A DNA stretch of 64,000 nt, from contig JABDCA010000010.1 in NCBI GenBank assembly GCA_013288345.1, positions 6,340 to 70,339 of the forward strand, written 5' to 3'. The position numbers were made by a program, and so were the translations under genes. This document shows, piece by piece, positions 1-64,000 of the stretch (positions are counted from its first letter, which is position 1; each line of letters starts with the position of its first letter). Under the pieces are notes generated by a model that saw only the letters and a list, made by a program, of their open reading frames with translations, did no database searches and was not told the origin of the DNA. Origin of the DNA: Bacteroidota bacterium. GTDB taxonomy: Bacteria; Bacteroidota; Bacteroidia; JABEUT01.

Positions 1-492
1 GTTGAAGTGCAATTCTCTGCCAAATATCTTTTTTGGATGCTTGGTAATACGCTGCAAGCCCTTTATGTACACATCGCATGAATATGCATCTACCTGGTCC
101 TGGTAAAACTTGCGCTTATCTATTGCATGACGCATTATGGCATAGGCAGGGTCTTCGGCATTACCATTCACAGTTACCTCGTTCATCTTTATACCTTCTG
201 CCTTTAGTTGCACATTGCGGGTAATATTCGCAGTACCAATTACTACTGTTTCCCTGTGCAGGGTATATCCTATAAGCTGGTAATCTACCGTATAAGTACC
301 GGGTTTGAGCTCAAGGGTATAATCGCCATCCACATTGGCAGTAGTGCCATTGGTAGTACCATCAATATATACTACAACAAAAGGAAGGGTCTGGTTATTT
401 TCGTCGGTTATTTTCCCCGTAAGGCTTGCGCCATAAGCCCGGCAAGCCATTACAACAGAAATAAAAATGAAAAGTGGTTTAATAATCCTCAT
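1..492 (-). CDS. CarboxypepD_reg-like domain protein (DUF5686-type), N-terminal 164 codons; the gene runs off the left edge
   Basis: Absent from the ORF track because no stop lies in the window. My translation of the minus strand from ATG 492-490 gives MRIIKPLFIFISVVMACRAYGASLTGKITDENNQTLPFVVVYIDGTTNGTTANVDGDYTLELKPGTYTVDYQLIGY...NAEDPAYAIMRHAIDKRKFY. This is a signal peptide followed by a carboxypeptidase-regulatory-like beta-sandwich pattern. The frame stays open to nt 1. Confidence 0.6.
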   Translation of the reverse strand, partial: MRIIKPLFIFISVVMACRAYGASLTGKITDENNQTLPFVVVYIDGTTNGTTANVDGDYTLELKPGTYTVDYQLIGYTLHRETVVIGTANITRNVQLKAEGIKMNEVTVNGNAEDPAYAIMRHAIDKRKFYQDQVDAYSCDVYIKGLQRITKHPKKIFGRELHFN

Positions 493-550
493 ATTAGCGC
501 ATAAACCTTTATCAGCTTACAACGAAGGTAAGAAAAGATTTATTGCACTG

Positions 551-678
551 TTGCCACGACCTTTAGGTCGTGGATAAAAACGCACCCTCTCATAGGCTTT
601 AGCCAAAATGTGTTAGATTTGTTAGGCTAAAGCCAATTCATATAATTAGCATACACCACGACCTAAAGGTCGTGGCAA
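551..678. repeat. 128-bp nested palindromic (REP-like) element
   Basis: TTGCCACGACCTTTAGGTCGTGG (551-573) is the perfect reverse complement of 656-678, and each arm is itself a hairpin. Inner pair GGCTTTAGCC (595-604) / GGCTAAAGCC (625-634). All pairs are symmetric about 614/615. Confidence 0.85.
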
Positions 679-692
679 TTAAAAATCACTTA

Positions 693-1508
693 ATGCGTTT
701 CAGAAAGTATTTTTTAATATTGTTTATCTTAGTAGTTGGGCTACCGGCATTGACTGCCCAGTGCAATAAATCAAAGGATTATATTGATAGCCATTACGAT
801 TCTACCCAGGCAGATTTCAGTCTCGAATTTTTTAACCCATACTCAAAAGAAAGTATGGGACCTGATAATATCAAAACACGATTTAAGAATTTTGATTGTA
901 GTCCTATTTGGAGAGATGGCTGGGGCCGAGACGGGGTGCTTGGAAATAATTACTGGAGAATACAATTTGTAATTATAGGCGCAGAAAAGGATAAGCATAA
1001 CCCTTACTTGTATCACATTACAGGAAAGTCTAAATTAAGAGATACCATTACTGATTTTACAGGCACCATTGAAGTAATTGAAGCGCTTATGAATAACTCC
1101 GATCCAACTGAAATAGATTCTACCACACATGGCTACCTTTATACCAAATATCATTTTCAACAAGATAATAAGCTGCCAAATACCGGAATATTTGCAGGAA
1201 CTGAATCATCACTTTTCCAGATTGATACTATTCACAAACAGCTTACTTCTGATACTGTTGTTGGTATTGGAGACGATGATTATGCCAATGATACTTTTGT
1301 CGGCACCTGGGTAAAATATAACTCTACTAAACCATTAAAATGTATCTGGGGTAATGGCCGCTTACCTTTTACATTCGATTTCGATACCGGAGATGGCGAT
1401 ATAGCACCCAATGAGAGATACAGAAAGAATGGCTGGCAAGGATACCCTGATGACGAACAGACTGATACAGATAACGGGCCGGTTATTGTAAAATGGTGGT
1501 TAAAATGA
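693..1508 (+). CDS. hypothetical secreted protein
   Basis: Track ORF 672-1508. I prefer the ATG at 693 (MRFRKYFLILFILVVGLPALTAQ, a clean signal peptide), because the GTG at 672 lies inside a palindromic repeat. I recognise no family. Confidence 0.55.
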   Translation: MRFRKYFLILFILVVGLPALTAQCNKSKDYIDSHYDSTQADFSLEFFNPYSKESMGPDNIKTRFKNFDCSPIWRDGWGRDGVLGNNYWRIQFVIIGAEKDKHNPYLYHITGKSKLRDTITDFTGTIEVIEALMNNSDPTEIDSTTHGYLYTKYHFQQDNKLPNTGIFAGTESSLFQIDTIHKQLTSDTVVGIGDDDYANDTFVGTWVKYNSTKPLKCIWGNGRLPFTFDFDTGDGDIAPNERYRKNGWQGYPDDEQTDTDNGPVIVKWWLK

Positions 1509-1557
1509 ACTAACCCTTACCCCTCTCCTTTAACAAAGAAAGGCATGAGTGATGTTT

Positions 1558-4020
1558 CTATTCCTGAATTTCAGTCAGCGCCGAAACTTTATTTTTTATC
1601 TGCTTCTCCACACTGTTAATTGCATTAATGGTTTTGAAAACAGAATCAGGTGTTACCGAAATACTATCAATGCCTTCTTCTACCAAAAACTTAGCAAAGT
1701 CAGGAAAATCAGAAGGGCCTTGTCCGCATATACCCACTTTTACTTTTGCCTTTTTTGCGGTTTTTATAAGCATGCTCAGCATAGCTTTTACCGCCGGGTT
1801 ACGCTCATCGTATAAGTGTGCTACTAAAGATGAATCTCTGTCAAGCCCCAGTGTTAATTGAGTAAGATCGTTAGACCCGATAGAGAACCCATCGATATGT
1901 TTTGCAAAATCTTTAGCCAGTATAATGTTCGAAGGAATTTCTGCCATCAGGTAAACTTCCAATCCTAGTTCACCACGTACCAATCCATATTCCGACATCA
2001 CCTCCTGTACTTTCAATAATTCTTCAACCGTACGACAGAAAGGAATCATAACTACTACATTCTTTAATCCCATTTTTTCACGTACCCTACGTATAGCTTT
2101 ACACTCTAAGCCAAATGCTTCTTTGTAATCTTTCGAGTAATAACGCGATGCACCTCTCCAACCAATCATCGGATTCTCTTCATCGGGTTCAAAATACTTG
2201 CCGCCTAACAAATTTTTATACTCATTACTCTTAAAGTCAGAGAAACGTACAATTACCTTATTCGGATAAAATGCGCTTGCTATTTTAGCTATACCGTACG
2301 ATAACTTCTTAACAAAGAAAGTTTCCTCATTTTCGTAGCCAACAATAAGCTGGGCAATTTTAGCAGACAGTTCCTTATCGTTCAATTGATGATGACGTAA
2401 TAGAGCCAGAGGATGCGCTTGTATGTAATTATTAATAATAAACTCTTCCCTAGCTAAGCCTACACCTGCATTCGGAATATGTGAAAACTGGAACGCCATA
2501 TCAGGTGAAGCCACATTCAGCATTATAGGGGTTTTTGTTTTAGGGAAATCAGCTACGTTTATTTCTATTTTTCTGTACTCAATATTTCCGCTATAAATAA
2601 TTCCTGTATCACCTTCTCCACACGAAACAGTTACATACTGATCGTCGGCAAGTATTTCGGTAGCATTGCGGCAACCTACAATAGCAGGTACACCCATTTC
2701 CCTTGCTACAATAGCAGCATGGCAAGTTCTTCCGCCTTTGTTGGTAATAATGGCAGCAGCCTTTTTCATGATAGGTTCCCAGTCCGGGTCGGTCATATCG
2801 GTAACCAATATATCGCCAGCCATAAAATCATTTCCATCCAGTCCCCCTGCACGTCCATCGAGCGAATACATGATCTTTACCTTACCGGCTGCAATCTTAT
2901 CACCTACTGCAATCCCTTTCAGTAATACTTTATCACCACGGCTTTCATCATCCATTTTATACTCGGTAAGCTTGCCATTATCTTTTTGCGAGTGAATGGT
3001 TTCCGGTCTTGCTTGCACAATAAATAATTCGTTCGATAGGCCGTCGACAGCCCATTCCACATCCATAGGGCACCATTTGTTCTTCAGCTTCGAATAATAT
3101 TTTTCAATACTGGCAACCCATTGTGCCAACTGCAATGCACGCTCATCCGTAATACAAAAATTCTGTTGCGCTTGTTTATCAATAGCGATAATTTTCACAC
3201 GCTCATCGGGGTCATCGCCATACACCATCTTCTTATCCTTCACACCCATCTTCTTTTCAATAATAGGTGTGTGGGTATCGAGTGTAGGCTTGAATACTAT
3301 ATACTCATCAGGCGAAACAGAACCTTGTACTATCATTTCACCCAAACCGTAAGAGCCATTAATTACCACCACATCTTTAAATCCGCTTTCGGTATCTAAT
3401 GAAAAAGCAACACCTGATGCAGCCAGATCGGAGCGCACCATTTTCTGCACGCATACCGATAAACCAACCTGAAAATGATCGTATCCAAAATTCTGACGGT
3501 AGCTAATTGCCCTGTCGGTAAAGAGAGAAGCAAAACAGTTCCGCACAGAGTTTACTAATGATTCAGGCCCGCGAACGTTCAGATATGTTTCCTGCTGTCC
3601 GGCAAAAGATGCATCCGGAAGATCTTCGGCAGTAGCAGAAGAACGCACTGCAACGTCAGTTATCTCTTGCTTGTATTTAGCTGAAAGTATAGTATATGCT
3701 TCTATAATTTGTTTTTCAATTTCATCAGGGAATTTTCCATTCTTGATTAACTGGCGCACCTGCAAACCGCCTCTACGCAGCGATTCAATATTGTTCAAAT
3801 CTATTCTGTTGATGATCTCCTTTATAATATCATCGAGCTTATTATGTTCAATGAATTTTTTATAAGCAGCTACAGTCACTACAAACCCGGCAGGAATATT
3901 AATACCCAGCTCTGTAAGGTTTTGAAGCATTTCGCCAAGTGATGCATTTTTACCACCTACAATAGGCACATCTTCGTGGCCGACTTCTTCTAACTTAAGA
4001 ATGTAATTTGTTGTTTTCAT
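1558..4020 (-). CDS. ppsA: phosphoenolpyruvate synthase
   Basis: 820 aa. ATP-grasp N-domain, phospho-His swivel motif GGRTCHAAIVAREMGVPAIVG, and a C-terminal PEP-utilising TIM barrel (GSNDLTQLTLGLDRDS). Confidence 0.95.
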   Translation of the reverse strand: MKTTNYILKLEEVGHEDVPIVGGKNASLGEMLQNLTELGINIPAGFVVTVAAYKKFIEHNKLDDIIKEIINRIDLNNIESLRRGGLQVRQLIKNGKFPDEIEKQIIEAYTILSAKYKQEITDVAVRSSATAEDLPDASFAGQQETYLNVRGPESLVNSVRNCFASLFTDRAISYRQNFGYDHFQVGLSVCVQKMVRSDLAASGVAFSLDTESGFKDVVVINGSYGLGEMIVQGSVSPDEYIVFKPTLDTHTPIIEKKMGVKDKKMVYGDDPDERVKIIAIDKQAQQNFCITDERALQLAQWVASIEKYYSKLKNKWCPMDVEWAVDGLSNELFIVQARPETIHSQKDNGKLTEYKMDDESRGDKVLLKGIAVGDKIAAGKVKIMYSLDGRAGGLDGNDFMAGDILVTDMTDPDWEPIMKKAAAIITNKGGRTCHAAIVAREMGVPAIVGCRNATEILADDQYVTVSCGEGDTGIIYSGNIEYRKIEINVADFPKTKTPIMLNVASPDMAFQFSHIPNAGVGLAREEFIINNYIQAHPLALLRHHQLNDKELSAKIAQLIVGYENEETFFVKKLSYGIAKIASAFYPNKVIVRFSDFKSNEYKNLLGGKYFEPDEENPMIGWRGASRYYSKDYKEAFGLECKAIRRVREKMGLKNVVVMIPFCRTVEELLKVQEVMSEYGLVRGELGLEVYLMAEIPSNIILAKDFAKHIDGFSIGSNDLTQLTLGLDRDSSLVAHLYDERNPAVKAMLSMLIKTAKKAKVKVGICGQGPSDFPDFAKFLVEEGIDSISVTPDSVFKTINAINSVEKQIKNKVSALTEIQE

Positions 4021-4051
4021 AATGGTTTTTTAGCGGGGAATTAGGTTAGCC

Positions 4052-4059
4052 CAAAATTA
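4052..4059 (-). promoter_or_regulatory. Bacteroidota -7 box TAATTTTG (ppsA)
   Basis: Matches TAnnTTTG. 32 nt upstream of ATG 4020. Confidence 0.5.
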
Positions 4060-4143
4060 TGAAAACGCTACCGTACAGATATTAAAAACTTGTGAACAAA
4101 TAAATAACAATTCACCTCACCCTACCTGCCTATCAGCAGGCTT

Positions 4144-4167
4144 CCCTCTCCTTGTACAAGGAGAGGG
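4144..4167. repeat. perfect 24-nt palindrome CCCTCTCCTTGTACAAGGAGAGGG (REP-like hairpin)
   Basis: Self-complementary by inspection. A degenerate copy of the left arm, CCCTCTCCTT, occurs at 1521-1530. An adjacent small hairpin CCTGC...GCAGG lies at 4125-4140. Confidence 0.8.
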
Positions 4168-4181
4168 TTGGAACTATCTAT

Positions 4182-4553
4182 TTATGGCAATACCCTTACT
4201 GTAGCTGAATCTGTTTTAACGGGCGCGTATGTTTCTTCATTTATTGCCTGCAGATAAACGTGATAAAAACCCGGGTTAGTAAAAACGTACTGTAACTTAT
4301 TGGTTTTGTCGAACAGATAATCGGTGCCTGTATGCTGCAAGTAAGAAGTAGTCCGGGCTTGCGCTGAGTCAATCAGAAAGACCAGGGCTTCGTCGCTTTT
4401 AGAGTAATTGCTTATTACTAGCGTATCTTTTAAATGAATAGTACTCGCACTCAAGGTCATACGGGCAAATGGCACCACCACTATTGTTTTATGGCAGGAG
4501 GGGGTAATAAATAGTAATGCAAATAATGACAGAATGATTCTAAATGGTTTCAT
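4182..4553 (-). CDS. hypothetical lipoprotein
   Basis: 123 aa. Lipobox-like N-terminus MKPFRIILSLFALLFITPSC. No recognised family. Confidence 0.55.
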   Translation of the reverse strand: MKPFRIILSLFALLFITPSCHKTIVVVPFARMTLSASTIHLKDTLVISNYSKSDEALVFLIDSAQARTTSYLQHTGTDYLFDKTNKLQYVFTNPGFYHVYLQAINEETYAPVKTDSATVRVLP

Positions 4554-4615
4554 AAAGCGGTTGTGTTATATATCAGTAAAAACGAGGATATATAAAACTT
4601 ATTGTTCAGCGTTCA

Positions 4616-5305
4616 CTAAACGCCCTTACGTAACAACTGCCTGATCGTTGCTAAATGCGAAAACAAGACTAATGGCACAACGCAGCAGGGTAGCCATACA
4701 AATGGAAAATAAAGAACTGCAATATCGGGTTGATCAAACCCAAATTGTTGAAATGGGAACGGAGCAGAGAGAACAGCATTAATAACAATATTGAATAAAA
4801 GTCCGATACAAAGGAAGTTCCAAAGCAGTATTAAATTTTTATTTATCTGCTTTTTCACAAAACCAAAATAAAAGATGACAGGTGCAGTAAGGCCCGATAG
4901 TATGTCGAAGTTACGACCTTCGAAGGTCATAAGTTGTGGTACCATCTTATGAATGCACAGCCACAACAAAACAAGTTCGACAGGTATTCTTACAATATGT
5001 ACAAGTGTCAGCCTGCCTGCATCAAGGCTATCTATATATTGTCTGCCCTTTGCTGTTGCAAAAAGTGCAATAATAAAAAGTAGAGTTGGCAGCACTAAAA
5101 GAATAAACCGGGGCGGAAAATTATTGGTTATAGTATAAAAGCCAGATAATGAAACCATGGTTTGCACCGTAAGCCAAAGCAACAAAACTGCTAATGTGAT
5201 TTTTGAATTATTGGCTGCCCTATAAAAGAGCCCTACAGTCAAAAATGTTGTCAGAATAAAGACTATGCTAATGTATATCGGTAAGTTTTCCATTAGCATA
5301 TTCAT
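4616..5305 (-). CDS. hypothetical multi-pass membrane protein
   Basis: 229 aa with about 6-7 hydrophobic helices. Lies 8 nt downstream of lysS on the same strand. Confidence 0.55.
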   Translation of the reverse strand: MNMLMENLPIYISIVFILTTFLTVGLFYRAANNSKITLAVLLLWLTVQTMVSLSGFYTITNNFPPRFILLVLPTLLFIIALFATAKGRQYIDSLDAGRLTLVHIVRIPVELVLLWLCIHKMVPQLMTFEGRNFDILSGLTAPVIFYFGFVKKQINKNLILLWNFLCIGLLFNIVINAVLSAPFPFQQFGFDQPDIAVLYFPFVWLPCCVVPLVLFSHLATIRQLLRKGV

Positions 5306-5313
5306 TTTAGGTG

Positions 5314-6822
5314 TTAAAATTTTTCAGGCCTCATTTGAGGGAAGAAAAGCACATCTTGTATTGAAGCAGAATTGGTCATAAGCATAGTGAGCCTATCAAT
5401 ACCAATACCCACACCCGATGTTGGAGGCATACCGTATTCTATAGCACGCAAAAAATCATTATCAATGGTCATTGCCTCATCGTCACCACGTTCTGCTAGC
5501 TTCATCTGATCTTCAAAACGGGCGCGTTGGTCAATTGGGTCGTTCAACTCGCTATATGCGTTGCACAATTCTTTTCCGTTAATGAATAACTCAAAGCGTT
5601 CTACCAATCCTGGTATAGAACGGTGCTTTTTACACAATGGCGACATTTCAACAGGGTAGTCCATTATAAAAGTTGGCTGTATGTAATGGTGCTGCGCCTT
5701 GGCTGAAAATATTTCATCAATCAATTTGCCTTTACCCATTGAAGGGGCAACATCAATTTTCTGCTCTTGGCAAACCTTTCTTAATTCTTCTTCGGTCATG
5801 TTCGATACATCAACCCCTGCATGTTCTTTAATAGCATCGAAAAGCCTTACACGCTTAAATGGCCTATGGAAATCGAGTGTATTTTCTCCGGCAGCTACTT
5901 TAGTTGTGCTGTATAAGTCCATTGCAATCTTCTCAAGCATTTCTTCCACAAGGCCCATCATCCATTCGTAATCTTTGTAAGCAACGTACAACTCCATTTG
6001 TGTAAACTCAGGGTTGTGTGTTCTGTCCATACCTTCGTTGCGGAAATCTTTTGCAAATTCATATACCGCATCAAAGCCACCTACAATAAGGCGTTTCAGG
6101 TAAAGCTCGTTAGCTATACGCAGGTACAATGGAATATCTAACGCATTATGGTGCGTAACGAATGGCCTTGCAGCAGCGCCACCCGGAATAGATTGCAGTA
6201 TAGGTGTCTCTACTTCCAGGTAACCTCTTTCATTTAAAAAGGTACGCATAGAATTTATAATAACTGTACGCTGTACAAATACATTCCTTACTTCAGGGTT
6301 GATAATAAGGTCAACATAACGCTGGCGGTAACGCAATTCAGGGTCAGTAACTTCATCATGGGCTTTACCTTCACTGTCAACCTTCACTACCGGCAAAGGC
6401 TTTAGCGATTTGGTAAGCAATGTAAATGAGGTAACGTGTATAGAAATTGTACCGGTATTGGTCGTAAATACATATCCTTTAACACCAACAATATCGCCAA
6501 TATCAAGTAGTTTCTTAAAAACAGAATTGAACATGGTCTTATCTTCACCGGGGCAGATCTCATCGCGCTTTACATATATCTGTATGCGGCCACGGGCATC
6601 TTGTATTTCGGCAAAAGCAGCATTACCCATTTGGCGCAAAACCATAATACGGCCGGCAATGCTTATGTTTTTATAATTCAGTTTATCGCGCTCGTAATTT
6701 TCGAGTATATCGGCCGAATTGGCGTTCACCTCAAAAAGCTCTGCAGGATAAGGCTCTACTCCCAGCTTTCTTATTTCATCTAATTTATTGCGCCTGATCT
6801 GTTCTTGTTCTGATAATTCCAT
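5314..6822 (-). CDS. lysS: lysine--tRNA ligase (class II)
   Basis: 502 aa. OB-fold anticodon-binding N-domain and class II core motifs (FRNEGMDRTHNPEFT, GIGIDRL). Confidence 0.95.
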   Translation of the reverse strand: MELSEQEQIRRNKLDEIRKLGVEPYPAELFEVNANSADILENYERDKLNYKNISIAGRIMVLRQMGNAAFAEIQDARGRIQIYVKRDEICPGEDKTMFNSVFKKLLDIGDIVGVKGYVFTTNTGTISIHVTSFTLLTKSLKPLPVVKVDSEGKAHDEVTDPELRYRQRYVDLIINPEVRNVFVQRTVIINSMRTFLNERGYLEVETPILQSIPGGAAARPFVTHHNALDIPLYLRIANELYLKRLIVGGFDAVYEFAKDFRNEGMDRTHNPEFTQMELYVAYKDYEWMMGLVEEMLEKIAMDLYSTTKVAAGENTLDFHRPFKRVRLFDAIKEHAGVDVSNMTEEELRKVCQEQKIDVAPSMGKGKLIDEIFSAKAQHHYIQPTFIMDYPVEMSPLCKKHRSIPGLVERFELFINGKELCNAYSELNDPIDQRARFEDQMKLAERGDDEAMTIDNDFLRAIEYGMPPTSGVGIGIDRLTMLMTNSASIQDVLFFPQMRPEKF

Positions 6823-6841
6823 AATTGAAAAATATGATTTT

Positions 6842-6849
6842 CAAAGATA
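6842..6849 (-). promoter_or_regulatory. -7 box TATCTTTG (lysS)
   Basis: Matches TAnnTTTG. 20 nt upstream of ATG 6822. Confidence 0.5.
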
Positions 6850-6861
6850 GTAGAAAAAATC

Positions 6862-6944
6862 CGCCACTGATTCACAGATAATGAACGCAGGCACAATTTC
6901 TTGAATTTTTAAAACCTTCTTTAATAATCTGTGAATCTGTGGCC
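6862..6944. repeat. inverted repeat pair of the GATTCACAGAT family
   Basis: 6862-6882 versus the reverse complement of 6924-6944 match at 18/21 positions. The core GATTCACAGAT is at 6869-6879 (+) and 6927-6937 (-). Confidence 0.75.
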
Positions 6945-6951
6945 ATTTAGT

Positions 6952-7620
6952 TTAAAATAAAATCTGCTTTAAGCTTATCAATATTATAGCAATACCAACC
7001 AGTATCATAGTAATCTTTACCGGAATATGTTTAGCCAGATAAGGGCCAATAGGTGAACCTGCCAGGCCGCCAACAGCAAGCCAGGCCACTATATACCAAT
7101 TTGTAAACCCAATAAGGGTAATTAAGGTAACAGAGCTTACCAGAGCGACAAAAAACCTGGAAAGAACAACTGAACCTATCGAATAACGGGCATTTCGTCC
7201 ACCCGCAATAAGTGTTGACGATACAATGGTGCCCCAGCCTGCGCCGCCTATAGAATCGAGAAAGCCGGCAATAAAACCAAGCGGGTATATGTGTTTTATC
7301 TTCTTTATTCTAACGATCTTCTTTGCTGCCCTATACAGAATAATAAGTCCTAACAATAAGGTATATATAGATATTACGGTTTTAATAACCTGCAGGTAAT
7401 CTTTAAACAGAAACAGAACAAAGGCCCCTATTATTGCACCTATACTACCCGGAATTAAAAGTTTGCGGAATAGTTTATTATTTACGTTACCCATTTTTAA
7501 ATGGACTAAACCTGTTGCGCCGGCCGTAAATATTTCTAAAATATGGACTATAATGACTGTTATGGCAGGGGCAATACCTGTACCCAATAGTAATACTATA
7601 GTAGTTACACCATAGGCCAT
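6952..7620 (-). CDS. TauE/SafE family sulfite-exporter-like membrane protein (minimal ATG-started ORF; the true start is probably near 7782)
   Basis: 222 aa of repeated Gly-rich TM helices (GFLDSIGGAGWGTI) typical of TauE/SafE. The frame stays open 56 codons upstream of the ATG and encodes a further family-like TM helix with no ATG, GTG or TTG. See findings. Confidence 0.75.
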   Translation of the reverse strand: MAYGVTTIVLLLGTGIAPAITVIIVHILEIFTAGATGLVHLKMGNVNNKLFRKLLIPGSIGAIIGAFVLFLFKDYLQVIKTVISIYTLLLGLIILYRAAKKIVRIKKIKHIYPLGFIAGFLDSIGGAGWGTIVSSTLIAGGRNARYSIGSVVLSRFFVALVSSVTLITLIGFTNWYIVAWLAVGGLAGSPIGPYLAKHIPVKITMILVGIAIILISLKQILF

Positions 7621-7800
7621 GCCCAGGGTGCCATTAATTATTTCAGCAATAAAGCCTATTGTAATATATTCCCACTTACCGGTTTTAATACTACCGGATG
7701 GAGAGAAATAATTACCCAGGCAAACTGCTATAATAATCAGAGCAAATAAAAAAAGGTATATAAAACCGCCGTACTTTTTAATAGTGCTTTATTTTGTACT

Positions 7801-7808
7801 CAAAGATA
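7801..7808 (-). promoter_or_regulatory. -7 box TATCTTTG (TauE-like gene)
   Basis: Matches TAnnTTTG. Lies just upstream of the open frame that extends to 7788. Confidence 0.5.
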
Positions 7809-7822
7809 GGGAATGAGAGGTA

Positions 7823-7860
7823 GCCAAAGATTCACAGATTAATTCGTGAAATTAGTGGCC
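7823..7860. repeat. imperfect hairpin of the GATTCACAGAT family
   Basis: GCCAAAGATTCACAGATTAATTCGTGAAATTAGTGGCC. It shares the 11-mer GATTCACAGAT (7829-7839) with the 6862-6944 element. Confidence 0.65.
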
Positions 7861-7894
7861 TGTATTGACATTTTGAGGTTACTATAATAAAGTA

Positions 7895-7902
7895 TACCTT
7901 TG
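7895..7902 (+). promoter_or_regulatory. -7 box TACCTTTG (desaturase)
   Basis: Matches TAnnTTTG. 20 nt upstream of ATG 7922. Confidence 0.5.
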
Positions 7903-7921
7903 CACACTTAATCCAATATAA

Positions 7922-8986
7922 ATGGCATTTATTGACATAGTTTTGGAGCCGCCAGGATACGGCTGGCAAGATGAAAACGGTAACCTGATCAAGCCAACTA
8001 ATGGCCAGATACTTAAAGAATTCTTTTACCGTCAGAATATTTTCCGCACCAAAAAGAACTGGATGAATTTTTTGGGTTGGTTTTGGGTTATTTGCCTTAC
8101 ACCTTTCCTTGTTATTTTCTTTGCAAAATACTTTAGTTGGTGGCTATGCCTTGCAGGCTTCCTGTATAGTATGGTACTTATGGGTAGCCATGGTACTATA
8201 TGGTATCACCGCTATGGCACACACAGGGCTTATAGTTTTAAAAATAAATTCTGGCGTTTTATCACTCAAAACCTGGTTATAAAGGTTATACCTGAGGAAA
8301 TGTACATTGTATCACATCACGTGCATCATGCCAAATCGGACCAACCGGGAGATCCTTATAATGCAAACTGCGGCTTTTTATATTGCTTTTTGGCTGATAC
8401 CAACCACCAGAGCATTGCTAAAAACCTGAGTAAAGAAGAATACGACCGCATTAAAGTATTTATTGACCATACAGGAGTTACACCTAACACCTACGAGCAA
8501 TACCAAAAGTGGGGAACCATTGCAAATCCTTTCCGCACCATAAGCGCTACTTTACTTAATTGGGCATTTTGGTACACTACATTCTATTTAATTGGCGGTA
8601 ATGCTCTTGCTTGCTGCATTTTCGGATGGGCAGTATTATGGGCAGTGGGTGTGCGTACTTTTAACTTCGAAGGACATGGTAAAGGCAAAGACAAGCGCCA
8701 GGAAGGTGTTGATTTTTGCTGGGATGATATGTCGATTAACCAATACTGGCCGGGCTATGTAGCCGGCGAATGGCACAATAACCACCACCTGTTCCCAAAT
8801 AGTGCACGTGCAGGCTTTCTACCACACCAATTAGATTTGGCTTGGTGTTATGTATATATGCTAAATATGCTTGGTGGAATAAAATCCTTCAACAACTCAA
8901 AGCAGCTTTTTTACGAAAAGTATTATCTGCCGTATATTAAAGAGAAGAAACAGTCAAGTGGTAAGGCAGTGAAAGACGCAGCTTAA
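7922..8986 (+). CDS. acyl-CoA (delta-9 type) fatty acid desaturase
   Basis: Three His boxes in the stearoyl-CoA desaturase arrangement: HRYGTHRAY, HHVHHAKSD, GEWHNNHHLFPNSAR. TM helices precede the first box. Confidence 0.85.
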   Translation: MAFIDIVLEPPGYGWQDENGNLIKPTNGQILKEFFYRQNIFRTKKNWMNFLGWFWVICLTPFLVIFFAKYFSWWLCLAGFLYSMVLMGSHGTIWYHRYGTHRAYSFKNKFWRFITQNLVIKVIPEEMYIVSHHVHHAKSDQPGDPYNANCGFLYCFLADTNHQSIAKNLSKEEYDRIKVFIDHTGVTPNTYEQYQKWGTIANPFRTISATLLNWAFWYTTFYLIGGNALACCIFGWAVLWAVGVRTFNFEGHGKGKDKRQEGVDFCWDDMSINQYWPGYVAGEWHNNHHLFPNSARAGFLPHQLDLAWCYVYMLNMLGGIKSFNNSKQLFYEKYYLPYIKEKKQSSGKAVKDAA

Positions 8987-9004
8987 TTAATGGTGAATTG
9001 TTAA

Positions 9005-9757
9005 TTATTTGATTTCTTTGCCCTTTTCATTAAAATGCTTCTTCGATACTATCGAGTCACTAGCATAAACTATTTCATCCCTTAGTTTTCCATTCCCGTA
9101 ATATTCTTTTGTTACTCCATTTCTTTTATCGTTAATAAAAGTTTGTTCACTTTCTAAATTTCCACTGCTGTTATAATCCTTTACTATTCCATTTATTTTA
9201 CCATCAGTCCAAGGGCATTCAGAGCTTAACTGCCCATTCCCATAATACATTTTTGCAACTCCCATTTCCTTCCCATCAACAAATGTCAGTTCAGATTTTA
9301 ATTTTCCACTTTCATAGTAGTCTTTTGCTATTCCATTTGTTTTGTCATTAGTTCTTAAACATATACTTTCTAATGCCCCATCCTCATAATACTCTTTTGC
9401 TTCACCATTTTCTTTGTCATTCGAATAATTGCATTCACCCTCTATGTTTCCACTTTTTTCATAGTACCATTTTAGCAAGCCATTTTTTTTGCCATCAACA
9501 CAGGCAATTTCACTCCTTAGTCTCCCACTTTTGTAATAAAACTCTCTTTCAATTCCAATAGGTTTACCTTCATTATATGTAATAAGTACGTAACTAAAAG
9601 TATCTCTACCACTACTTATATATTCAACCCATTTACCTTCTTTTATCCCATTTGCTAATTTATTTTCAGCCTCAGCTTTATTAGTGAAGCTATTCTGTTG
9701 CTGTTCGCAAGCAATTAAAGTAATGCAACTAAGAAGTAAAATTAATTTTGTCCTCAT
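9005..9757 (-). CDS. MORN-variant repeat lipoprotein (family often named YwqK-family antitoxin in automated annotation)
   Basis: Lipobox MRTKLILLLSCITLIAC, followed by about 8 tandem ~23-aa repeats of the form G..KEYY.nGkL.sE....dgK.nG. AT-rich: 16/60 G+C at 9121-9180. Confidence 0.75.
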   Translation of the reverse strand: MRTKLILLLSCITLIACEQQQNSFTNKAEAENKLANGIKEGKWVEYISSGRDTFSYVLITYNEGKPIGIEREFYYKSGRLRSEIACVDGKKNGLLKWYYEKSGNIEGECNYSNDKENGEAKEYYEDGALESICLRTNDKTNGIAKDYYESGKLKSELTFVDGKEMGVAKMYYGNGQLSSECPWTDGKINGIVKDYNSSGNLESEQTFINDKRNGVTKEYYGNGKLRDEIVYASDSIVSKKHFNEKGKEIK

Positions 9758-10749
9758 TTACAATTAGAAATAATTTCTTCCACACTATTTTCCTCCATGC
9801 ATTTAAAATGCTTTTTGGGGCAGGCTTTGTAGCCAATTTTTGAGCAAGGGCGGCAGCTCAAATTCTTTACTTCTACTATATGTGAATTGGCACCGGGCTT
9901 ATAGGGGTACATACCAAATTCAGGTATAGTATTGCCCCAAACCGATATAATATCTTTTTTGAAGGCTGCTGCAATATGCATTAGGCCAGTGTCGTGGGTG
10001 ATTATTTTCTTTCCTTGTTTAACTAACGATGCCGATTGGTTGAGGTTATACTTACCGCAGGCATTGTATATATTTCCACCTACTGCTTCTTCAATATGCT
10101 TTGCAATTTCCGCATCATCGGGTCCGCCAAGTAATACAACAGGCGAATCAATACGTTTACATATCTCTATTATTTTATGCTCAGGTAAGCGCTTGGTAAA
10201 ATGCCTTGCGCCTATTATAAATCCTATATATCCGTTTTGGTGGGAAGCAGGCAGAGTTGAAATATTTACTTCATCCTTAGCAGGAATAAAATAATCTAAT
10301 CCTTCGCCATCATTTTTTACACTTAGTTTTTTGGCTGCAACAAAATACCTGTCCACAATATGAACATCAGGCAGGTTATCTATTTTAAAATTCACCTTCA
10401 GCCACTTCTCTACATTCAGTTTCGGAAAGCTAGCTGAGGGTTTCCTTAAGCCCTGCTTTACCTGTGCCGAACGTAAGTTATGGTGCAGGTCTATAACAAA
10501 ATCGTACTTCTCTTTCTTCAGTTCATCAATAACTTCCGATACATCTTTTTCAATCGTATATACTTTATCAACGTGCGGGTTCGATTGTATTACCGATGCA
10601 AAAGCCTTTTTAGTTATATAATGTACCTGCGCGCCGGGTATTTGCTTTTTAATGCAGCGCACCACAGGGCTGGTAAGTACTATATCGCCTATTGAACTGA
10701 AACGTATGATGAGGTATTTAGGCAAGGCTTTATTTTTATTTCTTATCAA
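9754..10749 (-). CDS. glycosyltransferase family 9 (heptosyltransferase-like)
   Basis: N-terminal YLIIRFSSIGDIVLTSP and C-terminal ITHDTGLMHIAAA motifs typical of GT9. TTG start at 10749. Its stop overlaps the next gene's start (ATGA at 9754-9757). Confidence 0.8.
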   Translation of the reverse strand: MIRNKNKALPKYLIIRFSSIGDIVLTSPVVRCIKKQIPGAQVHYITKKAFASVIQSNPHVDKVYTIEKDVSEVIDELKKEKYDFVIDLHHNLRSAQVKQGLRKPSASFPKLNVEKWLKVNFKIDNLPDVHIVDRYFVAAKKLSVKNDGEGLDYFIPAKDEVNISTLPASHQNGYIGFIIGARHFTKRLPEHKIIEICKRIDSPVVLLGGPDDAEIAKHIEEAVGGNIYNACGKYNLNQSASLVKQGKKIITHDTGLMHIAAAFKKDIISVWGNTIPEFGMYPYKPGANSHIVEVKNLSCRPCSKIGYKACPKKHFKCMEENSVEEIISNCK

Positions 10750-10790
10750 AAATAGCAGGAATACATTTATAAAAGCGTCTCGGCAAGATT

Positions 10791-10939
10791 GTAGGATTCC
10801 TCATTACGCTTCACTCCATTCGGAATGACAGGTTTTTTGAGGCAGTTAGAGGGGAGGGTGGCGCGGGCTTCGCCCGCGCCACCCTCCCCTCTCTTGATAA
10901 AGTCAATTCTGTCATCTCGAACGAAGTGAGAGATCCTAC
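10791..10939. repeat. composite REP-like palindrome with an inner 39-nt GC-rich perfect hairpin
   Basis: The outer arms, 10791-10831 and 10909-10939, share inverted termini GTAGGAT...ATGACAG. The inner hairpin is GGGGAGGGTGGCGCGGGC-TTC-GCCCGCGCCACCCTCCCC at 10851-10889 (18-bp perfect stem). Confidence 0.85.
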
Positions 10940-10978
10940 TCATCTATATACTATTACAATAAAAGTGGGATAAAACCC

Positions 10979-10986
10979 TATTTTTG
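10979..10986 (+). promoter_or_regulatory. -7 box TATTTTTG (ribE)
   Basis: Matches TAnnTTTG. 21 nt upstream of ATG 11007. Confidence 0.5.
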
Positions 10987-11006
10987 CAATAAGAAAAGCA
11001 TTCAGC

Positions 11007-11600
11007 ATGTTTACAGGCATTATAGAAGAACCGGGAATTGTAAAAGATATTGTAAAGGAAAAAGGCAACCTGTTGATTACGGTTGAGGCTTCGTTTACTT
11101 CAAAGTTAAAACTCAACGAGAGTGTATCGCACAACGGAGCATGCCTATCGGTAATACCCTTTACTAAAAAACAATATAGGGTAATGGCAGTTCAGGAAAC
11201 ACTGGACCGCACCAATTTAAAACATCTTAAAAAAGGAGACACTCTAAATTTAGAGCGTTCGATGCTTGCTAATGGTAGCATTGATGGGCATTTTGTACTG
11301 GGCCATGTAGATGGTGTTGTAAAATGCGCTTCGGTAAAAAAACTGGCAGGCAGCCATGTCTTTACTTTTACCTGCAGCAAAAACGACCTCAACTATATTG
11401 TAGAAAAAGGCTCAGTAGCGCTTAATGGGGTAAGCCTGACAATAGCCAATGTTACTGCAAAAGGGTTCTCAGTTGCTATTATACCATATACGTTCAAGCA
11501 TACCAATTTTCAGAACATCAAGCCCGGAAATGAGGTGAATGTAGAATATGATGTACTCGGTAAATACGTGGTGCAGTACCTGTCTAGGTCTAAAAAATAG
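11007..11600 (+). CDS. ribE: riboflavin synthase alpha chain
   Basis: MFTGIIE start and two lumazine-binding repeats (SVSHNGACLSV, SVALNGVSLTI). Confidence 0.95.
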   Translation: MFTGIIEEPGIVKDIVKEKGNLLITVEASFTSKLKLNESVSHNGACLSVIPFTKKQYRVMAVQETLDRTNLKHLKKGDTLNLERSMLANGSIDGHFVLGHVDGVVKCASVKKLAGSHVFTFTCSKNDLNYIVEKGSVALNGVSLTIANVTAKGFSVAIIPYTFKHTNFQNIKPGNEVNVEYDVLGKYVVQYLSRSKK

Positions 11601-12546
11601 CTTTCGCTATCCTCTTTACCGATTCTGATTTACCCATGGTATAAAAGTGAATACATGGTGCACCTGCCTTAATAAGCTCTTTGCACTGCTTTATACTCCA
11701 TTCAATTCCAATTTCTTTAGCTTCAGCATCGCTCTTGCATTTATCAATAGCATCTGCTAATTCTTCAGGTATTTCCACATGAAAGAATTTAGGCAGGCTT
11801 TGCAATTGCTTTTTAGTTGAAAGTGGCTTTACTCCCGGAATGATAGGGGTATTAATACCAAGTTCTTTACACAGCTTCATGTATTCGAAATACTTTTCGT
11901 TATTATAAAAAAGCTGGGTAACAATATATTCAGCACCGGCTTCCACCTTTGCTTTCATATGTTTCAGGTCAGTACGGATGTTCGGGCATTCAAAATGTTT
12001 TTCAGGGTAACCGGCAACGCCAATACAAAAATCGAGGTGGCTGTTAACCTCCGATGCTTCTTCATTCAGGTATTTACCGCTATTCAGTTCCATAATTTGC
12101 TTTACCAGGTCAAGTGCATGTTCATTGCCCCCTGGTTCAGGCACAAAGTGAGCCTCAGATTTTACCGCATCGCCACGCAAAGCCAATACATTATCAATAC
12201 CTAAAAACTGCAAGTCGATAAGTGCATTCTCGGTTTCTTCTTTACTAAAACCGCCGCATATAAGGTGAGGTACTGTATCTATTTTATACTTATTGATAAT
12301 TGAAGCGCAAATACCTACCGTACCCGGACGTTTACGCACAGGTATCCTTTCAAGGTAACCACCTTCGCGTTTTTTGTAAATATATTCCTCACGGTGGTAA
12401 GTAACATTTATAAACGATGGGTGAAACTCCAACAATGGGTCAATACTCTCATTTATCGATTGTATGCTTTTACCCTTTAACGGTGGCAATATCTCGAATG
12501 AGAATAAGGTCGATTTCGATTTCTTAAGATGGTCTATTACTTTCAT
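11590..12546 (-). CDS. metF: methylenetetrahydrofolate reductase
   Basis: 318 aa. FSFEILPPLKG N-terminus and the TIM-barrel MTHFR pattern. The 3' end overlaps ribE by 11 nt (convergent). Confidence 0.9.
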   Translation of the reverse strand: MKVIDHLKKSKSTLFSFEILPPLKGKSIQSINESIDPLLEFHPSFINVTYHREEYIYKKREGGYLERIPVRKRPGTVGICASIINKYKIDTVPHLICGGFSKEETENALIDLQFLGIDNVLALRGDAVKSEAHFVPEPGGNEHALDLVKQIMELNSGKYLNEEASEVNSHLDFCIGVAGYPEKHFECPNIRTDLKHMKAKVEAGAEYIVTQLFYNNEKYFEYMKLCKELGINTPIIPGVKPLSTKKQLQSLPKFFHVEIPEELADAIDKCKSDAEAKEIGIEWSIKQCKELIKAGAPCIHFYTMGKSESVKRIAKAIF

Positions 12547-12563
12547 ATCAATAAAAAGTTCAT

Positions 12564-13043
12564 TTATTTTTCAGCCTGCGCTTTTTCTATTCTCAGGCCC
12601 ACGTCCATTATTTGCTGCAAAGTATCTACACGCATGGCCTGTGTATAGGTAAATTTATATTCCCCTTTGTGGAACCTTGCATTACGCTTAAGCCATATTT
12701 TGTTATCCCAAATATCGCCTAATCCGTTACCCAACCACCTGCCGGTATTATCGGCCAGTATGCAGTTTATAGTATCATGTTCGGTTTGGTTATTAGGGGC
12801 CGTAATATCAATAAACAAGTAAATATTGCCGAAATCGTAATCGTTTGCCTGGCGTATATTCACAAACACATTATAAGGGTTAATCGTATCGTCTACCGGA
12901 ACAGTGAATGTTACCGGCTTATTAGCCACCCATGTATTATTAGGTATGCTGGTATATTTTTGGAATATAACACCCTTATTGCAGGAACAGAAAATGGCTG
13001 CAACACAGGATAATAACACAAAAAATGACCCGTTTTTATACAT
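12564..13043 (-). CDS. gldH: gliding motility lipoprotein GldH
   Basis: 159 aa. Lipobox LLSCVAAIFCSC, and the GldH-like pattern (IRQANDYDFGNIYLFI...GLGDIWD...GEYKFTYTQAMR). Confidence 0.75.
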   Translation of the reverse strand: MYKNGSFFVLLSCVAAIFCSCNKGVIFQKYTSIPNNTWVANKPVTFTVPVDDTINPYNVFVNIRQANDYDFGNIYLFIDITAPNNQTEHDTINCILADNTGRWLGNGLGDIWDNKIWLKRNARFHKGEYKFTYTQAMRVDTLQQIMDVGLRIEKAQAEK

Positions 13044-13196
13044 ACAGTTTTTATGGAACCACGAATGTATATATTTTATGCATAACCTATAAGCCCATTT
13101 TAAAAGATACCTGCCATTTTATACATAAGGCATTTCTTGTTTGAATATTATTGAAACCTTTTCTATTTCAATACGTTCAACCAAACGCGATTACCC

Positions 13197-13204
13197 TAAT
13201 TTTG
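13197..13204 (+). promoter_or_regulatory. -7 box TAATTTTG (DUF486 gene)
   Basis: Matches TAnnTTTG. 22 nt upstream of ATG 13226. Confidence 0.5.
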
Positions 13205-13225
13205 GCTTGAAAAACTAAACACCTT

Positions 13226-13594
13226 ATGAAGAAGGCATTACTAACCATTCTGTTTCTTGTTCTTTCTAACATATTCATGACCTTTGCCTGGTATGGCCAC
13301 CTTAAGTTTAAAGAGATAAAAGGCATGGACAGCCTGCCCTTATTTGCTATTATACTTATTAGTTGGGGGCTTGCCTTATTTGAGTATTGCTTTCAGGTAC
13401 CTGCCAACCGAATTGGCTTTAGTGAAAATGGCGGGCCTTTTACATTATTGCAGCTTAAAGTAATACAAGAGGTTATTACCCTAACTGTGTTTGTGGTATT
13501 CTCAGCAGTGGTATTTAAAACCAATTTGCTGCAATTAAATCATATTGCCGGTTTTGGCTGCCTTATATTGGCCGTTTATCTTCTTTTTAAATAG
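13226..13594 (+). CDS. DMT-superfamily small membrane protein (DUF486)
   Basis: 122 aa, 4 TM helices, signature FMTFAWYGHLKF. Confidence 0.8.
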   Translation: MKKALLTILFLVLSNIFMTFAWYGHLKFKEIKGMDSLPLFAIILISWGLALFEYCFQVPANRIGFSENGGPFTLLQLKVIQEVITLTVFVVFSAVVFKTNLLQLNHIAGFGCLILAVYLLFK

Positions 13595-13595
13595 A

Positions 13596-14699
13596 ATGGC
13601 CGGGATGAAGAAAATATTATTCATTGCTTCTCACCGCCTCAACAGGTCACCCAGCCAGCGTTTTCGCTTTGAACAATATATACCCTACTTTATACAGAAT
13701 AGTTTTGGCTGTAAGCTGTCTCCATTAGTTACCGAAGCCGATGACAAGGTGATGTATGCCGAAGAAAAGTATTTTCAAAAATTCCTCGTAATAATAAAAA
13801 GCTTTTTCCGGAGGCTGCGGAATTTACGCTTGGCATCAAGTTACGATATTATTTTCATACAACGCGAGGCTTATTTAATAGGCACTACTCTTTTTGAAAG
13901 GAGCTTTAAAAGATCGGGAGCAAAAATTGTATTTGATTTTGACGATGCAATATGGCTTATGAACGTTTCGGATGTGAATAAGCGTTTTTCGTGGATTAAG
14001 CGCCCCAGCAAAACGGCTGAAATAATAGCCATGTCGGATATGGTTATTGCAGGCAACAGCTACCTGGCAGAATACGCACGGACCTATAACCCCAATGTTC
14101 AAATTATTCCGACTACAGTGGATACGGATAAGTTTTTACCACTAAAGAATTCACCTGTAAAAGACAAAGTATGCATTGGTTGGACAGGTAGCCACACCAC
14201 TATAAAGCATTTCGCATTGGCAATTCCTTTTTTAAAAGAATTGAAGAAAAAATATGGCGACAGGATATATTTTAAAGTAATAGGCGACAGCACATACTCG
14301 CTACCTGAACTTGGCATACAGGGCATTAAATGGAACCAGGATACAGAAGTACTCGACCTGCAGGAAATTGATATTGGGCTTATGCCACTACCCGATGATG
14401 TATGGAGCAAAGGCAAATGCGGGCTTAAGAGCCTTGAATATATGTCGCTGTGTATTCCGCCTGTAATATCTCCTGTAGGTGTAAATTCTGAAATTGTGCA
14501 GGATGGTGTAAATGGACTGCTTGCCAAAACAAATCAGGAATGGGTAGATAAAATTTCGCAACTGATAGAATCGCCTGAACTGCGAAGGAAAATAGGCTTG
14601 AAAGGAAGAGAAACAGTAGTAGAAAAATACTCTGTCAATTCACAGAAAGATGTATACCTCAACCTTTTTAACAAGCTACTGAGCGAAAGCAAAAAGTAG
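13596..14699 (+). CDS. glycosyltransferase (GT-B fold, GT1/GT4-like)
   Basis: Track ORF starts at 13545 inside the upstream gene. An ATG at 13596 (MAGMKKILFIAS) or 13605 avoids the overlap. The C-terminal part shows a GT-B-like segment, PVGVNSEIVQDGVNGLL. Confidence 0.8.
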   Translation: MAGMKKILFIASHRLNRSPSQRFRFEQYIPYFIQNSFGCKLSPLVTEADDKVMYAEEKYFQKFLVIIKSFFRRLRNLRLASSYDIIFIQREAYLIGTTLFERSFKRSGAKIVFDFDDAIWLMNVSDVNKRFSWIKRPSKTAEIIAMSDMVIAGNSYLAEYARTYNPNVQIIPTTVDTDKFLPLKNSPVKDKVCIGWTGSHTTIKHFALAIPFLKELKKKYGDRIYFKVIGDSTYSLPELGIQGIKWNQDTEVLDLQEIDIGLMPLPDDVWSKGKCGLKSLEYMSLCIPPVISPVGVNSEIVQDGVNGLLAKTNQEWVDKISQLIESPELRRKIGLKGRETVVEKYSVNSQKDVYLNLFNKLLSESKK

Positions 14700-14777
14700 G
14701 CTGTAATTCTCTTGTCAAGGCTATCAAAACTTACTTAAATTCGCCATGAATTTATATTGAATCAAATACTTCTATTT

Positions 14778-15476
14778 ATGAATAAAGTATATAAGAATGC
14801 TGACGAAGCTATTGCAGATGTTAAGGACAATGCAACCTTAATGCTGGGCGGATTTGGCTTATGCGGCATACCGGAAAACTGTATTGCAGCCTTATTAAAA
14901 AAGGGTGTAAAAAATCTCACCTGCATATCGAACAATGCCGGGGTTGATGATTTCGGACTTGGATTGTTGCTAAAAACGAGACAGATTAAAAAGATGATGT
15001 CTTCTTACGTAGGTGAGAATGCTGAATTCGAACGCCAGTTTTTAAGCGGAGAGTTAGAGGTTGACTTGATTCCTCAGGGAACACTGGCCACACGCATAGC
15101 TATGGCAGGCCTGGGCATTCCGGCCTTTTTTACAGGTGCAGGTTATGGCACCGAAGTAGCAGTAGGAAAAGAAATACGTGAGTTCAACGGCAAAAAATAT
15201 TTGATGGAACTGGCACTACCTGCAGACTTCGCAATGGTAAAAGCATGGAAAGGTGATACACTGGGCAATCTGGTCTTCAGAAAAACCACACGTAACTATA
15301 GTGTGCCAATGGCCAAAGCCGGCACTATTACTATTGCCGAAGTAGAACAGTTGGTGCAACCGGGCGAGATCGATCCGGATAGTGTACACGTATCCGGAAT
15401 TTATGTACACAGAATATTTGAAGGAAAGAACTACGAGAAACGAATTGAGCGGAAAACTCTTTTCAATTCAATTTAA
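14778..15476 (+). CDS. scoA: 3-oxoacid CoA-transferase subunit A
   Basis: [33 protein letters not shown] is a typical subunit A N-terminus. The track start at 14757 is a TTG 7 codons upstream. Confidence 0.9.
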
Positions 15477-15480
15477 CCAC

Positions 15481-15925
15481 TTAATGATTTGAAAATTTGG
15501 CGATTTGAAAATTTGATGATGAAATACATTAAATAATGAGAACGGATAAAGAGAATTTAATTGTAAAGAAAACATTTGATTTTTCACTCCAAATAATTGA
15601 ATTTATTGACTTACTAGAGCAAAAGAAGAAATTTCCATTAGCTAATCAGTTATTCAGAAGTGGCACTTCAATTGGCGCAAATGTTCGAGAAGCACAAAAT
15701 GCAGAAAGTAAAAATGATTTTATCCATAAAATGAAAATAGCACCAAAAGAAGCTGATGAAACAGAATATTGGTTGTTATTATGTAAAAATGCAGCAAACT
15801 ATCCTAATCCTGATACTCTTTTAGAACAAATAGAATCTATTCATAAAATATTATCAAAAATAATTTCATCCAGCAAGTCAACCAGATAATTACCAAATTT
15901 TCAAATCACCAAATCATCAAATTAA
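15481..15925 (+). mobile_element. putative miniature cassette: four-helix-bundle gene bounded by imperfect terminal inverted repeats, inserted between scoA and scoB
   Basis: The left end, TTAATGATTTGAAAATTTGGCGATTTGAAAATTTGATGATG (15481-), compares with the reverse complement of the right end, TTAATTTGATGATTTGGTGATTTGAAAATTTGGTAA (-15925). The perfect 16-mer TGATTTGAAAATTTGG is at 15485-15500 and inverted at 15893-15908. The ends lie 4 nt after the scoA stop and 4 nt before the scoB ATG. Confidence 0.45.
15536..15889 (+). CDS. four-helix-bundle protein (23S rRNA intervening-sequence protein / Avd-like family)
   Basis: 117 aa. Family signature [41 protein letters not shown]-rich: 17/60 G+C at 15601-15660. 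Confidence 0.85.
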
Positions 15926-15929
15926 CGAT

Positions 15930-16586
15930 ATGCTAGATAAACACGGTATCGCAAAACGCATTGCACAGGAATTAAAAGATGGAATGTATGTAAACCTTGG
16001 AATAGGCATTCCAACGTTGGTTGCTAATTACATTCCAAAGGGAATGACCATAATCCTTCAATCGGAGAATGGAATATTGGGCACAGGTCCGTACCCTATA
16101 GAAAGTGAAGTAGATGCCGACCTTATAAATGCCGGAAAAGAAACTGTTACAGTTCTGCCCGGTGCTTCTTTTTTTGATTCGTTTGAAAGCTTTGGCATGA
16201 TACGTGCCGGAAAAGTTGACCTTACAGTATTAGGTGCAATGGAAGTAGACGAAACAGGTGATATAGCCAACTGGAAAATTCCGGGTAAAATGGTAAAAGG
16301 CATGGGTGGCGCAATGGACCTTGTGGCTGCTGCAAAAAACATTATTGTAGCCATGCAGCACACCAACCCTAAGGGAGAATCGAAACTATTGCCGAAATGT
16401 ACTCTACCTTTAACAGGCGTTAAATGTGTAAAACGGATAGTTACAGAATTAGCGGTATTAGAAGTAACACCCCAAGGATTTAAACTATTGGAGCGTGCAC
16501 CCGGAGTATCAGTTGATGAAATAAAAACAAAAACAGCAGGTAAGCTTATTATTGAAGGCGATATTCCGGAAATGAAGTTGAATTAA
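15930..16586 (+). CDS. scoB: 3-oxoacid CoA-transferase subunit B
   Basis: 218 aa. Catalytic-Glu motif LQSENGILG, and GMGGAMDLV. Confidence 0.9.
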
Positions 16587-16605
16587 ATTTGCTTACAGTA
16601 GTTGT

Positions 16606-18867
16606 TTACTGAAACGGATTTCCTCCCGTATTGTCCTTATGCTGTTTATCGTACTTGGGACAATCGCACTCAATCGTAATTGGCTTTTTAGGTTTTTCGA
16701 AATCATCATCGGTGCTTACACCTAATTTAGCATTAGCATATACTTTAGTCATATACACGGCCCATACAGGTAATGCCTCACTTGCACCCTGGCCCCATTC
16801 CATATTTTCGAAGTGTGTGGCACGGTCTTCAAAGCCAGCCCAGCAACCAGAAACTAAATTGGGAGTAATGCCGATAAACCAACCATCAGAACAGTTTTGT
16901 GTTGTACCTGTTTTACCTGCAATAGGGTTCAACAAATGATATTTACTGCCTCTTAATCTTTCACCAGTACCGTATTGCACCACACCTTCCATCATATTTA
17001 TCATTACGTATGCATCCTGCTCACTCAAAGCCTCATCTGTCTTTGGTTTTATCTGGTCGAGTATGCGGCCGTTCTTATCTTCAATACGCATTACAAAAGT
17101 TGGCTGTACCCATATTCCTTTATTGGCATACGTGCAATATGCACCTACCATACTGCTTACAGGTATTTCGCAAGTACCCAGGCAGAGCGAAGGAACTGCA
17201 TCAATATTATCGCTGATACCCATGTGGCGCACCATGCTTATTACTGCTTGTGGTGAGAATTTATAAGTTAGTGAAGCTGCAATCCTATCGACAGATTTAG
17301 CAAGCGCTTCTTTTAGTGTCATCATCCTGCCATCATCATTTGTATCGGCATTTTTAGGTGTCCAGGGTTGGTCGCCATTAGGAATTGTAACAGGCACATT
17401 AGGCATTTGGTAACACGGTGAATATCCGTTCTGCACTGCCATGGTATATATAAATGGCTTGAAGGTAGAACCTACCTGCCTTTTGCCCACCATTACGTGA
17501 TCGTATTTATAAAACCGGTGATCGATACCACCAACCCATGCTTTTATAAATCCAGTGTGCGGATCAATAGAAACAAAGCCGGCCTGCAAATAACTTTTGG
17601 TGTACTTGATAGAATCATATGGCGACATATTAGTATCAAGCGCATGATCCTTTGTCTTCCATGTAAACACAGTCATAGGTATTGGTGTATGGAAGCTCTT
17701 GTATATTTCAGCATCTGAAGCGCCTGCACGCTTAAGGCTCATATAGCGGTCAGACCTGTGCATAGAACTATTCATCAAATCTTCTGTCTGCTCTTTTGTT
17801 ATCCTGAAATCGAAAGGAGCATTTTTGCGATGCGCCAATTCTTTAAAGAAATAAGGCTGCAGGAACTTGCAGTTTTGCTCCAATGCTTCTTCAGCATATT
17901 GCTGCATACGCGAATCGATTGTCGTATAAATTTTCAGCCCGTCTTTATAAATATCATATTTCGTTCCGTCAGGTTTCGGGTGCTCTTCACACCATTTTCG
18001 TAAAAAATTATCTCTCAGGTATTCTCTGAAATACGAAGCAAGTCCCTCATCCGGGTTTTCGGCTCTAAAGTGCAGGGCCAATGGTAATTTTTCAAGCGAA
18101 TCGCGCTTTTTTTCTGCCAGGTAATTGTATTTTGCCATTTGCGAAAGCACCACATTCCTTCTTTCGGTAGCAATCTTAGGCCTATTTTTAGGATTGAATA
18201 ATGAAGGATTCTTTTCCATACCTACTAGCATGGCGGCTTGTTCTATCTTAAGTGAATCAGGTGTAGAACCAAAATATATACGCGATGCAGATTGTATACC
18301 CACAGCGTTATTAATAAAGTCGAACTTATTAAGGTACATGGTAATAATCTCCTCTTTGGTGTACTGCCTTTCGAGCCTAGCTGCTATTACCCACTCCTTA
18401 AACTTCATGAACATCAGCTTTATCTTACCTGCCTTAGGGTCTCTTGGAAACAACATTTTGGCAAGCTGTTGGGTTATGGTACTACCCCCACCCGATGATG
18501 ATTTGCGGCCAATAACAGTCTTAAAAAACACCCTGAACAAGCTGCGAAGGTCAATACCTGAGTGGTCATAAAAACGGGCATCTTCAGTTGCTACAAGGCC
18601 ATTTATCAAATAAGGGCTTATATCCTTATACTGAATGTTTGAGCGGTTTTGTACGTAATATTTGCCCAAAACCTGCCCATCTGACGAAATAACCTCCGAT
18701 GCAAGATAGGTTTGAGGGTTTTCAAGCTCATTAAAGGTAGGTAGCTTACCAAAAACACCGGCCGAAGCCGCTAAAACACAACCAATTAGTAAACATATAG
18801 GAATTAGGACAAGTATCCAGAAGATGCGAATGTATTTCTTAAATCTTTGCCTATCGGTATTGGCCAT
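16606..18867 (-). CDS. mrcA: penicillin-binding protein 1A (bifunctional transglycosylase/transpeptidase)
   Basis: N-terminal TM anchor. GT51 motifs EDARFYDHSGID and GGSTITQQ. Transpeptidase motifs STFKP and KTGTT. Confidence 0.9.
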   Translation of the reverse strand: MANTDRQRFKKYIRIFWILVLIPICLLIGCVLAASAGVFGKLPTFNELENPQTYLASEVISSDGQVLGKYYVQNRSNIQYKDISPYLINGLVATEDARFYDHSGIDLRSLFRVFFKTVIGRKSSSGGGSTITQQLAKMLFPRDPKAGKIKLMFMKFKEWVIAARLERQYTKEEIITMYLNKFDFINNAVGIQSASRIYFGSTPDSLKIEQAAMLVGMEKNPSLFNPKNRPKIATERRNVVLSQMAKYNYLAEKKRDSLEKLPLALHFRAENPDEGLASYFREYLRDNFLRKWCEEHPKPDGTKYDIYKDGLKIYTTIDSRMQQYAEEALEQNCKFLQPYFFKELAHRKNAPFDFRITKEQTEDLMNSSMHRSDRYMSLKRAGASDAEIYKSFHTPIPMTVFTWKTKDHALDTNMSPYDSIKYTKSYLQAGFVSIDPHTGFIKAWVGGIDHRFYKYDHVMVGKRQVGSTFKPFIYTMAVQNGYSPCYQMPNVPVTIPNGDQPWTPKNADTNDDGRMMTLKEALAKSVDRIAASLTYKFSPQAVISMVRHMGISDNIDAVPSLCLGTCEIPVSSMVGAYCTYANKGIWVQPTFVMRIEDKNGRILDQIKPKTDEALSEQDAYVMINMMEGVVQYGTGERLRGSKYHLLNPIAGKTGTTQNCSDGWFIGITPNLVSGCWAGFEDRATHFENMEWGQGASEALPVWAVYMTKVYANAKLGVSTDDDFEKPKKPITIECDCPKYDKQHKDNTGGNPFQ

Positions 18868-18891
18868 TAATGCTTTTCTTTAAATAAGACC

Positions 18892-18899
18892 CAAAATTA
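18892..18899 (-). promoter_or_regulatory. -7 box TAATTTTG (PBP1A)
   Basis: Matches TAnnTTTG. 25 nt upstream of ATG 18867. Confidence 0.5.
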
Positions 18900-18995
18900 C
18901 AAAGAAACAACGTGGCAGGGGCTCAAAATCTTATATCTGTCCACTATGAATTGTTGAAAAAAGGGCTCATTTTTTATAATTATTTGGAAAAGCAT

Positions 18996-19003
18996 TATAT
19001 TTG
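18996..19003 (+). promoter_or_regulatory. -7 box TATATTTG (rpsU)
   Basis: Matches TAnnTTTG. 26 nt upstream of ATG 19029. Confidence 0.5.
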
Positions 19004-19028
19004 CAGCCCTTATAAAACAAGAATTAAC

Positions 19029-19220
19029 ATGATTATTGTTCAGATCAAAGAAGGTGAAAATTTAGAAAAGTCTTTAAAAGCTTTTAAAAAGAAGTTTGAT
19101 CGCATTGGTATTGTAAAGGAGCTTCGTATAAGAAAAGTTTACAATAAACCATCTATTATGCGCAGACAAAGGAAGCTTAAAGCTGTTCTTCGCCAGAAGT
19201 ACGTTGAATCTCAGGAATAG
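19029..19220 (+). CDS. rpsU: 30S ribosomal protein S21
   Basis: The internal ATG of track ORF 18912-19220 gives a 63-aa basic protein, MIIVQIKEGENLEKSLKAFKKKFDRIGIVKELRIRKVYNKPSIMRRQRKLKA. A TATATTTG box lies 26 nt upstream. Confidence 0.9.
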   Translation: MIIVQIKEGENLEKSLKAFKKKFDRIGIVKELRIRKVYNKPSIMRRQRKLKAVLRQKYVESQE

Positions 19221-19246
19221 TTTATAGCTACACAGCAATATACTTA

Positions 19247-19276
19247 AGCAGGAATTGAAAAGTTCCTGCTTTTTTA
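19247..19276. terminator. hairpin terminator between convergent rpsU and the lptD-like gene
   Basis: AGCAGGAA-TTGAAAAG-TTCCTGCT followed by TTTTT on the + strand. Confidence 0.7.
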
Positions 19277-21901
19277 TTGGCTGTAAACCTGGGTATCGGT
19301 CCAGCCCCTTGTACGTTGCAGTTTCAGATCTTGTAATACCGACGCTTTAACATGCACACTTAAGGTAAAGCTTTGGTGAAAGCCAAATGGCACAGTACTA
19401 AAATCGAGCTGCCAGCAGTGCATATCCCTACGGGCAGAGAGGGCAGTAGATGTAAACTGGCTATTCGATATATCGTAGCCCGAATTAACCGAGAAATACC
19501 AGAACTTAGTAAGCTGCATACTACCTGTGAACATTACAGTTTGGGTGGTAGTCTTGGCAAAGCCCTGCACATCATACAACATGTTATAGAACATAGTTAA
19601 CGACCATGGAGCAATTTCGATTGGGGCCCAATACATAGGATGCATCTGTTCATATGTAAAGTAATCGTTGGGAGAGCTAAGCTGTAAGCCGCTGTTATTT
19701 TGTGCTGCGGTAGCATTACCTTGCTGGTCTTTATTCTTTGTACCACCTTTAGCCCCTGATAGCGTAGTGCTGAAAGATAGCTCGCCATTGATGAGTCTGC
19801 CAAGGCTTTTAGAAAAATCCCATGCATTTATATTATTCCCCTGATAGTCCAACTCATATGGATCAATAGTACCACTGAAGTTAATGGCTAGTTTTTTAAA
19901 TAAGGTGGTACTACCTGCTAAGGTTATATCAGACCAGGGCATACTATCGGGTGTAGCCAGATTATAGCCACTGCTAATAGAGAAACGCTCCAATAATTTT
20001 ATTTTTTTATACACAGTACCCGAATCTGTTTGCACCCGCACTTTCATTTCTAAATTGGTAGCAAGGCTAAAGCCCAAAACCGAATACTTTCCGGTAGCTG
20101 GCCCACCATAAATTCCGTTTTGGAAAATAGAATATGGCTGATACTGGCCGTATGGAGGCATTTCCTGCACTTTTTTCCAATAACCGTATGATGCAGCGCC
20201 AAAATCGGGGTGGTAGTTATACGAAACAGTAGGATAAAATACCTGCCTTATTATCACAGCTTTTTTCTTACCCAGTGAATATGTGGCATAAATATTAGTG
20301 GTGAGTGGTATAGATAAATTGTAGGTAAGTGCAGTCCTGAGCCCATGCAAGGTATCAATCTTTATACTGTCATTAATAGGGTTCCAGCGTTCGTTGGTAT
20401 ACTGAAAATAATTTACAGCAGAAAAGGTAAGATTGGGACTGCATGTAATGTATTTAAAAAATTGAACATTCGCAGATAGAGGAATACTTGAATTAATACC
20501 ATTCTGCATATGCTTAAGCGTGCTTTCCTTAAGGAATGTAGACTCAGGGGCGGTAACACTGTTCATTGCATTGGTAGAAAATGCTACCGAAACACTGTTA
20601 GCTGCAGTAATAAGCCATCCATTGCCTAATGGTGGAGTGCCCATCCAATTCTCAATCAATTTGGCAGGGTAAACTCTATCGGCAGTAAATGTAAGCTCAG
20701 GTAAGGTAACCTGTATACTGGTATTAATAGTGTTCTCCTGGCTGGCAGCATTCAATGTAAGGTGAAAAGGAGTTTGAGGGAAGTTTTGGCTGAAAGCAAT
20801 ATTCGACTGCATTGTGTTCTGCAAAAACACATCCGGGCTATATGAGTTGGTTGTATAATAATTAGTGGTACCTGCATTTACACTGGCACTAAAATTACTA
20901 TTAGGTCTTGCCTTACTATCCTGTGTATGTTGCCAAAGGACCAAAAAATTGGGCGTGTTTGAAAACGCTGGCGATTCTGGTATTTGCAAACGTGTATCGG
21001 AGTATCCAACTTTAAACTCACCCGAATAATGGTACCTGTTGCTATAGTCAACAATATCCCTGATGCCGTAACTGCCATTGGTATAAATATCACCCCGAAC
21101 CTGCATATCAAAATGATCACTTAAGCCGAGGTAATAACCTCCATCTAACAAATAAAAGCCCTGCGATTGCGATTCGCCATAGGATGGAATAATTAAGCCC
21201 GAGTGCCTGCCATTTGTAAGCGGAAAGAAGCCAAAAGGTATTGCCAGCGGTGTAGGCACACCTTCAATAACCAGCATTGCAGGGCCTGTAACTACTTGTT
21301 TATTAGGTATTACCTTTAGCCTATAAGCTGCAATAAAAAAATGAGGATCCGCCTCTTCTGAGCAAGTAGTGTACCTGCCATTTTTCATATAAAACACATT
21401 GCTGCTATCCTTCTTTACAATTTTACCCTGTATAAATCCTTCTCCCTCTTTGGTAGTTATCTGGTTTATCCTTCCCTTTTTTGACTTGAAGTTATACCGT
21501 ATCTGTTCCGCATGAAACACATCACTGCCCTGATGAAATTCAGGTTTGCCTATTGTTTTGCCGCTATCCTGTATTCCGGTGGCAAAGGCAATATTGCTAT
21601 CGAGTGATATATCAATATACGCAGCTTTTAATTCAAGGTTTTCATACTTCACATCTGCATCACCATACAGGTATACCTTGCGTTTCTTGGCATCCAGTCT
21701 TATCGAATCGCGGGCATGGTAGTCGACCTTTGAATTGAGCGGCGTTTTTTTAGATACAACTTTAACCTTACTGCTGTCAGCTTTTTTCTGCTTATTGGTA
21801 TCCTTAGCCGTATCGCTTACAGCATATACAGCAGCCTTCGAAGAGTGCGTTATTAACAAAGCAAGGATAAAAAAAAGTGTAAATAGCTTAAAATGACGCA
21901 A
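19274..21901 (-). CDS. LptD/OstA-like outer-membrane LPS-assembly protein homologue
   Basis: Track ORF runs to 22000. I prefer the in-frame TTG at 21901, which gives (M)RHFKLFTLFFILALLITHSSKAAVYA, a clean signal peptide, and has a TAATTTTG box 31 nt upstream. It also avoids overlapping the divergent amidase start. The N-domain is OstA-like (VDYHARDSIRLDAKKRKVYLYGDADVKYENLELKAAYI), followed by a large beta-barrel. Confidence 0.65.
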   Translation of the reverse strand: MRHFKLFTLFFILALLITHSSKAAVYAVSDTAKDTNKQKKADSSKVKVVSKKTPLNSKVDYHARDSIRLDAKKRKVYLYGDADVKYENLELKAAYIDISLDSNIAFATGIQDSGKTIGKPEFHQGSDVFHAEQIRYNFKSKKGRINQITTKEGEGFIQGKIVKKDSSNVFYMKNGRYTTCSEEADPHFFIAAYRLKVIPNKQVVTGPAMLVIEGVPTPLAIPFGFFPLTNGRHSGLIIPSYGESQSQGFYLLDGGYYLGLSDHFDMQVRGDIYTNGSYGIRDIVDYSNRYHYSGEFKVGYSDTRLQIPESPAFSNTPNFLVLWQHTQDSKARPNSNFSASVNAGTTNYYTTNSYSPDVFLQNTMQSNIAFSQNFPQTPFHLTLNAASQENTINTSIQVTLPELTFTADRVYPAKLIENWMGTPPLGNGWLITAANSVSVAFSTNAMNSVTAPESTFLKESTLKHMQNGINSSIPLSANVQFFKYITCSPNLTFSAVNYFQYTNERWNPINDSIKIDTLHGLRTALTYNLSIPLTTNIYATYSLGKKKAVIIRQVFYPTVSYNYHPDFGAASYGYWKKVQEMPPYGQYQPYSIFQNGIYGGPATGKYSVLGFSLATNLEMKVRVQTDSGTVYKKIKLLERFSISSGYNLATPDSMPWSDITLAGSTTLFKKLAINFSGTIDPYELDYQGNNINAWDFSKSLGRLINGELSFSTTLSGAKGGTKNKDQQGNATAAQNNSGLQLSSPNDYFTYEQMHPMYWAPIEIAPWSLTMFYNMLYDVQGFAKTTTQTVMFTGSMQLTKFWYFSVNSGYDISNSQFTSTALSARRDMHCWQLDFSTVPFGFHQSFTLSVHVKASVLQDLKLQRTRGWTDTQVYSQ

Positions 21902-21911
21902 TTCTATATGA

Positions 21912-21919
21912 TATTTTTG
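21912..21919 (+). promoter_or_regulatory. -7 box TATTTTTG (amidase)
   Basis: Matches TAnnTTTG. 30 nt upstream of ATG 21949. Confidence 0.5.
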
Positions 21920-21931
21920 TCTGGATTGCCA

Positions 21932-21939
21932 CAAAATTA
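21932..21939 (-). promoter_or_regulatory. -7 box TAATTTTG (lptD-like gene)
   Basis: Matches TAnnTTTG. 31 nt upstream of the in-frame TTG at 21901. Confidence 0.45.
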
Positions 21940-21948
21940 TGCTTTCTG

Positions 21949-23370
21949 ATGTATAAATGGGCCTCATACATATTGATTTTTTGCGTTGCCCTGTTTGCAT
22001 ACGGCTTTAGTGGCAAGCACCCAGGCACCGATAAAAAGCAATGGGTTATAGTTATTGACCCCGGACATGGTGGTAAGGACCCCGGCTGCCACGGAGAAAA
22101 TTTTAAAGAAAAAAATATTGCACTGGCTGTGTCGCTTAAGCTGGGTCATTACTTAGAGGATAACGATAAAAACGTGAAAGTAGTATATACCCGCACTACC
22201 GATGTTTTTGTTCCCCTAAACGACAGAGCCGAAATTGCCAATAAAAACCATGCCGACCTTTTCATATGTATCCACTTAAATGCATCGCCTAACCACGAAG
22301 CCAATGGCTCTGCCACCTATGTTATGAGGATGGGAAAAGCAGATGCAAACCTGGAAGTGGAAAAACGTGAAAACTCATCTATTTTGCTTGAAAAAGACTA
22401 TAAAACTACTTATGGTGGTTATGACCCCAATTCACCTTCGGGTGCCATAATTTTAAGTATGTACCAAAACCTGTTTCTTACTCAAAGTCTCGACCTTGCA
22501 GCCAAAATACAAGATGAATATGCTCAATTAGAGAAAAGGAAGGACAATAGGGTAAAACAGGCCGGGTTCCTGGTATTATGGAGAACAGCTATGCCAAGTT
22601 TACTTACTGAAATAGGCTTTTTGACCAACCCTGATGAGGAGAAATTTATGGGTACCCAAAAAGGAGAAGATGAAATTGCAAAATGTATTTTTTTGGCATT
22701 TGAACAATATAAATCGGAAAAAGAAAACACTACGTACGACCCAAAATCATTTTCGTTTAAACAGTTTATTGTACAAACTACCGATACTGCTAAAGTAGAC
22801 ACTACGCTGCACACTATTGAAAAAGATAGTGCAATAGTTCAGCCGATAAAAGATAGTGCAGTAAAAAAAGAGCAACCTAAAAATCAAAAACATATTAAAA
22901 AGGATACTGTCCAAGTAAAGGAGGCAACGGTTAAAAAAGATAGCAACAGCGCAAAAGTAAACCGAATGAAAGATGCTTTAAAAGGCTTAAAGGTCGATTC
23001 GGTTGTGCCAAAAAAAGTGGATACCGTTGCTGTGAAGCCGAAGAAAATTACTGATACAACGACAAAAAAAACAGAGCCAATTCATAAAAAGGAAATACCC
23101 ACTGCCGATACAAACAAGGTTTGCTTTAAAGTGCAATTCATTCTATCGGACCATGTTTTAAGTAAAACCGACAAACGTTTTGATAATTTAACCGACATAG
23201 ATTTTTACTTAGACAATAAAACCTACAAATACACTGCCGGTTGTTTTGCAGTACTAAAAGATGCTGTTGACCTGCAAAAGAAACTGCGCGACAAGGGATA
23301 TGTAGACGCTTTTATAGTTGCTTTTAAAGGCAAAAAAAGGATAACTATTAAGGAAGCTCAGGGTAAATAG
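21949..23370 (+). CDS. N-acetylmuramoyl-L-alanine amidase (Amidase_3) with Lys-rich linker and C-terminal SPOR domain
   Basis: VIDPGHGGKDPG, HLNA and GFLTNPDEE motifs. The C-terminal 75 aa (FKVQFILSD...GYVDAFIVAFKG) look like SPOR. Confidence 0.9.
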   Translation: MYKWASYILIFCVALFAYGFSGKHPGTDKKQWVIVIDPGHGGKDPGCHGENFKEKNIALAVSLKLGHYLEDNDKNVKVVYTRTTDVFVPLNDRAEIANKNHADLFICIHLNASPNHEANGSATYVMRMGKADANLEVEKRENSSILLEKDYKTTYGGYDPNSPSGAIILSMYQNLFLTQSLDLAAKIQDEYAQLEKRKDNRVKQAGFLVLWRTAMPSLLTEIGFLTNPDEEKFMGTQKGEDEIAKCIFLAFEQYKSEKENTTYDPKSFSFKQFIVQTTDTAKVDTTLHTIEKDSAIVQPIKDSAVKKEQPKNQKHIKKDTVQVKEATVKKDSNSAKVNRMKDALKGLKVDSVVPKKVDTVAVKPKKITDTTTKKTEPIHKKEIPTADTNKVCFKVQFILSDHVLSKTDKRFDNLTDIDFYLDNKTYKYTAGCFAVLKDAVDLQKKLRDKGYVDAFIVAFKGKKRITIKEAQGK

Positions 23371-23433
23371 GCCTCATTCTCATCGACATAAGTCACTGAT
23401 AATCAAATCACAATTAAAATATTTAGTCGCACC

Positions 23434-23460
23434 TGTAACTTCTAACCAGGTTCATTCGTC
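23434..23460 (+). promoter_or_regulatory. ECF-type promoter candidate TGTAAC-N17-CGTC upstream of the ECF sigma gene
   Basis: TGTAAC at 23434-23439 and CGTC at 23457-23460, with a 17-nt spacer counted by hand. 46 nt separate the motif from ATG 23507. The same motif occurs at 25183-25209. Confidence 0.55.
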
Positions 23461-23506
23461 TTACGACAAATGCTTAGCTTAGTATCCCTAACACAAATGG
23501 TAAGTA

Positions 23507-23992
23507 ATGACTGCGGAAGAATTTAATAATTGTGTTGACTTACATGCGGACAACCTTTACCGTTTCATTTTAAAGAACGTAAAGGATGTGCACAAGGCCA
23601 AAGATATTGTGCAGGATACTTATGAAAAGTTGTGGGTTAGAATAGATGATGTAGCATGTACCAATGCTAAAAGCTACATGTTCACTGCTGCCTACCGCAC
23701 CATGATAGATATGATGAGGCGCGACAAGAAGCAAGACAGATTAGAAGAATCTCATTTGTTTGCAGTGAGCCATAACAAAACATACAGCGATGCGAAAGAA
23801 GTATTGAATGATGCTCTGAATAAATTGCCCGAAATACAACGCTCAGTTATCATGTTACGCGATTACGAAGGATACGACTATAATGAGATTGGAGAAATAA
23901 CAGGGTTGAATGAATCGCAGGTTAAGGTATATATTTTCAGGGCCAGGAAGTTTTTAAAGAATTACATAGGTTCAATTGAAGCAGTAATATAA
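23507..23992 (+). CDS. RNA polymerase ECF-type sigma-70 factor
   Basis: 161 aa. Region 2 (DIVQDTYEKLW) and region 4 HTH (YDYNEIGEITGLNESQVKVYIFRARKFL). Confidence 0.85.
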   Translation: MTAEEFNNCVDLHADNLYRFILKNVKDVHKAKDIVQDTYEKLWVRIDDVACTNAKSYMFTAAYRTMIDMMRRDKKQDRLEESHLFAVSHNKTYSDAKEVLNDALNKLPEIQRSVIMLRDYEGYDYNEIGEITGLNESQVKVYIFRARKFLKNYIGSIEAVI

Positions 23993-25065
23993 TGAGCATA
24001 AGTCAATATAACTACGAAGCATATTTTCTCGATTACCACGAGGGAAGACTGGATGCAGACGCAACCCGGGAGCTGATGGATTTTTTGGCAATGCATCCCG
24101 AACTGAAGCAGGAATTTGAAAACTTCGAATCTGTTTCGTTGACTGACTTTGATGAAATAAAATTTGAGAATAAAGAATCGCTGAAGAGATCTGTTGCGCC
24201 GGTAAATGCTTCAAACTTTGATGAAATAGCAGTACAATATATTGAAGGCACCCTAAACTCTACACTAACTGCTGAGCTTTTAACTTTTGTAAAGTTAAAC
24301 CCAACCTACCAAAGTGAATTAGACACTTACAAGCTTACCAAGCTAACTCCCGACACTTCAGTTTTTTTTGAGGACAAAAATTCTTTAAAGAGAAGAAGTC
24401 GTCGTCCTGTAATCTATTATTGGTCGGCAGCAGCATCGGTAGCTATACTTGTTGCTACTTATTTTATAATTAACACAGGCAAACAAAATTCAGTAACTAT
24501 TGCTGCAATTACTACTAAAGTTGACTCAAGCCATATTACTACAAAAAATGAACCGGCTACAAATAATACACTAGCACCGCAAAATATTGCAAGCAATAAT
24601 TCAGATATTGTTGCGTCTGAAAATAATAGAACACACAAAGCCCGCTCTAAACCAAAAGCAACAACCACAGAAGAGAACAGTGCAATAGCTGTAATCCACG
24701 ACACTGCAACAATCATTGCATTGCAACATGCACTAGATATACTTAAACACGATACAGCAGTATCTCATACCGAGAATAACTTTGTAGCAATTCAACCTAA
24801 AGATACTACTACGAATAAAGCGGTTGCTCAACAACAGCCGACCATACAACAAATTCCTGCAAACCTGAATAAGGATAAAAAAGAAAACAGATCTGTACTT
24901 ACACTGGCTTCTAACACAGTTAAAGGAATTGGTAAGCTATTCAAACGCGGCGGCGTTGAATTCAGTAAGTATTACAGCAAAACAGATTCAAACAAAGTTA
25001 TTGCCTACCAGGTCACCCTTGGCGATAACCGTTATACCCTTGCTCGAAAAAATAGTTTGTACTAG
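23992..25065 (+). CDS. putative anti-sigma factor (single-pass membrane protein)
   Basis: The start overlaps the sigma stop (TAATG). The N-terminal helical module YFLDYHEGRLDADATRELMDFLAMHPELKQEFE is repeated at aa ~76-118 (YIEGTLNSTLTAELLTFVKLNPTYQSELD). One TM helix (VIYYWSAAASVAILVATYFII). Confidence 0.6.
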   Translation: MSISQYNYEAYFLDYHEGRLDADATRELMDFLAMHPELKQEFENFESVSLTDFDEIKFENKESLKRSVAPVNASNFDEIAVQYIEGTLNSTLTAELLTFVKLNPTYQSELDTYKLTKLTPDTSVFFEDKNSLKRRSRRPVIYYWSAAASVAILVATYFIINTGKQNSVTIAAITTKVDSSHITTKNEPATNNTLAPQNIASNNSDIVASENNRTHKARSKPKATTTEENSAIAVIHDTATIIALQHALDILKHDTAVSHTENNFVAIQPKDTTTNKAVAQQQPTIQQIPANLNKDKKENRSVLTLASNTVKGIGKLFKRGGVEFSKYYSKTDSNKVIAYQVTLGDNRYTLARKNSLY

Positions 25066-25086
25066 TGTGTATTGCTAAAACACTTC

Positions 25087-25161
25087 GTAAGCCCCAAACC
25101 CCTAAAGGGGCTTTAGAACCAAACGTGTAATTTAAAGCCCCTTTAGGGGTTTGGGGCTTAC
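25087..25161. repeat. 29-bp perfect inverted repeat (REP-like), 17-nt spacer
   Basis: GTAAGCCCCAAACCCCTAAAGGGGCTTTA (25087-25115) is the exact reverse complement of 25133-25161. Each arm contains its own CCCCTAAAGGGG palindrome. Confidence 0.9.
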
Positions 25162-25182
25162 AGAAAAAAAATTGAAATATTG

Positions 25183-25209
25183 TGTAACTATTTACCGGGG
25201 CTAAACGTC
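25183..25209 (+). promoter_or_regulatory. ECF-type promoter candidate TGTAAC-N17-CGTC upstream of the DUF2807/beta-barrel gene
   Basis: TGTAAC at 25183-25188 and CGTC at 25206-25209, with a 17-nt spacer. 32 nt separate the motif from ATG 25242. Confidence 0.55.
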
Positions 25210-25241
25210 ATACGTCAAACAAGCCAATTAAAAATTAGAAC

Positions 25242-26576
25242 ATGAAAACATTACTCTCCATTACAACTATGCTCAGCCTCTCTGTGCTACTCCATGCACA
25301 AAGCAGCGAAAAAAGAAACCTGGGCGATTTCAGTACCATTGATGTAAATACAGCTGCCACTATAAACATCAGCCAGTCCGACAGCGACTTCGTAACTGTT
25401 GAATCGAAAGGCGACCTGCATCTTATATCTACCAAAGTAGAAGATGGTGTGCTGCGCATACATTCAACAGGTAATGTTACCTGCAACGTTAGGGTAAAAG
25501 CACTTAAGGGTATTATAGCCAGAGATGCCGCAACCGTTAAGTCTGACAACACATTAAATGTAGATGACTTAAAAATAACAGAATCTGATGCCAGCACAGT
25601 TAACTTAAGCCTTGCGGCAAAATCGGTGGAAGCCGTTATTAAAGATGCCAGTACACTCAAACTTTCGGGCACAACCGACAACCTTGATATTTCTGCTTCT
25701 GATGCTTCTACAGTAAAAGCTGTCGATTTAAAAGCAACAACAGTAACAGCATTGGCACATGATGCAGCACGAATAAAGACATGGGCTGAAAGCAAGATAA
25801 GTGCAAGAGCAACCGATTCAGGTGTGATAAGCTATAAAGGAACACCAACAGATAAAAATACTTCAGCTACAGATGCAGGCCTTGTAAAAACTGACGATGG
25901 AGAAACTGTTACTTCCGGCATATCTAAAGATGAAGGAAAAGATATTGACAACGATGATGACTCGACTTCTACTTCTTCAGGATTAAAGCATGGTTTCTCT
26001 GATGAGTATATTGGTTATGGTTATGTACTTGGCCCCGACGGTGCAGGTGCAACTATAAAGTATGGCAGATCGAGGGAATTTAATATCGGATTTGGCGGTG
26101 GCTATAAATTTTTTAAATGGAACGGTATCGGTGCTGATATCTATTACAAATCGACTGACTTTTTTCTGAACCAGGATTCAACCAAGATATTACCTAATAC
26201 TGTGTTGCATAATGGAGGAGAAAAAATTTCCTTCAATAATTTCGGTGGTTTAATTTTCGACAGGTTCTTTATTGGAAAAATGTTTTTTGATGGCGGATTT
26301 TATTACGATTGGATATTTACCAACCGCCATGTAACCTGGGATAATTATACCACGCCTAATGCTGCCGGTGCAACGTCAACCAAAACAATCGACAAGAATT
26401 TATCTTTCGTAAACCCATCAGATTATGGCCTGCAGTTCAGGGTAGGTTCAAAAAACGGGGTTTGTTTATATTTTAATTACCGATTGGCCAAGCTCTTCAA
26501 AGAAACCAACGGCGCAACTTCTGGTCCTCCGGAGTTACCTCCATACGTGTTAGGGATAAACATAGGCGGATTTTAG
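25242..26576 (+). CDS. DUF2807 (GIN/adhesin-head-like) domain protein fused to a C-terminal outer-membrane beta-barrel-like domain
   Basis: Signal peptide, then RNLGDFSTIDVNTAATINISQSDSDFVTVESKGDLHLISTKVEDGVLRI (DUF2807 pattern). An acidic linker follows, then a Gly/Tyr/Phe-rich alternating C-terminal ~190 aa ending in ...GINIGGF (terminal Phe, the OMP beta-signal). Confidence 0.6.
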   Translation: MKTLLSITTMLSLSVLLHAQSSEKRNLGDFSTIDVNTAATINISQSDSDFVTVESKGDLHLISTKVEDGVLRIHSTGNVTCNVRVKALKGIIARDAATVKSDNTLNVDDLKITESDASTVNLSLAAKSVEAVIKDASTLKLSGTTDNLDISASDASTVKAVDLKATTVTALAHDAARIKTWAESKISARATDSGVISYKGTPTDKNTSATDAGLVKTDDGETVTSGISKDEGKDIDNDDDSTSTSSGLKHGFSDEYIGYGYVLGPDGAGATIKYGRSREFNIGFGGGYKFFKWNGIGADIYYKSTDFFLNQDSTKILPNTVLHNGGEKISFNNFGGLIFDRFFIGKMFFDGGFYYDWIFTNRHVTWDNYTTPNAAGATSTKTIDKNLSFVNPSDYGLQFRVGSKNGVCLYFNYRLAKLFKETNGATSGPPELPPYVLGINIGGF

Positions 26577-26603
26577 GTCAGTAACAAAGGAGGATCACCC
26601 AAT

Positions 26604-26631
26604 TAGCCCTTTCAGAGAAATCTGGAAGGGC
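26604..26631. terminator. hairpin between the convergent DUF2807 gene and the KAP NTPase gene
   Basis: AGCCCTTTCAGA-GAAA-TCTGGAAGGGCT, a 12-bp stem with one G:U pair. The U tracts are weak on both strands. Confidence 0.5.
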
Positions 26632-26653
26632 TTGTTATGAATTTCCAATTGCT

Positions 26654-29600
26654 CTAATATGCAATTACTAATTCTAATATTTCCAATAAAAATACGCAGT
26701 TCGTTTTTGTAAAAGGAACAGCACTTTCAATACCAGGGATACGTAAATACGCTTCATTAGAATCTTGCATTTCCTTTTTTGTTTTTGAAATCAGCTCAGA
26801 ATCCTGCCTATTTATATAATATAGCATAGTTTCCATTAAGATTGTAAGCCCAGGTTCATTTTGCCATGGATTTGCTCTCCCATTTTTTGAATATTTGCTT
26901 ATAAGCAGATTCTTGCAAAGTAAATACCGATAATAGAAGATTCTTATTTTCCTTGGCGTTGCATCAGTCCATTTTTTTGTAATCTCTGAGAGCGTGACAA
27001 TTTCATTTGCTGTAAGTTTACTGAATTGATTCTGAAATAAAACCCTTTCATCCTTAGCTTTCTTAATTTCTGGAATCGAGGTGATATTACCATTTCTTTC
27101 ACGTAGTATAAAGTCTCCCCCTTTTGCAACTGAACTACCGTCTTTAGATAGAATATCTAAGTTCAGTTTGCCCATTTGATCGGGTATATCAGAACTATCT
27201 GCGTTGCTTCTCAAATATTCCTTATGAAACTTTACATATTCAACGTCATCTCCTGAAACTGTTGTTCCGCTTTTTTTCATCTCATTTCTAATTTTTAAAT
27301 CCTCCGCTTGATTAATTGTCTTTTCATCAACCTCTTTATTTAAAAGCTTAAAAAGAAATTCTTGTTTTTGTTCTTCAGTTAGTATTCCAAGTTTAATAGC
27401 AGAAATGAAAATTTTATCAAGATATTCTGAGGTGAGTTCCTTAATATCGAATGCAATATTTTCTTTTATTTGAGTCTTATTAAATAAATGTAAGTATTTA
27501 ATATGTATTGCATTTTTTAATATTCTTTCATCTATTGGAGCTACTATTATTAAGCGTTTACATATCTCCTCATCTTCAAGCATAACCCTCAAAGCATCAA
27601 TATTTTGGATTATTTTATCTTCTGTACACCTATCAGTATCTTCAACAATTAAAATTATTTTCTTCCTTTTTGTTCCAGAGTATGGAATCCAAACCTTTAA
27701 TAATTTAATAATTTCATCCTGTATGTCAGCCTGTATGCCCAATGATTCTTTATAAGAATGTCTTGCACTATATTTCTTTATAAGATGAATCGCTTTTATT
27801 GAGTATTCTTTATAAGTATCTTTTAACACATAAAGAACAACTATTGGAATGGAAATTAAAGAATATGCTGTTTTACTGTAAAAAGAGTACATAATCGAAA
27901 ATGCAAGAGTGAAGACTACAAGAAATAAATATGAGTATATAGGCCACTTACCATGTCTCGCAGTATTTAATTTTAATAATCGTTTCCAATATTGATATCC
28001 ACCGAAAAAGCTTTCACCTTTATTCAGATAATTTTTGGCAAATAACTCATATAAATATGCCCATGAAGCTGGAGCCTCTTGATATTTCCATGCATGATAA
28101 GTTAACCAGATATATTCCTTATCTTTTTTAAGGGAAAGTACTTTTTTAATTTGTTCTATTAAATACGTTTTTCCTCGTCCCCATCTTCCAAAAATGCCAA
28201 CCATTTGCCCTTTTTCCTCCGGAAGATCATCTATAATTTGAGCCAGATCAGAGGCCAAATCGGCAACTCCCATTGCGGGTTCAATATTTTCATTTCGCAT
28301 TGAAAAACTAGTTTTATGTGCATGTAAAACATTAAAATCAGTTTTTGATTCAAGCGTTTCAATTTCTTTTGGTATAACATGATCCACATTATCTTTATCT
28401 ACTGATAGTGCATCTTTCAACAAATCCTCTAAAGATTTGAAGTCTCTATATAAATTCATTGTTTTGATATCAGGAATCTGAATTTTAAATTCAGCATCGC
28501 CGAGTTGTATAACCTTAAAAAGTCCATCAAATCTGCTCAGAAGAACAATAAAATCTATTAACTCGCTTATTCCATATCCACTTGCCCTACTAAGCATAGT
28601 GTCAGTAATTGGCGCATCATTGCCATCTTTTTCTAAAATTGATTTAATAGCAAAAATTGTGTCCTCAACACCTTTTATATAATTAGAATATGGATCAATA
28701 GTCCAAATGCCATAAAAAGTAATAAGGCTGCCTCCTTGCAAGAGATTTGTGTCAATTAATGTGGGATCATAATCCCTAGGAAGCTTATTCCAATGCCTTG
28801 AAATAATTCTCGAATATGAAGGTTCGCGCCCTCCTTTATTTTCCTTGAAATTTGAATAAGCAACATTTAACCAATACTCATCGTCTTTATTAAGTATTAC
28901 TGGAGGAAAAGAGAAGATTTTTTTCCCTTCAGGAATTTCCCCTGTCTTTTTTGTAGTTTTAGTCAATTGCCTATTCCAATCTTCTAGTATATCTGCTACA
29001 ATCCTCCGTCTGTTTGAGATAATTCTGAAATCATATAGTCTATTATCATAATATGCATAATGGCTGGGGAAATTAAATGGTCCATCATCAATCGCCGCAA
29101 AGTATAAAAAACTATTTGCATTTCTTTCAGTTCTTTTATGAATTTGCATTGCAGTATTTTCGACGCGCAAATAGTTCTTATTGCTTTCACTCGATTGGCT
29201 TTTTATAAATATTACATAATTAATATTTTCATCCTCAAATAATTTTTCCGTATTAAATGTTGCGCCATTTTTGTCATCCGTTATTGGTTCAGTATGGGAT
29301 ATTGCAAATTCATAATCATCAAGAAAATTTCTCAACCTATCTAGATATAACCTATCTGTATCAGTTGTGATTATTAATATATTAGGATGTAGACCTGGTT
29401 TTGTTTGTCTTGGTTTTTTCTCCTTTTCAATTCTTAGTAGTTCCTTAGCATGTATCAGTCCTTTTTCCTCAAATGAAACTGATCCTTTATCTATAGTTTG
29501 ATATTGAAAAGCTATATTTCCGTTTATTTTCAATAGCTTAAGTACTCTATTAAACTCATCTTCATCTATACAGTACGCTTTTAAATACTCTGTTATCTTA

Positions 29601-29989
29601 TAGGAAATGTTTTTAACAACTGCTCCGCCTTCCTTATAGCATTTCAATAAATAGTAATCACATTTTGATTCAAAATCTCTTGGGTAATCTGCTAATCGTA
29701 CAATATGTTCAATTAAAGTAGGGGTAATTATCGTTTCTTTATCAATTTGCCATTCATTATTAAAAAGCATTGCCTGAAAAACCCACTTGTTTGATTCAGT
29801 TATGCTTGCCTTAACTAAGTCCAAATCACCTAACCTAATTGTATAATTGTTATTATTATACATTAAATCATATTGGTAGAAATTATCCTCAGTTCTAGAT
29901 ACGGCGCTAACTTGCAGATTAGTAAATGGGCAAGCCATAAAAACTCCAACGCCACCAAATTTGAAGCCATCTTCTTTTTTTTCAGCCAT
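26654..29989 (-). CDS. KAP-family P-loop NTPase with long uncharacterised N-terminal extension
   Basis: 1111 aa. Walker A GIFGRWGRGKT (nt 28169-28198 encode G598-K607) and Walker B IILIVEDTDR (27629-27658). Two hydrophobic helices, aa 682-722 (27824-27946), sit between them, which is the KAP hallmark. Markedly AT-rich: 17/60 and 18/60 G+C at 27301-27360 and 28501-28560. Confidence 0.8.
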   Translation of the reverse strand: MAEKKEDGFKFGGVGVFMACPFTNLQVSAVSRTEDNFYQYDLMYNNNNYTIRLGDLDLVKASITESNKWVFQAMLFNNEWQIDKETIITPTLIEHIVRLADYPRDFESKCDYYLLKCYKEGGAVVKNISYKITEYLKAYCIDEDEFNRVLKLLKINGNIAFQYQTIDKGSVSFEEKGLIHAKELLRIEKEKKPRQTKPGLHPNILIITTDTDRLYLDRLRNFLDDYEFAISHTEPITDDKNGATFNTEKLFEDENINYVIFIKSQSSESNKNYLRVENTAMQIHKRTERNANSFLYFAAIDDGPFNFPSHYAYYDNRLYDFRIISNRRRIVADILEDWNRQLTKTTKKTGEIPEGKKIFSFPPVILNKDDEYWLNVAYSNFKENKGGREPSYSRIISRHWNKLPRDYDPTLIDTNLLQGGSLITFYGIWTIDPYSNYIKGVEDTIFAIKSILEKDGNDAPITDTMLSRASGYGISELIDFIVLLSRFDGLFKVIQLGDAEFKIQIPDIKTMNLYRDFKSLEDLLKDALSVDKDNVDHVIPKEIETLESKTDFNVLHAHKTSFSMRNENIEPAMGVADLASDLAQIIDDLPEEKGQMVGIFGRWGRGKTYLIEQIKKVLSLKKDKEYIWLTYHAWKYQEAPASWAYLYELFAKNYLNKGESFFGGYQYWKRLLKLNTARHGKWPIYSYLFLVVFTLAFSIMYSFYSKTAYSLISIPIVVLYVLKDTYKEYSIKAIHLIKKYSARHSYKESLGIQADIQDEIIKLLKVWIPYSGTKRKKIILIVEDTDRCTEDKIIQNIDALRVMLEDEEICKRLIIVAPIDERILKNAIHIKYLHLFNKTQIKENIAFDIKELTSEYLDKIFISAIKLGILTEEQKQEFLFKLLNKEVDEKTINQAEDLKIRNEMKKSGTTVSGDDVEYVKFHKEYLRSNADSSDIPDQMGKLNLDILSKDGSSVAKGGDFILRERNGNITSIPEIKKAKDERVLFQNQFSKLTANEIVTLSEITKKWTDATPRKIRIFYYRYLLCKNLLISKYSKNGRANPWQNEPGLTILMETMLYYINRQDSELISKTKKEMQDSNEAYLRIPGIESAVPFTKTNCVFLLEILELVIAY

Positions 29990-30106
29990 TTACATATCAA
30001 TTATAGATAGTAAAAATAACCAAATTGTCAACCTACGCAACGTACAAATCCCTCACTTACTAATCCTACAAATGCGTTATATTTTAGTGATTATAGAAAT
30101 AAAAGA

Positions 30107-30114
30107 TAGATTTG
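30107..30114 (+). promoter_or_regulatory. -7 box TAGATTTG (M16 peptidase)
   Basis: Matches TAnnTTTG. 32 nt upstream of ATG 30146. Confidence 0.45.
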
Positions 30115-30145
30115 GTAAAATTTATTCATCTACTATATCATTCCT

Positions 30146-32956
30146 ATGAAAAAAATCTTCTCGCTATTTTCCCTTGCAGTAATTCTATTGGCACTTGTTC
30201 AACCTGCTGTTGCACAAAATTTAGATAAGCCTATTCCGAATGACTCATTATTGCGTACAGGCACCCTGCCCAACGGAATGAAGTATTACATACGTAAGAA
30301 TGTAAAACCTGAAAAACGCGCTGAGCTTAGGCTTGCTGTCAATGCAGGTTCGGTGTTAGAGAACGATGACCAGCAGGGCCTTGCTCACTTTAACGAGCAC
30401 ATGGCCTTTAACGGAACAAAGAATTTTGCACATAACGACATTGTTAACTTCCTTGAACTATCGGGTGTAAAATTCGGCGCTGATTTGAATGCATATACCA
30501 GTTTTGATGAAACTGTATATATGCTGCAGGTACCTACCGATTCTGAAAAAATATTCAACAAAGGATTTCAGATCTTAGAAGACTGGTCACATAATTTAAG
30601 CTTCGATTCAGTAGAGATCGATAAAGAACGTGGAGTAGTTATTTCTGAAAGGCGTTTGGGTTTAGGTGCATTCCAACGTATGCAAAATGAATACTGGCCT
30701 ATATTATTTCAAAACTCACGTTATGCCGACAGGGTGCCTATTGGTAAACTAGATATACTCGAAAACAGCAAACACTCTACACTTAAACAGTTTTACAAAG
30801 ACTGGTACAGGCCCGATTTAATGGCTGTAATAGCTGTTGGAGATTTTGATGTGGACAAAGTAGAGAAAATGATAAAAGAAAAGTTTGGTGCAATCCCTGC
30901 CCGAAAAGATGAAAGGCCACGTACCTTTTATGATGTACCCGATAGCAAATCATTACTGATTGCAAAAGCTACCGATAAAGAAAACCCTTACAACATTATT
31001 GAACTGGTATATAAACATGCCAAGCAACATACCCGCACACTTGCTGATATGAAAAGAGATATGATATCGGAAATGTTTTCGGGCATGCTGAATGGCAGGT
31101 TACAAGAACTTCAAAAACAATCGAACCCGCCATTTTTATTTGCTAATGCTGGTATTGGTGGTTTAGTTAGAACAAAAGATGCTTTTACAGGATATGCAGC
31201 AGTAAAAGATTCAGGCATGATGGCAGGCATTGAAGCCCTGCTTACCGAATGCGAAAGAGTAAAGCGTTTTGGCTTTACTGCTACAGAACTTGACAGAGAA
31301 GGGAAGAAATTATTACGCCGCGCTGAAAAAGAAGCGAAAGAAAAAGATAAAACAGAATCGAAGAACTATGTAGGTGATTATGTGCAGGCATTTTTAGAAG
31401 ATGAGCCTGTGGCCAGTGCAAAATTCAATTACGACTTCTACAAGCAATATATTGGCACCATTACGTTAGATGACGTAAACCGTGTTGGCAAAGAATGGAT
31501 AACCAGTAACGGAGAAAATGCAGTTATAGTTATACAATCACCAAGCAAGGACAGCGCACTTATGCCATCTGATAATACTATCCGTTCGGTTTTTGAAAGC
31601 GTGCAGAAAAAAGAACTGAAACCTTATGTAGATAAAACATCGAACAAACCGCTTATGGCTACCAAGCCTGCACCGGGTAAAGTTGTTGCCGAAAAAGAAA
31701 TAAAAGAACTTGGCATTACCGAATGGACCTTATCGAACGGAATAAAGGTGGTTGTAAAACCTACCGATTTTAAAAATGATGAAATAGCCTACAACTCATA
31801 CCGTTGGGGCGGCACTTCGCTATACCCCGATAAGGATTACATGTCGGCAAGTAACGCTGCTGCCATTGTTGATGAATCGGGTATAGGTCAATTCAATTCA
31901 ACCTCGCTGGAAAAAATGCTGAGTGGAAAGATAGTATCTGTTTCACCAAACATAGGTGAACTTTCAGAAGGCCTCAGGGGCAAATGCTCTCCGCAAGATC
32001 TGGAAACAGCTATGCAATTAATAAATCTTTATTTCACACAGCCACGTAAAGACGATACGGCTTTCAATGCATACATATCACAAAACAAAGGCTTACTTGA
32101 GAACCGCAGCGTAGATCCTGCCAGTGCATTCAGCGATACAGTGGGTGTAACTATGAGTTCATATAACTTCCGCCACAGGCCTACAACCATTGCCACATTA
32201 AGTGAAATTGATTTGAACCGTGCATTTGATATTTACAAAGAAAGGTTTGCTGATGCGGGAGGATATACCTTCTTTTTTGTAGGAAGCTTTAAACCTGCTG
32301 AATTAAAGGCATTGGTTGAAACGTATATTGGAAGTCTGCCTGCAAAACAAACAAACCCAATGTGGAAAGATGTAGGAGTAGTTACACCTAAAGGGCTTAT
32401 AAATAAAACAGTAAACCGTGGTAAAGAACCTAAGGCAACGGTTCAACTTATTTTCTCCGGGCCATTTGAATATACCCGCAAGAACAGGATGGATATGCAG
32501 GCTTTATCAGCATTGCTAAGTATAAAATTACGCGAGGAGTTAAGAGAAGAAATGAGCGGAGTATATGGTGTTGGAGCAAATGGTTCTGCTACACATTACC
32601 CAAAGCAAGAATATAAGTTTGCCATTTACTTTGGCTGCGCACCCGAAAGAGTAGAAGAACTGCTTACTGCGGCATTTAAAGAAATTGACTCGGTAAAGAA
32701 TTTTGGTTGCACCGATATTAACCTGCAAAAAATAAAAGAGACCTTTAAAAGGCAGCGCGAGGTTGATTTGAAGGACAATAATTTCTGGCTATCGGCTATT
32801 ACACAAAACTACCAGAACAATGAAAATATTTTAGATATTCTGGAATTCAATAAATATGTTGATGGCCTTACAAGCGATGATTTTAAACGCCTGGCAAAGC
32901 TTTACTTTAACATGAACAATTATGCCAAGTTTGTGTTGATGCCTGAGAAACAGTAA
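30146..32956 (+). CDS. M16 (insulinase/pitrilysin) family zinc peptidase, fused double-unit form
   Basis: 936 aa. Signal peptide and inverted zinc motif HFNEHMAFNGT (HxxEH). Confidence 0.9.
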   Translation: MKKIFSLFSLAVILLALVQPAVAQNLDKPIPNDSLLRTGTLPNGMKYYIRKNVKPEKRAELRLAVNAGSVLENDDQQGLAHFNEHMAFNGTKNFAHNDIVNFLELSGVKFGADLNAYTSFDETVYMLQVPTDSEKIFNKGFQILEDWSHNLSFDSVEIDKERGVVISERRLGLGAFQRMQNEYWPILFQNSRYADRVPIGKLDILENSKHSTLKQFYKDWYRPDLMAVIAVGDFDVDKVEKMIKEKFGAIPARKDERPRTFYDVPDSKSLLIAKATDKENPYNIIELVYKHAKQHTRTLADMKRDMISEMFSGMLNGRLQELQKQSNPPFLFANAGIGGLVRTKDAFTGYAAVKDSGMMAGIEALLTECERVKRFGFTATELDREGKKLLRRAEKEAKEKDKTESKNYVGDYVQAFLEDEPVASAKFNYDFYKQYIGTITLDDVNRVGKEWITSNGENAVIVIQSPSKDSALMPSDNTIRSVFESVQKKELKPYVDKTSNKPLMATKPAPGKVVAEKEIKELGITEWTLSNGIKVVVKPTDFKNDEIAYNSYRWGGTSLYPDKDYMSASNAAAIVDESGIGQFNSTSLEKMLSGKIVSVSPNIGELSEGLRGKCSPQDLETAMQLINLYFTQPRKDDTAFNAYISQNKGLLENRSVDPASAFSDTVGVTMSSYNFRHRPTTIATLSEIDLNRAFDIYKERFADAGGYTFFFVGSFKPAELKALVETYIGSLPAKQTNPMWKDVGVVTPKGLINKTVNRGKEPKATVQLIFSGPFEYTRKNRMDMQALSALLSIKLREELREEMSGVYGVGANGSATHYPKQEYKFAIYFGCAPERVEELLTAAFKEIDSVKNFGCTDINLQKIKETFKRQREVDLKDNNFWLSAITQNYQNNENILDILEFNKYVDGLTSDDFKRLAKLYFNMNNYAKFVLMPEKQ

Positions 32957-32975
32957 AAGAGATTATAATAGTTCA

Positions 32976-33037
32976 GTCACACTGAGCTTGTCGAAGTGTA
33001 AAACAGATGGAATATACTTCGACAAGCTCAGTACGAC
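32976..33037. repeat. inverted repeat (REP-like) between convergent genes; possible bidirectional terminator
   Basis: The core ACTGAGCTTGTCGAAGT (32981-32997) is the exact reverse complement of 33016-33032. The arms extend with 2 mismatches. Confidence 0.8.
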
Positions 33038-33063
33038 AGTACAATAATATTTACTATCCTATT

Positions 33064-33714
33064 TTATTTAACTTGCTCCCCTACAAAAGGGTTGTGCTTT
33101 TTTTCGTGGCCTATGGTAGTTGGTATGCCGTGGCCCGAATAAACTGTTACATCATCAGGCAGGGTAAATAACTTAGTATGGATATGATGGGCAAGGGTAT
33201 CAAAATCACCACCGGGCAAGTCCGTTCTGCCAATACTTTCTCTGAAAAGAACATCACCACCCCATAATATCTTATGCTTTTCGGAATAAAAGCAAATACT
33301 GCCTGGCGAATGGCCCGGGGCAAATATTACCTTGAATTCCTCATCGCCTAAACGAACCGTATCTCCCTCATTCAGAAAGGCTTCCGGTTTAGGTGAGGCA
33401 GTGGCATTTACCCCGTAAAATGTTGAGGAGTAAACTAAGGCTTCAAGTATCTGAAGGTCAGCGTGATGCATTTGAGGTGAGAGGCCATATTTTTGGTGTA
33501 CAAAGTCGTTACCCAGCACATGATCAATATGGGCATGGGTATTGAGTAATAAAACAGGCTTAAGCCCGTTAGTAGAAATGAAATCGGCAAGCTTACGGTT
33601 TTCAGCGGCATCGCTGTTACCGGGGTCAATTATTACAGCTTCACCGGTTTCGAGGTAAAGTATGTAGGTATTCTCGCTGAATATATTAAAAACAAAGCTT
33701 TTCTGTTTGAGCAT
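33064..33714 (-). CDS. MBL-fold metallo-hydrolase (glyoxalase II-like)
   Basis: 216 aa. HAHIDHV (HxHxDH) plus downstream GHSPGS and D/H ligands. Confidence 0.9.
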   Translation of the reverse strand: MLKQKSFVFNIFSENTYILYLETGEAVIIDPGNSDAAENRKLADFISTNGLKPVLLLNTHAHIDHVLGNDFVHQKYGLSPQMHHADLQILEALVYSSTFYGVNATASPKPEAFLNEGDTVRLGDEEFKVIFAPGHSPGSICFYSEKHKILWGGDVLFRESIGRTDLPGGDFDTLAHHIHTKLFTLPDDVTVYSGHGIPTTIGHEKKHNPFVGEQVK

Positions 33715-33732
33715 ATACTATTGTACTTAGCG

Positions 33733-33740
33733 CAAAAATA
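33733..33740 (-). promoter_or_regulatory. -7 box TATTTTTG (MBL hydrolase)
   Basis: Matches TAnnTTTG. 19 nt upstream of ATG 33714. Confidence 0.5.
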
Positions 33741-33769
33741 GTAAATTAGCATTCTAATATAGGTAAGCA

Positions 33770-36700
33770 GTGTTACGCACAAAAAGGTTTTGTTTTACAG
33801 CCATACTTATTTTCTCTCTCCACTTTTCTGCCAACTCGCAATTTTATTCGGGCTCGCAACTTCAGTTCGGTAAAAACAGGGTGCAGTACCAACCTTTTGA
33901 CTGGAACTATTTTGAATTTACCGACTACAAAGTTTATTTCTACATGGGTGGCGATAAAACTGCGCGCTATGTAGGCGAAAAAGGCAAGGAATTCATCAGC
34001 CAGCTTTCTGCTTTTATTGATTATCAACTGCAGAACAAAATTGAATTTATACTTTTCAATAAAGAATCGGAATATGCACAGAGCAACCTTGGCCTCTCTT
34101 CTGATGATCAGTACAACACAGGCGGTGTAAACAAAATTGTTGGCCACAAAGTTATCCTCTACTTTAATGGCGACCACGAGGACCTGAACAAGCAAATGCG
34201 CACAGGTATTGCAGAGGTAATGTTTAACGAAATGATGTTTGGAGGCAGTATTACTAATGTACTGAGAAGTTCTACCTTATTAAATATACCGCCCTGGTTT
34301 GAACAGGGTTTTGTTAACTACGCCGCCAATGGCTGGACACCAGAAATTGACAACCATGTGCGCGATGGTATTGAATCGGGGCGCTACAAAAAATTCAACC
34401 ACCTTACCGGAATGGATGCCACCTACGCTGGTATATCTATATGGAACTACATTGCACAAACCTATGGAGAGACCGTTATACCTAACGTACTGTATTTAAC
34501 ACGCACCAGCCGCAGCATCGAAAGCGCCTTTTTATTTGTGCTTGGTACCAACCTTAAAGGGCTCACTACCGATTGGCTCAATTACTACAAGGCCCAGTAC
34601 AAAAAAGATATTACAGCAGTTGTAGTTCCCAAGGGCAAACCTATTTTAAATAAACCAAAAAATACCCGTACCTATTACCAATTACATGCCAGCCCCGATG
34701 GAAAGTATCTAGTTTATTCGACCAACGAACTGGGGCAAATGAAAGTGTGGTTGTATGATCTGCAAACACACAAGCGTACAAAAATATTCAAGCAAGGGCA
34801 TAAAATTAATCGCGTGCTCGATTACTCATACCCGCTTACAGCATGGCACCCTACAAGTAAATTATTCTCTATCATTCTCGAAGAAAAAGGTAAGCTGATG
34901 TTATATACCTATACTGTTGCCGATAAAAAATTAGAGGGCAGGCGTATTGTAAACTTCCAGAAGATACTTGACTTTTCATATGCCGATGATGGCACCAAGT
35001 TTGCTATGTCGGCAGTGCAGGACGGACAAACCGATATATATGTTTTTACCGCAGCATCAAATGCATTTGAGCAATTAACACATGATGTTTACGATGACCT
35101 TACTCCGCGATTTATAGACCATTCAAACAAAATAATTTTCAGTTCGAATCGCCCTGATGATACTTTAAGGCTTGGCGGCGACTATAAGAACATGCAAAAG
35201 CATCACGATATTTTCGAATACAATTATGTAACTCATTCTGCAGTTCTGCGCCGCATTACAAACACGCCTACTGCCGATGAAACAGAACCTATGGCTTACA
35301 GTTCTACTTATGTATCATACCTGAGCAATGAATCGGGTATTACAAACAGGTACCTTGCATCGGTAGACAGTACTATAAGTTTTGTAGATACCTCAGCACA
35401 TTACCGTTACATAGTTCATTCATTCCCTGTTACCGATTATGCACGCAACATAATTGAGCAGGATATAACCAATACACTACAAAACTATACCGAGGTAATT
35501 TATTACAAAGGCAGATATTGGATGTATAATGATACTATGTCGTTAAACCCCGGAGCCTATACTCCTACCATGCCAAACAATACCACCTTTATGGCCGGAT
35601 GGATTGCAGCACGTAAGAAAAAGGCGAAAGATGATTCACTCGCTCTACTTGCAAAAAATGATACATCAGCTGCTATTGTTGTAAAAATGCCGCCGCCAGT
35701 TACCTTTTCAACTTCACCATTAACGATAGCTCCAATTAAAGACACTGTAATTAAAAAAACAGATACCGTAAAATTCGATCCTGGTCATACGCCTGTCGAT
35801 ATAAATGATTACTCGTTTGATAACAGTCCGCCTCAATTAAAAATAACTGTTTTCTCTACACCTGCAGTGCAACAGCCACAACCGCAAGTTATACAGCAGC
35901 CAATGCCACAGGCACTCATAGTAAAAGACACAGCAAAGCGCGATACCAATCATGGCAGAAAACATGTGCTTGAAAGACAGGATTACCATATCAGTTTTTC
36001 GCCGGACTACGTATTAACACAGGTCAACAATTCTTTTTTAAATGCAACATACCAGCCTTACATTCAAAATACGCCTCCATCTTATCAGCAGCCGTCGGTA
36101 AGTGTATTTGTAAAAGCAAAACTATCTGACCTGTTTGAAGATTACCAGATTGAAGGTGGTGCACGCATAGCGCTCGACCTTAGCAGCAACGAATATATGT
36201 TTACCTATTCCGACCTTTCAAAGCGCCTCGATAAGGAAATTATACTTTACAGGCAAGCGCTTTTAGATATAGCACCAACAGGGTTTTATCCTTTAAATAT
36301 TTATACACACGAAGCTACCTACCAGATAAGATGGCCGTTTAGCGAAGTAGCACGTGTTGAAGGAAGCGCTTCTATACTGCAAACCAAAGGTGTGGAGCTT
36401 TCACAAGATGTGCCCAGCCTGCAGCAAGCCAACCAGTATGATATTATGCCAAAAATAGAAGCTGCTTATGTTTACGATGCTACAATACCTGTAGAATTAA
36501 ATATTAATTATGGTTTCAAGGCCAAAGTATTTGCACAGTATTTCCGCGACCTGGGCGGACCGGGTAATGTGGTAACACCTGCTAATTCAAACATTTATAT
36601 ACTTGGCTTTGATGCACGCTACTACCAAAAAATAAGCCGCGACCTTATATGGGCCAATCGTATTTCAGGAGGAACATCATTTGGGTCGGAGAAACTACTG

Positions 36701-37204
36701 TACTATATGGGCGGTGAAGATGGATGGATAGGCCCGCAGTTCGACAATGACATTAGCGTATCTAATCCGCAAAGCTATGCCTACCAGACTTTGGCAGTGC
36801 CATTGCGCGGGTTTGACGAGAACATACGCAATGGAAATAATTTTGTGTTGTTCAACAGTGAATTAAGGTTCCCTATATTCCATTACCTTATAAATAGGCC
36901 AATTAAATCAGACTTCTTCAACAACTTTCAGGTAATAGGATTCTTTGATGCAGGCACAGCATGGACAGGTGCAACGCCATATTCGAGCGATAATTCGCTT
37001 AACGAAACCATTGTAGGTGCTCAAGGCAACCCTATAACTGTTACCATATCTACCTTACAAGACCCATTTGTTGAAGGTATGGGTTTTGGATTACGCACGC
37101 GTGTACTAGGGTATTTTTTACGCTTCGATGATGCATGGGGAATAAGCAACGGCAACATTGCAAAAACTCCTGTGGCTTACTTCTCGCTGAGCCTCGATTT
37201 TTAA
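33770..37204 (+). CDS. large outer-membrane protein: TolB-like beta-propeller region plus Omp85/BamA-like C-terminal barrel
   Basis: GTG start gives MLRTKRFCFTAILIFSLHFSANSQ. PD40-like blades (ASPDGKYLVYSTNELGQMKVWLYDL; DDGTKFAMSAVQDGQTDIYVF; IIFSSNRPDD). P/Q linker (QQPQPQVIQQPMPQ). The C-terminal region contains GFFDAGTAWTG and ends ...SLSLDF. Confidence 0.65.
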   Translation: MLRTKRFCFTAILIFSLHFSANSQFYSGSQLQFGKNRVQYQPFDWNYFEFTDYKVYFYMGGDKTARYVGEKGKEFISQLSAFIDYQLQNKIEFILFNKESEYAQSNLGLSSDDQYNTGGVNKIVGHKVILYFNGDHEDLNKQMRTGIAEVMFNEMMFGGSITNVLRSSTLLNIPPWFEQGFVNYAANGWTPEIDNHVRDGIESGRYKKFNHLTGMDATYAGISIWNYIAQTYGETVIPNVLYLTRTSRSIESAFLFVLGTNLKGLTTDWLNYYKAQYKKDITAVVVPKGKPILNKPKNTRTYYQLHASPDGKYLVYSTNELGQMKVWLYDLQTHKRTKIFKQGHKINRVLDYSYPLTAWHPTSKLFSIILEEKGKLMLYTYTVADKKLEGRRIVNFQKILDFSYADDGTKFAMSAVQDGQTDIYVFTAASNAFEQLTHDVYDDLTPRFIDHSNKIIFSSNRPDDTLRLGGDYKNMQKHHDIFEYNYVTHSAVLRRITNTPTADETEPMAYSSTYVSYLSNESGITNRYLASVDSTISFVDTSAHYRYIVHSFPVTDYARNIIEQDITNTLQNYTEVIYYKGRYWMYNDTMSLNPGAYTPTMPNNTTFMAGWIAARKKKAKDDSLALLAKNDTSAAIVVKMPPPVTFSTSPLTIAPIKDTVIKKTDTVKFDPGHTPVDINDYSFDNSPPQLKITVFSTPAVQQPQPQVIQQPMPQALIVKDTAKRDTNHGRKHVLERQDYHISFSPDYVLTQVNNSFLNATYQPYIQNTPPSYQQPSVSVFVKAKLSDLFEDYQIEGGARIALDLSSNEYMFTYSDLSKRLDKEIILYRQALLDIAPTGFYPLNIYTHEATYQIRWPFSEVARVEGSASILQTKGVELSQDVPSLQQANQYDIMPKIEAAYVYDATIPVELNINYGFKAKVFAQYFRDLGGPGNVVTPANSNIYILGFDARYYQKISRDLIWANRISGGTSFGSEKLLYYMGGEDGWIGPQFDNDISVSNPQSYAYQTLAVPLRGFDENIRNGNNFVLFNSELRFPIFHYLINRPIKSDFFNNFQVIGFFDAGTAWTGATPYSSDNSLNETIVGAQGNPITVTISTLQDPFVEGMGFGLRTRVLGYFLRFDDAWGISNGNIAKTPVAYFSLSLDF

Positions 37205-37251
37205 GCGGCACCTGAAAATATAGGGCATTATGCACTCACAAACTTCTTTGT

Positions 37252-37259
37252 TATATTTG
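37252..37259 (+). promoter_or_regulatory. -7 box TATATTTG (maeB)
   Basis: Matches TAnnTTTG. 29 nt upstream of ATG 37288. Confidence 0.5.
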
Positions 37260-37287
37260 TTAATCATACTAAACGACAATAAAATTT

Positions 37288-39558
37288 ATGGCAAATAATA
37301 TTAATGATGATGCACTTGAATATCACTCACAGGGAAGGCCAGGCAAAATTGAAGTAATACCTACCAAGCCACACAGCTCGCAACGAGATCTTTCGTTGGC
37401 ATACTCACCCGGTGTTGCTGAGCCTTGTTTAAGGATTGCAGAACATAAGGACGACGTATATAAGTACACTATAAAAGGAAACCTGGTTGCAGTTATTAGT
37501 AACGGAACCGCAGTGCTCGGGCTTGGCGATATTGGCCCTGAGGCATCTAAGCCCGTAATGGAAGGCAAAGGAATTCTATTTAAAATATTTGCTGATATAG
37601 ATGTTTTCGACATAGAGGTAGATGCCAAAGACCCCGAATTGTTTATACAAACGGTTAAAGCCATAGCGCCGACCTTTGGAGGCATTAACCTGGAAGATAT
37701 TAAAGCACCCGAGTGTTTTGAAATAGAAAAAAGACTGAAAGCAGAATTGAATATTCCGCTGATGCACGACGACCAGCATGGTACTGCCATTATATCTGCT
37801 GCTGCATTGATCAACGCATTAGAAATTGCAGGTAAAAAAATTGACGAAGTAAAAATTGTAATAAATGGTGCCGGCGCTTCCGCTATATCATGTGCACGAC
37901 TTTACCTTGCTGTAGGTGCAAAAAAAGAAAACATAATGATGTTCGACAGCAAAGGCTTGCTCGATAAAAGCAGGAAAGACCTTTCGGAAGATAAATTATT
38001 TTTTGTTACCGATAAAAAAGCAAAGGACCTTGGCGATGGTATGAAAGGCGCTGATGTATTTGTAGGCTTATCAAAAGGAAATGTTGTTACACCTGATATG
38101 CTTATGGGCATGAAGGAAAACCCTATTGTATTTGCACTTGCCAACCCCACCCCCGAAATTGCATACCCTGATGCCATGGCAGCTCGTAAAGATATTATTA
38201 TGGCTACAGGGCGTTCTGACTATGCTAACCAGGTAAATAACGTTTTGGGATTCCCATTTATTTTCCGTGGTGCGCTTGATGTAAGGGCCACATGTATTAA
38301 CGAAGCTATGAAAATGGCCGCTGTTTATGCCATTGCAGGGCTAGCAAAGGAACCTGTACCGGAATCAGTAAACCTGGTTTATGGTTCGCGTAACCTTAGC
38401 TTCGGGCCGGAATATATTATACCTAAACCTATTGACCCACGACTTATTTCTACCGTGCCTCCCGCAGTAGCCAAGGCAGCTATTGAATCGGGTGTGGCAC
38501 AACGCAATATTGAAGACTGGGACGCTTATAAGCAAGAACTTATCAAGCGTATGGGATTGGATAATGACTTGTTGAAGAGCATTACGGCCAAAGCAAAACG
38601 CAATCCTAAACGTGTTGTTTTTGCAGAAGCCGATAATTACAAAATATTAAAAGCTGCACAAGAAGTAAAAGATGAAGGCATTGCCAAACCAATTCTGTTG
38701 GGTGACCTTGAAAACATAAAAAAACTGATAGCAGAATACAATCTGAACCTGGAAGATGTACCAATTATAGATCCGCGCTCTGCTGAAGAAGAAGGGAGGC
38801 GTAATTCGTTTGGAGATACTTTATACGAAAAGAGGAAAAGAAAAGGATATACCCAATTTGAATCACGCAAACTGATGCGTGAGCGGAATTATTTTGGCGC
38901 AATGATGGTTGAAACAGGAGTAGCTGATGCATTGATATCGGGTATTTCGCGCAAATATGCCGACCCAATTAAGGCTGCTCTCGAAACCATTGGTGTACAT
39001 CCCGATGCAAAAAGGGTTGCCGGTATGTACATTTTGCTTGCCAAACAGGGGCCATTCTTTTTTGCCGACACCACTATGAATGTTGATCCTTCGGCAGAAG
39101 ACCTGGTAGATATTACTGCCCTTACTGCAAATAGCATCCGTCAGTTCAATATTACACCACGTATTGCCATGTTATCATACTCAAACTTTGGCTCAGTAAA
39201 AGGAGAAATACCCGAAAAGGTAGCTAAGGCAACTGCCATTCTCCACGAAAAATATCCGGGTATGATAGTAGATGGAGATATGCAGGCAAATTTCGCCCTG
39301 AATAACGAGTTACTTAAAGAACAGTTTCCGTTCTCTGATCTGGTAAATAAAAACGTCAATACCCTTATTTTCCCAAACCTGGTTTCGGGCAATATTGCCT
39401 ATAAAATAATGCAGGAAATGGGCGGCCTTGAAGCCATTGGCCCAATATTATTGGGCATGAAAAAACCGGTGCATATATTGCAATTGGGTTGTTCGGTAAG
39501 GGAAATAGTGAACATGGTTACCATAGCCGTAGTGGATGCCCAAACAAGGGGAAAGTAA
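37288..39558 (+). CDS. maeB: NADP-dependent malic enzyme (malic enzyme fused to a PTA-like domain)
   Basis: 756 aa. [23 protein letters not shown] Rossmann motif, and a C-terminal phosphate-acetyltransferase-like half. Confidence 0.95.
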
Positions 39559-39601
39559 AAACCCTTATATTTATCGCATATAGGATAAATGATTTGAGGT
39601 T

Positions 39602-40189
39602 ATGTACGCATATTTCGAAGGAACCATTGTAGAAAAAAATCCTGCTTATGCTGTTATAGAATGCAGCGGGGTAGGATATCTCTTAAATATATCGTTAAAC
39701 ACATTTGGCAAAATACCCGAAAGCGGTAAATGCAAGCTTTATGCCCATTTAAGTGTTCGCGAAGATGCCCATGTGCTGTTTGGATTTGCAGATACATCTG
39801 AACGTCAGATGTTTAGAGACCTAATTAGTGTTTCGGGTGTGGGAGAAGTTACTGCCCGCATGATGCTATCATCTATGAACCCGGGTGAAATACAGCAAGC
39901 CATAGTAAATGGTGATGTAAGCAGACTTAAATCAATAAAAGGTATTGGCGAGAAGTCTGCACAGCGCATTATTGTTGACTTACGTAACAAAATGGGCAAA
40001 GAAAGCTTTGGAATATCGCCAAGCATCGTTGGCCCTCACAATAAACTGAAACAGGAAGCGTTAAATGCATTGGAAGTATTGGGATATGCAAGAAATGTTG
40101 CCGAAAAAGCTATTGATAAAACCATTCGCGATGAAGGGGATACCTTATCCTTGGAAGATCTCGTTAAAAGAGTATTGAAAAATTTCTAA
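39602..40189 (+). CDS. ruvA: Holliday junction branch migration complex subunit RuvA
   Basis: 195 aa. MYAYFEGTIVEK...GVGYLLNIS, and helix-hairpin-helix motifs (LISVSGVGEVTARMML, LKSIKGIGEKSAQRI). Confidence 0.9.
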   Translation: MYAYFEGTIVEKNPAYAVIECSGVGYLLNISLNTFGKIPESGKCKLYAHLSVREDAHVLFGFADTSERQMFRDLISVSGVGEVTARMMLSSMNPGEIQQAIVNGDVSRLKSIKGIGEKSAQRIIVDLRNKMGKESFGISPSIVGPHNKLKQEALNALEVLGYARNVAEKAIDKTIRDEGDTLSLEDLVKRVLKNF

Positions 40190-40279
40190 ATTCGTTCCCC
40201 TTATTAATTTAATAATCAAGCTAAACCGACTCTTTTGATGCAGCAATTTTACTCTTTATTTGTTTAGATAAGAGACCCG

Positions 40280-43200
40280 TTGACATTATCAAAAAAATAC
40301 CTGCCTGTTGCAGTAGCAGTAATGCTTTTGCTCGTTTTCAATAAAACGTGGGCAAAAAGTGAGGCACCTGCATTTTCAAAATACAGCGTTACACTGGTGG
40401 TTGATACCCCTCCGGAAACCAATAATGAACCATTAAACTTACCATTCCCTTTTACCGATCAATCAGGAAACGGTATGCCGCTGTATGTACCCGATGGTGG
40501 GTTTATGTTATCGAACCCATCGAACCTTAAAACAGAAATAGAATACAACCCTAAAACAGGTAAGTACGAAATTTACCAGAAAATAGGTGGTATAGATTAC
40601 CGCATGCCTACCGAAATGGATTCGGACCAGTTTATGGATTACATGAACCGTAAATCGGAGCATAGTTATTTTGAACAGAAAGTAAAAACCACAGCTAAAG
40701 AAGAACAGAAAAAAGGACTTATACCACCTATAAAAATTGGCGGCAAATTATTTACCGACATCTTTGGAACACCTTATGTGAATATACGCCCGCAAGGTTC
40801 TGCTGAACTTACTTTCGGGTTTACTAATTCTATATTAGAGAATCCGGCATTACCGGTAATACAGCGAAGCTTAACTACTTTTAACTTCGATGAGAATATA
40901 CAGTTGAATGTTACGGGAGAAATTGGAGATAAGCTCAAACTATCTACCACATACAATACCAAGGCCACATTCAGTTTCCAAAATCAGATGAAATTGAATT
41001 TTAACGGCCACGAAGACGATATTATAAAAAGCATTGATGCAGGTAACATAGCCTTTAACCTTCCGGGAACCCTTATAACAGGCAGCCAGAGCTTGTTTGG
41101 TGTAAAACTTAAAACACAATTCGGAAGGCTGACATCAACTACTGTGTATGCGCAGGAGCAAGGAAATAAGAAAACCATTTCGGTACAAAATGGCGCACAA
41201 ACAACCAATTTCAATGTAAAGTGCGATCAGTACATGGCTAACCAGCACTTCTTCTTATCGCACTTTTTTAGGGACCAATACGATAAGGCATTATCGAACC
41301 CTCCCATTATAAACTCAGGTGTAACTATTACAAAAATTGAGGTATGGATAACCAACACATCGAGTGCCACACAGAACACACGCGATATTGTTGCCCTTAC
41401 AGACTTAGGTGAATCGGAACCATATTTGACCAACAAAGGAAGCGTCTCAATGAACCCTAAATACAATTCAACAAATATCTACCCCCCTGCTGATACATTA
41501 AATTTTGAAAATCCAAGCCAGCTTGAAGGAACATACCCCAGCATAAAAACTCCGGTAACAGCAGTAAGCGGGCTTATTTCAGCTCATCTTACACAAGTTA
41601 CCGATTTCGAAAAAATAGATCTGGCTCGAATGTTATCACCTTCAGAATACACACTGAATGCTAAGCTTGGTTATATATCATTAAAGCAACCTCTCAATTA
41701 TGATCAGGTGGTTGCTGTCGCATACCAGTACACCTACAACGGCGGTGTTTTTCAGGTTGGACAATTTTCAACAGACGGTGTGCCTACTACTAATGAGCTC
41801 ATTGTGAAAATGCTTAAAAGCACTAACGTAAGTCCTACTACTCCTATGTGGCAGTTAATGATGAAAAACATTTACCCGCTTGGATCATACCAGATAAATT
41901 CGCAGAATTTCATGTTGCAGGTTTGGTACTCAAACCCTGCAACCGGTGTAGATATACCTTACCTGCCGGTGGCATCGGGCCCTTTGAAGGGTAATTTACT
42001 ATTACAAGTAATGGGCCTCGATCAGTTAGATGCAGAAGGTGATAAAGTTCCGGATGGAGTATTTGACTTTGTAAACGGAGTAACTATTGATGCTGCAAAT
42101 GGTTTGGTAATATTCCCAAGCGTTGAACCCTTTGGTTCGTACCTGAGCAAAAAATTTGCTACCGATCATTATACTACTACCGATGCACAACCTTACATCT
42201 TTCAATCGTTGTATGACTCGGTATTAACGGCAGCGCAACAGCAGCCTAACCTTGACAGATATTGGATACGGGGCTCCTTCCAGTCCTCGGTCAGTTCCGA
42301 CATATCGCTCGGTGCATTAAACGTGCCTCAGGGCTCGGTGTTGGTTACAGCAGGCGGAATAAAACTTACAGAGAATGTTGATTATACTGTTGACTACACA
42401 TTGGGCCGCGTAAAAATATTGAACCAGGGCTTATTGAGTTCGGGCACGCCTATACAGGTATCGTTAGAGAATAATGCATTGTTCAGCATACAATCTAAAA
42501 CCTATTTCGGGCAGCACTTCGATTACATGGTATCGAAAGATTTTAACCTTGGCGCTACGGTTGTAAATTATACCGAACACCCGCTTACACAAATTGTAAG
42601 CATTGGGCAGGAGCCTGTTTCAAATACCATGATAGGGCTTAATGAAGATTTTAAAACACCAGCACCATGGCTTACCGATGCAATAGATAAATTACCTTTT
42701 ATAAGAACCAAAGCACCATCAGAAATTACTTCAAGCACAGAGATTGCAGCAATGATACCCGGCCACCCGGCATATATTGGTACCACAGGCAATGCTTACA
42801 TTGACAACTTTGAAGGAAGCGAAAGTTTTATTGATATATCGCAACCCTATTCGTGGTCTATTGCCAGTATACCGCAAGGGCAGCCAACATTATTTCCGGA
42901 AGCTGCACCCATAAGCACCACCAATACTTCAGCAGGGTTTAACAGGTCGAAGGTGGCATGGTATGTAGTAGATCCACTCTTTCAACAGCAGACAGCAGGG
43001 CTAACTCCGGGTAGCGAAACAGCAACAGATATGTCTGACAACTTTAGCCGTATGATATTACAAACTGAAGTTTTCCCTAACGAGCAATCGGCTACAGGAA
43101 CGCCGCTTAACCTTGCTGCGCTGAATGTTGGATTCTATCCGCAATACAGAGGGCCATATAACTATGATACTGCGAACGTAAATCCGGCGGATGGAACATT

Positions 43201-46200
43201 CCTGAATACTCAAGCCAAATGGGGCGGCATACAGCGGTCAATACAGGAGACAGACTTTGAAGCAAACAATATTGGGTTTATTGAATTCTGGATGATGGAC
43301 CCGTATAACTCTGATAACAGTGCTACGGCTACAGGCGGCAACCTACAAGGGCCAAATAACAGCGGCTCATTATACTTCGATCTGGGTGATGTATCGGAAG
43401 ATGTGATACCCGATGGGCTAAAAAGTTTTGAAAACGGATTACCCACCAATGCAGCCGATGCAGCCGATTCTACCAATATTAATAACCCATGGACACAAAC
43501 AAAATGGGGGCATGTTCCGGTAAATCCTTCATTGGTAAATGCATTTGACAATAACACTGCATCGCGTCCATTTCAGGATATCGGGCTCGATGGTTTATCA
43601 GATGCACAGGAGCAGTCTTTCTTTGGTAAGTATCTGAATACAATGGCCAGGATGTACGGAACTTCTTCTGCCGCATATATAAATGCAAATAACGATCCAT
43701 CATCCGACGATTACCATTACTACAGAGGAGATGATTATGACAATACTGCTAAAACTGTATTGAACCGTTACATGGCCTATAACGGAATGGAGGGCAACTC
43801 ACCAACAGAAGGGCAATATGTAAGTCAAAACTCCGGTGGTTATCCTACAACACAAACCACCCTGCCCAATACCGAGGATATTAACCAGGATAATACTTTA
43901 AGTACCGATGAAACCTATTATGAGTACCAGGTAAAATTTGATAAAAGAGATATAAACCCCGCTAATGTGGGTAATAACTTTATTACAAATGCTTTTTTAG
44001 CGCCGGCTGCATCAACCCCCAATGGCAACAAGCAGGTTTACTGGTACCAGTTCAAAATTCCTATTTCGGAGTTTGTAACTAAGGTAGGCCCTATATCCGA
44101 TTTTAAATCGATACGTTTTATACGTATGTATTTTAAAGGTTTTGATAAACCGGTAATGTGCCGCTTTGCAAAACTGGAATTAGTGCGTGATGACTGGCGC
44201 AAATTTTCAGGCACCCTATTAGCCCCGGGCAACTATTTGCCAAACAACAACAACCTTACCACATTTAATATGTATGGTGTTAACCTCGAAGAGAATGCCA
44301 GCCGTACACCTGTAAACTATGTAATTCCGCCGGGTATACAAAGGCAGTTGAATTTGCAATCTGCTAACCTGGTGCAGGAGAATGAAGGATCATTGGCATT
44401 ACAACTTTGTAATTTGCAAGACGGTGATGCACGCGGTGTATATAAAAATGTGCAGCTCGATTTACGCGCTTACAAAAATCTGCAAATGTTTGTTCACTGC
44501 GAATCGGCTGACCCTGCACATTTATTAAAGACAGGAGATGTAACTGCATTCATCCGGATAGGAAGCGATTTTACAAATAACTACTACGAATACGAAGTGC
44601 CATTGCAGGTTACACCAACAGGTAGTTACAGTACCAATAATGCAAATGATCAGGAATCTGTTTGGCCACAGGCAAACCAAATGGACATTATACTTACCAA
44701 CCTTGAGAATGCAAAACTTAAGCGCGATGCTGCAATGGGTAGCAATACGTCGGCATTGTCGCTTGAAATACCTTACACTGTTAAAGATGGCAACAATAAT
44801 ATAACCGTTGTAGGTAACCCTACCATTAGTAACGTGCAGGTAATAATGTTAGGTGTACGTAACCCCAAGCAAACATCATCATCAGTGGGGGATGATGGTC
44901 AACCTAAATGTACAGAAGTATGGTTTGATGAATTGCGCATGACCAATTTCTCTGAAAAAGGTGGATGGGCCGCTATAACAAGAGAAACAGCCAAACTGGC
45001 TGACTGGGGTACACTATCTGTAGCAGGAAACATTTCAACACCGGGGTTTGGAAGCTTAGAAACTACAGTGGGCAATTTGAGTCGTGAAACAGATGTTGGC
45101 TATACAGTTGCTACAAACCTTGAAATGGGCAAACTGCTTCCGCCAAGCTTGAACATAAGCATACCTACTTATTTAAGTTATGGGCGACAATATATAATAC
45201 CTGAATATAATCCATTAGATCCTGATATTTTATTAAGCCAGTCGCTTGCTAATTTGTCGAAAGATTCGGCCAATAATTTAAGTAACGAGGTGTTGACAAT
45301 AACCACCCAAAAAAGTGTGAACTTTACCAATGTGCATGTAAACAAGGGTAAAAATGCCAAGAAGAGCCATTTTTACGACATTCAGAATTTTGCAGCAACC
45401 TATGCCTATACCGAACAGGATCATACCGATATAAATACCATACACAGTTATACGCGAGACTATAAAGGTGCACTTACCTATTCCTATTCCTTCAAACCAA
45501 AGGCTATACAACCACTCATAAAATCAGAGTTCTTTAAAAAGAGCAAATACCTCGCTTTAATACGCGATTTTAATTTCTACCCAATGCCTGATAAATTGAG
45601 TGTATCAGCGAATATAGACAGAGGGTATAATGACTTTCAGTTACGGGTTATTATACCCGGGGCCGATATTGTATTGCCCGATGACGTGAGTAAAACATTT
45701 AACTTAATACGTAATTATAATTTTGTTTACCCAATTACAAAATCTATAAAGTTCGATTACACTGCCACCAACGATTCACGTGTTATGGAACCCGAGGGCA
45801 GGCCTATTACACAACAATCAGACAGGGATAGTGTAAAGCAGGCCTTTTTAACACGCCAGGAGAATACCGATTTTAAGCAAACTGAAAATTTAAGTTATGA
45901 TATACCCATAAACAAACTGCCTTACCTCGATTTTATAACAGCAAGCGCACGCTATACCGCCAACTACGAATGGATGCACGCACCGTTTGCACAACCTGAC
46001 CTTGGATCTACTATTCAGAATTCGAACACACAGCAAATAAACGGGCAGCTAAATATGACCATGCTTTATAATAAAATTCCTTTCTTTAAAAAATACCTGC
46101 AAGATGATAAACAAAAGCCCGGTGGTGGCAGGCCGCAGCCAGGCAGAACAGGCCCTTTGAACAAAGGCCAGAAACCTGTGGTGCAAACCCAACATACACT

Positions 46201-47701
46201 CGATAGCATAAAACGCGCAAACAGCGATACAACGCAAACAACAGGATACTATGTAACTAAATACCTTGCTCATTTAATTACTTCGGTAAAAAACATATCG
46301 ATTACATACAGCAAAAACCAGGGCATGGTATTGCCGGGCTATAATGACTCTACACGCTTTTTTGGTATGGACGATCGCCATGGATGGATACCCGGACCAG
46401 CATTTGTATTTGGAGGCGGACAACAATTAGATACTATTCACTTAAAAAACCCGAATGGGACTTATTCAATCCACAGTGTTCCAAAATTTATTAAACAAGT
46501 GATACGGAATAAATGGATGGATACTGCAAGCAATATATATACACCATTTACTACTATATATACTGAAACATACAGCATACATGCATCATTAGAGCCTATA
46601 CCCGATTTTAAATTAGACCTTACTGCTACACATACCAAATCGCAGACCACCAGTCAATTTATTCACGACTCGCTTGATGTGCCTAATAACGTTGAATACA
46701 CTTTAATTAATGGATATACAGAGGCCGGTAATTTCAGCATGTCATATTTTATGCTGCCTACTATGTTTAAAGGCAATACCGCAGGCGATACACGTTTATT
46801 TGATGCTTACCTTAGCAACAGATCTATTATTTCCAGGAGACTTGGCCTGGCAAAAGGTAGTCAGTCAAATGGGTTTGTACCAACGCACGATACATTAGCA
46901 GCACATTACGACGGCTATAGTTTAACTTCTCAGAACGTAGCTATACCGGCATTTCTTGCCGCCTATTCAGGCAAAAGTGCAAGTACAATACCACTTACTG
47001 CATTCCCTGCAATACCATTCCCGAACTGGACCATATCTTATTCAGGCTTACCTAAACTTATTCCATGGATAAAGAATAATACGCAGAGTGTTACTATCAG
47101 TAGCGCCTATACTTCATCGTACAGTGTAGGAAGCTATAACTATAACCTATTGTATAATCAAGATCCAACTACTCCCTGGTCACGCAATATAAATGGCGAT
47201 TTTATCCCTCAGGACCAAATACCATCGGTGGCGCTTACTGAACAGTTCTCTCCGTTGATAAAAATTGGCATTACGCTAAAGAGCAATATCATGTCGAATA
47301 TTGAAATACGTACTGACAGGGAAATTGCTATGAATATGAGTGACCTGAGTATCAACGAAGTGCATGGGCAGGAATATATTGCTGGCTTGGGGTATAAAAT
47401 TAAAAACGTTGTCTTCCCTATAAAAATAAGCAGCAAACCACTTAAGAATGATTTGACCATTAAAGTTGATATCTCGCTACGGGAGAATGAAACTATACTT
47501 CGTAATTCAGAGAACCTGTCGAACCAGGTTACAGGCGGAACATCTATCCTGTCAATCAAGTCGCAGGCGGAATACAATATAAACCAGCGTGTTAGTTTCA
47601 GGCTTTTCTTCGATAAGATTATTAACACCCCGTTCATCTCATCATCCTACCCTACTTCAACAATGGATGGAGGAATTGCTATCCGGTTCACGCTTTCGTA
47701 A
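40280..47701 (+). CDS. sprA: T9SS outer-membrane translocon / gliding motility protein SprA (Sov)
   Basis: 2473 aa. TTG start with a signal peptide. Size, composition and the ruvA-sprA synteny are typical of Bacteroidota SprA. Confidence 0.85.
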   Translation: MTLSKKYLPVAVAVMLLLVFNKTWAKSEAPAFSKYSVTLVVDTPPETNNEPLNLPFPFTDQSGNGMPLYVPDGGFMLSNPSNLKTEIEYNPKTGKYEIYQKIGGIDYRMPTEMDSDQFMDYMNRKSEHSYFEQKVKTTAKEEQKKGLIPPIKIGGKLFTDIFGTPYVNIRPQGSAELTFGFTNSILENPALPVIQRSLTTFNFDENIQLNVTGEIGDKLKLSTTYNTKATFSFQNQMKLNFNGHEDDIIKSIDAGNIAFNLPGTLITGSQSLFGVKLKTQFGRLTSTTVYAQEQGNKKTISVQNGAQTTNFNVKCDQYMANQHFFLSHFFRDQYDKALSNPPIINSGVTITKIEVWITNTSSATQNTRDIVALTDLGESEPYLTNKGSVSMNPKYNSTNIYPPADTLNFENPSQLEGTYPSIKTPVTAVSGLISAHLTQVTDFEKIDLARMLSPSEYTLNAKLGYISLKQPLNYDQVVAVAYQYTYNGGVFQVGQFSTDGVPTTNELIVKMLKSTNVSPTTPMWQLMMKNIYPLGSYQINSQNFMLQVWYSNPATGVDIPYLPVASGPLKGNLLLQVMGLDQLDAEGDKVPDGVFDFVNGVTIDAANGLVIFPSVEPFGSYLSKKFATDHYTTTDAQPYIFQSLYDSVLTAAQQQPNLDRYWIRGSFQSSVSSDISLGALNVPQGSVLVTAGGIKLTENVDYTVDYTLGRVKILNQGLLSSGTPIQVSLENNALFSIQSKTYFGQHFDYMVSKDFNLGATVVNYTEHPLTQIVSIGQEPVSNTMIGLNEDFKTPAPWLTDAIDKLPFIRTKAPSEITSSTEIAAMIPGHPAYIGTTGNAYIDNFEGSESFIDISQPYSWSIASIPQGQPTLFPEAAPISTTNTSAGFNRSKVAWYVVDPLFQQQTAGLTPGSETATDMSDNFSRMILQTEVFPNEQSATGTPLNLAALNVGFYPQYRGPYNYDTANVNPADGTFLNTQAKWGGIQRSIQETDFEANNIGFIEFWMMDPYNSDNSATATGGNLQGPNNSGSLYFDLGDVSEDVIPDGLKSFENGLPTNAADAADSTNINNPWTQTKWGHVPVNPSLVNAFDNNTASRPFQDIGLDGLSDAQEQSFFGKYLNTMARMYGTSSAAYINANNDPSSDDYHYYRGDDYDNTAKTVLNRYMAYNGMEGNSPTEGQYVSQNSGGYPTTQTTLPNTEDINQDNTLSTDETYYEYQVKFDKRDINPANVGNNFITNAFLAPAASTPNGNKQVYWYQFKIPISEFVTKVGPISDFKSIRFIRMYFKGFDKPVMCRFAKLELVRDDWRKFSGTLLAPGNYLPNNNNLTTFNMYGVNLEENASRTPVNYVIPPGIQRQLNLQSANLVQENEGSLALQLCNLQDGDARGVYKNVQLDLRAYKNLQMFVHCESADPAHLLKTGDVTAFIRIGSDFTNNYYEYEVPLQVTPTGSYSTNNANDQESVWPQANQMDIILTNLENAKLKRDAAMGSNTSALSLEIPYTVKDGNNNITVVGNPTISNVQVIMLGVRNPKQTSSSVGDDGQPKCTEVWFDELRMTNFSEKGGWAAITRETAKLADWGTLSVAGNISTPGFGSLETTVGNLSRETDVGYTVATNLEMGKLLPPSLNISIPTYLSYGRQYIIPEYNPLDPDILLSQSLANLSKDSANNLSNEVLTITTQKSVNFTNVHVNKGKNAKKSHFYDIQNFAATYAYTEQDHTDINTIHSYTRDYKGALTYSYSFKPKAIQPLIKSEFFKKSKYLALIRDFNFYPMPDKLSVSANIDRGYNDFQLRVIIPGADIVLPDDVSKTFNLIRNYNFVYPITKSIKFDYTATNDSRVMEPEGRPITQQSDRDSVKQAFLTRQENTDFKQTENLSYDIPINKLPYLDFITASARYTANYEWMHAPFAQPDLGSTIQNSNTQQINGQLNMTMLYNKIPFFKKYLQDDKQKPGGGRPQPGRTGPLNKGQKPVVQTQHTLDSIKRANSDTTQTTGYYVTKYLAHLITSVKNISITYSKNQGMVLPGYNDSTRFFGMDDRHGWIPGPAFVFGGGQQLDTIHLKNPNGTYSIHSVPKFIKQVIRNKWMDTASNIYTPFTTIYTETYSIHASLEPIPDFKLDLTATHTKSQTTSQFIHDSLDVPNNVEYTLINGYTEAGNFSMSYFMLPTMFKGNTAGDTRLFDAYLSNRSIISRRLGLAKGSQSNGFVPTHDTLAAHYDGYSLTSQNVAIPAFLAAYSGKSASTIPLTAFPAIPFPNWTISYSGLPKLIPWIKNNTQSVTISSAYTSSYSVGSYNYNLLYNQDPTTPWSRNINGDFIPQDQIPSVALTEQFSPLIKIGITLKSNIMSNIEIRTDREIAMNMSDLSINEVHGQEYIAGLGYKIKNVVFPIKISSKPLKNDLTIKVDISLRENETILRNSENLSNQVTGGTSILSIKSQAEYNINQRVSFRLFFDKIINTPFISSSYPTSTMDGGIAIRFTLS

Positions 47702-47983
47702 AAGCCTTGTATTGCTTTACAGCAAAGGGAATGGAGTCCTGTTGAATTATCTTTGAAAAGTGCCCTTCTACGAATAACATATAAAAGGTTACGTTTTCCG
47801 GGCTGTTTTATTAAAAACATATTCACCAATATCCTTTAATCTAAACGATTTAGATGAATGCTGAATTATTTAACATTTTGCAACTGATTGATTTATTGAT
47901 GGTTCTGCAAACAGGCTGAAATATGTGTAACCCCACACTATCTACATCGTTTAGATATAGAGAGGACTAACAAAGATTTTTAC

Positions 47984-50900
47984 ATGGAGCCTATAACTAC
48001 CCTTACAGGATACATACTCAGCAGATTTTTGCACGGAATACGAATAGTGTTGCTTACAACAATTGCAGGTTTATTTATTTACCATACGAGTATAGCACGT
48101 AACATAAAAAATAAAGCACCGTCAACCGAAGATGCCGCAGCCGGTATCCGGGGCATACCTTCCGTAATGAACGAAAGCCTGGGTATGTCTCCGGAAAATT
48201 CCACACCGGATATGGCTTTTGAAAAAACAGCAAACAATAATGATGAAACAAAAAACTACAACACACATCAAAACAACTACGAACAACTTAAGGCCCCTAC
48301 TTCAATAAATGAAATTGCAGCACACCCTTTTACCACTCAAGCAGGCAAGCCCCAACCGGGCGAAGAGATAGAGATTGCCTCTATTAAGCTGCAAGCTTAC
48401 CATATACTGTTTACTGTTCAGCAAAAAACCGGTGCATCTGATGCAGAGATGAACCTCTTCCAAAACTATTACTACGATAAATTATTTGCCAGCGATGTAA
48501 GTACATTCTGGAAGCAAGTAGAGAACAAACAAATTGTAACAGATGCCGATATTCAGAAATATGCCCAACAGAAAATTGATGAATATGTAAACTTGTTCAT
48601 TGTATTTAGGGGAATTGAAAAAGATTACCCAAGCAGCATTACTGAATACAGCAGCCATAATACACACGCGCCAATGGCAGCATGTAACCCGGGTTGCGAT
48701 AATATAGGTTTTGAAAGCGGAAACCTGAATGCATGGAGCGCATATTATGCTCAAAATACATCAAGTACAAGCACATTTTCTACCACAACACCTACAGGTG
48801 GCGCATGTGGTGCAGTTCAACGGTCTGCCTTAGACCCTAATACAAATACTTACCAGGTCGCTATGACATCGGGTGCAGGTACTGACCCCGTTGCCGGTTC
48901 GCTGATACCAGTAGTTTGTCCTACCGGCGGTTCTTACTCCTGCCGTATTGGCGATAGCACGCGCAACGGTGCACAGATAGGTATTTTAGAGCAAAGCTTT
49001 AATGTTACCAAAGCAAATGCAAACTTTACTTATATGTATGCAGTAGTATTGGAAAACCCAAACCATGCATACACACAACAACCTTATTTCAATGTACAAA
49101 TGCTCGACCAGAATGGCAACCCTATACCAAACTGCGGTAGTTATTCTGTAGTATCGGGTCCCGGTTTGCCCGGCTATACTCCTATATATTACCCAAGTGA
49201 TAACGATACCGTTTACTGCAAACCATGGACCACGGTGTATGTGCCATTACAAGCATACATTGGCCAATGCGTAACTATAGTTGTAACTGTGTCTGACTGT
49301 TCTTTAGGCGGACACTTTGGTTATGCCTATTTCGATGCAACCTGTTTAGCAGGTATCATTACTTCTTTACCTACTCTATGCAACAATATTGCAACCTTAA
49401 CTGCCACTGCTCCTGCAGGTGCATCTACCTATAACTGGATGGGGCCATGTATAGTTGGCCCTACAAATCAGCAAAGCATAACAGTAAGTTGCCCCGGTGT
49501 ATATAAGGTAGCCATTACCAGTGTTATAGGCAGCAGTTGTTCCGATACTATTGTAGATACAGTAACAGGCAGCATAGCTCCTACAGTATCTGTAACACAG
49601 CCCGGAACCAACATAAGCTGCTTTGGCGGAAGTAATGGTACTGCTACGGCTGCCGGAAGTGGTGGTGCTGGTGCGTTCACATATCTATGGTCGCCAAGCG
49701 GATCAACAAATGCAACAGCAACCGGTTTATCTGCCGGTACATATAGTGTAACCGTAACCGATGCAAATGGATGTAAAACAACTGCAACAACAACCCTTAT
49801 ACAACCTACAGCATTAAATATTACTACCGCAAGCACTCCTGCAAAATGCAATGGTGGTAATTCAGGCAGTGCGAGCATTAATGTAAGCGGAGGTACAACA
49901 CCTTATACTTATTCATGGACACCAAATGTGGGTAATGCAGCCACAGTAAATAATCTTAGTGCAGGCACATATACTGTAACCGTTACTGATGCACACAGTT
50001 GCACTCAAATTGTGAATGTAACAGTTACCCAACCTACGGCATTATCGTCAAGTGTTTCAGCAACACCTGCAAGCTGCAATGGTGGCAACAATGGTTCGGG
50101 TGCAGTAGTAATTAACGGTGGAACACCGCCTTACAATTATAGCTGGGCACCAAACAGCGGATATACTTCTTCAGCTACTAATCTTATTTCGGGCACTTAT
50201 ACCATAACATCAGCAGATGCTAACGGATGCCCTATAATCTCTACACTAAATGTTGCAGAGCCAAGCGCTATTACTACTTCTGCATCTTCATCAGGTGCAA
50301 GTTGTTATGGCGGTATAACAGGTAGTGCAACGGTTATTGCAAATGGCGGAACATTGCCTTATACTTATTCATGGGCACCTTACGGCGGAAATAGTTCTGT
50401 AGCAAATGCTCTTAGCGCAGGCACATATACAGTTACTGTTACCGATGGGCATAATTGCAAGAATACAACTACTGTTCCCGTAACGCAACCTGCAATATTA
50501 GGCGCATTAAACTTCTCTTCGAATGTTAGTTGCAGTGGCGGAAACAACGGCACAGCAAAAGTAATTGCCACAGGCGGTATTACGCCTTATAGTTATGCGT
50601 GGTTACCAAATGTGAGTGTAACCGACAGCGCTAAAAATTTACCTATAGGAGTTTATGCAGTAATAGTAACCGATGCACACAATTGCAGCACGACAGCAAC
50701 TATAAATATTGTACAACCAAGCTTGGTAATTGCAACACAAGGGCCTTCTAGTAATATTAGTTGTAATGGCGGAAATAACGGAAGCACATCTGTGGTAGCA
50801 ATAGGCGGAGTACCTCCTTATACCTACGCATGGTCTCCTAAAGTCGGAACAAGTTTTGCAGCCAATAATTTACCGGCCGGTACATATACAGTAACTGTTA

Positions 50901-53143
50901 CCGATGCACACAACTGCCCTGCAACAGTAGTATCAACCATTACACAACCACCAGTGCTTACTGCAAACGTAAAATCATTTACCAATGTAAATTGTTATGG
51001 CGCAAATAACGGAAGTGCAGTTATTAATGCAGCAGGCGGAGCAGGTTCTTACACTTATTCATGGGTGCCCAAAGTGAGCAATACAAACTCTGCAAATAAT
51101 CTTAAAGCAGGTACATATACCGTTACAGTAACCGATGGAAATGGTTGCACCACCAATACCATAGTAACCATACAACAACCTACTGCAGTTGCCGGTAATA
51201 TAGTTTCAACCAGTAGTATCAGTTGCTACGGTGGCACCAATGGTTCTATTAAAATAGCTGCAACAGGCGGCACACCTGCGTATACTTATTCCTGGAAGCC
51301 TAATGTAAGTAATGGTGTATCTGCAAGTAATCTTCCCGCCGGATCTTACACAATAACTGTTACCGACGCTAACGGATGCCCCAATACAATAAACACTACA
51401 CTTAGTCAACCTAAAGCAATTGTTGCTACAACTACTATACAACCACCTACCTGTAATGGCCTGCAAAATGGCTCAGCATCAGTAACCGTATCGGGTGGTG
51501 TGCCTCCTTATAAATATGTTTGGGGCACTTCCAATCCTACATACACGTATTATATAAATAATATTGGTGCTGGTACATATACAGTTTTAGTAAGCGATGC
51601 CAATGGTTGTACTAAAATAGATACCGCAAAAGTCACACAGCCTTTTGCACTTATTGCCAGCATTGTAAATACAACTAACCCTATTTGCTATGGCGATACC
51701 AATGGTTCTACCAGTGTGTATGTAAGCGGAGGAACATTACCCTACACTTATTCATGGAACACAACACCAAAACAAACTAGTTATACAGCTTCTAAATTAG
51801 GAGCAGGTACCTACACCGTAAATGTAGTTGACGCTAATAATTGCCCTATAACCAAGATAGTAACCCTTACACAACCTACACAGGTTGTTACGCAAGCAAC
51901 AGCACCTGACAGTATTTGCAGCGGCACTACAGTTACTATTGTTGCTTCAGCTTATGGAGGAAACGGAACATATAACTACCAATGGAGTACAGGCACTGGT
52001 TCTATTGCCACACAAAACGTTACACCAGTAAATACTACTACCTATACTATTACAGCAATTGATGGCAACGGATGTATTGGTAAGCCTGCAACGGTAACTA
52101 TACATACCTGGAACCTCGGCCCTGCAAATGTTACCGTAAGCCCTGCACAAACCATCTGCCAGGGCGATTCAGTAACACTTTCTGCAACTGTTACTAACGC
52201 CAATTCGGGCAGCGTAAATATTCAGTGGAACAATGGCTTTAATGGCACAGGTCCATTTAAATTACTACTCCATAATGATACATCATTTACAATAACCGTA
52301 ACCAACCAATGTGGAAGCATGGTAGTAAAAACCATACCTGTAACTGTACATCTGTTGCCTATAATAAATATACCTGTTCAAAGTTCAGCATCATGCAGAG
52401 GCGTTACATTTACTTATCACGATTCGTCTGCGGCAAATAAAGGCGCTAACTATTTATGGAACTTTGGTGACAGCGCTACAGGCAACACAAATCCAATATC
52501 ACACATCTATACACAAACAGGCACTTATACTATAACTGTACTTGTTACTTCTACCCAGGGTTGCAGCAGCAGAGATACTACCACGGCAAACGTTACCGTG
52601 TACCCAACTGCAAAGGCTAAGTTTACCGAAGACCCTAATGAAGCACCTATTTCTAATCCTATTATTTCATTCATTGATGGTTCTGTAAATACAACTTCAT
52701 GGATGTGGGATTTCGGAGATAGAAAAGGCAGCACATCTATTTCGTTTGAAGAAAACCCAATACATACTTATGCCGATACCGGAACATATGTTGTTCACCT
52801 TTATTCAAATAACAAATACGGTTGTGCCGATACGGCAGACCATGTAGTTCGTATCGACCCAGAGTTTACCTTTTATGTTCCTGATGCATTCAGCCCTAAT
52901 GGCGATGGTGTAAACGATTACTTTACCGGAAAAGGTATTGGAATAATTGCCTTCGATATGGTTATATATGACCGTTGGGGTATGTTCCTGTTCGAAACAA
53001 CCGACATTAACACGGGATGGGATGGTACAGTAAATGGAGGCACAAAAATATCACAGGAAGATACTTATGTATATATAATTAAAGTAACCGACTTTATGCA
53101 CAACGTTCATTCTTACCTAGGTTCGGTAACCATCATAAAATAA
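47984..53143 (+). CDS. SprB-repeat / PKD-domain cell-surface protein with T9SS type-B C-terminal sorting domain
   Basis: 1719 aa. Ten tandem ~76-aa SprB-type repeats (C.GG.NG...GG..PY.Y.W.P.......L.AGTYTVTVTD..GC) and two PKD-like domains (WNFGDS..., WDFGDR...). The C-terminus is YVPDAFSPNGDGVNDYF...WDG...YVYIIKV, a gliding-motility-associated CTD. Confidence 0.9.
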   Translation: MEPITTLTGYILSRFLHGIRIVLLTTIAGLFIYHTSIARNIKNKAPSTEDAAAGIRGIPSVMNESLGMSPENSTPDMAFEKTANNNDETKNYNTHQNNYEQLKAPTSINEIAAHPFTTQAGKPQPGEEIEIASIKLQAYHILFTVQQKTGASDAEMNLFQNYYYDKLFASDVSTFWKQVENKQIVTDADIQKYAQQKIDEYVNLFIVFRGIEKDYPSSITEYSSHNTHAPMAACNPGCDNIGFESGNLNAWSAYYAQNTSSTSTFSTTTPTGGACGAVQRSALDPNTNTYQVAMTSGAGTDPVAGSLIPVVCPTGGSYSCRIGDSTRNGAQIGILEQSFNVTKANANFTYMYAVVLENPNHAYTQQPYFNVQMLDQNGNPIPNCGSYSVVSGPGLPGYTPIYYPSDNDTVYCKPWTTVYVPLQAYIGQCVTIVVTVSDCSLGGHFGYAYFDATCLAGIITSLPTLCNNIATLTATAPAGASTYNWMGPCIVGPTNQQSITVSCPGVYKVAITSVIGSSCSDTIVDTVTGSIAPTVSVTQPGTNISCFGGSNGTATAAGSGGAGAFTYLWSPSGSTNATATGLSAGTYSVTVTDANGCKTTATTTLIQPTALNITTASTPAKCNGGNSGSASINVSGGTTPYTYSWTPNVGNAATVNNLSAGTYTVTVTDAHSCTQIVNVTVTQPTALSSSVSATPASCNGGNNGSGAVVINGGTPPYNYSWAPNSGYTSSATNLISGTYTITSADANGCPIISTLNVAEPSAITTSASSSGASCYGGITGSATVIANGGTLPYTYSWAPYGGNSSVANALSAGTYTVTVTDGHNCKNTTTVPVTQPAILGALNFSSNVSCSGGNNGTAKVIATGGITPYSYAWLPNVSVTDSAKNLPIGVYAVIVTDAHNCSTTATINIVQPSLVIATQGPSSNISCNGGNNGSTSVVAIGGVPPYTYAWSPKVGTSFAANNLPAGTYTVTVTDAHNCPATVVSTITQPPVLTANVKSFTNVNCYGANNGSAVINAAGGAGSYTYSWVPKVSNTNSANNLKAGTYTVTVTDGNGCTTNTIVTIQQPTAVAGNIVSTSSISCYGGTNGSIKIAATGGTPAYTYSWKPNVSNGVSASNLPAGSYTITVTDANGCPNTINTTLSQPKAIVATTTIQPPTCNGLQNGSASVTVSGGVPPYKYVWGTSNPTYTYYINNIGAGTYTVLVSDANGCTKIDTAKVTQPFALIASIVNTTNPICYGDTNGSTSVYVSGGTLPYTYSWNTTPKQTSYTASKLGAGTYTVNVVDANNCPITKIVTLTQPTQVVTQATAPDSICSGTTVTIVASAYGGNGTYNYQWSTGTGSIATQNVTPVNTTTYTITAIDGNGCIGKPATVTIHTWNLGPANVTVSPAQTICQGDSVTLSATVTNANSGSVNIQWNNGFNGTGPFKLLLHNDTSFTITVTNQCGSMVVKTIPVTVHLLPIINIPVQSSASCRGVTFTYHDSSAANKGANYLWNFGDSATGNTNPISHIYTQTGTYTITVLVTSTQGCSSRDTTTANVTVYPTAKAKFTEDPNEAPISNPIISFIDGSVNTTSWMWDFGDRKGSTSISFEENPIHTYADTGTYVVHLYSNNKYGCADTADHVVRIDPEFTFYVPDAFSPNGDGVNDYFTGKGIGIIAFDMVIYDRWGMFLFETTDINTGWDGTVNGGTKISQEDTYVYIIKVTDFMHNVHSYLGSVTIIK
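49590..51880 (+). repeat. ten tandem ~228-bp coding repeats (SprB-type repeat array) inside CDS 47984-53143
   Basis: The conserved Cys codon of successive units falls at 49619, 49847 and 50075, so the period is 228 nt. Ten units were counted in the protein (NISCFGG, PAKCNGG, PASCNGG, GASCYGG, NVSCSGG, NISCNGG, NVNCYGA, SISCYGG, PPTCNGL, NPICYGD). The array boundaries are approximate. Confidence 0.85.
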
Positions 53144-53170
53144 ATTCTTTCGGCCCACTGTCGCTTCCCA

Positions 53171-53203
53171 CCTCTCTGCTTTAATTAGCAGGGAGGTTTT
53201 TTT
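53171..53203 (+). terminator. rho-independent terminator after the SprB-repeat gene
   Basis: CCTCTCTGC-TTTAATTA-GCAGGGAGG followed by TTTTTTT. Confidence 0.8.
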
Positions 53204-53396
53204 AATAATTCAAGCAAGGGTTGTTTAAAACTAATTTACTATTTTATTACATATAGTTAATTTTAAGACTAATTTTGTAATGGGCATGCTCTTTGAAATA
53301 ATAAACCGCTTTTTACCTGATTATTTTTGTAAAGGAGAAGAAAAAAAAGCTCTGAACCGCCAAAAACCGCCAGTTTCCGCCAATTATATGGAAGAG

Positions 53397-53420
53397 ATAC
53401 TTCGACAGGCTCAGTATGAC
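53397..53420. repeat. solo half-copy of the 33013-33037 repeat arm
   Basis: ATACTTCGACAGGCTCAGTATGAC versus ATACTTCGACAAGCTCAGTACGAC (33014-33037) gives 22/24 identities. No inverted partner nearby. Confidence 0.6.
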
Positions 53421-53519
53421 AATAAGGGGTATACAAAAAAACAAAAATATTTTAAGTGTTTTTATTGATAACCAATAAGTTGAGGTGTAATAGGGTGGTA
53501 AAAGTGTCCACCCCCTCTA

Positions 53520-56500
53520 TTAAGACTTACCTATAACTCCCGCCTTTTGCATATCGTCTATGCGGACCTCGAAGTCTTTGAAAAGATCTTGTTGATTAAA
53601 ACTCCGCGTAAGTAATATTAGTTTTTGCATAGTTTGACTTACCTGTTGTCCTTCGTAGCTGTAATAGTTGCGGGAGTCGCTAGCCAGAGTATTAAAGTAT
53701 CTGAGCTTGCTTTCTCCTTCGTCAAACATCTTTTTTGCAAGCGTATTTGCCTGTGCATCTTTTCCTAATTCATAATAACAATAAGCAATAAGCACCATAG
53801 GCGAATCATAAGGATAGCTCTTATCGGGTATGGAATCAATACAGATGTTAAGTACTTTCAAAGCAGAATCTTTTTTATTCTGATCAATAAGCGATTGTGC
53901 CAACGTACCGATGTTATTCCTTAATTGCATAGCCATTCTTCGGGCATTCTCATCTAAATATACACCCGAGCCCATATTACCCCAACGGAATTTATTTACT
54001 ACGTTATCGTACATAATATCAATACCTACGCGAGTTTCAGCACCCAAGTCGGCAGTATGATTCTTTAATGGCACCAAATGATATGCCAGGCCTTCTAACT
54101 GAAAGTATTTCTGCATGCCCATATATGCATCGGCACCTGCAAAGGTGGTAAAGTAAATGGGCCTGCTCCAGTCATCGTGTGCGAGTATATCCATTACTAT
54201 CATCGTATTCTTATCGATGTAATTCCCGGGTATAGTCCACTCAATAGCAGGAACTATGCTATCGGTAAGGGCAGTAGGTACAACATTATTTTTCAGTATT
54301 TGTTGCCTATCTATTTTCAGCGCCATGTGCTTTGATGGAATATAGTTCAGGAATTTTCCGTTGCCCATCTCTAACTTATACTTTTCACTATCGCTACTTG
54401 CAAACCTCATAGCATCACGCACATCAATACTACTATCGGTTCTGTTTAGCACTAAAAGGTAATCGCGGGTTCCATCGACGTATTGATCATGAGTCATCGC
54501 AAAAGGTAATGGAGCCGATTTGTAGGTTCGCAGTTTCATCTGATCGATATACCAGCTGCCGGCAAGCAAGCTAAGGTTACACACGCGCACATCGGTACGT
54601 ATGCTCTCTACTTCCTGCGCATACCACAAAGGGAATGTATCATTATCTCCATTACAAAACAAAATGGCATTGGGTGCACATGATTCGAGATAGTCGATGG
54701 CCATATCGCGGCATATATAATGGCCCGAACGGTCATGATCGTCCCATTCGGCATGAGCCATTATAATTGGGACAGTCAAACAAAGCAATGTAGAAGCAAC
54801 AGCAACACCTTTTACATTGTTATTTTTTACTACTTTCTCAGTTATGAAATCTGCAATTGCCATTACACCCAAGCCTATCCAAATTGCAAATGCATAAAAT
54901 GCCCCAACATAGGAATAGTCCCTTTCGCGTGGCTGGTAAGGCGTTTGGTTGAGATACAGAATAATGGCAAGCCCAGTGAAAAAGAAAAAGACAACAACCA
55001 CTAAAAAGTTAGCGCTATCCTTCCTGAATTGGTAAATGAAGCCAAGCAAGCCAAGCAGTAATGGCAAACCATACATTACATTTCTTGCTTTGTTATTGGC
55101 ATACTCAGCAGGAACATTCTGCTGCGGAATACCTAAGAGTGAGTCGATGAATGAAATACCTGTTATCCAGTTGCCATGCAATTTATCATCGCTATCATAA
55201 CCTTGTATGTCGTTCTGCCTGCCACAAAAATTCCACATAAAGTATTTCCAAAACATAAAGTTTACCTGATACCGGATAAAATACTTTATGTTATCGAGGT
55301 AAGTTGGTTTCTCCACAATCCGCTTTTGCCCGCCTTTATCTACATATAATATGCGCTCTGCATTTGTATCGCCCCAGTTCTTGTATCCATCAGGATGTCC
55401 CTCGTTGCCATCATACATTCGCGGGAAGAAAGTACAAAAACGCGAATCGTACTTCGGCACTGCGTTCTTCATATCATTCGTAACAATGTACTTTCCGGTT
55501 TTTTCATCTTTCGTGTACACAGGGTCTCCATCTTTGTAAGGAGTAGCAGTATCGAGCGGGGCATTATAATATTGGCCATAAACTAAAGGCCAGTCGCCAT
55601 ACTGCTGCCTACCCAGGTAAGCGTGCAGGTTAATAGCATCGCTGGGGTGGTTCTCATCCATAGGTGTATGGGCATTGGACCGGATAACCAAAATGAGGAA
55701 TGAAGAATAACCTACGATAAGCATAGCAAATGATAGAATGGCCATATTCCAACCGGGTTTCTTAAACCGCCTGGTAATAAATAATCCCGCAAGTATTATA
55801 ACAGTAAGTGTGATAGCATAAATAATGATACCAGAGTTAAAGTGCATGCCTTGTTTGTTCACGAAGAATATTTCGAACGAGGCAGCCCATTGCAATATGT
55901 AAGGAATAATAACCGCTTGTATAGAACCTAATAAAACAACTGCTATTATACCCGCTAAAATAGCTCCCTGTTCCCTTGGGTTTCGGGTAATGAAAGAAGT
56001 AAGTCGAAAGTTGATACCATTGGGATAACGTTTGAAATAATATACAAATACCACAGCAGGAATAGCAAGCAGACAAAGTAAATGAACACCTATGGATAAG
56101 CCAATGAGATAAAAGGTTAGCACAATCCATCTTTCTGCATTATGTTCTGATCTTTCCCATTTGGTTATGCACCAAAAGACCAAAGCCGTAAAGCACGATG
56201 ACATAGCGTAAACCTCTCCCTCTACTGCTGAAAACCAGAAAGAATCGGTAAACGTATAGGCTAATGAACCTATTAAGCCGGCACCCAATATGGCATACAT
56301 CTTACCATCAGTAATGCTACCTTGCTTTTGTACCAGTTTTTTGGCAAACCATGTAATAGTCCAGAAGAGGAACATAATGGTTAGTGCACTGCAAGTGGCT
56401 GAAACACGGTTTATATAGGGTGCTACCTTATGTACATCGCTAAAGGTTAATAGTGATACTAAATGAGCTATTAATTGTAGAAAGGGAGCACCGGGTGGGT

Positions 56501-56675
56501 GGCCTATTTGTAGCTTATAATCTATAGAAATGAACTCGCTGCAATCCCAAAAGCTGGCTGTAGGCTCGATTGTAGCCCAATATACCCAGGCTGCAATAAA
56601 AAACACCAATAGCCCCAAGAGGTTATTATAACGGGCATATTTGGGTGAAAATAGCTGCTGGGAGCCGTTTGACAT
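53520..56675 (-). CDS. DUF2723 family membrane protein (putative glycosyltransferase, PMT-like) with C-terminal TPR-like region
   Basis: 1051 aa, many TM helices, and the N-terminal signature TASFWDCSEFISIDYKLQIGHPPGAPFLQL. Confidence 0.8.
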   Translation of the reverse strand: MSNGSQQLFSPKYARYNNLLGLLVFFIAAWVYWATIEPTASFWDCSEFISIDYKLQIGHPPGAPFLQLIAHLVSLLTFSDVHKVAPYINRVSATCSALTIMFLFWTITWFAKKLVQKQGSITDGKMYAILGAGLIGSLAYTFTDSFWFSAVEGEVYAMSSCFTALVFWCITKWERSEHNAERWIVLTFYLIGLSIGVHLLCLLAIPAVVFVYYFKRYPNGINFRLTSFITRNPREQGAILAGIIAVVLLGSIQAVIIPYILQWAASFEIFFVNKQGMHFNSGIIIYAITLTVIILAGLFITRRFKKPGWNMAILSFAMLIVGYSSFLILVIRSNAHTPMDENHPSDAINLHAYLGRQQYGDWPLVYGQYYNAPLDTATPYKDGDPVYTKDEKTGKYIVTNDMKNAVPKYDSRFCTFFPRMYDGNEGHPDGYKNWGDTNAERILYVDKGGQKRIVEKPTYLDNIKYFIRYQVNFMFWKYFMWNFCGRQNDIQGYDSDDKLHGNWITGISFIDSLLGIPQQNVPAEYANNKARNVMYGLPLLLGLLGFIYQFRKDSANFLVVVVFFFFTGLAIILYLNQTPYQPRERDYSYVGAFYAFAIWIGLGVMAIADFITEKVVKNNNVKGVAVASTLLCLTVPIIMAHAEWDDHDRSGHYICRDMAIDYLESCAPNAILFCNGDNDTFPLWYAQEVESIRTDVRVCNLSLLAGSWYIDQMKLRTYKSAPLPFAMTHDQYVDGTRDYLLVLNRTDSSIDVRDAMRFASSDSEKYKLEMGNGKFLNYIPSKHMALKIDRQQILKNNVVPTALTDSIVPAIEWTIPGNYIDKNTMIVMDILAHDDWSRPIYFTTFAGADAYMGMQKYFQLEGLAYHLVPLKNHTADLGAETRVGIDIMYDNVVNKFRWGNMGSGVYLDENARRMAMQLRNNIGTLAQSLIDQNKKDSALKVLNICIDSIPDKSYPYDSPMVLIAYCYYELGKDAQANTLAKKMFDEGESKLRYFNTLASDSRNYYSYEGQQVSQTMQKLILLTRSFNQQDLFKDFEVRIDDMQKAGVIGKS

Positions 56676-56751
56676 TGAAAAATTGGGAATTTGAGCGAAA
56701 ATAGCAAATAATAAGGGGTTGGGAGGGAGTTTGGTGGCACGAAATATTTTT

Positions 56752-56759
56752 TATCTTTG
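56752..56759 (+). promoter_or_regulatory. -7 box TATCTTTG (tRNA-Gln)
   Basis: Matches TAnnTTTG. 29 nt upstream of the tRNA 5' end. Confidence 0.5.
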
Positions 56760-56787
56760 CGCTCCCTTTGAAAGTTCATTATTTGAT

Positions 56788-56860
56788 TGCCCGATGGTGT
56801 AACTGGCAACACGTCTCCCTTTGGAGGAGAAGAGCCCTGGTTCGAACCCAGGTCGGGCAA
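56788..56860 (+). tRNA. tRNA-Gln (anticodon UUG)
   Basis: Cloverleaf folded by hand. Acceptor TGCCCGA/TCGGGCA, D stem GTGT/ACAC, anticodon stem TCTCC/GGAGA with loop CTTTGGA (anticodon TTG), variable AGAGC, T arm CCTGG-TTCGAAC-CCAGG, discriminator A. 73 nt, no encoded CCA. Confidence 0.92.
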
Positions 56861-56869
56861 CGTTAAAAA

Positions 56870-56897
56870 GCCTTAACTCATCAGTTGAGGCTTTTTT
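56870..56897 (+). terminator. rho-independent terminator after tRNA-Gln
   Basis: GCCTTAACT-CATC-AGTTGAGGC followed by TTTTTT. Confidence 0.8.
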
Positions 56898-56930
56898 CAT
56901 TTCACCACTTTAATTGCTGCTATAAAGACC

Positions 56931-56938
56931 TAAATTTG
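56931..56938 (+). promoter_or_regulatory. -7 box TAAATTTG (gene 56969-57496)
   Basis: Matches TAnnTTTG. 31 nt upstream of the ATG. Confidence 0.45.
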
Positions 56939-56968
56939 TAATGGCTAAGCATTGTTAACGCTTTAAAA

Positions 56969-57496
56969 ATGAGAAAGAGCTTTCTTCTATTTTTTATCTT
57001 TCTACTAAGCCTCTGTTCTAACGCTCAAATTCGGATTGCCTTTGGCCCTTCGGCAATGAGCACCGCTGAAGAGACAGAAGAGCAAATGAACAAACTCTTA
57101 AAGAAGAGCTATATACTTACCTTCTATTATACAGGTGATAGTATTGCCGACAGCATTTTACTACATGATGTAATATTGATCAATGCTGATTATACATCTT
57201 ATTGCATGCTTTATAAAGATGATACTACAAGAGTAGCTATTGCCATAACAAAGCTTGGTACAAAAAAAGGATATGAGGTAAAGGCTTTTTGGAAAAATAG
57301 AAATGTAAAACGAACTTCTTTGTATAATAGCTCTCTAGCACCATCGGGCAAATGGATAGAATACTATCAGGACAGGTGGTTAAAGCTAATAGGGAAATAC
57401 ATAAACGGTAAAAAGACCGGAAGATGGAAGTATTGCGACGACAATGGCAATACAACCCTTATAGAACACTATAAGAATGGGGAAAGTATAAAGTAG
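56969..57496 (+). CDS. hypothetical secreted protein with C-terminal MORN-variant repeats
   Basis: Signal peptide MRKSFLLFFIFLLSLCSNAQ. The C-terminus, GKWIEYYQDRWLKLIGKYINGKKTGRWKYCDDNGNTTLIEHYKNGE, resembles the repeats of the 9005-9757 protein. Confidence 0.55.
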   Translation: MRKSFLLFFIFLLSLCSNAQIRIAFGPSAMSTAEETEEQMNKLLKKSYILTFYYTGDSIADSILLHDVILINADYTSYCMLYKDDTTRVAIAITKLGTKKGYEVKAFWKNRNVKRTSLYNSSLAPSGKWIEYYQDRWLKLIGKYINGKKTGRWKYCDDNGNTTLIEHYKNGESIK

Positions 57497-57558
57497 CTTC
57501 CTAGGTTTCGTAATAATATATTGAGCCACCTCAATTTTGCTGATAGCTTTGAATTTCG

Positions 57559-57566
57559 TACCTTTG
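57559..57566 (+). promoter_or_regulatory. -7 box TACCTTTG (gene 57610-58131)
   Basis: Matches TAnnTTTG. 44 nt upstream of the ATG. Confidence 0.45.
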
Positions 57567-57609
57567 GTAGTAGTTGATGAAGTATTAGCGGCAAAACTTA
57601 TAAAACATT

Positions 57610-58131
57610 ATGATGTTACGCAGAGGAAATTACAAAACAAAAGCACTTTTTGCCTTTGTTGTTTCTTTTGCCTTGATTGGTGTTTATTCGTGCACCAAAG
57701 CATCTTCAGACCAGATAAATAGTGGTACTGCAAGTACTACATCACCCATACCTGCATTTAATGTAACTGTAAATGGAACCGACCCCGGCAGTTGGACCGT
57801 AACAGGAAGCGTAAGTTCAGGTTTCATTATTATTGATGGTTCGGCACCCGGTGGTGTAACAGTTGGGCTTCAGATATCTGCCACATCAACCGGCACATAC
57901 AAGCTTGGCAGTTCTTCCGGCAATTCCGGGGTTTATGGAACATCAGGCCCTACTACTTCATATGGCACCACAGGTAAATCTCCTTATACCGGCACATTAC
58001 TTATTTCGGCATACAATTCCACAACAAAACTAATATCTGGTACTTTTAGCTTTGAAGCACAGAAAAACTATCCCGATACACTTGGTGTAGTTAAAGTTGC
58101 AGGAGGTAGTTTTTCGAACGTATCCTGGTAA
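57610..58131 (+). CDS. hypothetical lipoprotein
   Basis: 173 aa. Lipobox FALIGVYSC. Gly/Ser/Thr-rich beta pattern ending ISGTFSFEA...GGSFSNVSW. Confidence 0.55.
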   Translation: MMLRRGNYKTKALFAFVVSFALIGVYSCTKASSDQINSGTASTTSPIPAFNVTVNGTDPGSWTVTGSVSSGFIIIDGSAPGGVTVGLQISATSTGTYKLGSSSGNSGVYGTSGPTTSYGTTGKSPYTGTLLISAYNSTTKLISGTFSFEAQKNYPDTLGVVKVAGGSFSNVSW

Positions 58132-58146
58132 GCCTTCTGGTTACAA

Positions 58147-58437
58147 TCAGGTCATTACCTTATGAATACGGCACAATGGTATTCCAAGCCCTTGCTTTAG
58201 TATTACTCTATTATCAGTAAGCGCCCAAATAGTTGTTTCAACCTGGCGCACGTTTTCACCATCTTCAAATATTATCTTCACCTTACCTTTATGTATGTTG
58301 CCAAGCAACAGGCCACGGTGCAAGTCAGCCATCCTTTGCCCGATTTCGAGGGCAGATTTAAGAACTTCTTTTAAAGGGAAACGAAGCTGGGAAATACTTT
58401 CCTTTTCTATAGCTACGGGAGTATCGCTTATTATCAT
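58147..58437 (-). CDS. hypothetical protein (96 aa)
   Basis: ORF on the same strand as, and 88 nt downstream of, the LutA-like gene. No recognised motif. Confidence 0.45.
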   Translation of the reverse strand: MIISDTPVAIEKESISQLRFPLKEVLKSALEIGQRMADLHRGLLLGNIHKGKVKIIFEDGENVRQVETTIWALTDNRVILKQGLGIPLCRIHKVMT

Positions 58438-58525
58438 GTGAGGTTATTTATGAGGTTACTCAATGGTGTACGAAGGCAACGGAATTTTGTTGCACTATGT
58501 TACTAACACCTGTTAACAACCTCAA

Positions 58526-59245
58526 CTACCAGCCACTGGCAAGCACATCTGCCAAATGCATGGTTTTAATATCCATGTTTTGCTTTTTAATATACCCATC
58601 AAGGTGTAGCAAGCATGATTGATCGGTTGAAATAAGATATTGTGCACCTGTATCCTGAGCATGTTTTACTTTATCGGAACCCATACCCACGGCTATCGGT
58701 TCGAATTTAGAAGAGAAGGTGCCGCCAAAACCGCAGCAAGTTTCTGTGTCTTTCATTTCCACTATTTCGAGCCCTTGTACATTTTTCAATAAGGTACGGG
58801 GTTCTTGCTTTATCTTGCATTCGCGCAATGCAGCACATGAATCGTGATACGTACCAATACCATCAAGCTTAGCGCCCAGATTGGTTACTTTTAATATGTT
58901 CACCAAAAAACTGCTGAACTCATGAATATTCTTAGCCAACTGCTTGTATTCATTATGCAGGGCAGAGTTGTAAAACATTTCGGGGTAGTAGTTCTTTATC
59001 ATACCCACGCATGATGCAGAAGGACAAACTACATACCTGTCCTGATGAAATTCCTTAATAAATTTCTCACCGACAACTTTTGCTTCTTCCCAGTAACCCG
59101 CATTAAAAGCAGGCTGGCCACAACAAGTTTGTTCGGGGTTATAATTCACATCACAACCCACCTTCTCTAACACCTTAACCATGTTCATTCCCGCTTGCGG
59201 AAACACCTGATCTATAAAACAGGGTATAAAAATATCTACAATCAT
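58526..59245 (-). CDS. (Fe-S)-binding CCG-domain protein, LutA/GlcF-like
   Basis: 239 aa. Two cysteine-rich CCG motifs (PCFIDQ...CCGQP; DSCAAL...ETCCGFGG). Confidence 0.8.
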   Translation of the reverse strand: MIVDIFIPCFIDQVFPQAGMNMVKVLEKVGCDVNYNPEQTCCGQPAFNAGYWEEAKVVGEKFIKEFHQDRYVVCPSASCVGMIKNYYPEMFYNSALHNEYKQLAKNIHEFSSFLVNILKVTNLGAKLDGIGTYHDSCAALRECKIKQEPRTLLKNVQGLEIVEMKDTETCCGFGGTFSSKFEPIAVGMGSDKVKHAQDTGAQYLISTDQSCLLHLDGYIKKQNMDIKTMHLADVLASGW

Positions 59246-59312
59246 TGCTTTCTAATAGGATTACAAAGGTATGTATGTGAATATGTTAAGGCCATAATTG
59301 AATTAAAAAGTT

Positions 59313-60092
59313 TTAAACACTTTCATCACTTATCAAAAACTCATTTACAGCATTAAAAAACTCCACTGGCTTATCTGCATGCACCCAATGCCCTGCACCA
59401 GCTATAGTAACTAATTTAGCATTTGAGAACATAGAAGTAATAAGCTTTATATCGGCTGGAAATATATAATCTGATTTTTCTCCTTTTACAAATAGCGCAG
59501 GTATTTCAATAGGGTTAGCTGGCATTGGAATTACCTCTCCTACTATTTTTATATTCTGCTTTATTACCTCGTAATTAAACTTCCATGCCAGTTTCTGTTC
59601 CTCGTTCCAGTGTAAATTCTTCAACAGAAATTGCCTTGTACCAAAATCCTGAATACGAGGAGTTAAAAGAACATCCACCTCCTTACGGGTTTTAACTGCG
59701 CTTAGGTCAAAGCTATCAATAGCATCGATTACAAATTGGTTGGTAACAGGATATTTTTTAGGACCAATATCTACCACAACTAATTTCTCTACTTTTTCCG
59801 GATGGCGAACAGTAAGTTGCATAGCTACTTTTCCTCCCATAGAATGGCCAAGCAATATTGCTTTGTCAATACCCTCATCCTGCATCAACTCTTTAATATC
59901 TTCACTCATTACTTCATAGTTCCATTCGCTGCTATGCGGCGATTGCCCATGATTGCGCAGGTCAATAAAATAAACAGTGAAGTGTTCGGCAAACTGCTTG
60001 CCAAGCGTTTGCCAATTATCAGCAGAGCCAAAAAGTCCGTGAAGAATAAATAGAGGTTTGCCGTTGCCTAGCTTTCGATACGCCAGTTTCAT
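59313..60092 (-). CDS. alpha/beta-fold hydrolase (esterase-like)
   Basis: 259 aa. HGLFGS oxyanion region, nucleophile elbow GHSMGG, and C-terminal GHWVH. Confidence 0.85.
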   Translation of the reverse strand: MKLAYRKLGNGKPLFILHGLFGSADNWQTLGKQFAEHFTVYFIDLRNHGQSPHSSEWNYEVMSEDIKELMQDEGIDKAILLGHSMGGKVAMQLTVRHPEKVEKLVVVDIGPKKYPVTNQFVIDAIDSFDLSAVKTRKEVDVLLTPRIQDFGTRQFLLKNLHWNEEQKLAWKFNYEVIKQNIKIVGEVIPMPANPIEIPALFVKGEKSDYIFPADIKLITSMFSNAKLVTIAGAGHWVHADKPVEFFNAVNEFLISDESV

Positions 60093-60095
60093 AAA

Positions 60096-60809
60096 TTACT
60101 TTAGCTGCCTGAGGTAGAGTTGTATGGTATTTTCGAGCCCGAGGTAAAGTGCATCAGCTATTAGGGCATGGCCAATAGATACCTCTAGCAGGTGAGGGAT
60201 ATTTTTATGAAAGTACGCAAGGTTATCTAAATTCAAATCGTGGCCGGCATTAATACCCAGTCCATATTTATGCGCCCGGTGTGCTGCTTTATTATAAGCC
60301 TCGATAGCTGCTTCGGGATTCTTGCTATAATTTTTGGCATACGCCTCAGTATACAATTCAATTCTGTCTGTACCAACTGCCGCCGCACCTTCTATCTGGT
60401 CAAGGTCGGTATCAATAAAAATAGATGTACGTATACCTTGCTTTTTCAATGAGTCGATAACTTCTTTCAGGAATGCTTTATTCTCAATAGTATCCCAACC
60501 AGCATTCGATGTTAATGCATCGGGGGCATCGGGTACTAATGTTACCTGATTCGGCTTTACATCCTCTACCAAGCTTAAAAACTCTTTCGAAGGATATCCC
60601 TCAATATTAAACTCTACCGAAAGTAATGGCTTCAAATCCTTTACATCCTGATATCGAATGTGCCGTTCATCAGGGCGCGGATGGACTGTTATGCCCTGTG
60701 CACCAAATCGTACACAGTCTTGTGCTGCCTTTAACAAATCGGGCATATTGCCACCACGTGCATTACGCAGCAAGGCTATTTTGTTAATGTTTACGCTAAG
60801 TTTTGTCAT
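60096..60809 (-). CDS. pdxJ: pyridoxine 5'-phosphate synthase
   Basis: 237 aa. [39 protein letters not shown]. Confidence 0.95.
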
Positions 60810-60812
60810 AGT

Positions 60813-61613
60813 TTAGTTGCCTGATGAAACATACGTTTCGGTATAAATTGTACTACCCTGTGCCAGTTGGTTTGCTTTAATCAAATATATGTAATCTGCC
60901 GGTGAATATAGAGAATCTCTTATAGGTGGCCCAGGGTCAAAACCAATTGTACCACCAGACGATGACAGATTAATTATCTCTTTATAAATACGACCTATGT
61001 GTGTAGCATATACTTCCAGGAAGAACTGATGTGTGATTAAATTGATAATGCGATCAGAATCCTGTAAAACAGTAACCGTTGAATCGAAATTATGCCAGTT
61101 TAAATAAGTAGGGGTATTAACTGATGTGTACTGAAAGTTTGTTTGGTTCCAGTCAGGAAAAACTGCATTACTACCTGCACTATTATTAAAAGCACCTCCA
61201 TTCCATGAAGCATTGGTTGCTATAGGAAATGTAAGCTTAACATACTTTATTCCATCTTCTGTCCTAAGTGCTTCAGTTGCTGTAAGACTACCGGTGTATG
61301 TTTTCTGATAGGCCCATACAGAATCTGGCAACGTTCTTTTATATCTTACAATAACCTGCGTTCTTGCCCCCGTATTGTCGGTATAGAATGAATCTATTAC
61401 TTCTTTTATCTGGTAATTAAATGTATCAGCATGGTTTGCAATTAGTGGATTAACATAAACAGAATCCACATTATAAATTACCCAATGGCCAACATTGTTT
61501 GGAAAATAGTCGTAGCCCTGATAAATGTAACCGGGTTTATCTTTTTTGCAGGATATAAATACGAACGCTATAACAATACTCAAAAAGTAATATGTTATAG
61601 TTCTTCCTTTCAT
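60813..61613 (-). CDS. hypothetical lipoprotein
   Basis: 266 aa. Lipobox AFVFISC. Its start overlaps the mnmA stop by 4 nt. Confidence 0.55.
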   Translation of the reverse strand: MKGRTITYYFLSIVIAFVFISCKKDKPGYIYQGYDYFPNNVGHWVIYNVDSVYVNPLIANHADTFNYQIKEVIDSFYTDNTGARTQVIVRYKRTLPDSVWAYQKTYTGSLTATEALRTEDGIKYVKLTFPIATNASWNGGAFNNSAGSNAVFPDWNQTNFQYTSVNTPTYLNWHNFDSTVTVLQDSDRIINLITHQFFLEVYATHIGRIYKEIINLSSSGGTIGFDPGPPIRDSLYSPADYIYLIKANQLAQGSTIYTETYVSSGN

Positions 61614-62701
61614 TTTGGCTGTAATTCAATAAAGCCTCCACCAAGCAAATCTTCGCCTTCGTAAAACACAGCAGATTGCCCCGGTGTTATTGCCTTTACT
61701 TTTTTATGGAACAATACTTTTATCTTTCCGTCAACCTCATTAATAGTTGCAGGTGCGCCTACATCCTTATAACGTATTTTCGTATGCGCTTGCATATCCG
61801 GAGTTATCTTATCATACTTAACTAAGTTATAACGCCCAACGGTCATGCTTTGCTTTTGCAATTCATCTTCGGTACCTAATATAACCGTATTGGTTTCAGG
61901 TATTACTTCTGTAACAAACAAAGGATGCCCGACTGCTATGTCAAGGCCTTTACGTTGGCCAATGGTATAAAACGGATAGCCTTTGTGCCTGCCTATTTTA
62001 GTGCCGTCAGCAAGCAAAAAATCACCTTCGTTAAATTTATCTTCTCCTTCCCTTCTTTTCAAAAAGGAACGGTAATCGTTATCAGGTATAAAGCATATTT
62101 CGTAACTCTCGCTTTTCTTCGCTAATTCCGAATAGCCCCTTTGTTCAGCCAATGCACGTATTTCGGGTTTATGAAAATTGCCTAAAGGAAACATGGTCCT
62201 CTTTAAACTATCTTGTGTAAGGCCCCATAATACATACGATTGGTCCTTATTATGATCAATACCTCTCGATACAACATACCTTCCATTTTCAGGCCTTACG
62301 CTGGCATAGTGGCCGGTAGCAATAAACTCGCATTCCAGCATATCAGCACGCTTGAGCAATGCCTCCCATTTGATGTAAGTATTGCAAAGCACACAAGGGT
62401 TAGGTGTGCGGCCTGCCATATATTCGCTTGCAAAATTGTTGATAATGCTATCGCCAAACTCACCACGCAGGTCGAGTATATAATGCGGAAAACCACATTT
62501 TACAGCCAAATGGCGGGCATCGTTAATAGAATCGAGACTGCAACAGCCTGTTTCTTTTTTATTACCACCCGATGAAGCATAATCCCATGTCTTCATGGTA
62601 ATGCCAATAACCTCGTAGCCTTGTTCGTGTAATAACAAAGCTGCTACAGAGCTATCAACTCCTCCGCTCATAGCAACTAAAACTCTCCCTTTCTTACTCA
62701 T
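61610..62701 (-). CDS. mnmA: tRNA 2-thiouridine(34) synthase
   Basis: 363 aa. PP-loop VAMSGGVDSSVAA and catalytic Cys regions (NPCVLCN, ICF). Confidence 0.95.
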   Translation of the reverse strand: MSKKGRVLVAMSGGVDSSVAALLLHEQGYEVIGITMKTWDYASSGGNKKETGCCSLDSINDARHLAVKCGFPHYILDLRGEFGDSIINNFASEYMAGRTPNPCVLCNTYIKWEALLKRADMLECEFIATGHYASVRPENGRYVVSRGIDHNKDQSYVLWGLTQDSLKRTMFPLGNFHKPEIRALAEQRGYSELAKKSESYEICFIPDNDYRSFLKRREGEDKFNEGDFLLADGTKIGRHKGYPFYTIGQRKGLDIAVGHPLFVTEVIPETNTVILGTEDELQKQSMTVGRYNLVKYDKITPDMQAHTKIRYKDVGAPATINEVDGKIKVLFHKKVKAITPGQSAVFYEGEDLLGGGFIELQPK

Positions 62702-62793
62702 ATCAAGTGTAAAGATACGTCATTTTGCAGTTTAATAGTCAGGAATAAATCATTGTCCACCACTATATTCTGGCTTCAGTAACTCTAAATAGG

Positions 62794-62924
62794 AGGGTTG
62801 ACAAAGGTTGACACTTTTTGGCATGTCAACCCTAATATAGTATTGATTTACAATAGTTTAGCTGTAAATAAGGCCAAAAGCGCGTCAACCCATGATAAGT
62901 AATTGATTATGAATATGTTTACTG
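62794..62924. repeat. cluster of four GTCAACC motifs plus a ~40-nt imperfect direct repeat in a divergent intergenic region
   Basis: GGTTGAC at 62796-62802 and 62806-62812; GTCAACC at 62825-62831 and 62884-62890. AGGGTTGACA (62794-62803) is the inverse of TGTCAACCCT (62824-62833). The units GTCAACCC...TTGATT...GTTTA.CTG start at 62825 and 62884. Confidence 0.7.
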
Positions 62925-63027
62925 ATTTTTGGGCTGCCATGCACACATTTTTACGAATAATAATTTGTTCTCAGCGAATACTCATTGGGCATTGATCAAT
63001 CGCTTTATACAATGAACTTTGTAGTAG

Positions 63028-63591
63028 ATGTATAGAGAGCTTGACATAGTGGAAGGTTGCAAAGCCGGTAAAAAAGAATTTCAAAAAGAGCTGTACAGGC
63101 TTTTTTCGCGAAAGATGTATAACGTTTGTCTGCGCTATTCCGACAACAGAGAAGAAGCGGAAGATATTTTGCAGGAAGGTTTCATAAAAGTATTTAATAA
63201 TATTGACCAATACAAAGGCTCCGGTTCATTCGAAGGTTGGATATGCAAGATAATGAAAAACTCTGCCTTAGAAGCTTTACGTAAAAAGAAGTTCTTTCAA
63301 TCGGGCAATGTAGAATACCTGGAGGATACGTATCAAAGTGATTATGATGCGCATAGTAAAATGTCGTTAAAGGAATTACTACTGACTATACAAGAATTGC
63401 CTGAAGGTTACAAATCAGTATTTAACCTGTATGCTATTAATGGCTATAAGCACAGAGAGATTGCTTTAATGCTCAATATTTCTGAGAGCACATCTAAATC
63501 TCAGTTTTTAAGAGCACGTAATTTGTTGCGAAACAAACTGAAGAATCAAGCTTTTTCTTATTCTGCTTCTCCTAAGCTTTACGTTGCGTAA
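63028..63591 (+). CDS. RNA polymerase ECF-type sigma-70 factor
   Basis: 187 aa. LYRLFSRKMYNVCLRYSDNREEAEDILQEGFIKVF (region 2) and YKHREIALMLNISESTSKSQFLRARNLL (region 4). Confidence 0.85.
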   Translation: MYRELDIVEGCKAGKKEFQKELYRLFSRKMYNVCLRYSDNREEAEDILQEGFIKVFNNIDQYKGSGSFEGWICKIMKNSALEALRKKKFFQSGNVEYLEDTYQSDYDAHSKMSLKELLLTIQELPEGYKSVFNLYAINGYKHREIALMLNISESTSKSQFLRARNLLRNKLKNQAFSYSASPKLYVA

Positions 63592-63593
63592 TT

Positions 63594-63959
63594 TTATCTA
63601 GACAAAGACTCTTTTACTTTTCTTCCTGACTGAGGATCGAGCCACTTATATACAAGGAAATAATTTGGGTACATCATATCGTAACCTGCACATTCAAAAC
63701 TGACTTTAATTTCAGCGTTCTCTTTTATTATGTAAGTCAGGTTTATATTACGTACACCTTTTATCAATTGCGGGATTTTTCTTGAATTATATAGTGTATC
63801 TCCCGTACCATCAGGATAAGATACAATGATACTAACTGTCGCACCATTTAATGCTTGTGAGAGCTCCCAATAAATTTTCTCAACAAAAAGATACATCATT
63901 TTTTTATCTGGATTTTTAAAGGAGATTATATTGTTGAACTTTTCCTTTTTCTGTTCCAT
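63594..63959 (-). CDS. hypothetical protein (121 aa)
   Basis: ORF convergent with the ECF sigma gene (2-nt gap). No recognised motif. Close to the window edge. Confidence 0.4.
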   Translation of the reverse strand: MEQKKEKFNNIISFKNPDKKMMYLFVEKIYWELSQALNGATVSIIVSYPDGTGDTLYNSRKIPQLIKGVRNINLTYIIKENAEIKVSFECAGYDMMYPNYFLVYKWLDPQSGRKVKESLSR

Positions 63960-64000
63960 ATCACTTGCTTTAAATTGAAATGATCTTCTTTTAAACAGAA

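Follow-up and report, generated by a model that had tools for sequence, protein, structure and literature searches.

The window analysed here, a 64,000-nucleotide stretch of contig JABDCA010000010.1 from a Bacteroidota bacterium, carries on its reverse strand a gene of ~3.4 kb that was probably acquired horizontally and probably encodes, by itself, a membrane-anchored anti-phage (conflict) system, in which a sensor would act through a KAP-family NTPase on a TIR-like domain. The evidence for a defence NTPase gained by horizontal transfer is good overall; what serves as the effector step is the least secure part of the explanation. The open reading frame (ORF) runs through 1111 codons in a single frame without interruption, as the first-pass annotation had stated, and its product is identical to protein P0001 of public collections. 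Along the protein, domain A (beta hairpins and winged helix) is followed by domain B (TIR-like), domain C (helical and winged helix) and the KAP P-loop NTPase. The features are as follows:

26654..29989 (stop codon included), reverse strand: whole ORF, 1111 aa, from the ORF call
29465..29935, reverse strand: domain A, aa ~19-175, beta hairpins then a MarR-like winged helix, from the AF2 model and Foldseek
28940..29392, reverse strand: domain B, aa ~200-350, putative divergent TIR-like fold, from relatives' Pfam matches and Foldseek
28385..28927, reverse strand: domain C, aa ~355-535, helical subdomain and winged helix, from the AF2 model and Foldseek
26915..28258, reverse strand: KAP-family P-loop NTPase module, aa 578-~1025, from Pfam PF07693, its end set by the TPR..R motif
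28166..28198, reverse strand: Walker A motif GIFGRWGRGKT, aa 598-608, read in the ORF
27824..27946, reverse strand: two hydrophobic helices, aa 682-703 and 708-722, a predicted membrane hairpin, from Kyte-Doolittle hydropathy
27629..27658, reverse strand: Walker B motif IILIVEDTDR, aa 778-787, read in the ORF
26990..27298, reverse strand: variable, poorly conserved insert in the C-terminal KAP part, aa ~898-1000, from P0001 versus P0002
26918..26959, reverse strand: canonical KAP C-terminal motif TPRKIRIFYYRYLL, aa 1011-1024, almost unchanged across the family
26657..26914, reverse strand: conserved C-terminal tail, aa 1026-1111 (~85 aa), ending in LELVIAY, from conservation

Membership of the KAP family, previously proposed from motifs, was confirmed by a match of aa 578-897 to the Pfam model KAP_NTPase (PF07693; E=5.5e-11, 42.7 bits, gathering score 20), which also matched 9/9 KAP-bearing relatives scanned. 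The ORF protein has both KAP motif forms, GxxGxWGxGK[ST] and the hhhhDDxDR type. The Walker A motif was found as annotated except for its start, which lies at 28166 and not at 28169 (a 3-nt difference), and the Walker B motif was placed correctly at 27629-27658. Across 20 full-length relatives, Walker A residues G598, G601, W603, R605, G606 and K607 and Walker B residues D784, D786 and R787 are invariant, and all NTPase motifs that are invariant in the family are present in the ORF protein. Membership of the STAND NTPases (Avs, NACHT, NB-ARC) was rejected, as the NB-ARC and nSTAND_NTPase5 models reached only E=0.13, far under thresholds.

Walker A and Walker B are separated by 169 aa, and hydropathy bears out the two hydrophobic helices previously noticed between them: aa 682-703 and 708-722 reach Kyte-Doolittle maxima of 1.78 and 1.41 (19-residue window), the second segment being short at about 16 residues. 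Each of the ~35 relatives examined has a pair of hydropathy peaks at this position, without conservation of their sequence. From hydropathy, this hairpin is predicted to span the membrane; Aravind and colleagues reportedly described, in 2004, transmembrane helices inserted in the KAP P-loop domain between Walker A and Walker B. The ~250 aa that follow had been taken for a module of no assignable family, a view that did not hold. The KAP C-terminal PR..[KR] motif, TPRKIRIFYYRY (aa 1011-1022), lies beyond the Pfam match and after the variable insert, so that most of this region completes the KAP domain. The insert (aa ~898-1000) is not conserved between P0001 and P0002, and the distance from the AIKLG to the TPR motif ranges from 107 to 152 aa among relatives, while that from the TPR motif to the C-terminus is constant at ~101 aa. 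In P0036 and P0028 the equivalent C-terminal motif falls within the Pfam match (profile position ~282-290 of 293).

The ~590-aa N-terminal region had likewise been considered unassignable. This remains true of domains A and C in so far as neither has a Pfam family, but AF2 models, Foldseek and the Pfam matches of relatives now point to a TIR-like fold and two winged-helix modules. Domain A, which had no match in Pfam or among PDB sequences, begins in the AF2 model (pLDDT 92.2) with N-terminal beta hairpins bearing an invariant Cys20 (CP[IF]T); Y40, W80 and P103 are invariant as well. Foldseek matched it to MarR-type winged helices (wHTH), including 6pco_A and 2qvo, with a probability of 1.0. 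Domains A and B are also found together in other fusions, with REase_DpnII-MboI (P0031), with an AAA_15/AAA_21 ATPase (P0045) and directly with KAP (P0036).

The evidence on domain B comes from relatives and from structure. TIR_2 (PF13676) was matched by domain B of 7/36 relatives (best E=8.9e-8) and CAP12-PCTIR_TIR by 3/36, and full-length P0045 gave a TIR Pfam match (28.8 bits, gathering score 28). In the window protein, aa 200-357 searched alone matched no Pfam family at E <= 10 and aa 198-349 had no TIR or other Pfam match at E <= 0.1; a domain-B profile found no TIR among PDB sequences and gave no alignment with the SARM1 TIR. The TIR fold is a five-stranded parallel sheet in which strands and helices alternate, and they alternate over aa 203-350 of the AF2 model of domain B (pLDDT 92.2). 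Foldseek matches at a probability of 1.0, with weak E-values of 3e-3 to 3e-2, were SPARTA TIR-APAZ, MyD88, TLR1, TIR-STING and the RPS4 TIR; the alignment with SPARTA TIR-APAZ 8oz6_A spanned 145 columns at an rmsd of 4.4. A divergent TIR-like fold is supported by these models.

Residue conservation in domain B is strong at S264 and R322 (36/36 each), D212 (35/36), D320 (34/36) and D301 and D302 (31/36 each), and column 282 is E or D in 25/36 members (E in 23/36). The conserved polar residues S264, D301, D302, D320, R322 and column 282 argue for a pocket and not just a scaffold. In the window protein, column 282 is Q (V in the closest relative) and position 278, an Asp in 14/36, is Asn. The catalytic Glu of TIR domains classically has W+4 spacing; E277 of the window protein sits four residues past the conserved aromatic Y273, and such a Glu occurs in 2/36 members only. 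Given the replacement of the acidic positions 282 and 278, with the rare E277 instead, the TIR-like domain of the window copy may be inactive or work differently. Furthermore, in P0031 (A+B+REase) the TIR-like domain is N-terminal to another likely effector, an arrangement as compatible with regulation or sensing as with an effector function.

Domain C was modelled with high confidence (pLDDT 92.8) and gave only partial wHTH matches in Foldseek (CodY, ArsR and MarR; E about 0.03, TMq about 0.33). It is present in 116/132 retrieved proteins, fused to KAP, Pkinase, Guanylate_cyc, SLFN_AlbA_2, Abi_C, CAP12-PCTIR_TIR+SieB and Nuc_deoxyrib_tr-like domains, architectures which indicate that it is a promiscuous N-terminal module of conflict-system proteins. 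The sharing of A, B and C with conflict-system fusions supports the assignment of the gene to such systems. Tentatively, the observations could be combined into a more specific reading that we consider possible but doubtful: domain C would be a winged-helix module for sensing invaders, widely distributed and hitherto undescribed, that has been joined to seven or more types of output (KAP NTPase, protein kinase, nucleotide cyclase, Schlafen, Abi_C, Pycsar-type TIR+SieB and deoxyribosyltransferase-like), here gating a membrane-tethered KAP switch and, through it, a non-canonical TIR-like enzyme whose catalytic carboxylate shifted between helix positions 277 and 282 across branches.

In the mechanism that we propose, the hydrophobic hairpin would anchor the NTPase at the cytoplasmic membrane, on its inner face, and, because it has two helices, all remaining domains would be cytoplasmic. 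Domain C, possibly with domain A, would serve as sensor or adaptor for a phage product (nucleic acid or protein). Recognition would alter the nucleotide state of the KAP module and lead to oligomerisation, as in STAND/Avs and SPARTA-type systems, gathering the TIR-like domains for an NAD+-directed or related nucleotide-directed activity that would cause metabolic arrest and halt phage replication. KAP is able to substitute for STAND NTPases in effector-NTPase conflict systems (PMC8195603), and some NTPase-centred DGR targets, in a set including KAP types, bear N-terminal TIR effectors (PMC10907252).

Several known systems resemble the window protein in part. In work from 2025-2026, four stand-alone KAP NTPases with unknown fused regions conferred phage protection on E. 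faecalis, and this protection depended on Walker B as well as on the fused region (PMC13552941), so the concept itself is no longer new. These proteins, EF_KAP and three metagenomic ones (PLoS Biol 2026, PMC13552941), share with the window protein a single gene, a transmembrane helix inside the KAP NTPase (predicted in the window protein), fusion to regions without known family and a setting in variable or defence regions. However, the EF_KAP likeness is by description, and the unknown region is C-terminal there, whereas A, TIR-like B and C are N-terminal here. In addition, EF_KAP-type hosts are Firmicutes, whereas the family of the window protein appears, from Por_Secre_tail neighbours, to occur mainly in Bacteroidota-like genomes.

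PifA of the F plasmid, which excludes phage T7, is likewise a single-gene exclusion protein with a KAP-family P-loop that acts at the membrane. Identity with PifA was rejected, as only the P-loop region aligns and not the length of PifA (PADLOC model PDLC02361, aa 573-640 on positions 19-86 of 720, 35 bits); PifA is reported to have no transmembrane helices (PMC13001434) and, unlike the window protein, has no TIR-like or winged-helix modules. QatA has a KAP-type P-loop and gave weak model matches, but membership of QatABCD was rejected because NCBIfam NF041923 scored 39 bits where its equivalog cut-off requires 600, aligning at the Walker A region alone, and no QatB, QatC or QatD gene is nearby, the neighbours being DUF2807 and M16 peptidase genes. 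The NTPase+TIR immune proteins (TIR-bearing Avs/STAND, bNACHT, SPARTA TIR-APAZ and TIR-STING) share the proposed scheme of sensor, oligomerisation switch and TIR effector, and SPARTA TIR-APAZ and TIR-STING are the best structural matches of domain B. In contrast to these, the window NTPase is a KAP with a predicted membrane hairpin and not STAND, there is no repeat-type sensor such as TPR, and the TIR-like domain lies between two modules and not at a terminus, with E277 as a tentative candidate for the catalytic Glu. Tmn, a YobI-family NTPase, also has two transmembrane helices inside its P-loop NTPase and defends against phage as a single membrane-associated gene product. Tmn is a member of another P-loop family, had no match in the PADLOC scan of the window protein and is said to lack accessory domains, of which the window protein has about 575 aa.

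The gene could also be a defence gene in which the membrane-embedded KAP module itself carries out the killing or arrest, by depolarisation or leakage of the membrane, as reported for PifA, or by draining ATP with ion export, as reported for Tmn, and in which the TIR-like domain is non-catalytic and serves oligomerisation, ligand binding or regulation. We regard this as unlikely, although it is to be taken seriously: the hairpin keeps its position within the NTPase in every relative, in domain B the window protein has other residues where acidic ones are typical of the family, A+B is found upstream of other effectors (REase and ATPase), and KAP is the constant part in P0036 (A+B+KAP) and in many C+KAP proteins. 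PifA depolarises the membrane and causes nucleotides to leak, and the membrane is also where Tmn acts (summarised in PMC13001434). However, protection by EF_KAP required the fused non-NTPase region and was not abortive-infection-like (PMC13552941), the invariant polar residues of domain B (S264, R322, D320 and D301/D302) suggest more than a scaffold, and two helices form only a minimal membrane element, in which no pore is obvious.

Acquisition of the gene is supported by its composition and its site. The ORF has a GC content of 0.313 (0.31 against 0.40 in the flanks), the minimum of the window, where other stretches of equal length average 0.399 +/- 0.013 (z = -6.8), and a GC3 of 0.234 against 0.370 +/- 0.032 in the other long ORFs (n=18), which agrees with the compositional island noted in the first-pass annotation. 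The layout was also as described there: the gene converges on the DUF2807 gene and diverges from the M16 peptidase gene. The neighbours of the ORF in the window are housekeeping genes. Two related, syntenic metagenome contigs, L090 and L089, retain the flanking genes with an empty site between DUF2807 and M16, pointing to an insertion of ~3.4 kb; a core gene shared by all relatives at this locus, which would have spoken against transfer, is thus not what was found. L090 has 136-139 bp between DUF2807 and M16, and in the tail of L089 window position 26633 is joined to 30084. The features of the site are:

26634..30083, no strand: segment present in the window and absent from the syntenic relatives, from comparison with L090 and L089, its right-hand boundary uncertain by about 35 bp
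26606..26631, no strand: hairpin between the convergent stop codons, also found in the empty-site relatives

Besides the ORF, the inserted segment takes in ~60-95 bp of upstream DNA belonging to the gene and ~20 bp on its downstream side. Neither repeats flanking the segment nor a tRNA gene or an integrase were found. The hairpin, being common to the empty-site relatives, belongs to the host DUF2807 gene and is its probable terminator. The gene was inserted alone into a host intergenic region; its presence is sporadic and its composition foreign.

Six homologue contexts had enough flanking DNA to be compared. P0002 is surrounded by SLFN_AlbA_2/HATPase_c_4, HEPN_LA2681 and 8xMP genes, the HEPN_LA2681 gene being co-directional and 95 bp downstream. 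P0003 has WYL, PNP_UDP_1 and HEPN_AbiV neighbours and a co-directional 1675-aa ORF 116 bp downstream. P0005 lies near an R-M S subunit, two RVT_1 genes and DUF6577+AbiEii, and P0010 is followed at 79 bp by a co-directional SEFIR/TIR_2 gene. A co-directional 964-aa ORF abuts P0009. The association with defence genes expected of the family was therefore seen, with homologues among R-M, reverse-transcriptase, AbiE, HEPN and Schlafen genes, the exceptions being P0006 and P0009 (2/6 contexts), where recognisable defence genes are absent. The close co-directional genes downstream of P0002, P0003, P0009 and P0010 could suggest that the protein belongs to a multi-gene system and lacks its partner (the HEPN, SEFIR/TIR or large-protein gene) here, leaving the window copy an orphan unable to act alone. 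This is improbable, since the downstream gene differs each time and no partner is kept across contexts, which points to a one-gene system. For P0006 and the window gene the neighbour is convergent, the inserted segment carries only this ORF, and single KAP genes sufficed for protection elsewhere (PMC13552941).

Still less credible is a role outside defence, as an accessory membrane-associated signalling or transcription-related NTPase whose two winged helices could bind DNA, or as a decaying relic of an acquired gene: the two wHTH-containing modules, the atypical acidic positions of domain B and the housekeeping neighbours would suit it, but the 1111-codon frame is intact with all family-invariant NTPase motifs, the fusion partners of the modules are nearly all conflict-system domains, homologues are located in defence islands, and the gene is sporadic and foreign in composition. 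The earlier proposal of a horizontally acquired NTP-dependent defence gene is thus supported by the KAP match, the hairpin, the empty sites and the defence neighbourhoods.

Most likely, the gene product acts alone against phage, as a system of a kind that has recently been validated. The demonstration that KAP NTPases are anti-phage proteins is very recent, and their fused regions were described as without recognisable similarity; the present family offers a KAP protein with a readable accessory part, a TIR-like fold and two modules that recombine with known defence outputs. K607, E783/D784, E277/Q282, S264, R322 and the hairpin provide mutational handles on the coupling of a P-loop switch, predicted to be inserted in the membrane, to an effector, and the clean single-gene insertion, with two empty-site relatives, indicates that such genes can land outside defence islands. 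Domain C, for which Pfam has no model and which is combined with seven or more kinds of partner, may be a new bait for defence-gene discovery. If the more specific reading of domain C, KAP and the TIR-like domain were true, the protein would represent a new membrane-associated TIR defence family outside current defence-finder models.

The KAP-type ORF described in the first-pass annotation runs unbroken on the minus strand, and its product carries the following motifs and modules.

26654-29989, minus strand: KAP-type ORF of 1111 codons, unbroken
aa ~19-175: domain A, paired beta hairpins, then a winged helix (AF2 model)
aa ~200-350: domain B, strand/helix alternation over aa 203-350 (AF2 model)
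aa ~355-535: domain C, helical subdomain plus winged helix (pLDDT 92.8)
nt 28166-28198, minus strand (aa 598-608): Walker A, GIFGRWGRGKT
nt 27629-27658, minus strand (aa 778-787): Walker B, IILIVEDTDR
aa 1011-1022: canonical KAP C-terminal motif, TPRKIRIFYYRY

The Pfam KAP_NTPase check proposed earlier gave a match at aa 578-897 (42.7 bits; gathering score 20). Both NTPase motifs are intact, Walker B exactly where it had been placed and Walker A with a 3-nt slip in the original coordinate. The 169 residues between them hold the two hydrophobic helices previously noticed (aa 682-703 and 708-722), and paired hydrophobic peaks, the signature anticipated for a transmembrane insertion, occur at the same place in every relative examined. 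Their position is kept although their sequence is not conserved among relatives, which fits a putative membrane hairpin selected for its hydrophobicity alone. Two helices would leave both NTPase halves and all accessory domains on one side of the membrane, presumably the cytoplasmic one. The KAP module extends past the Pfam match because its canonical C-terminal motif sits at aa 1011-1022; in the relatives P0036 and P0028 a motif of the TPRKIRIFYYRY type falls within the Pfam KAP alignment. An insert of variable length and sequence occupies aa ~898 to ~1000. The 250 aa following the NTPase, first taken for an unknown module, are therefore mostly KAP, and it is the conserved final ~85 residues that have no family assignment; the C-terminal piece, like the N-terminal pieces, had no match in Pfam.

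Searched exhaustively by phmmer with aa 1-575, a set of 1.84 billion representatives yielded 131 proteins at E ≤ 1e-3, of which 25 reached E ≤ 1e-30. The orphan appearance of the protein in word-indexed searches was misleading, as these returned nothing but the protein itself and a single relative when run with the whole protein or the family profile, and one protein with a domain C profile. Annotated phages and plasmids yielded zero family relatives at tblastn E ≤ 1e-5. The two closest relatives (P0002, aa 1-105, on contig L001 and P0003, aa 1-~120, on contig L084) are longer at the N-terminus by about 105-120 aa, an extension missing from the window protein and most family members. Local domain mapping divided the N-terminal region into three separable modules, so the ~590 aa regarded as unassignable can be read in part: B is TIR-like by predicted fold and A and C contain winged helices, with A and C remaining outside any Pfam family. 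A and C as mutual duplicates were rejected (hhalign probability 0.9%).

Domain A was modeled with a pLDDT of 92.2, and its winged helix matches MarR-type domains in Foldseek; a Pfam scan returned no match, and profiles of domains A and C found nothing significant among PDB sequences. An invariant Cys within CP[IF]T is accompanied by invariant Y40, W80 and P103. In most relatives just 3-8 residues precede this Cys, and aa 1-20 of the window protein are modeled with low confidence (pLDDT about 61-65). The true start is possibly Met18 (MACPFT...), the stretch aa 1-18 corresponding to window 29936-29989.

The best Foldseek matches of domain B, at probability 1.0 with weak E-values (3e-3 to 3e-2), were SPARTA TIR-APAZ, MyD88, TLR1, TIR-STING and the RPS4 TIR. 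On their own, 7/36 family members matched Pfam TIR_2 (best E=8.9e-8) and 3/36 the CAP12/Pycsar TIR model, and one full-length relative passed the gathering score for TIR. The window protein's own domain B had no TIR match in Pfam, and neither the domain B profile nor a single TIR_2-positive member used as query found anything significant among PDB sequences. Domain B is called TIR-like here because of its modeled fold and transitive homology, though not by its own HMM score. Polar conservation includes S264 and R322 (36/36), D320 (34/36), and D301 and D302 (31/36 each). Column 282 is Glu in 23/36 family members and Gln in the window protein, which together with its closest relative has a Glu at 277, four residues past a conserved aromatic, the distance at which classical TIR NADases carry their catalytic Glu. 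A profile alignment of domain B to the SARM1 TIR produced no alignment. The residue evidence cuts both ways as to whether the TIR-like domain would be the effector or a regulatory part.

Structural matches to domain C in the PDB and a viral fold library were partial and confined to the winged helix, with nothing beyond generic winged-helix matches in the viral library; its members gave scattered sub-threshold matches in Pfam and no family. About 25 cluster representatives, ~1,000-1,200 aa long, have the complete A-B-C-KAP order, and the modules also occur in other combinations. A+B is joined straight to KAP in P0036, to a DpnII/MboI-type restriction endonuclease fold in P0031 and to an AAA_15/AAA_21 ATPase in P0045 and P0048, while P0041 has B+C+KAP without A and many proteins have C+KAP behind other unassigned N-termini. 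Domain C also lies N-terminal to protein kinase, nucleotide cyclase, Schlafen/AlbA_2 or Abi_C outputs and to a CAP12/Pycsar TIR plus SieB; a further partner is a weakly nucleoside-deoxyribosyltransferase-like domain. Since domain C accompanies many outputs, nearly all from conflict systems, its distribution matches that expected for a sensor or adaptor domain.

The compositional island suggested by spot counts was recovered over the whole ORF, with a GC of 0.313 compared to 0.399 ± 0.013 in equal-length stretches of the rest of the window (z = −6.8) and a GC3 of 0.234 compared to 0.370 ± 0.032 in 18 other long ORFs. Syntenic relatives were sought by a metagenome scan with the neighboring DUF2807 protein. 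The contig L090 has the gene order of the window (LptD-like, amidase, sigma, anti-sigma, DUF2807, M16, MBL) with protein identities of 58-91% across the syntenic genes, and in it just 136-139 bp, with no ORF inside, separate the DUF2807 stop from the M16 start. The closest relative, L089 (DUF2807 76%), stops 88 nt past the stop codon; nt 4-58 of this tail match window 26580-26633, spanning a shared hairpin. Its nt 62-87 align weakly with window 30084-30109 (20/26, equalled by 10/500 shuffles), whereas nt 69-88 align much better with the region upstream of M16 in L090 (19/20). The L090 and L089 junctions lack the KAP-type gene, which bears out the presence/absence polymorphism proposed as a check, and the window therefore carries about 3.4 kb of additional DNA (~26634-30083) consisting of this ORF and short upstream DNA of its own. 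In the more distant contigs L091 and L092, both the KAP-type gene and the M16 gene are missing at the junction, which seems to have acquired genes on two or more occasions. Around 11300-12100 of these two contigs an MBL-fold gene directly follows DUF2807, with no M16 (window M16, 30146-32956). A GTDB scan anchored on M16 covered 80 genomes, none of them close enough to be informative (best M16 66% identical, no synteny).

Around the gene, flanking direct or inverted repeats did not exceed chance, and no nearby tRNA gene, integrase, upstream TAnnTTTG motif or convincing promoter or terminator excess was found. Between the anti-sigma and DUF2807 genes, at 25087-25161, two 29-nt arms form a perfect inverted repeat around a 17-nt spacer. 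The window has no second copy of this repeat, which exceeds an ordinary terminator in both length and perfection and whose arms each hold a small palindrome of their own (CCCCTAAAGGGG). Two very large plus-strand ORFs (2473 and 1719 aa) occupy 40280-47701 and 47984-53143. The empty-site relative L090 (Ga0206844_10047) and L001 (Ga0206844_10285), the contig of the closest homolog P0002, come from one metagenome sample (JGI 3300021043).

Homologs were expected near defense genes, and such genes were found around P0002, P0003, P0005 and P0010.

P0002: flanked by a Schlafen/AlbA_2-HATPase gene and, on the opposite side, by HEPN_LA2681 and 8xMP genes
P0003: WYL, PNP_UDP_1 and HEPN_AbiV
P0005: Type I R-M S subunit, two reverse transcriptases and DUF2779, then DUF6577 plus AbiEii
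P0010: SEFIR/TIR_2 gene downstream
P0011: crAss-like phage ring proteins
P0006 and P0009: no recognizable genes

The full-length member P0011 (ENA ERZ1426819) adjoins genes with CrAss_Ring_1 and CrAss_Ring_2 domains and, judging from these neighbors, may be carried by, or adjoin, a crAss-like phage. A co-directional gene close downstream is common among the homologs, but different each time.

L095 13403-14662, co-directional, downstream: SEFIR/TIR_2 gene
L001 8332-9906, co-directional, downstream: HEPN_LA2681 gene
L084 13695-18722, co-directional, downstream: 1675-aa ORF with no Pfam match
L088 13283-16177, co-directional, abutting the homolog: 964-aa ORF with no Pfam match

As the immediate downstream gene differs in every homolog context, there is no conserved partner.

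Every test of KAP membership came out positive for the window protein, and those of STAND NTPase membership failed. PifA, QatA and PDC-S20 were rejected as assignments, with short P-loop matches only, far below family level (PADLOC, NCBIfam). The protein is best filed as a putative variant within the established class of single-gene KAP NTPase defense proteins, and every computational test proposed for the initial defense-gene interpretation supported it. In this class, E. faecalis was protected from phage by EF_KAP and by three further stand-alone KAP NTPases (PLoS Biology, 2026; PMC13552941); protection depended on Walker B as well as on the fused region and did not resemble abortive infection. 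The window protein is likewise a stand-alone KAP NTPase with fused extra regions; however, its accessory modules are N-terminal, whereas the unassigned fused regions in EF_KAP-type proteins are C-terminal, and two of its modules have no family model.

The module architecture, the hairpin signature, the intact NTPase motifs, the insertion and the association with defense-type genes are observed; the mechanism that follows is inferred. The KAP module would act as a membrane-tethered nucleotide switch. A phage component could be sensed by domain C, perhaps together with domain A, and oligomerization of the KAP switch would turn on the TIR-like domain, comparable to NTPase- and Argonaute-coupled TIR systems. 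Comparative studies had already noted that KAP can replace STAND NTPases in effector-NTPase systems (PMC8195603) and that TIR effectors stand at the N-terminus of some NTPase-centered DGR targets, in a set including KAP types (PMC10907252). In the main rival reading the gene still serves defense, but the membrane-embedded KAP module would be the effector, by PifA-like leakage or Tmn-like action (summarized in PMC13001434), and the TIR-like domain would be regulatory. Experimental validation of the class in 2025-2026 makes the finding less new than it first looked. Its remaining interest lies in the readable pairing of a TIR-like domain with KAP, the promiscuous, unnamed domain C and an unusually clean single-gene insertion.
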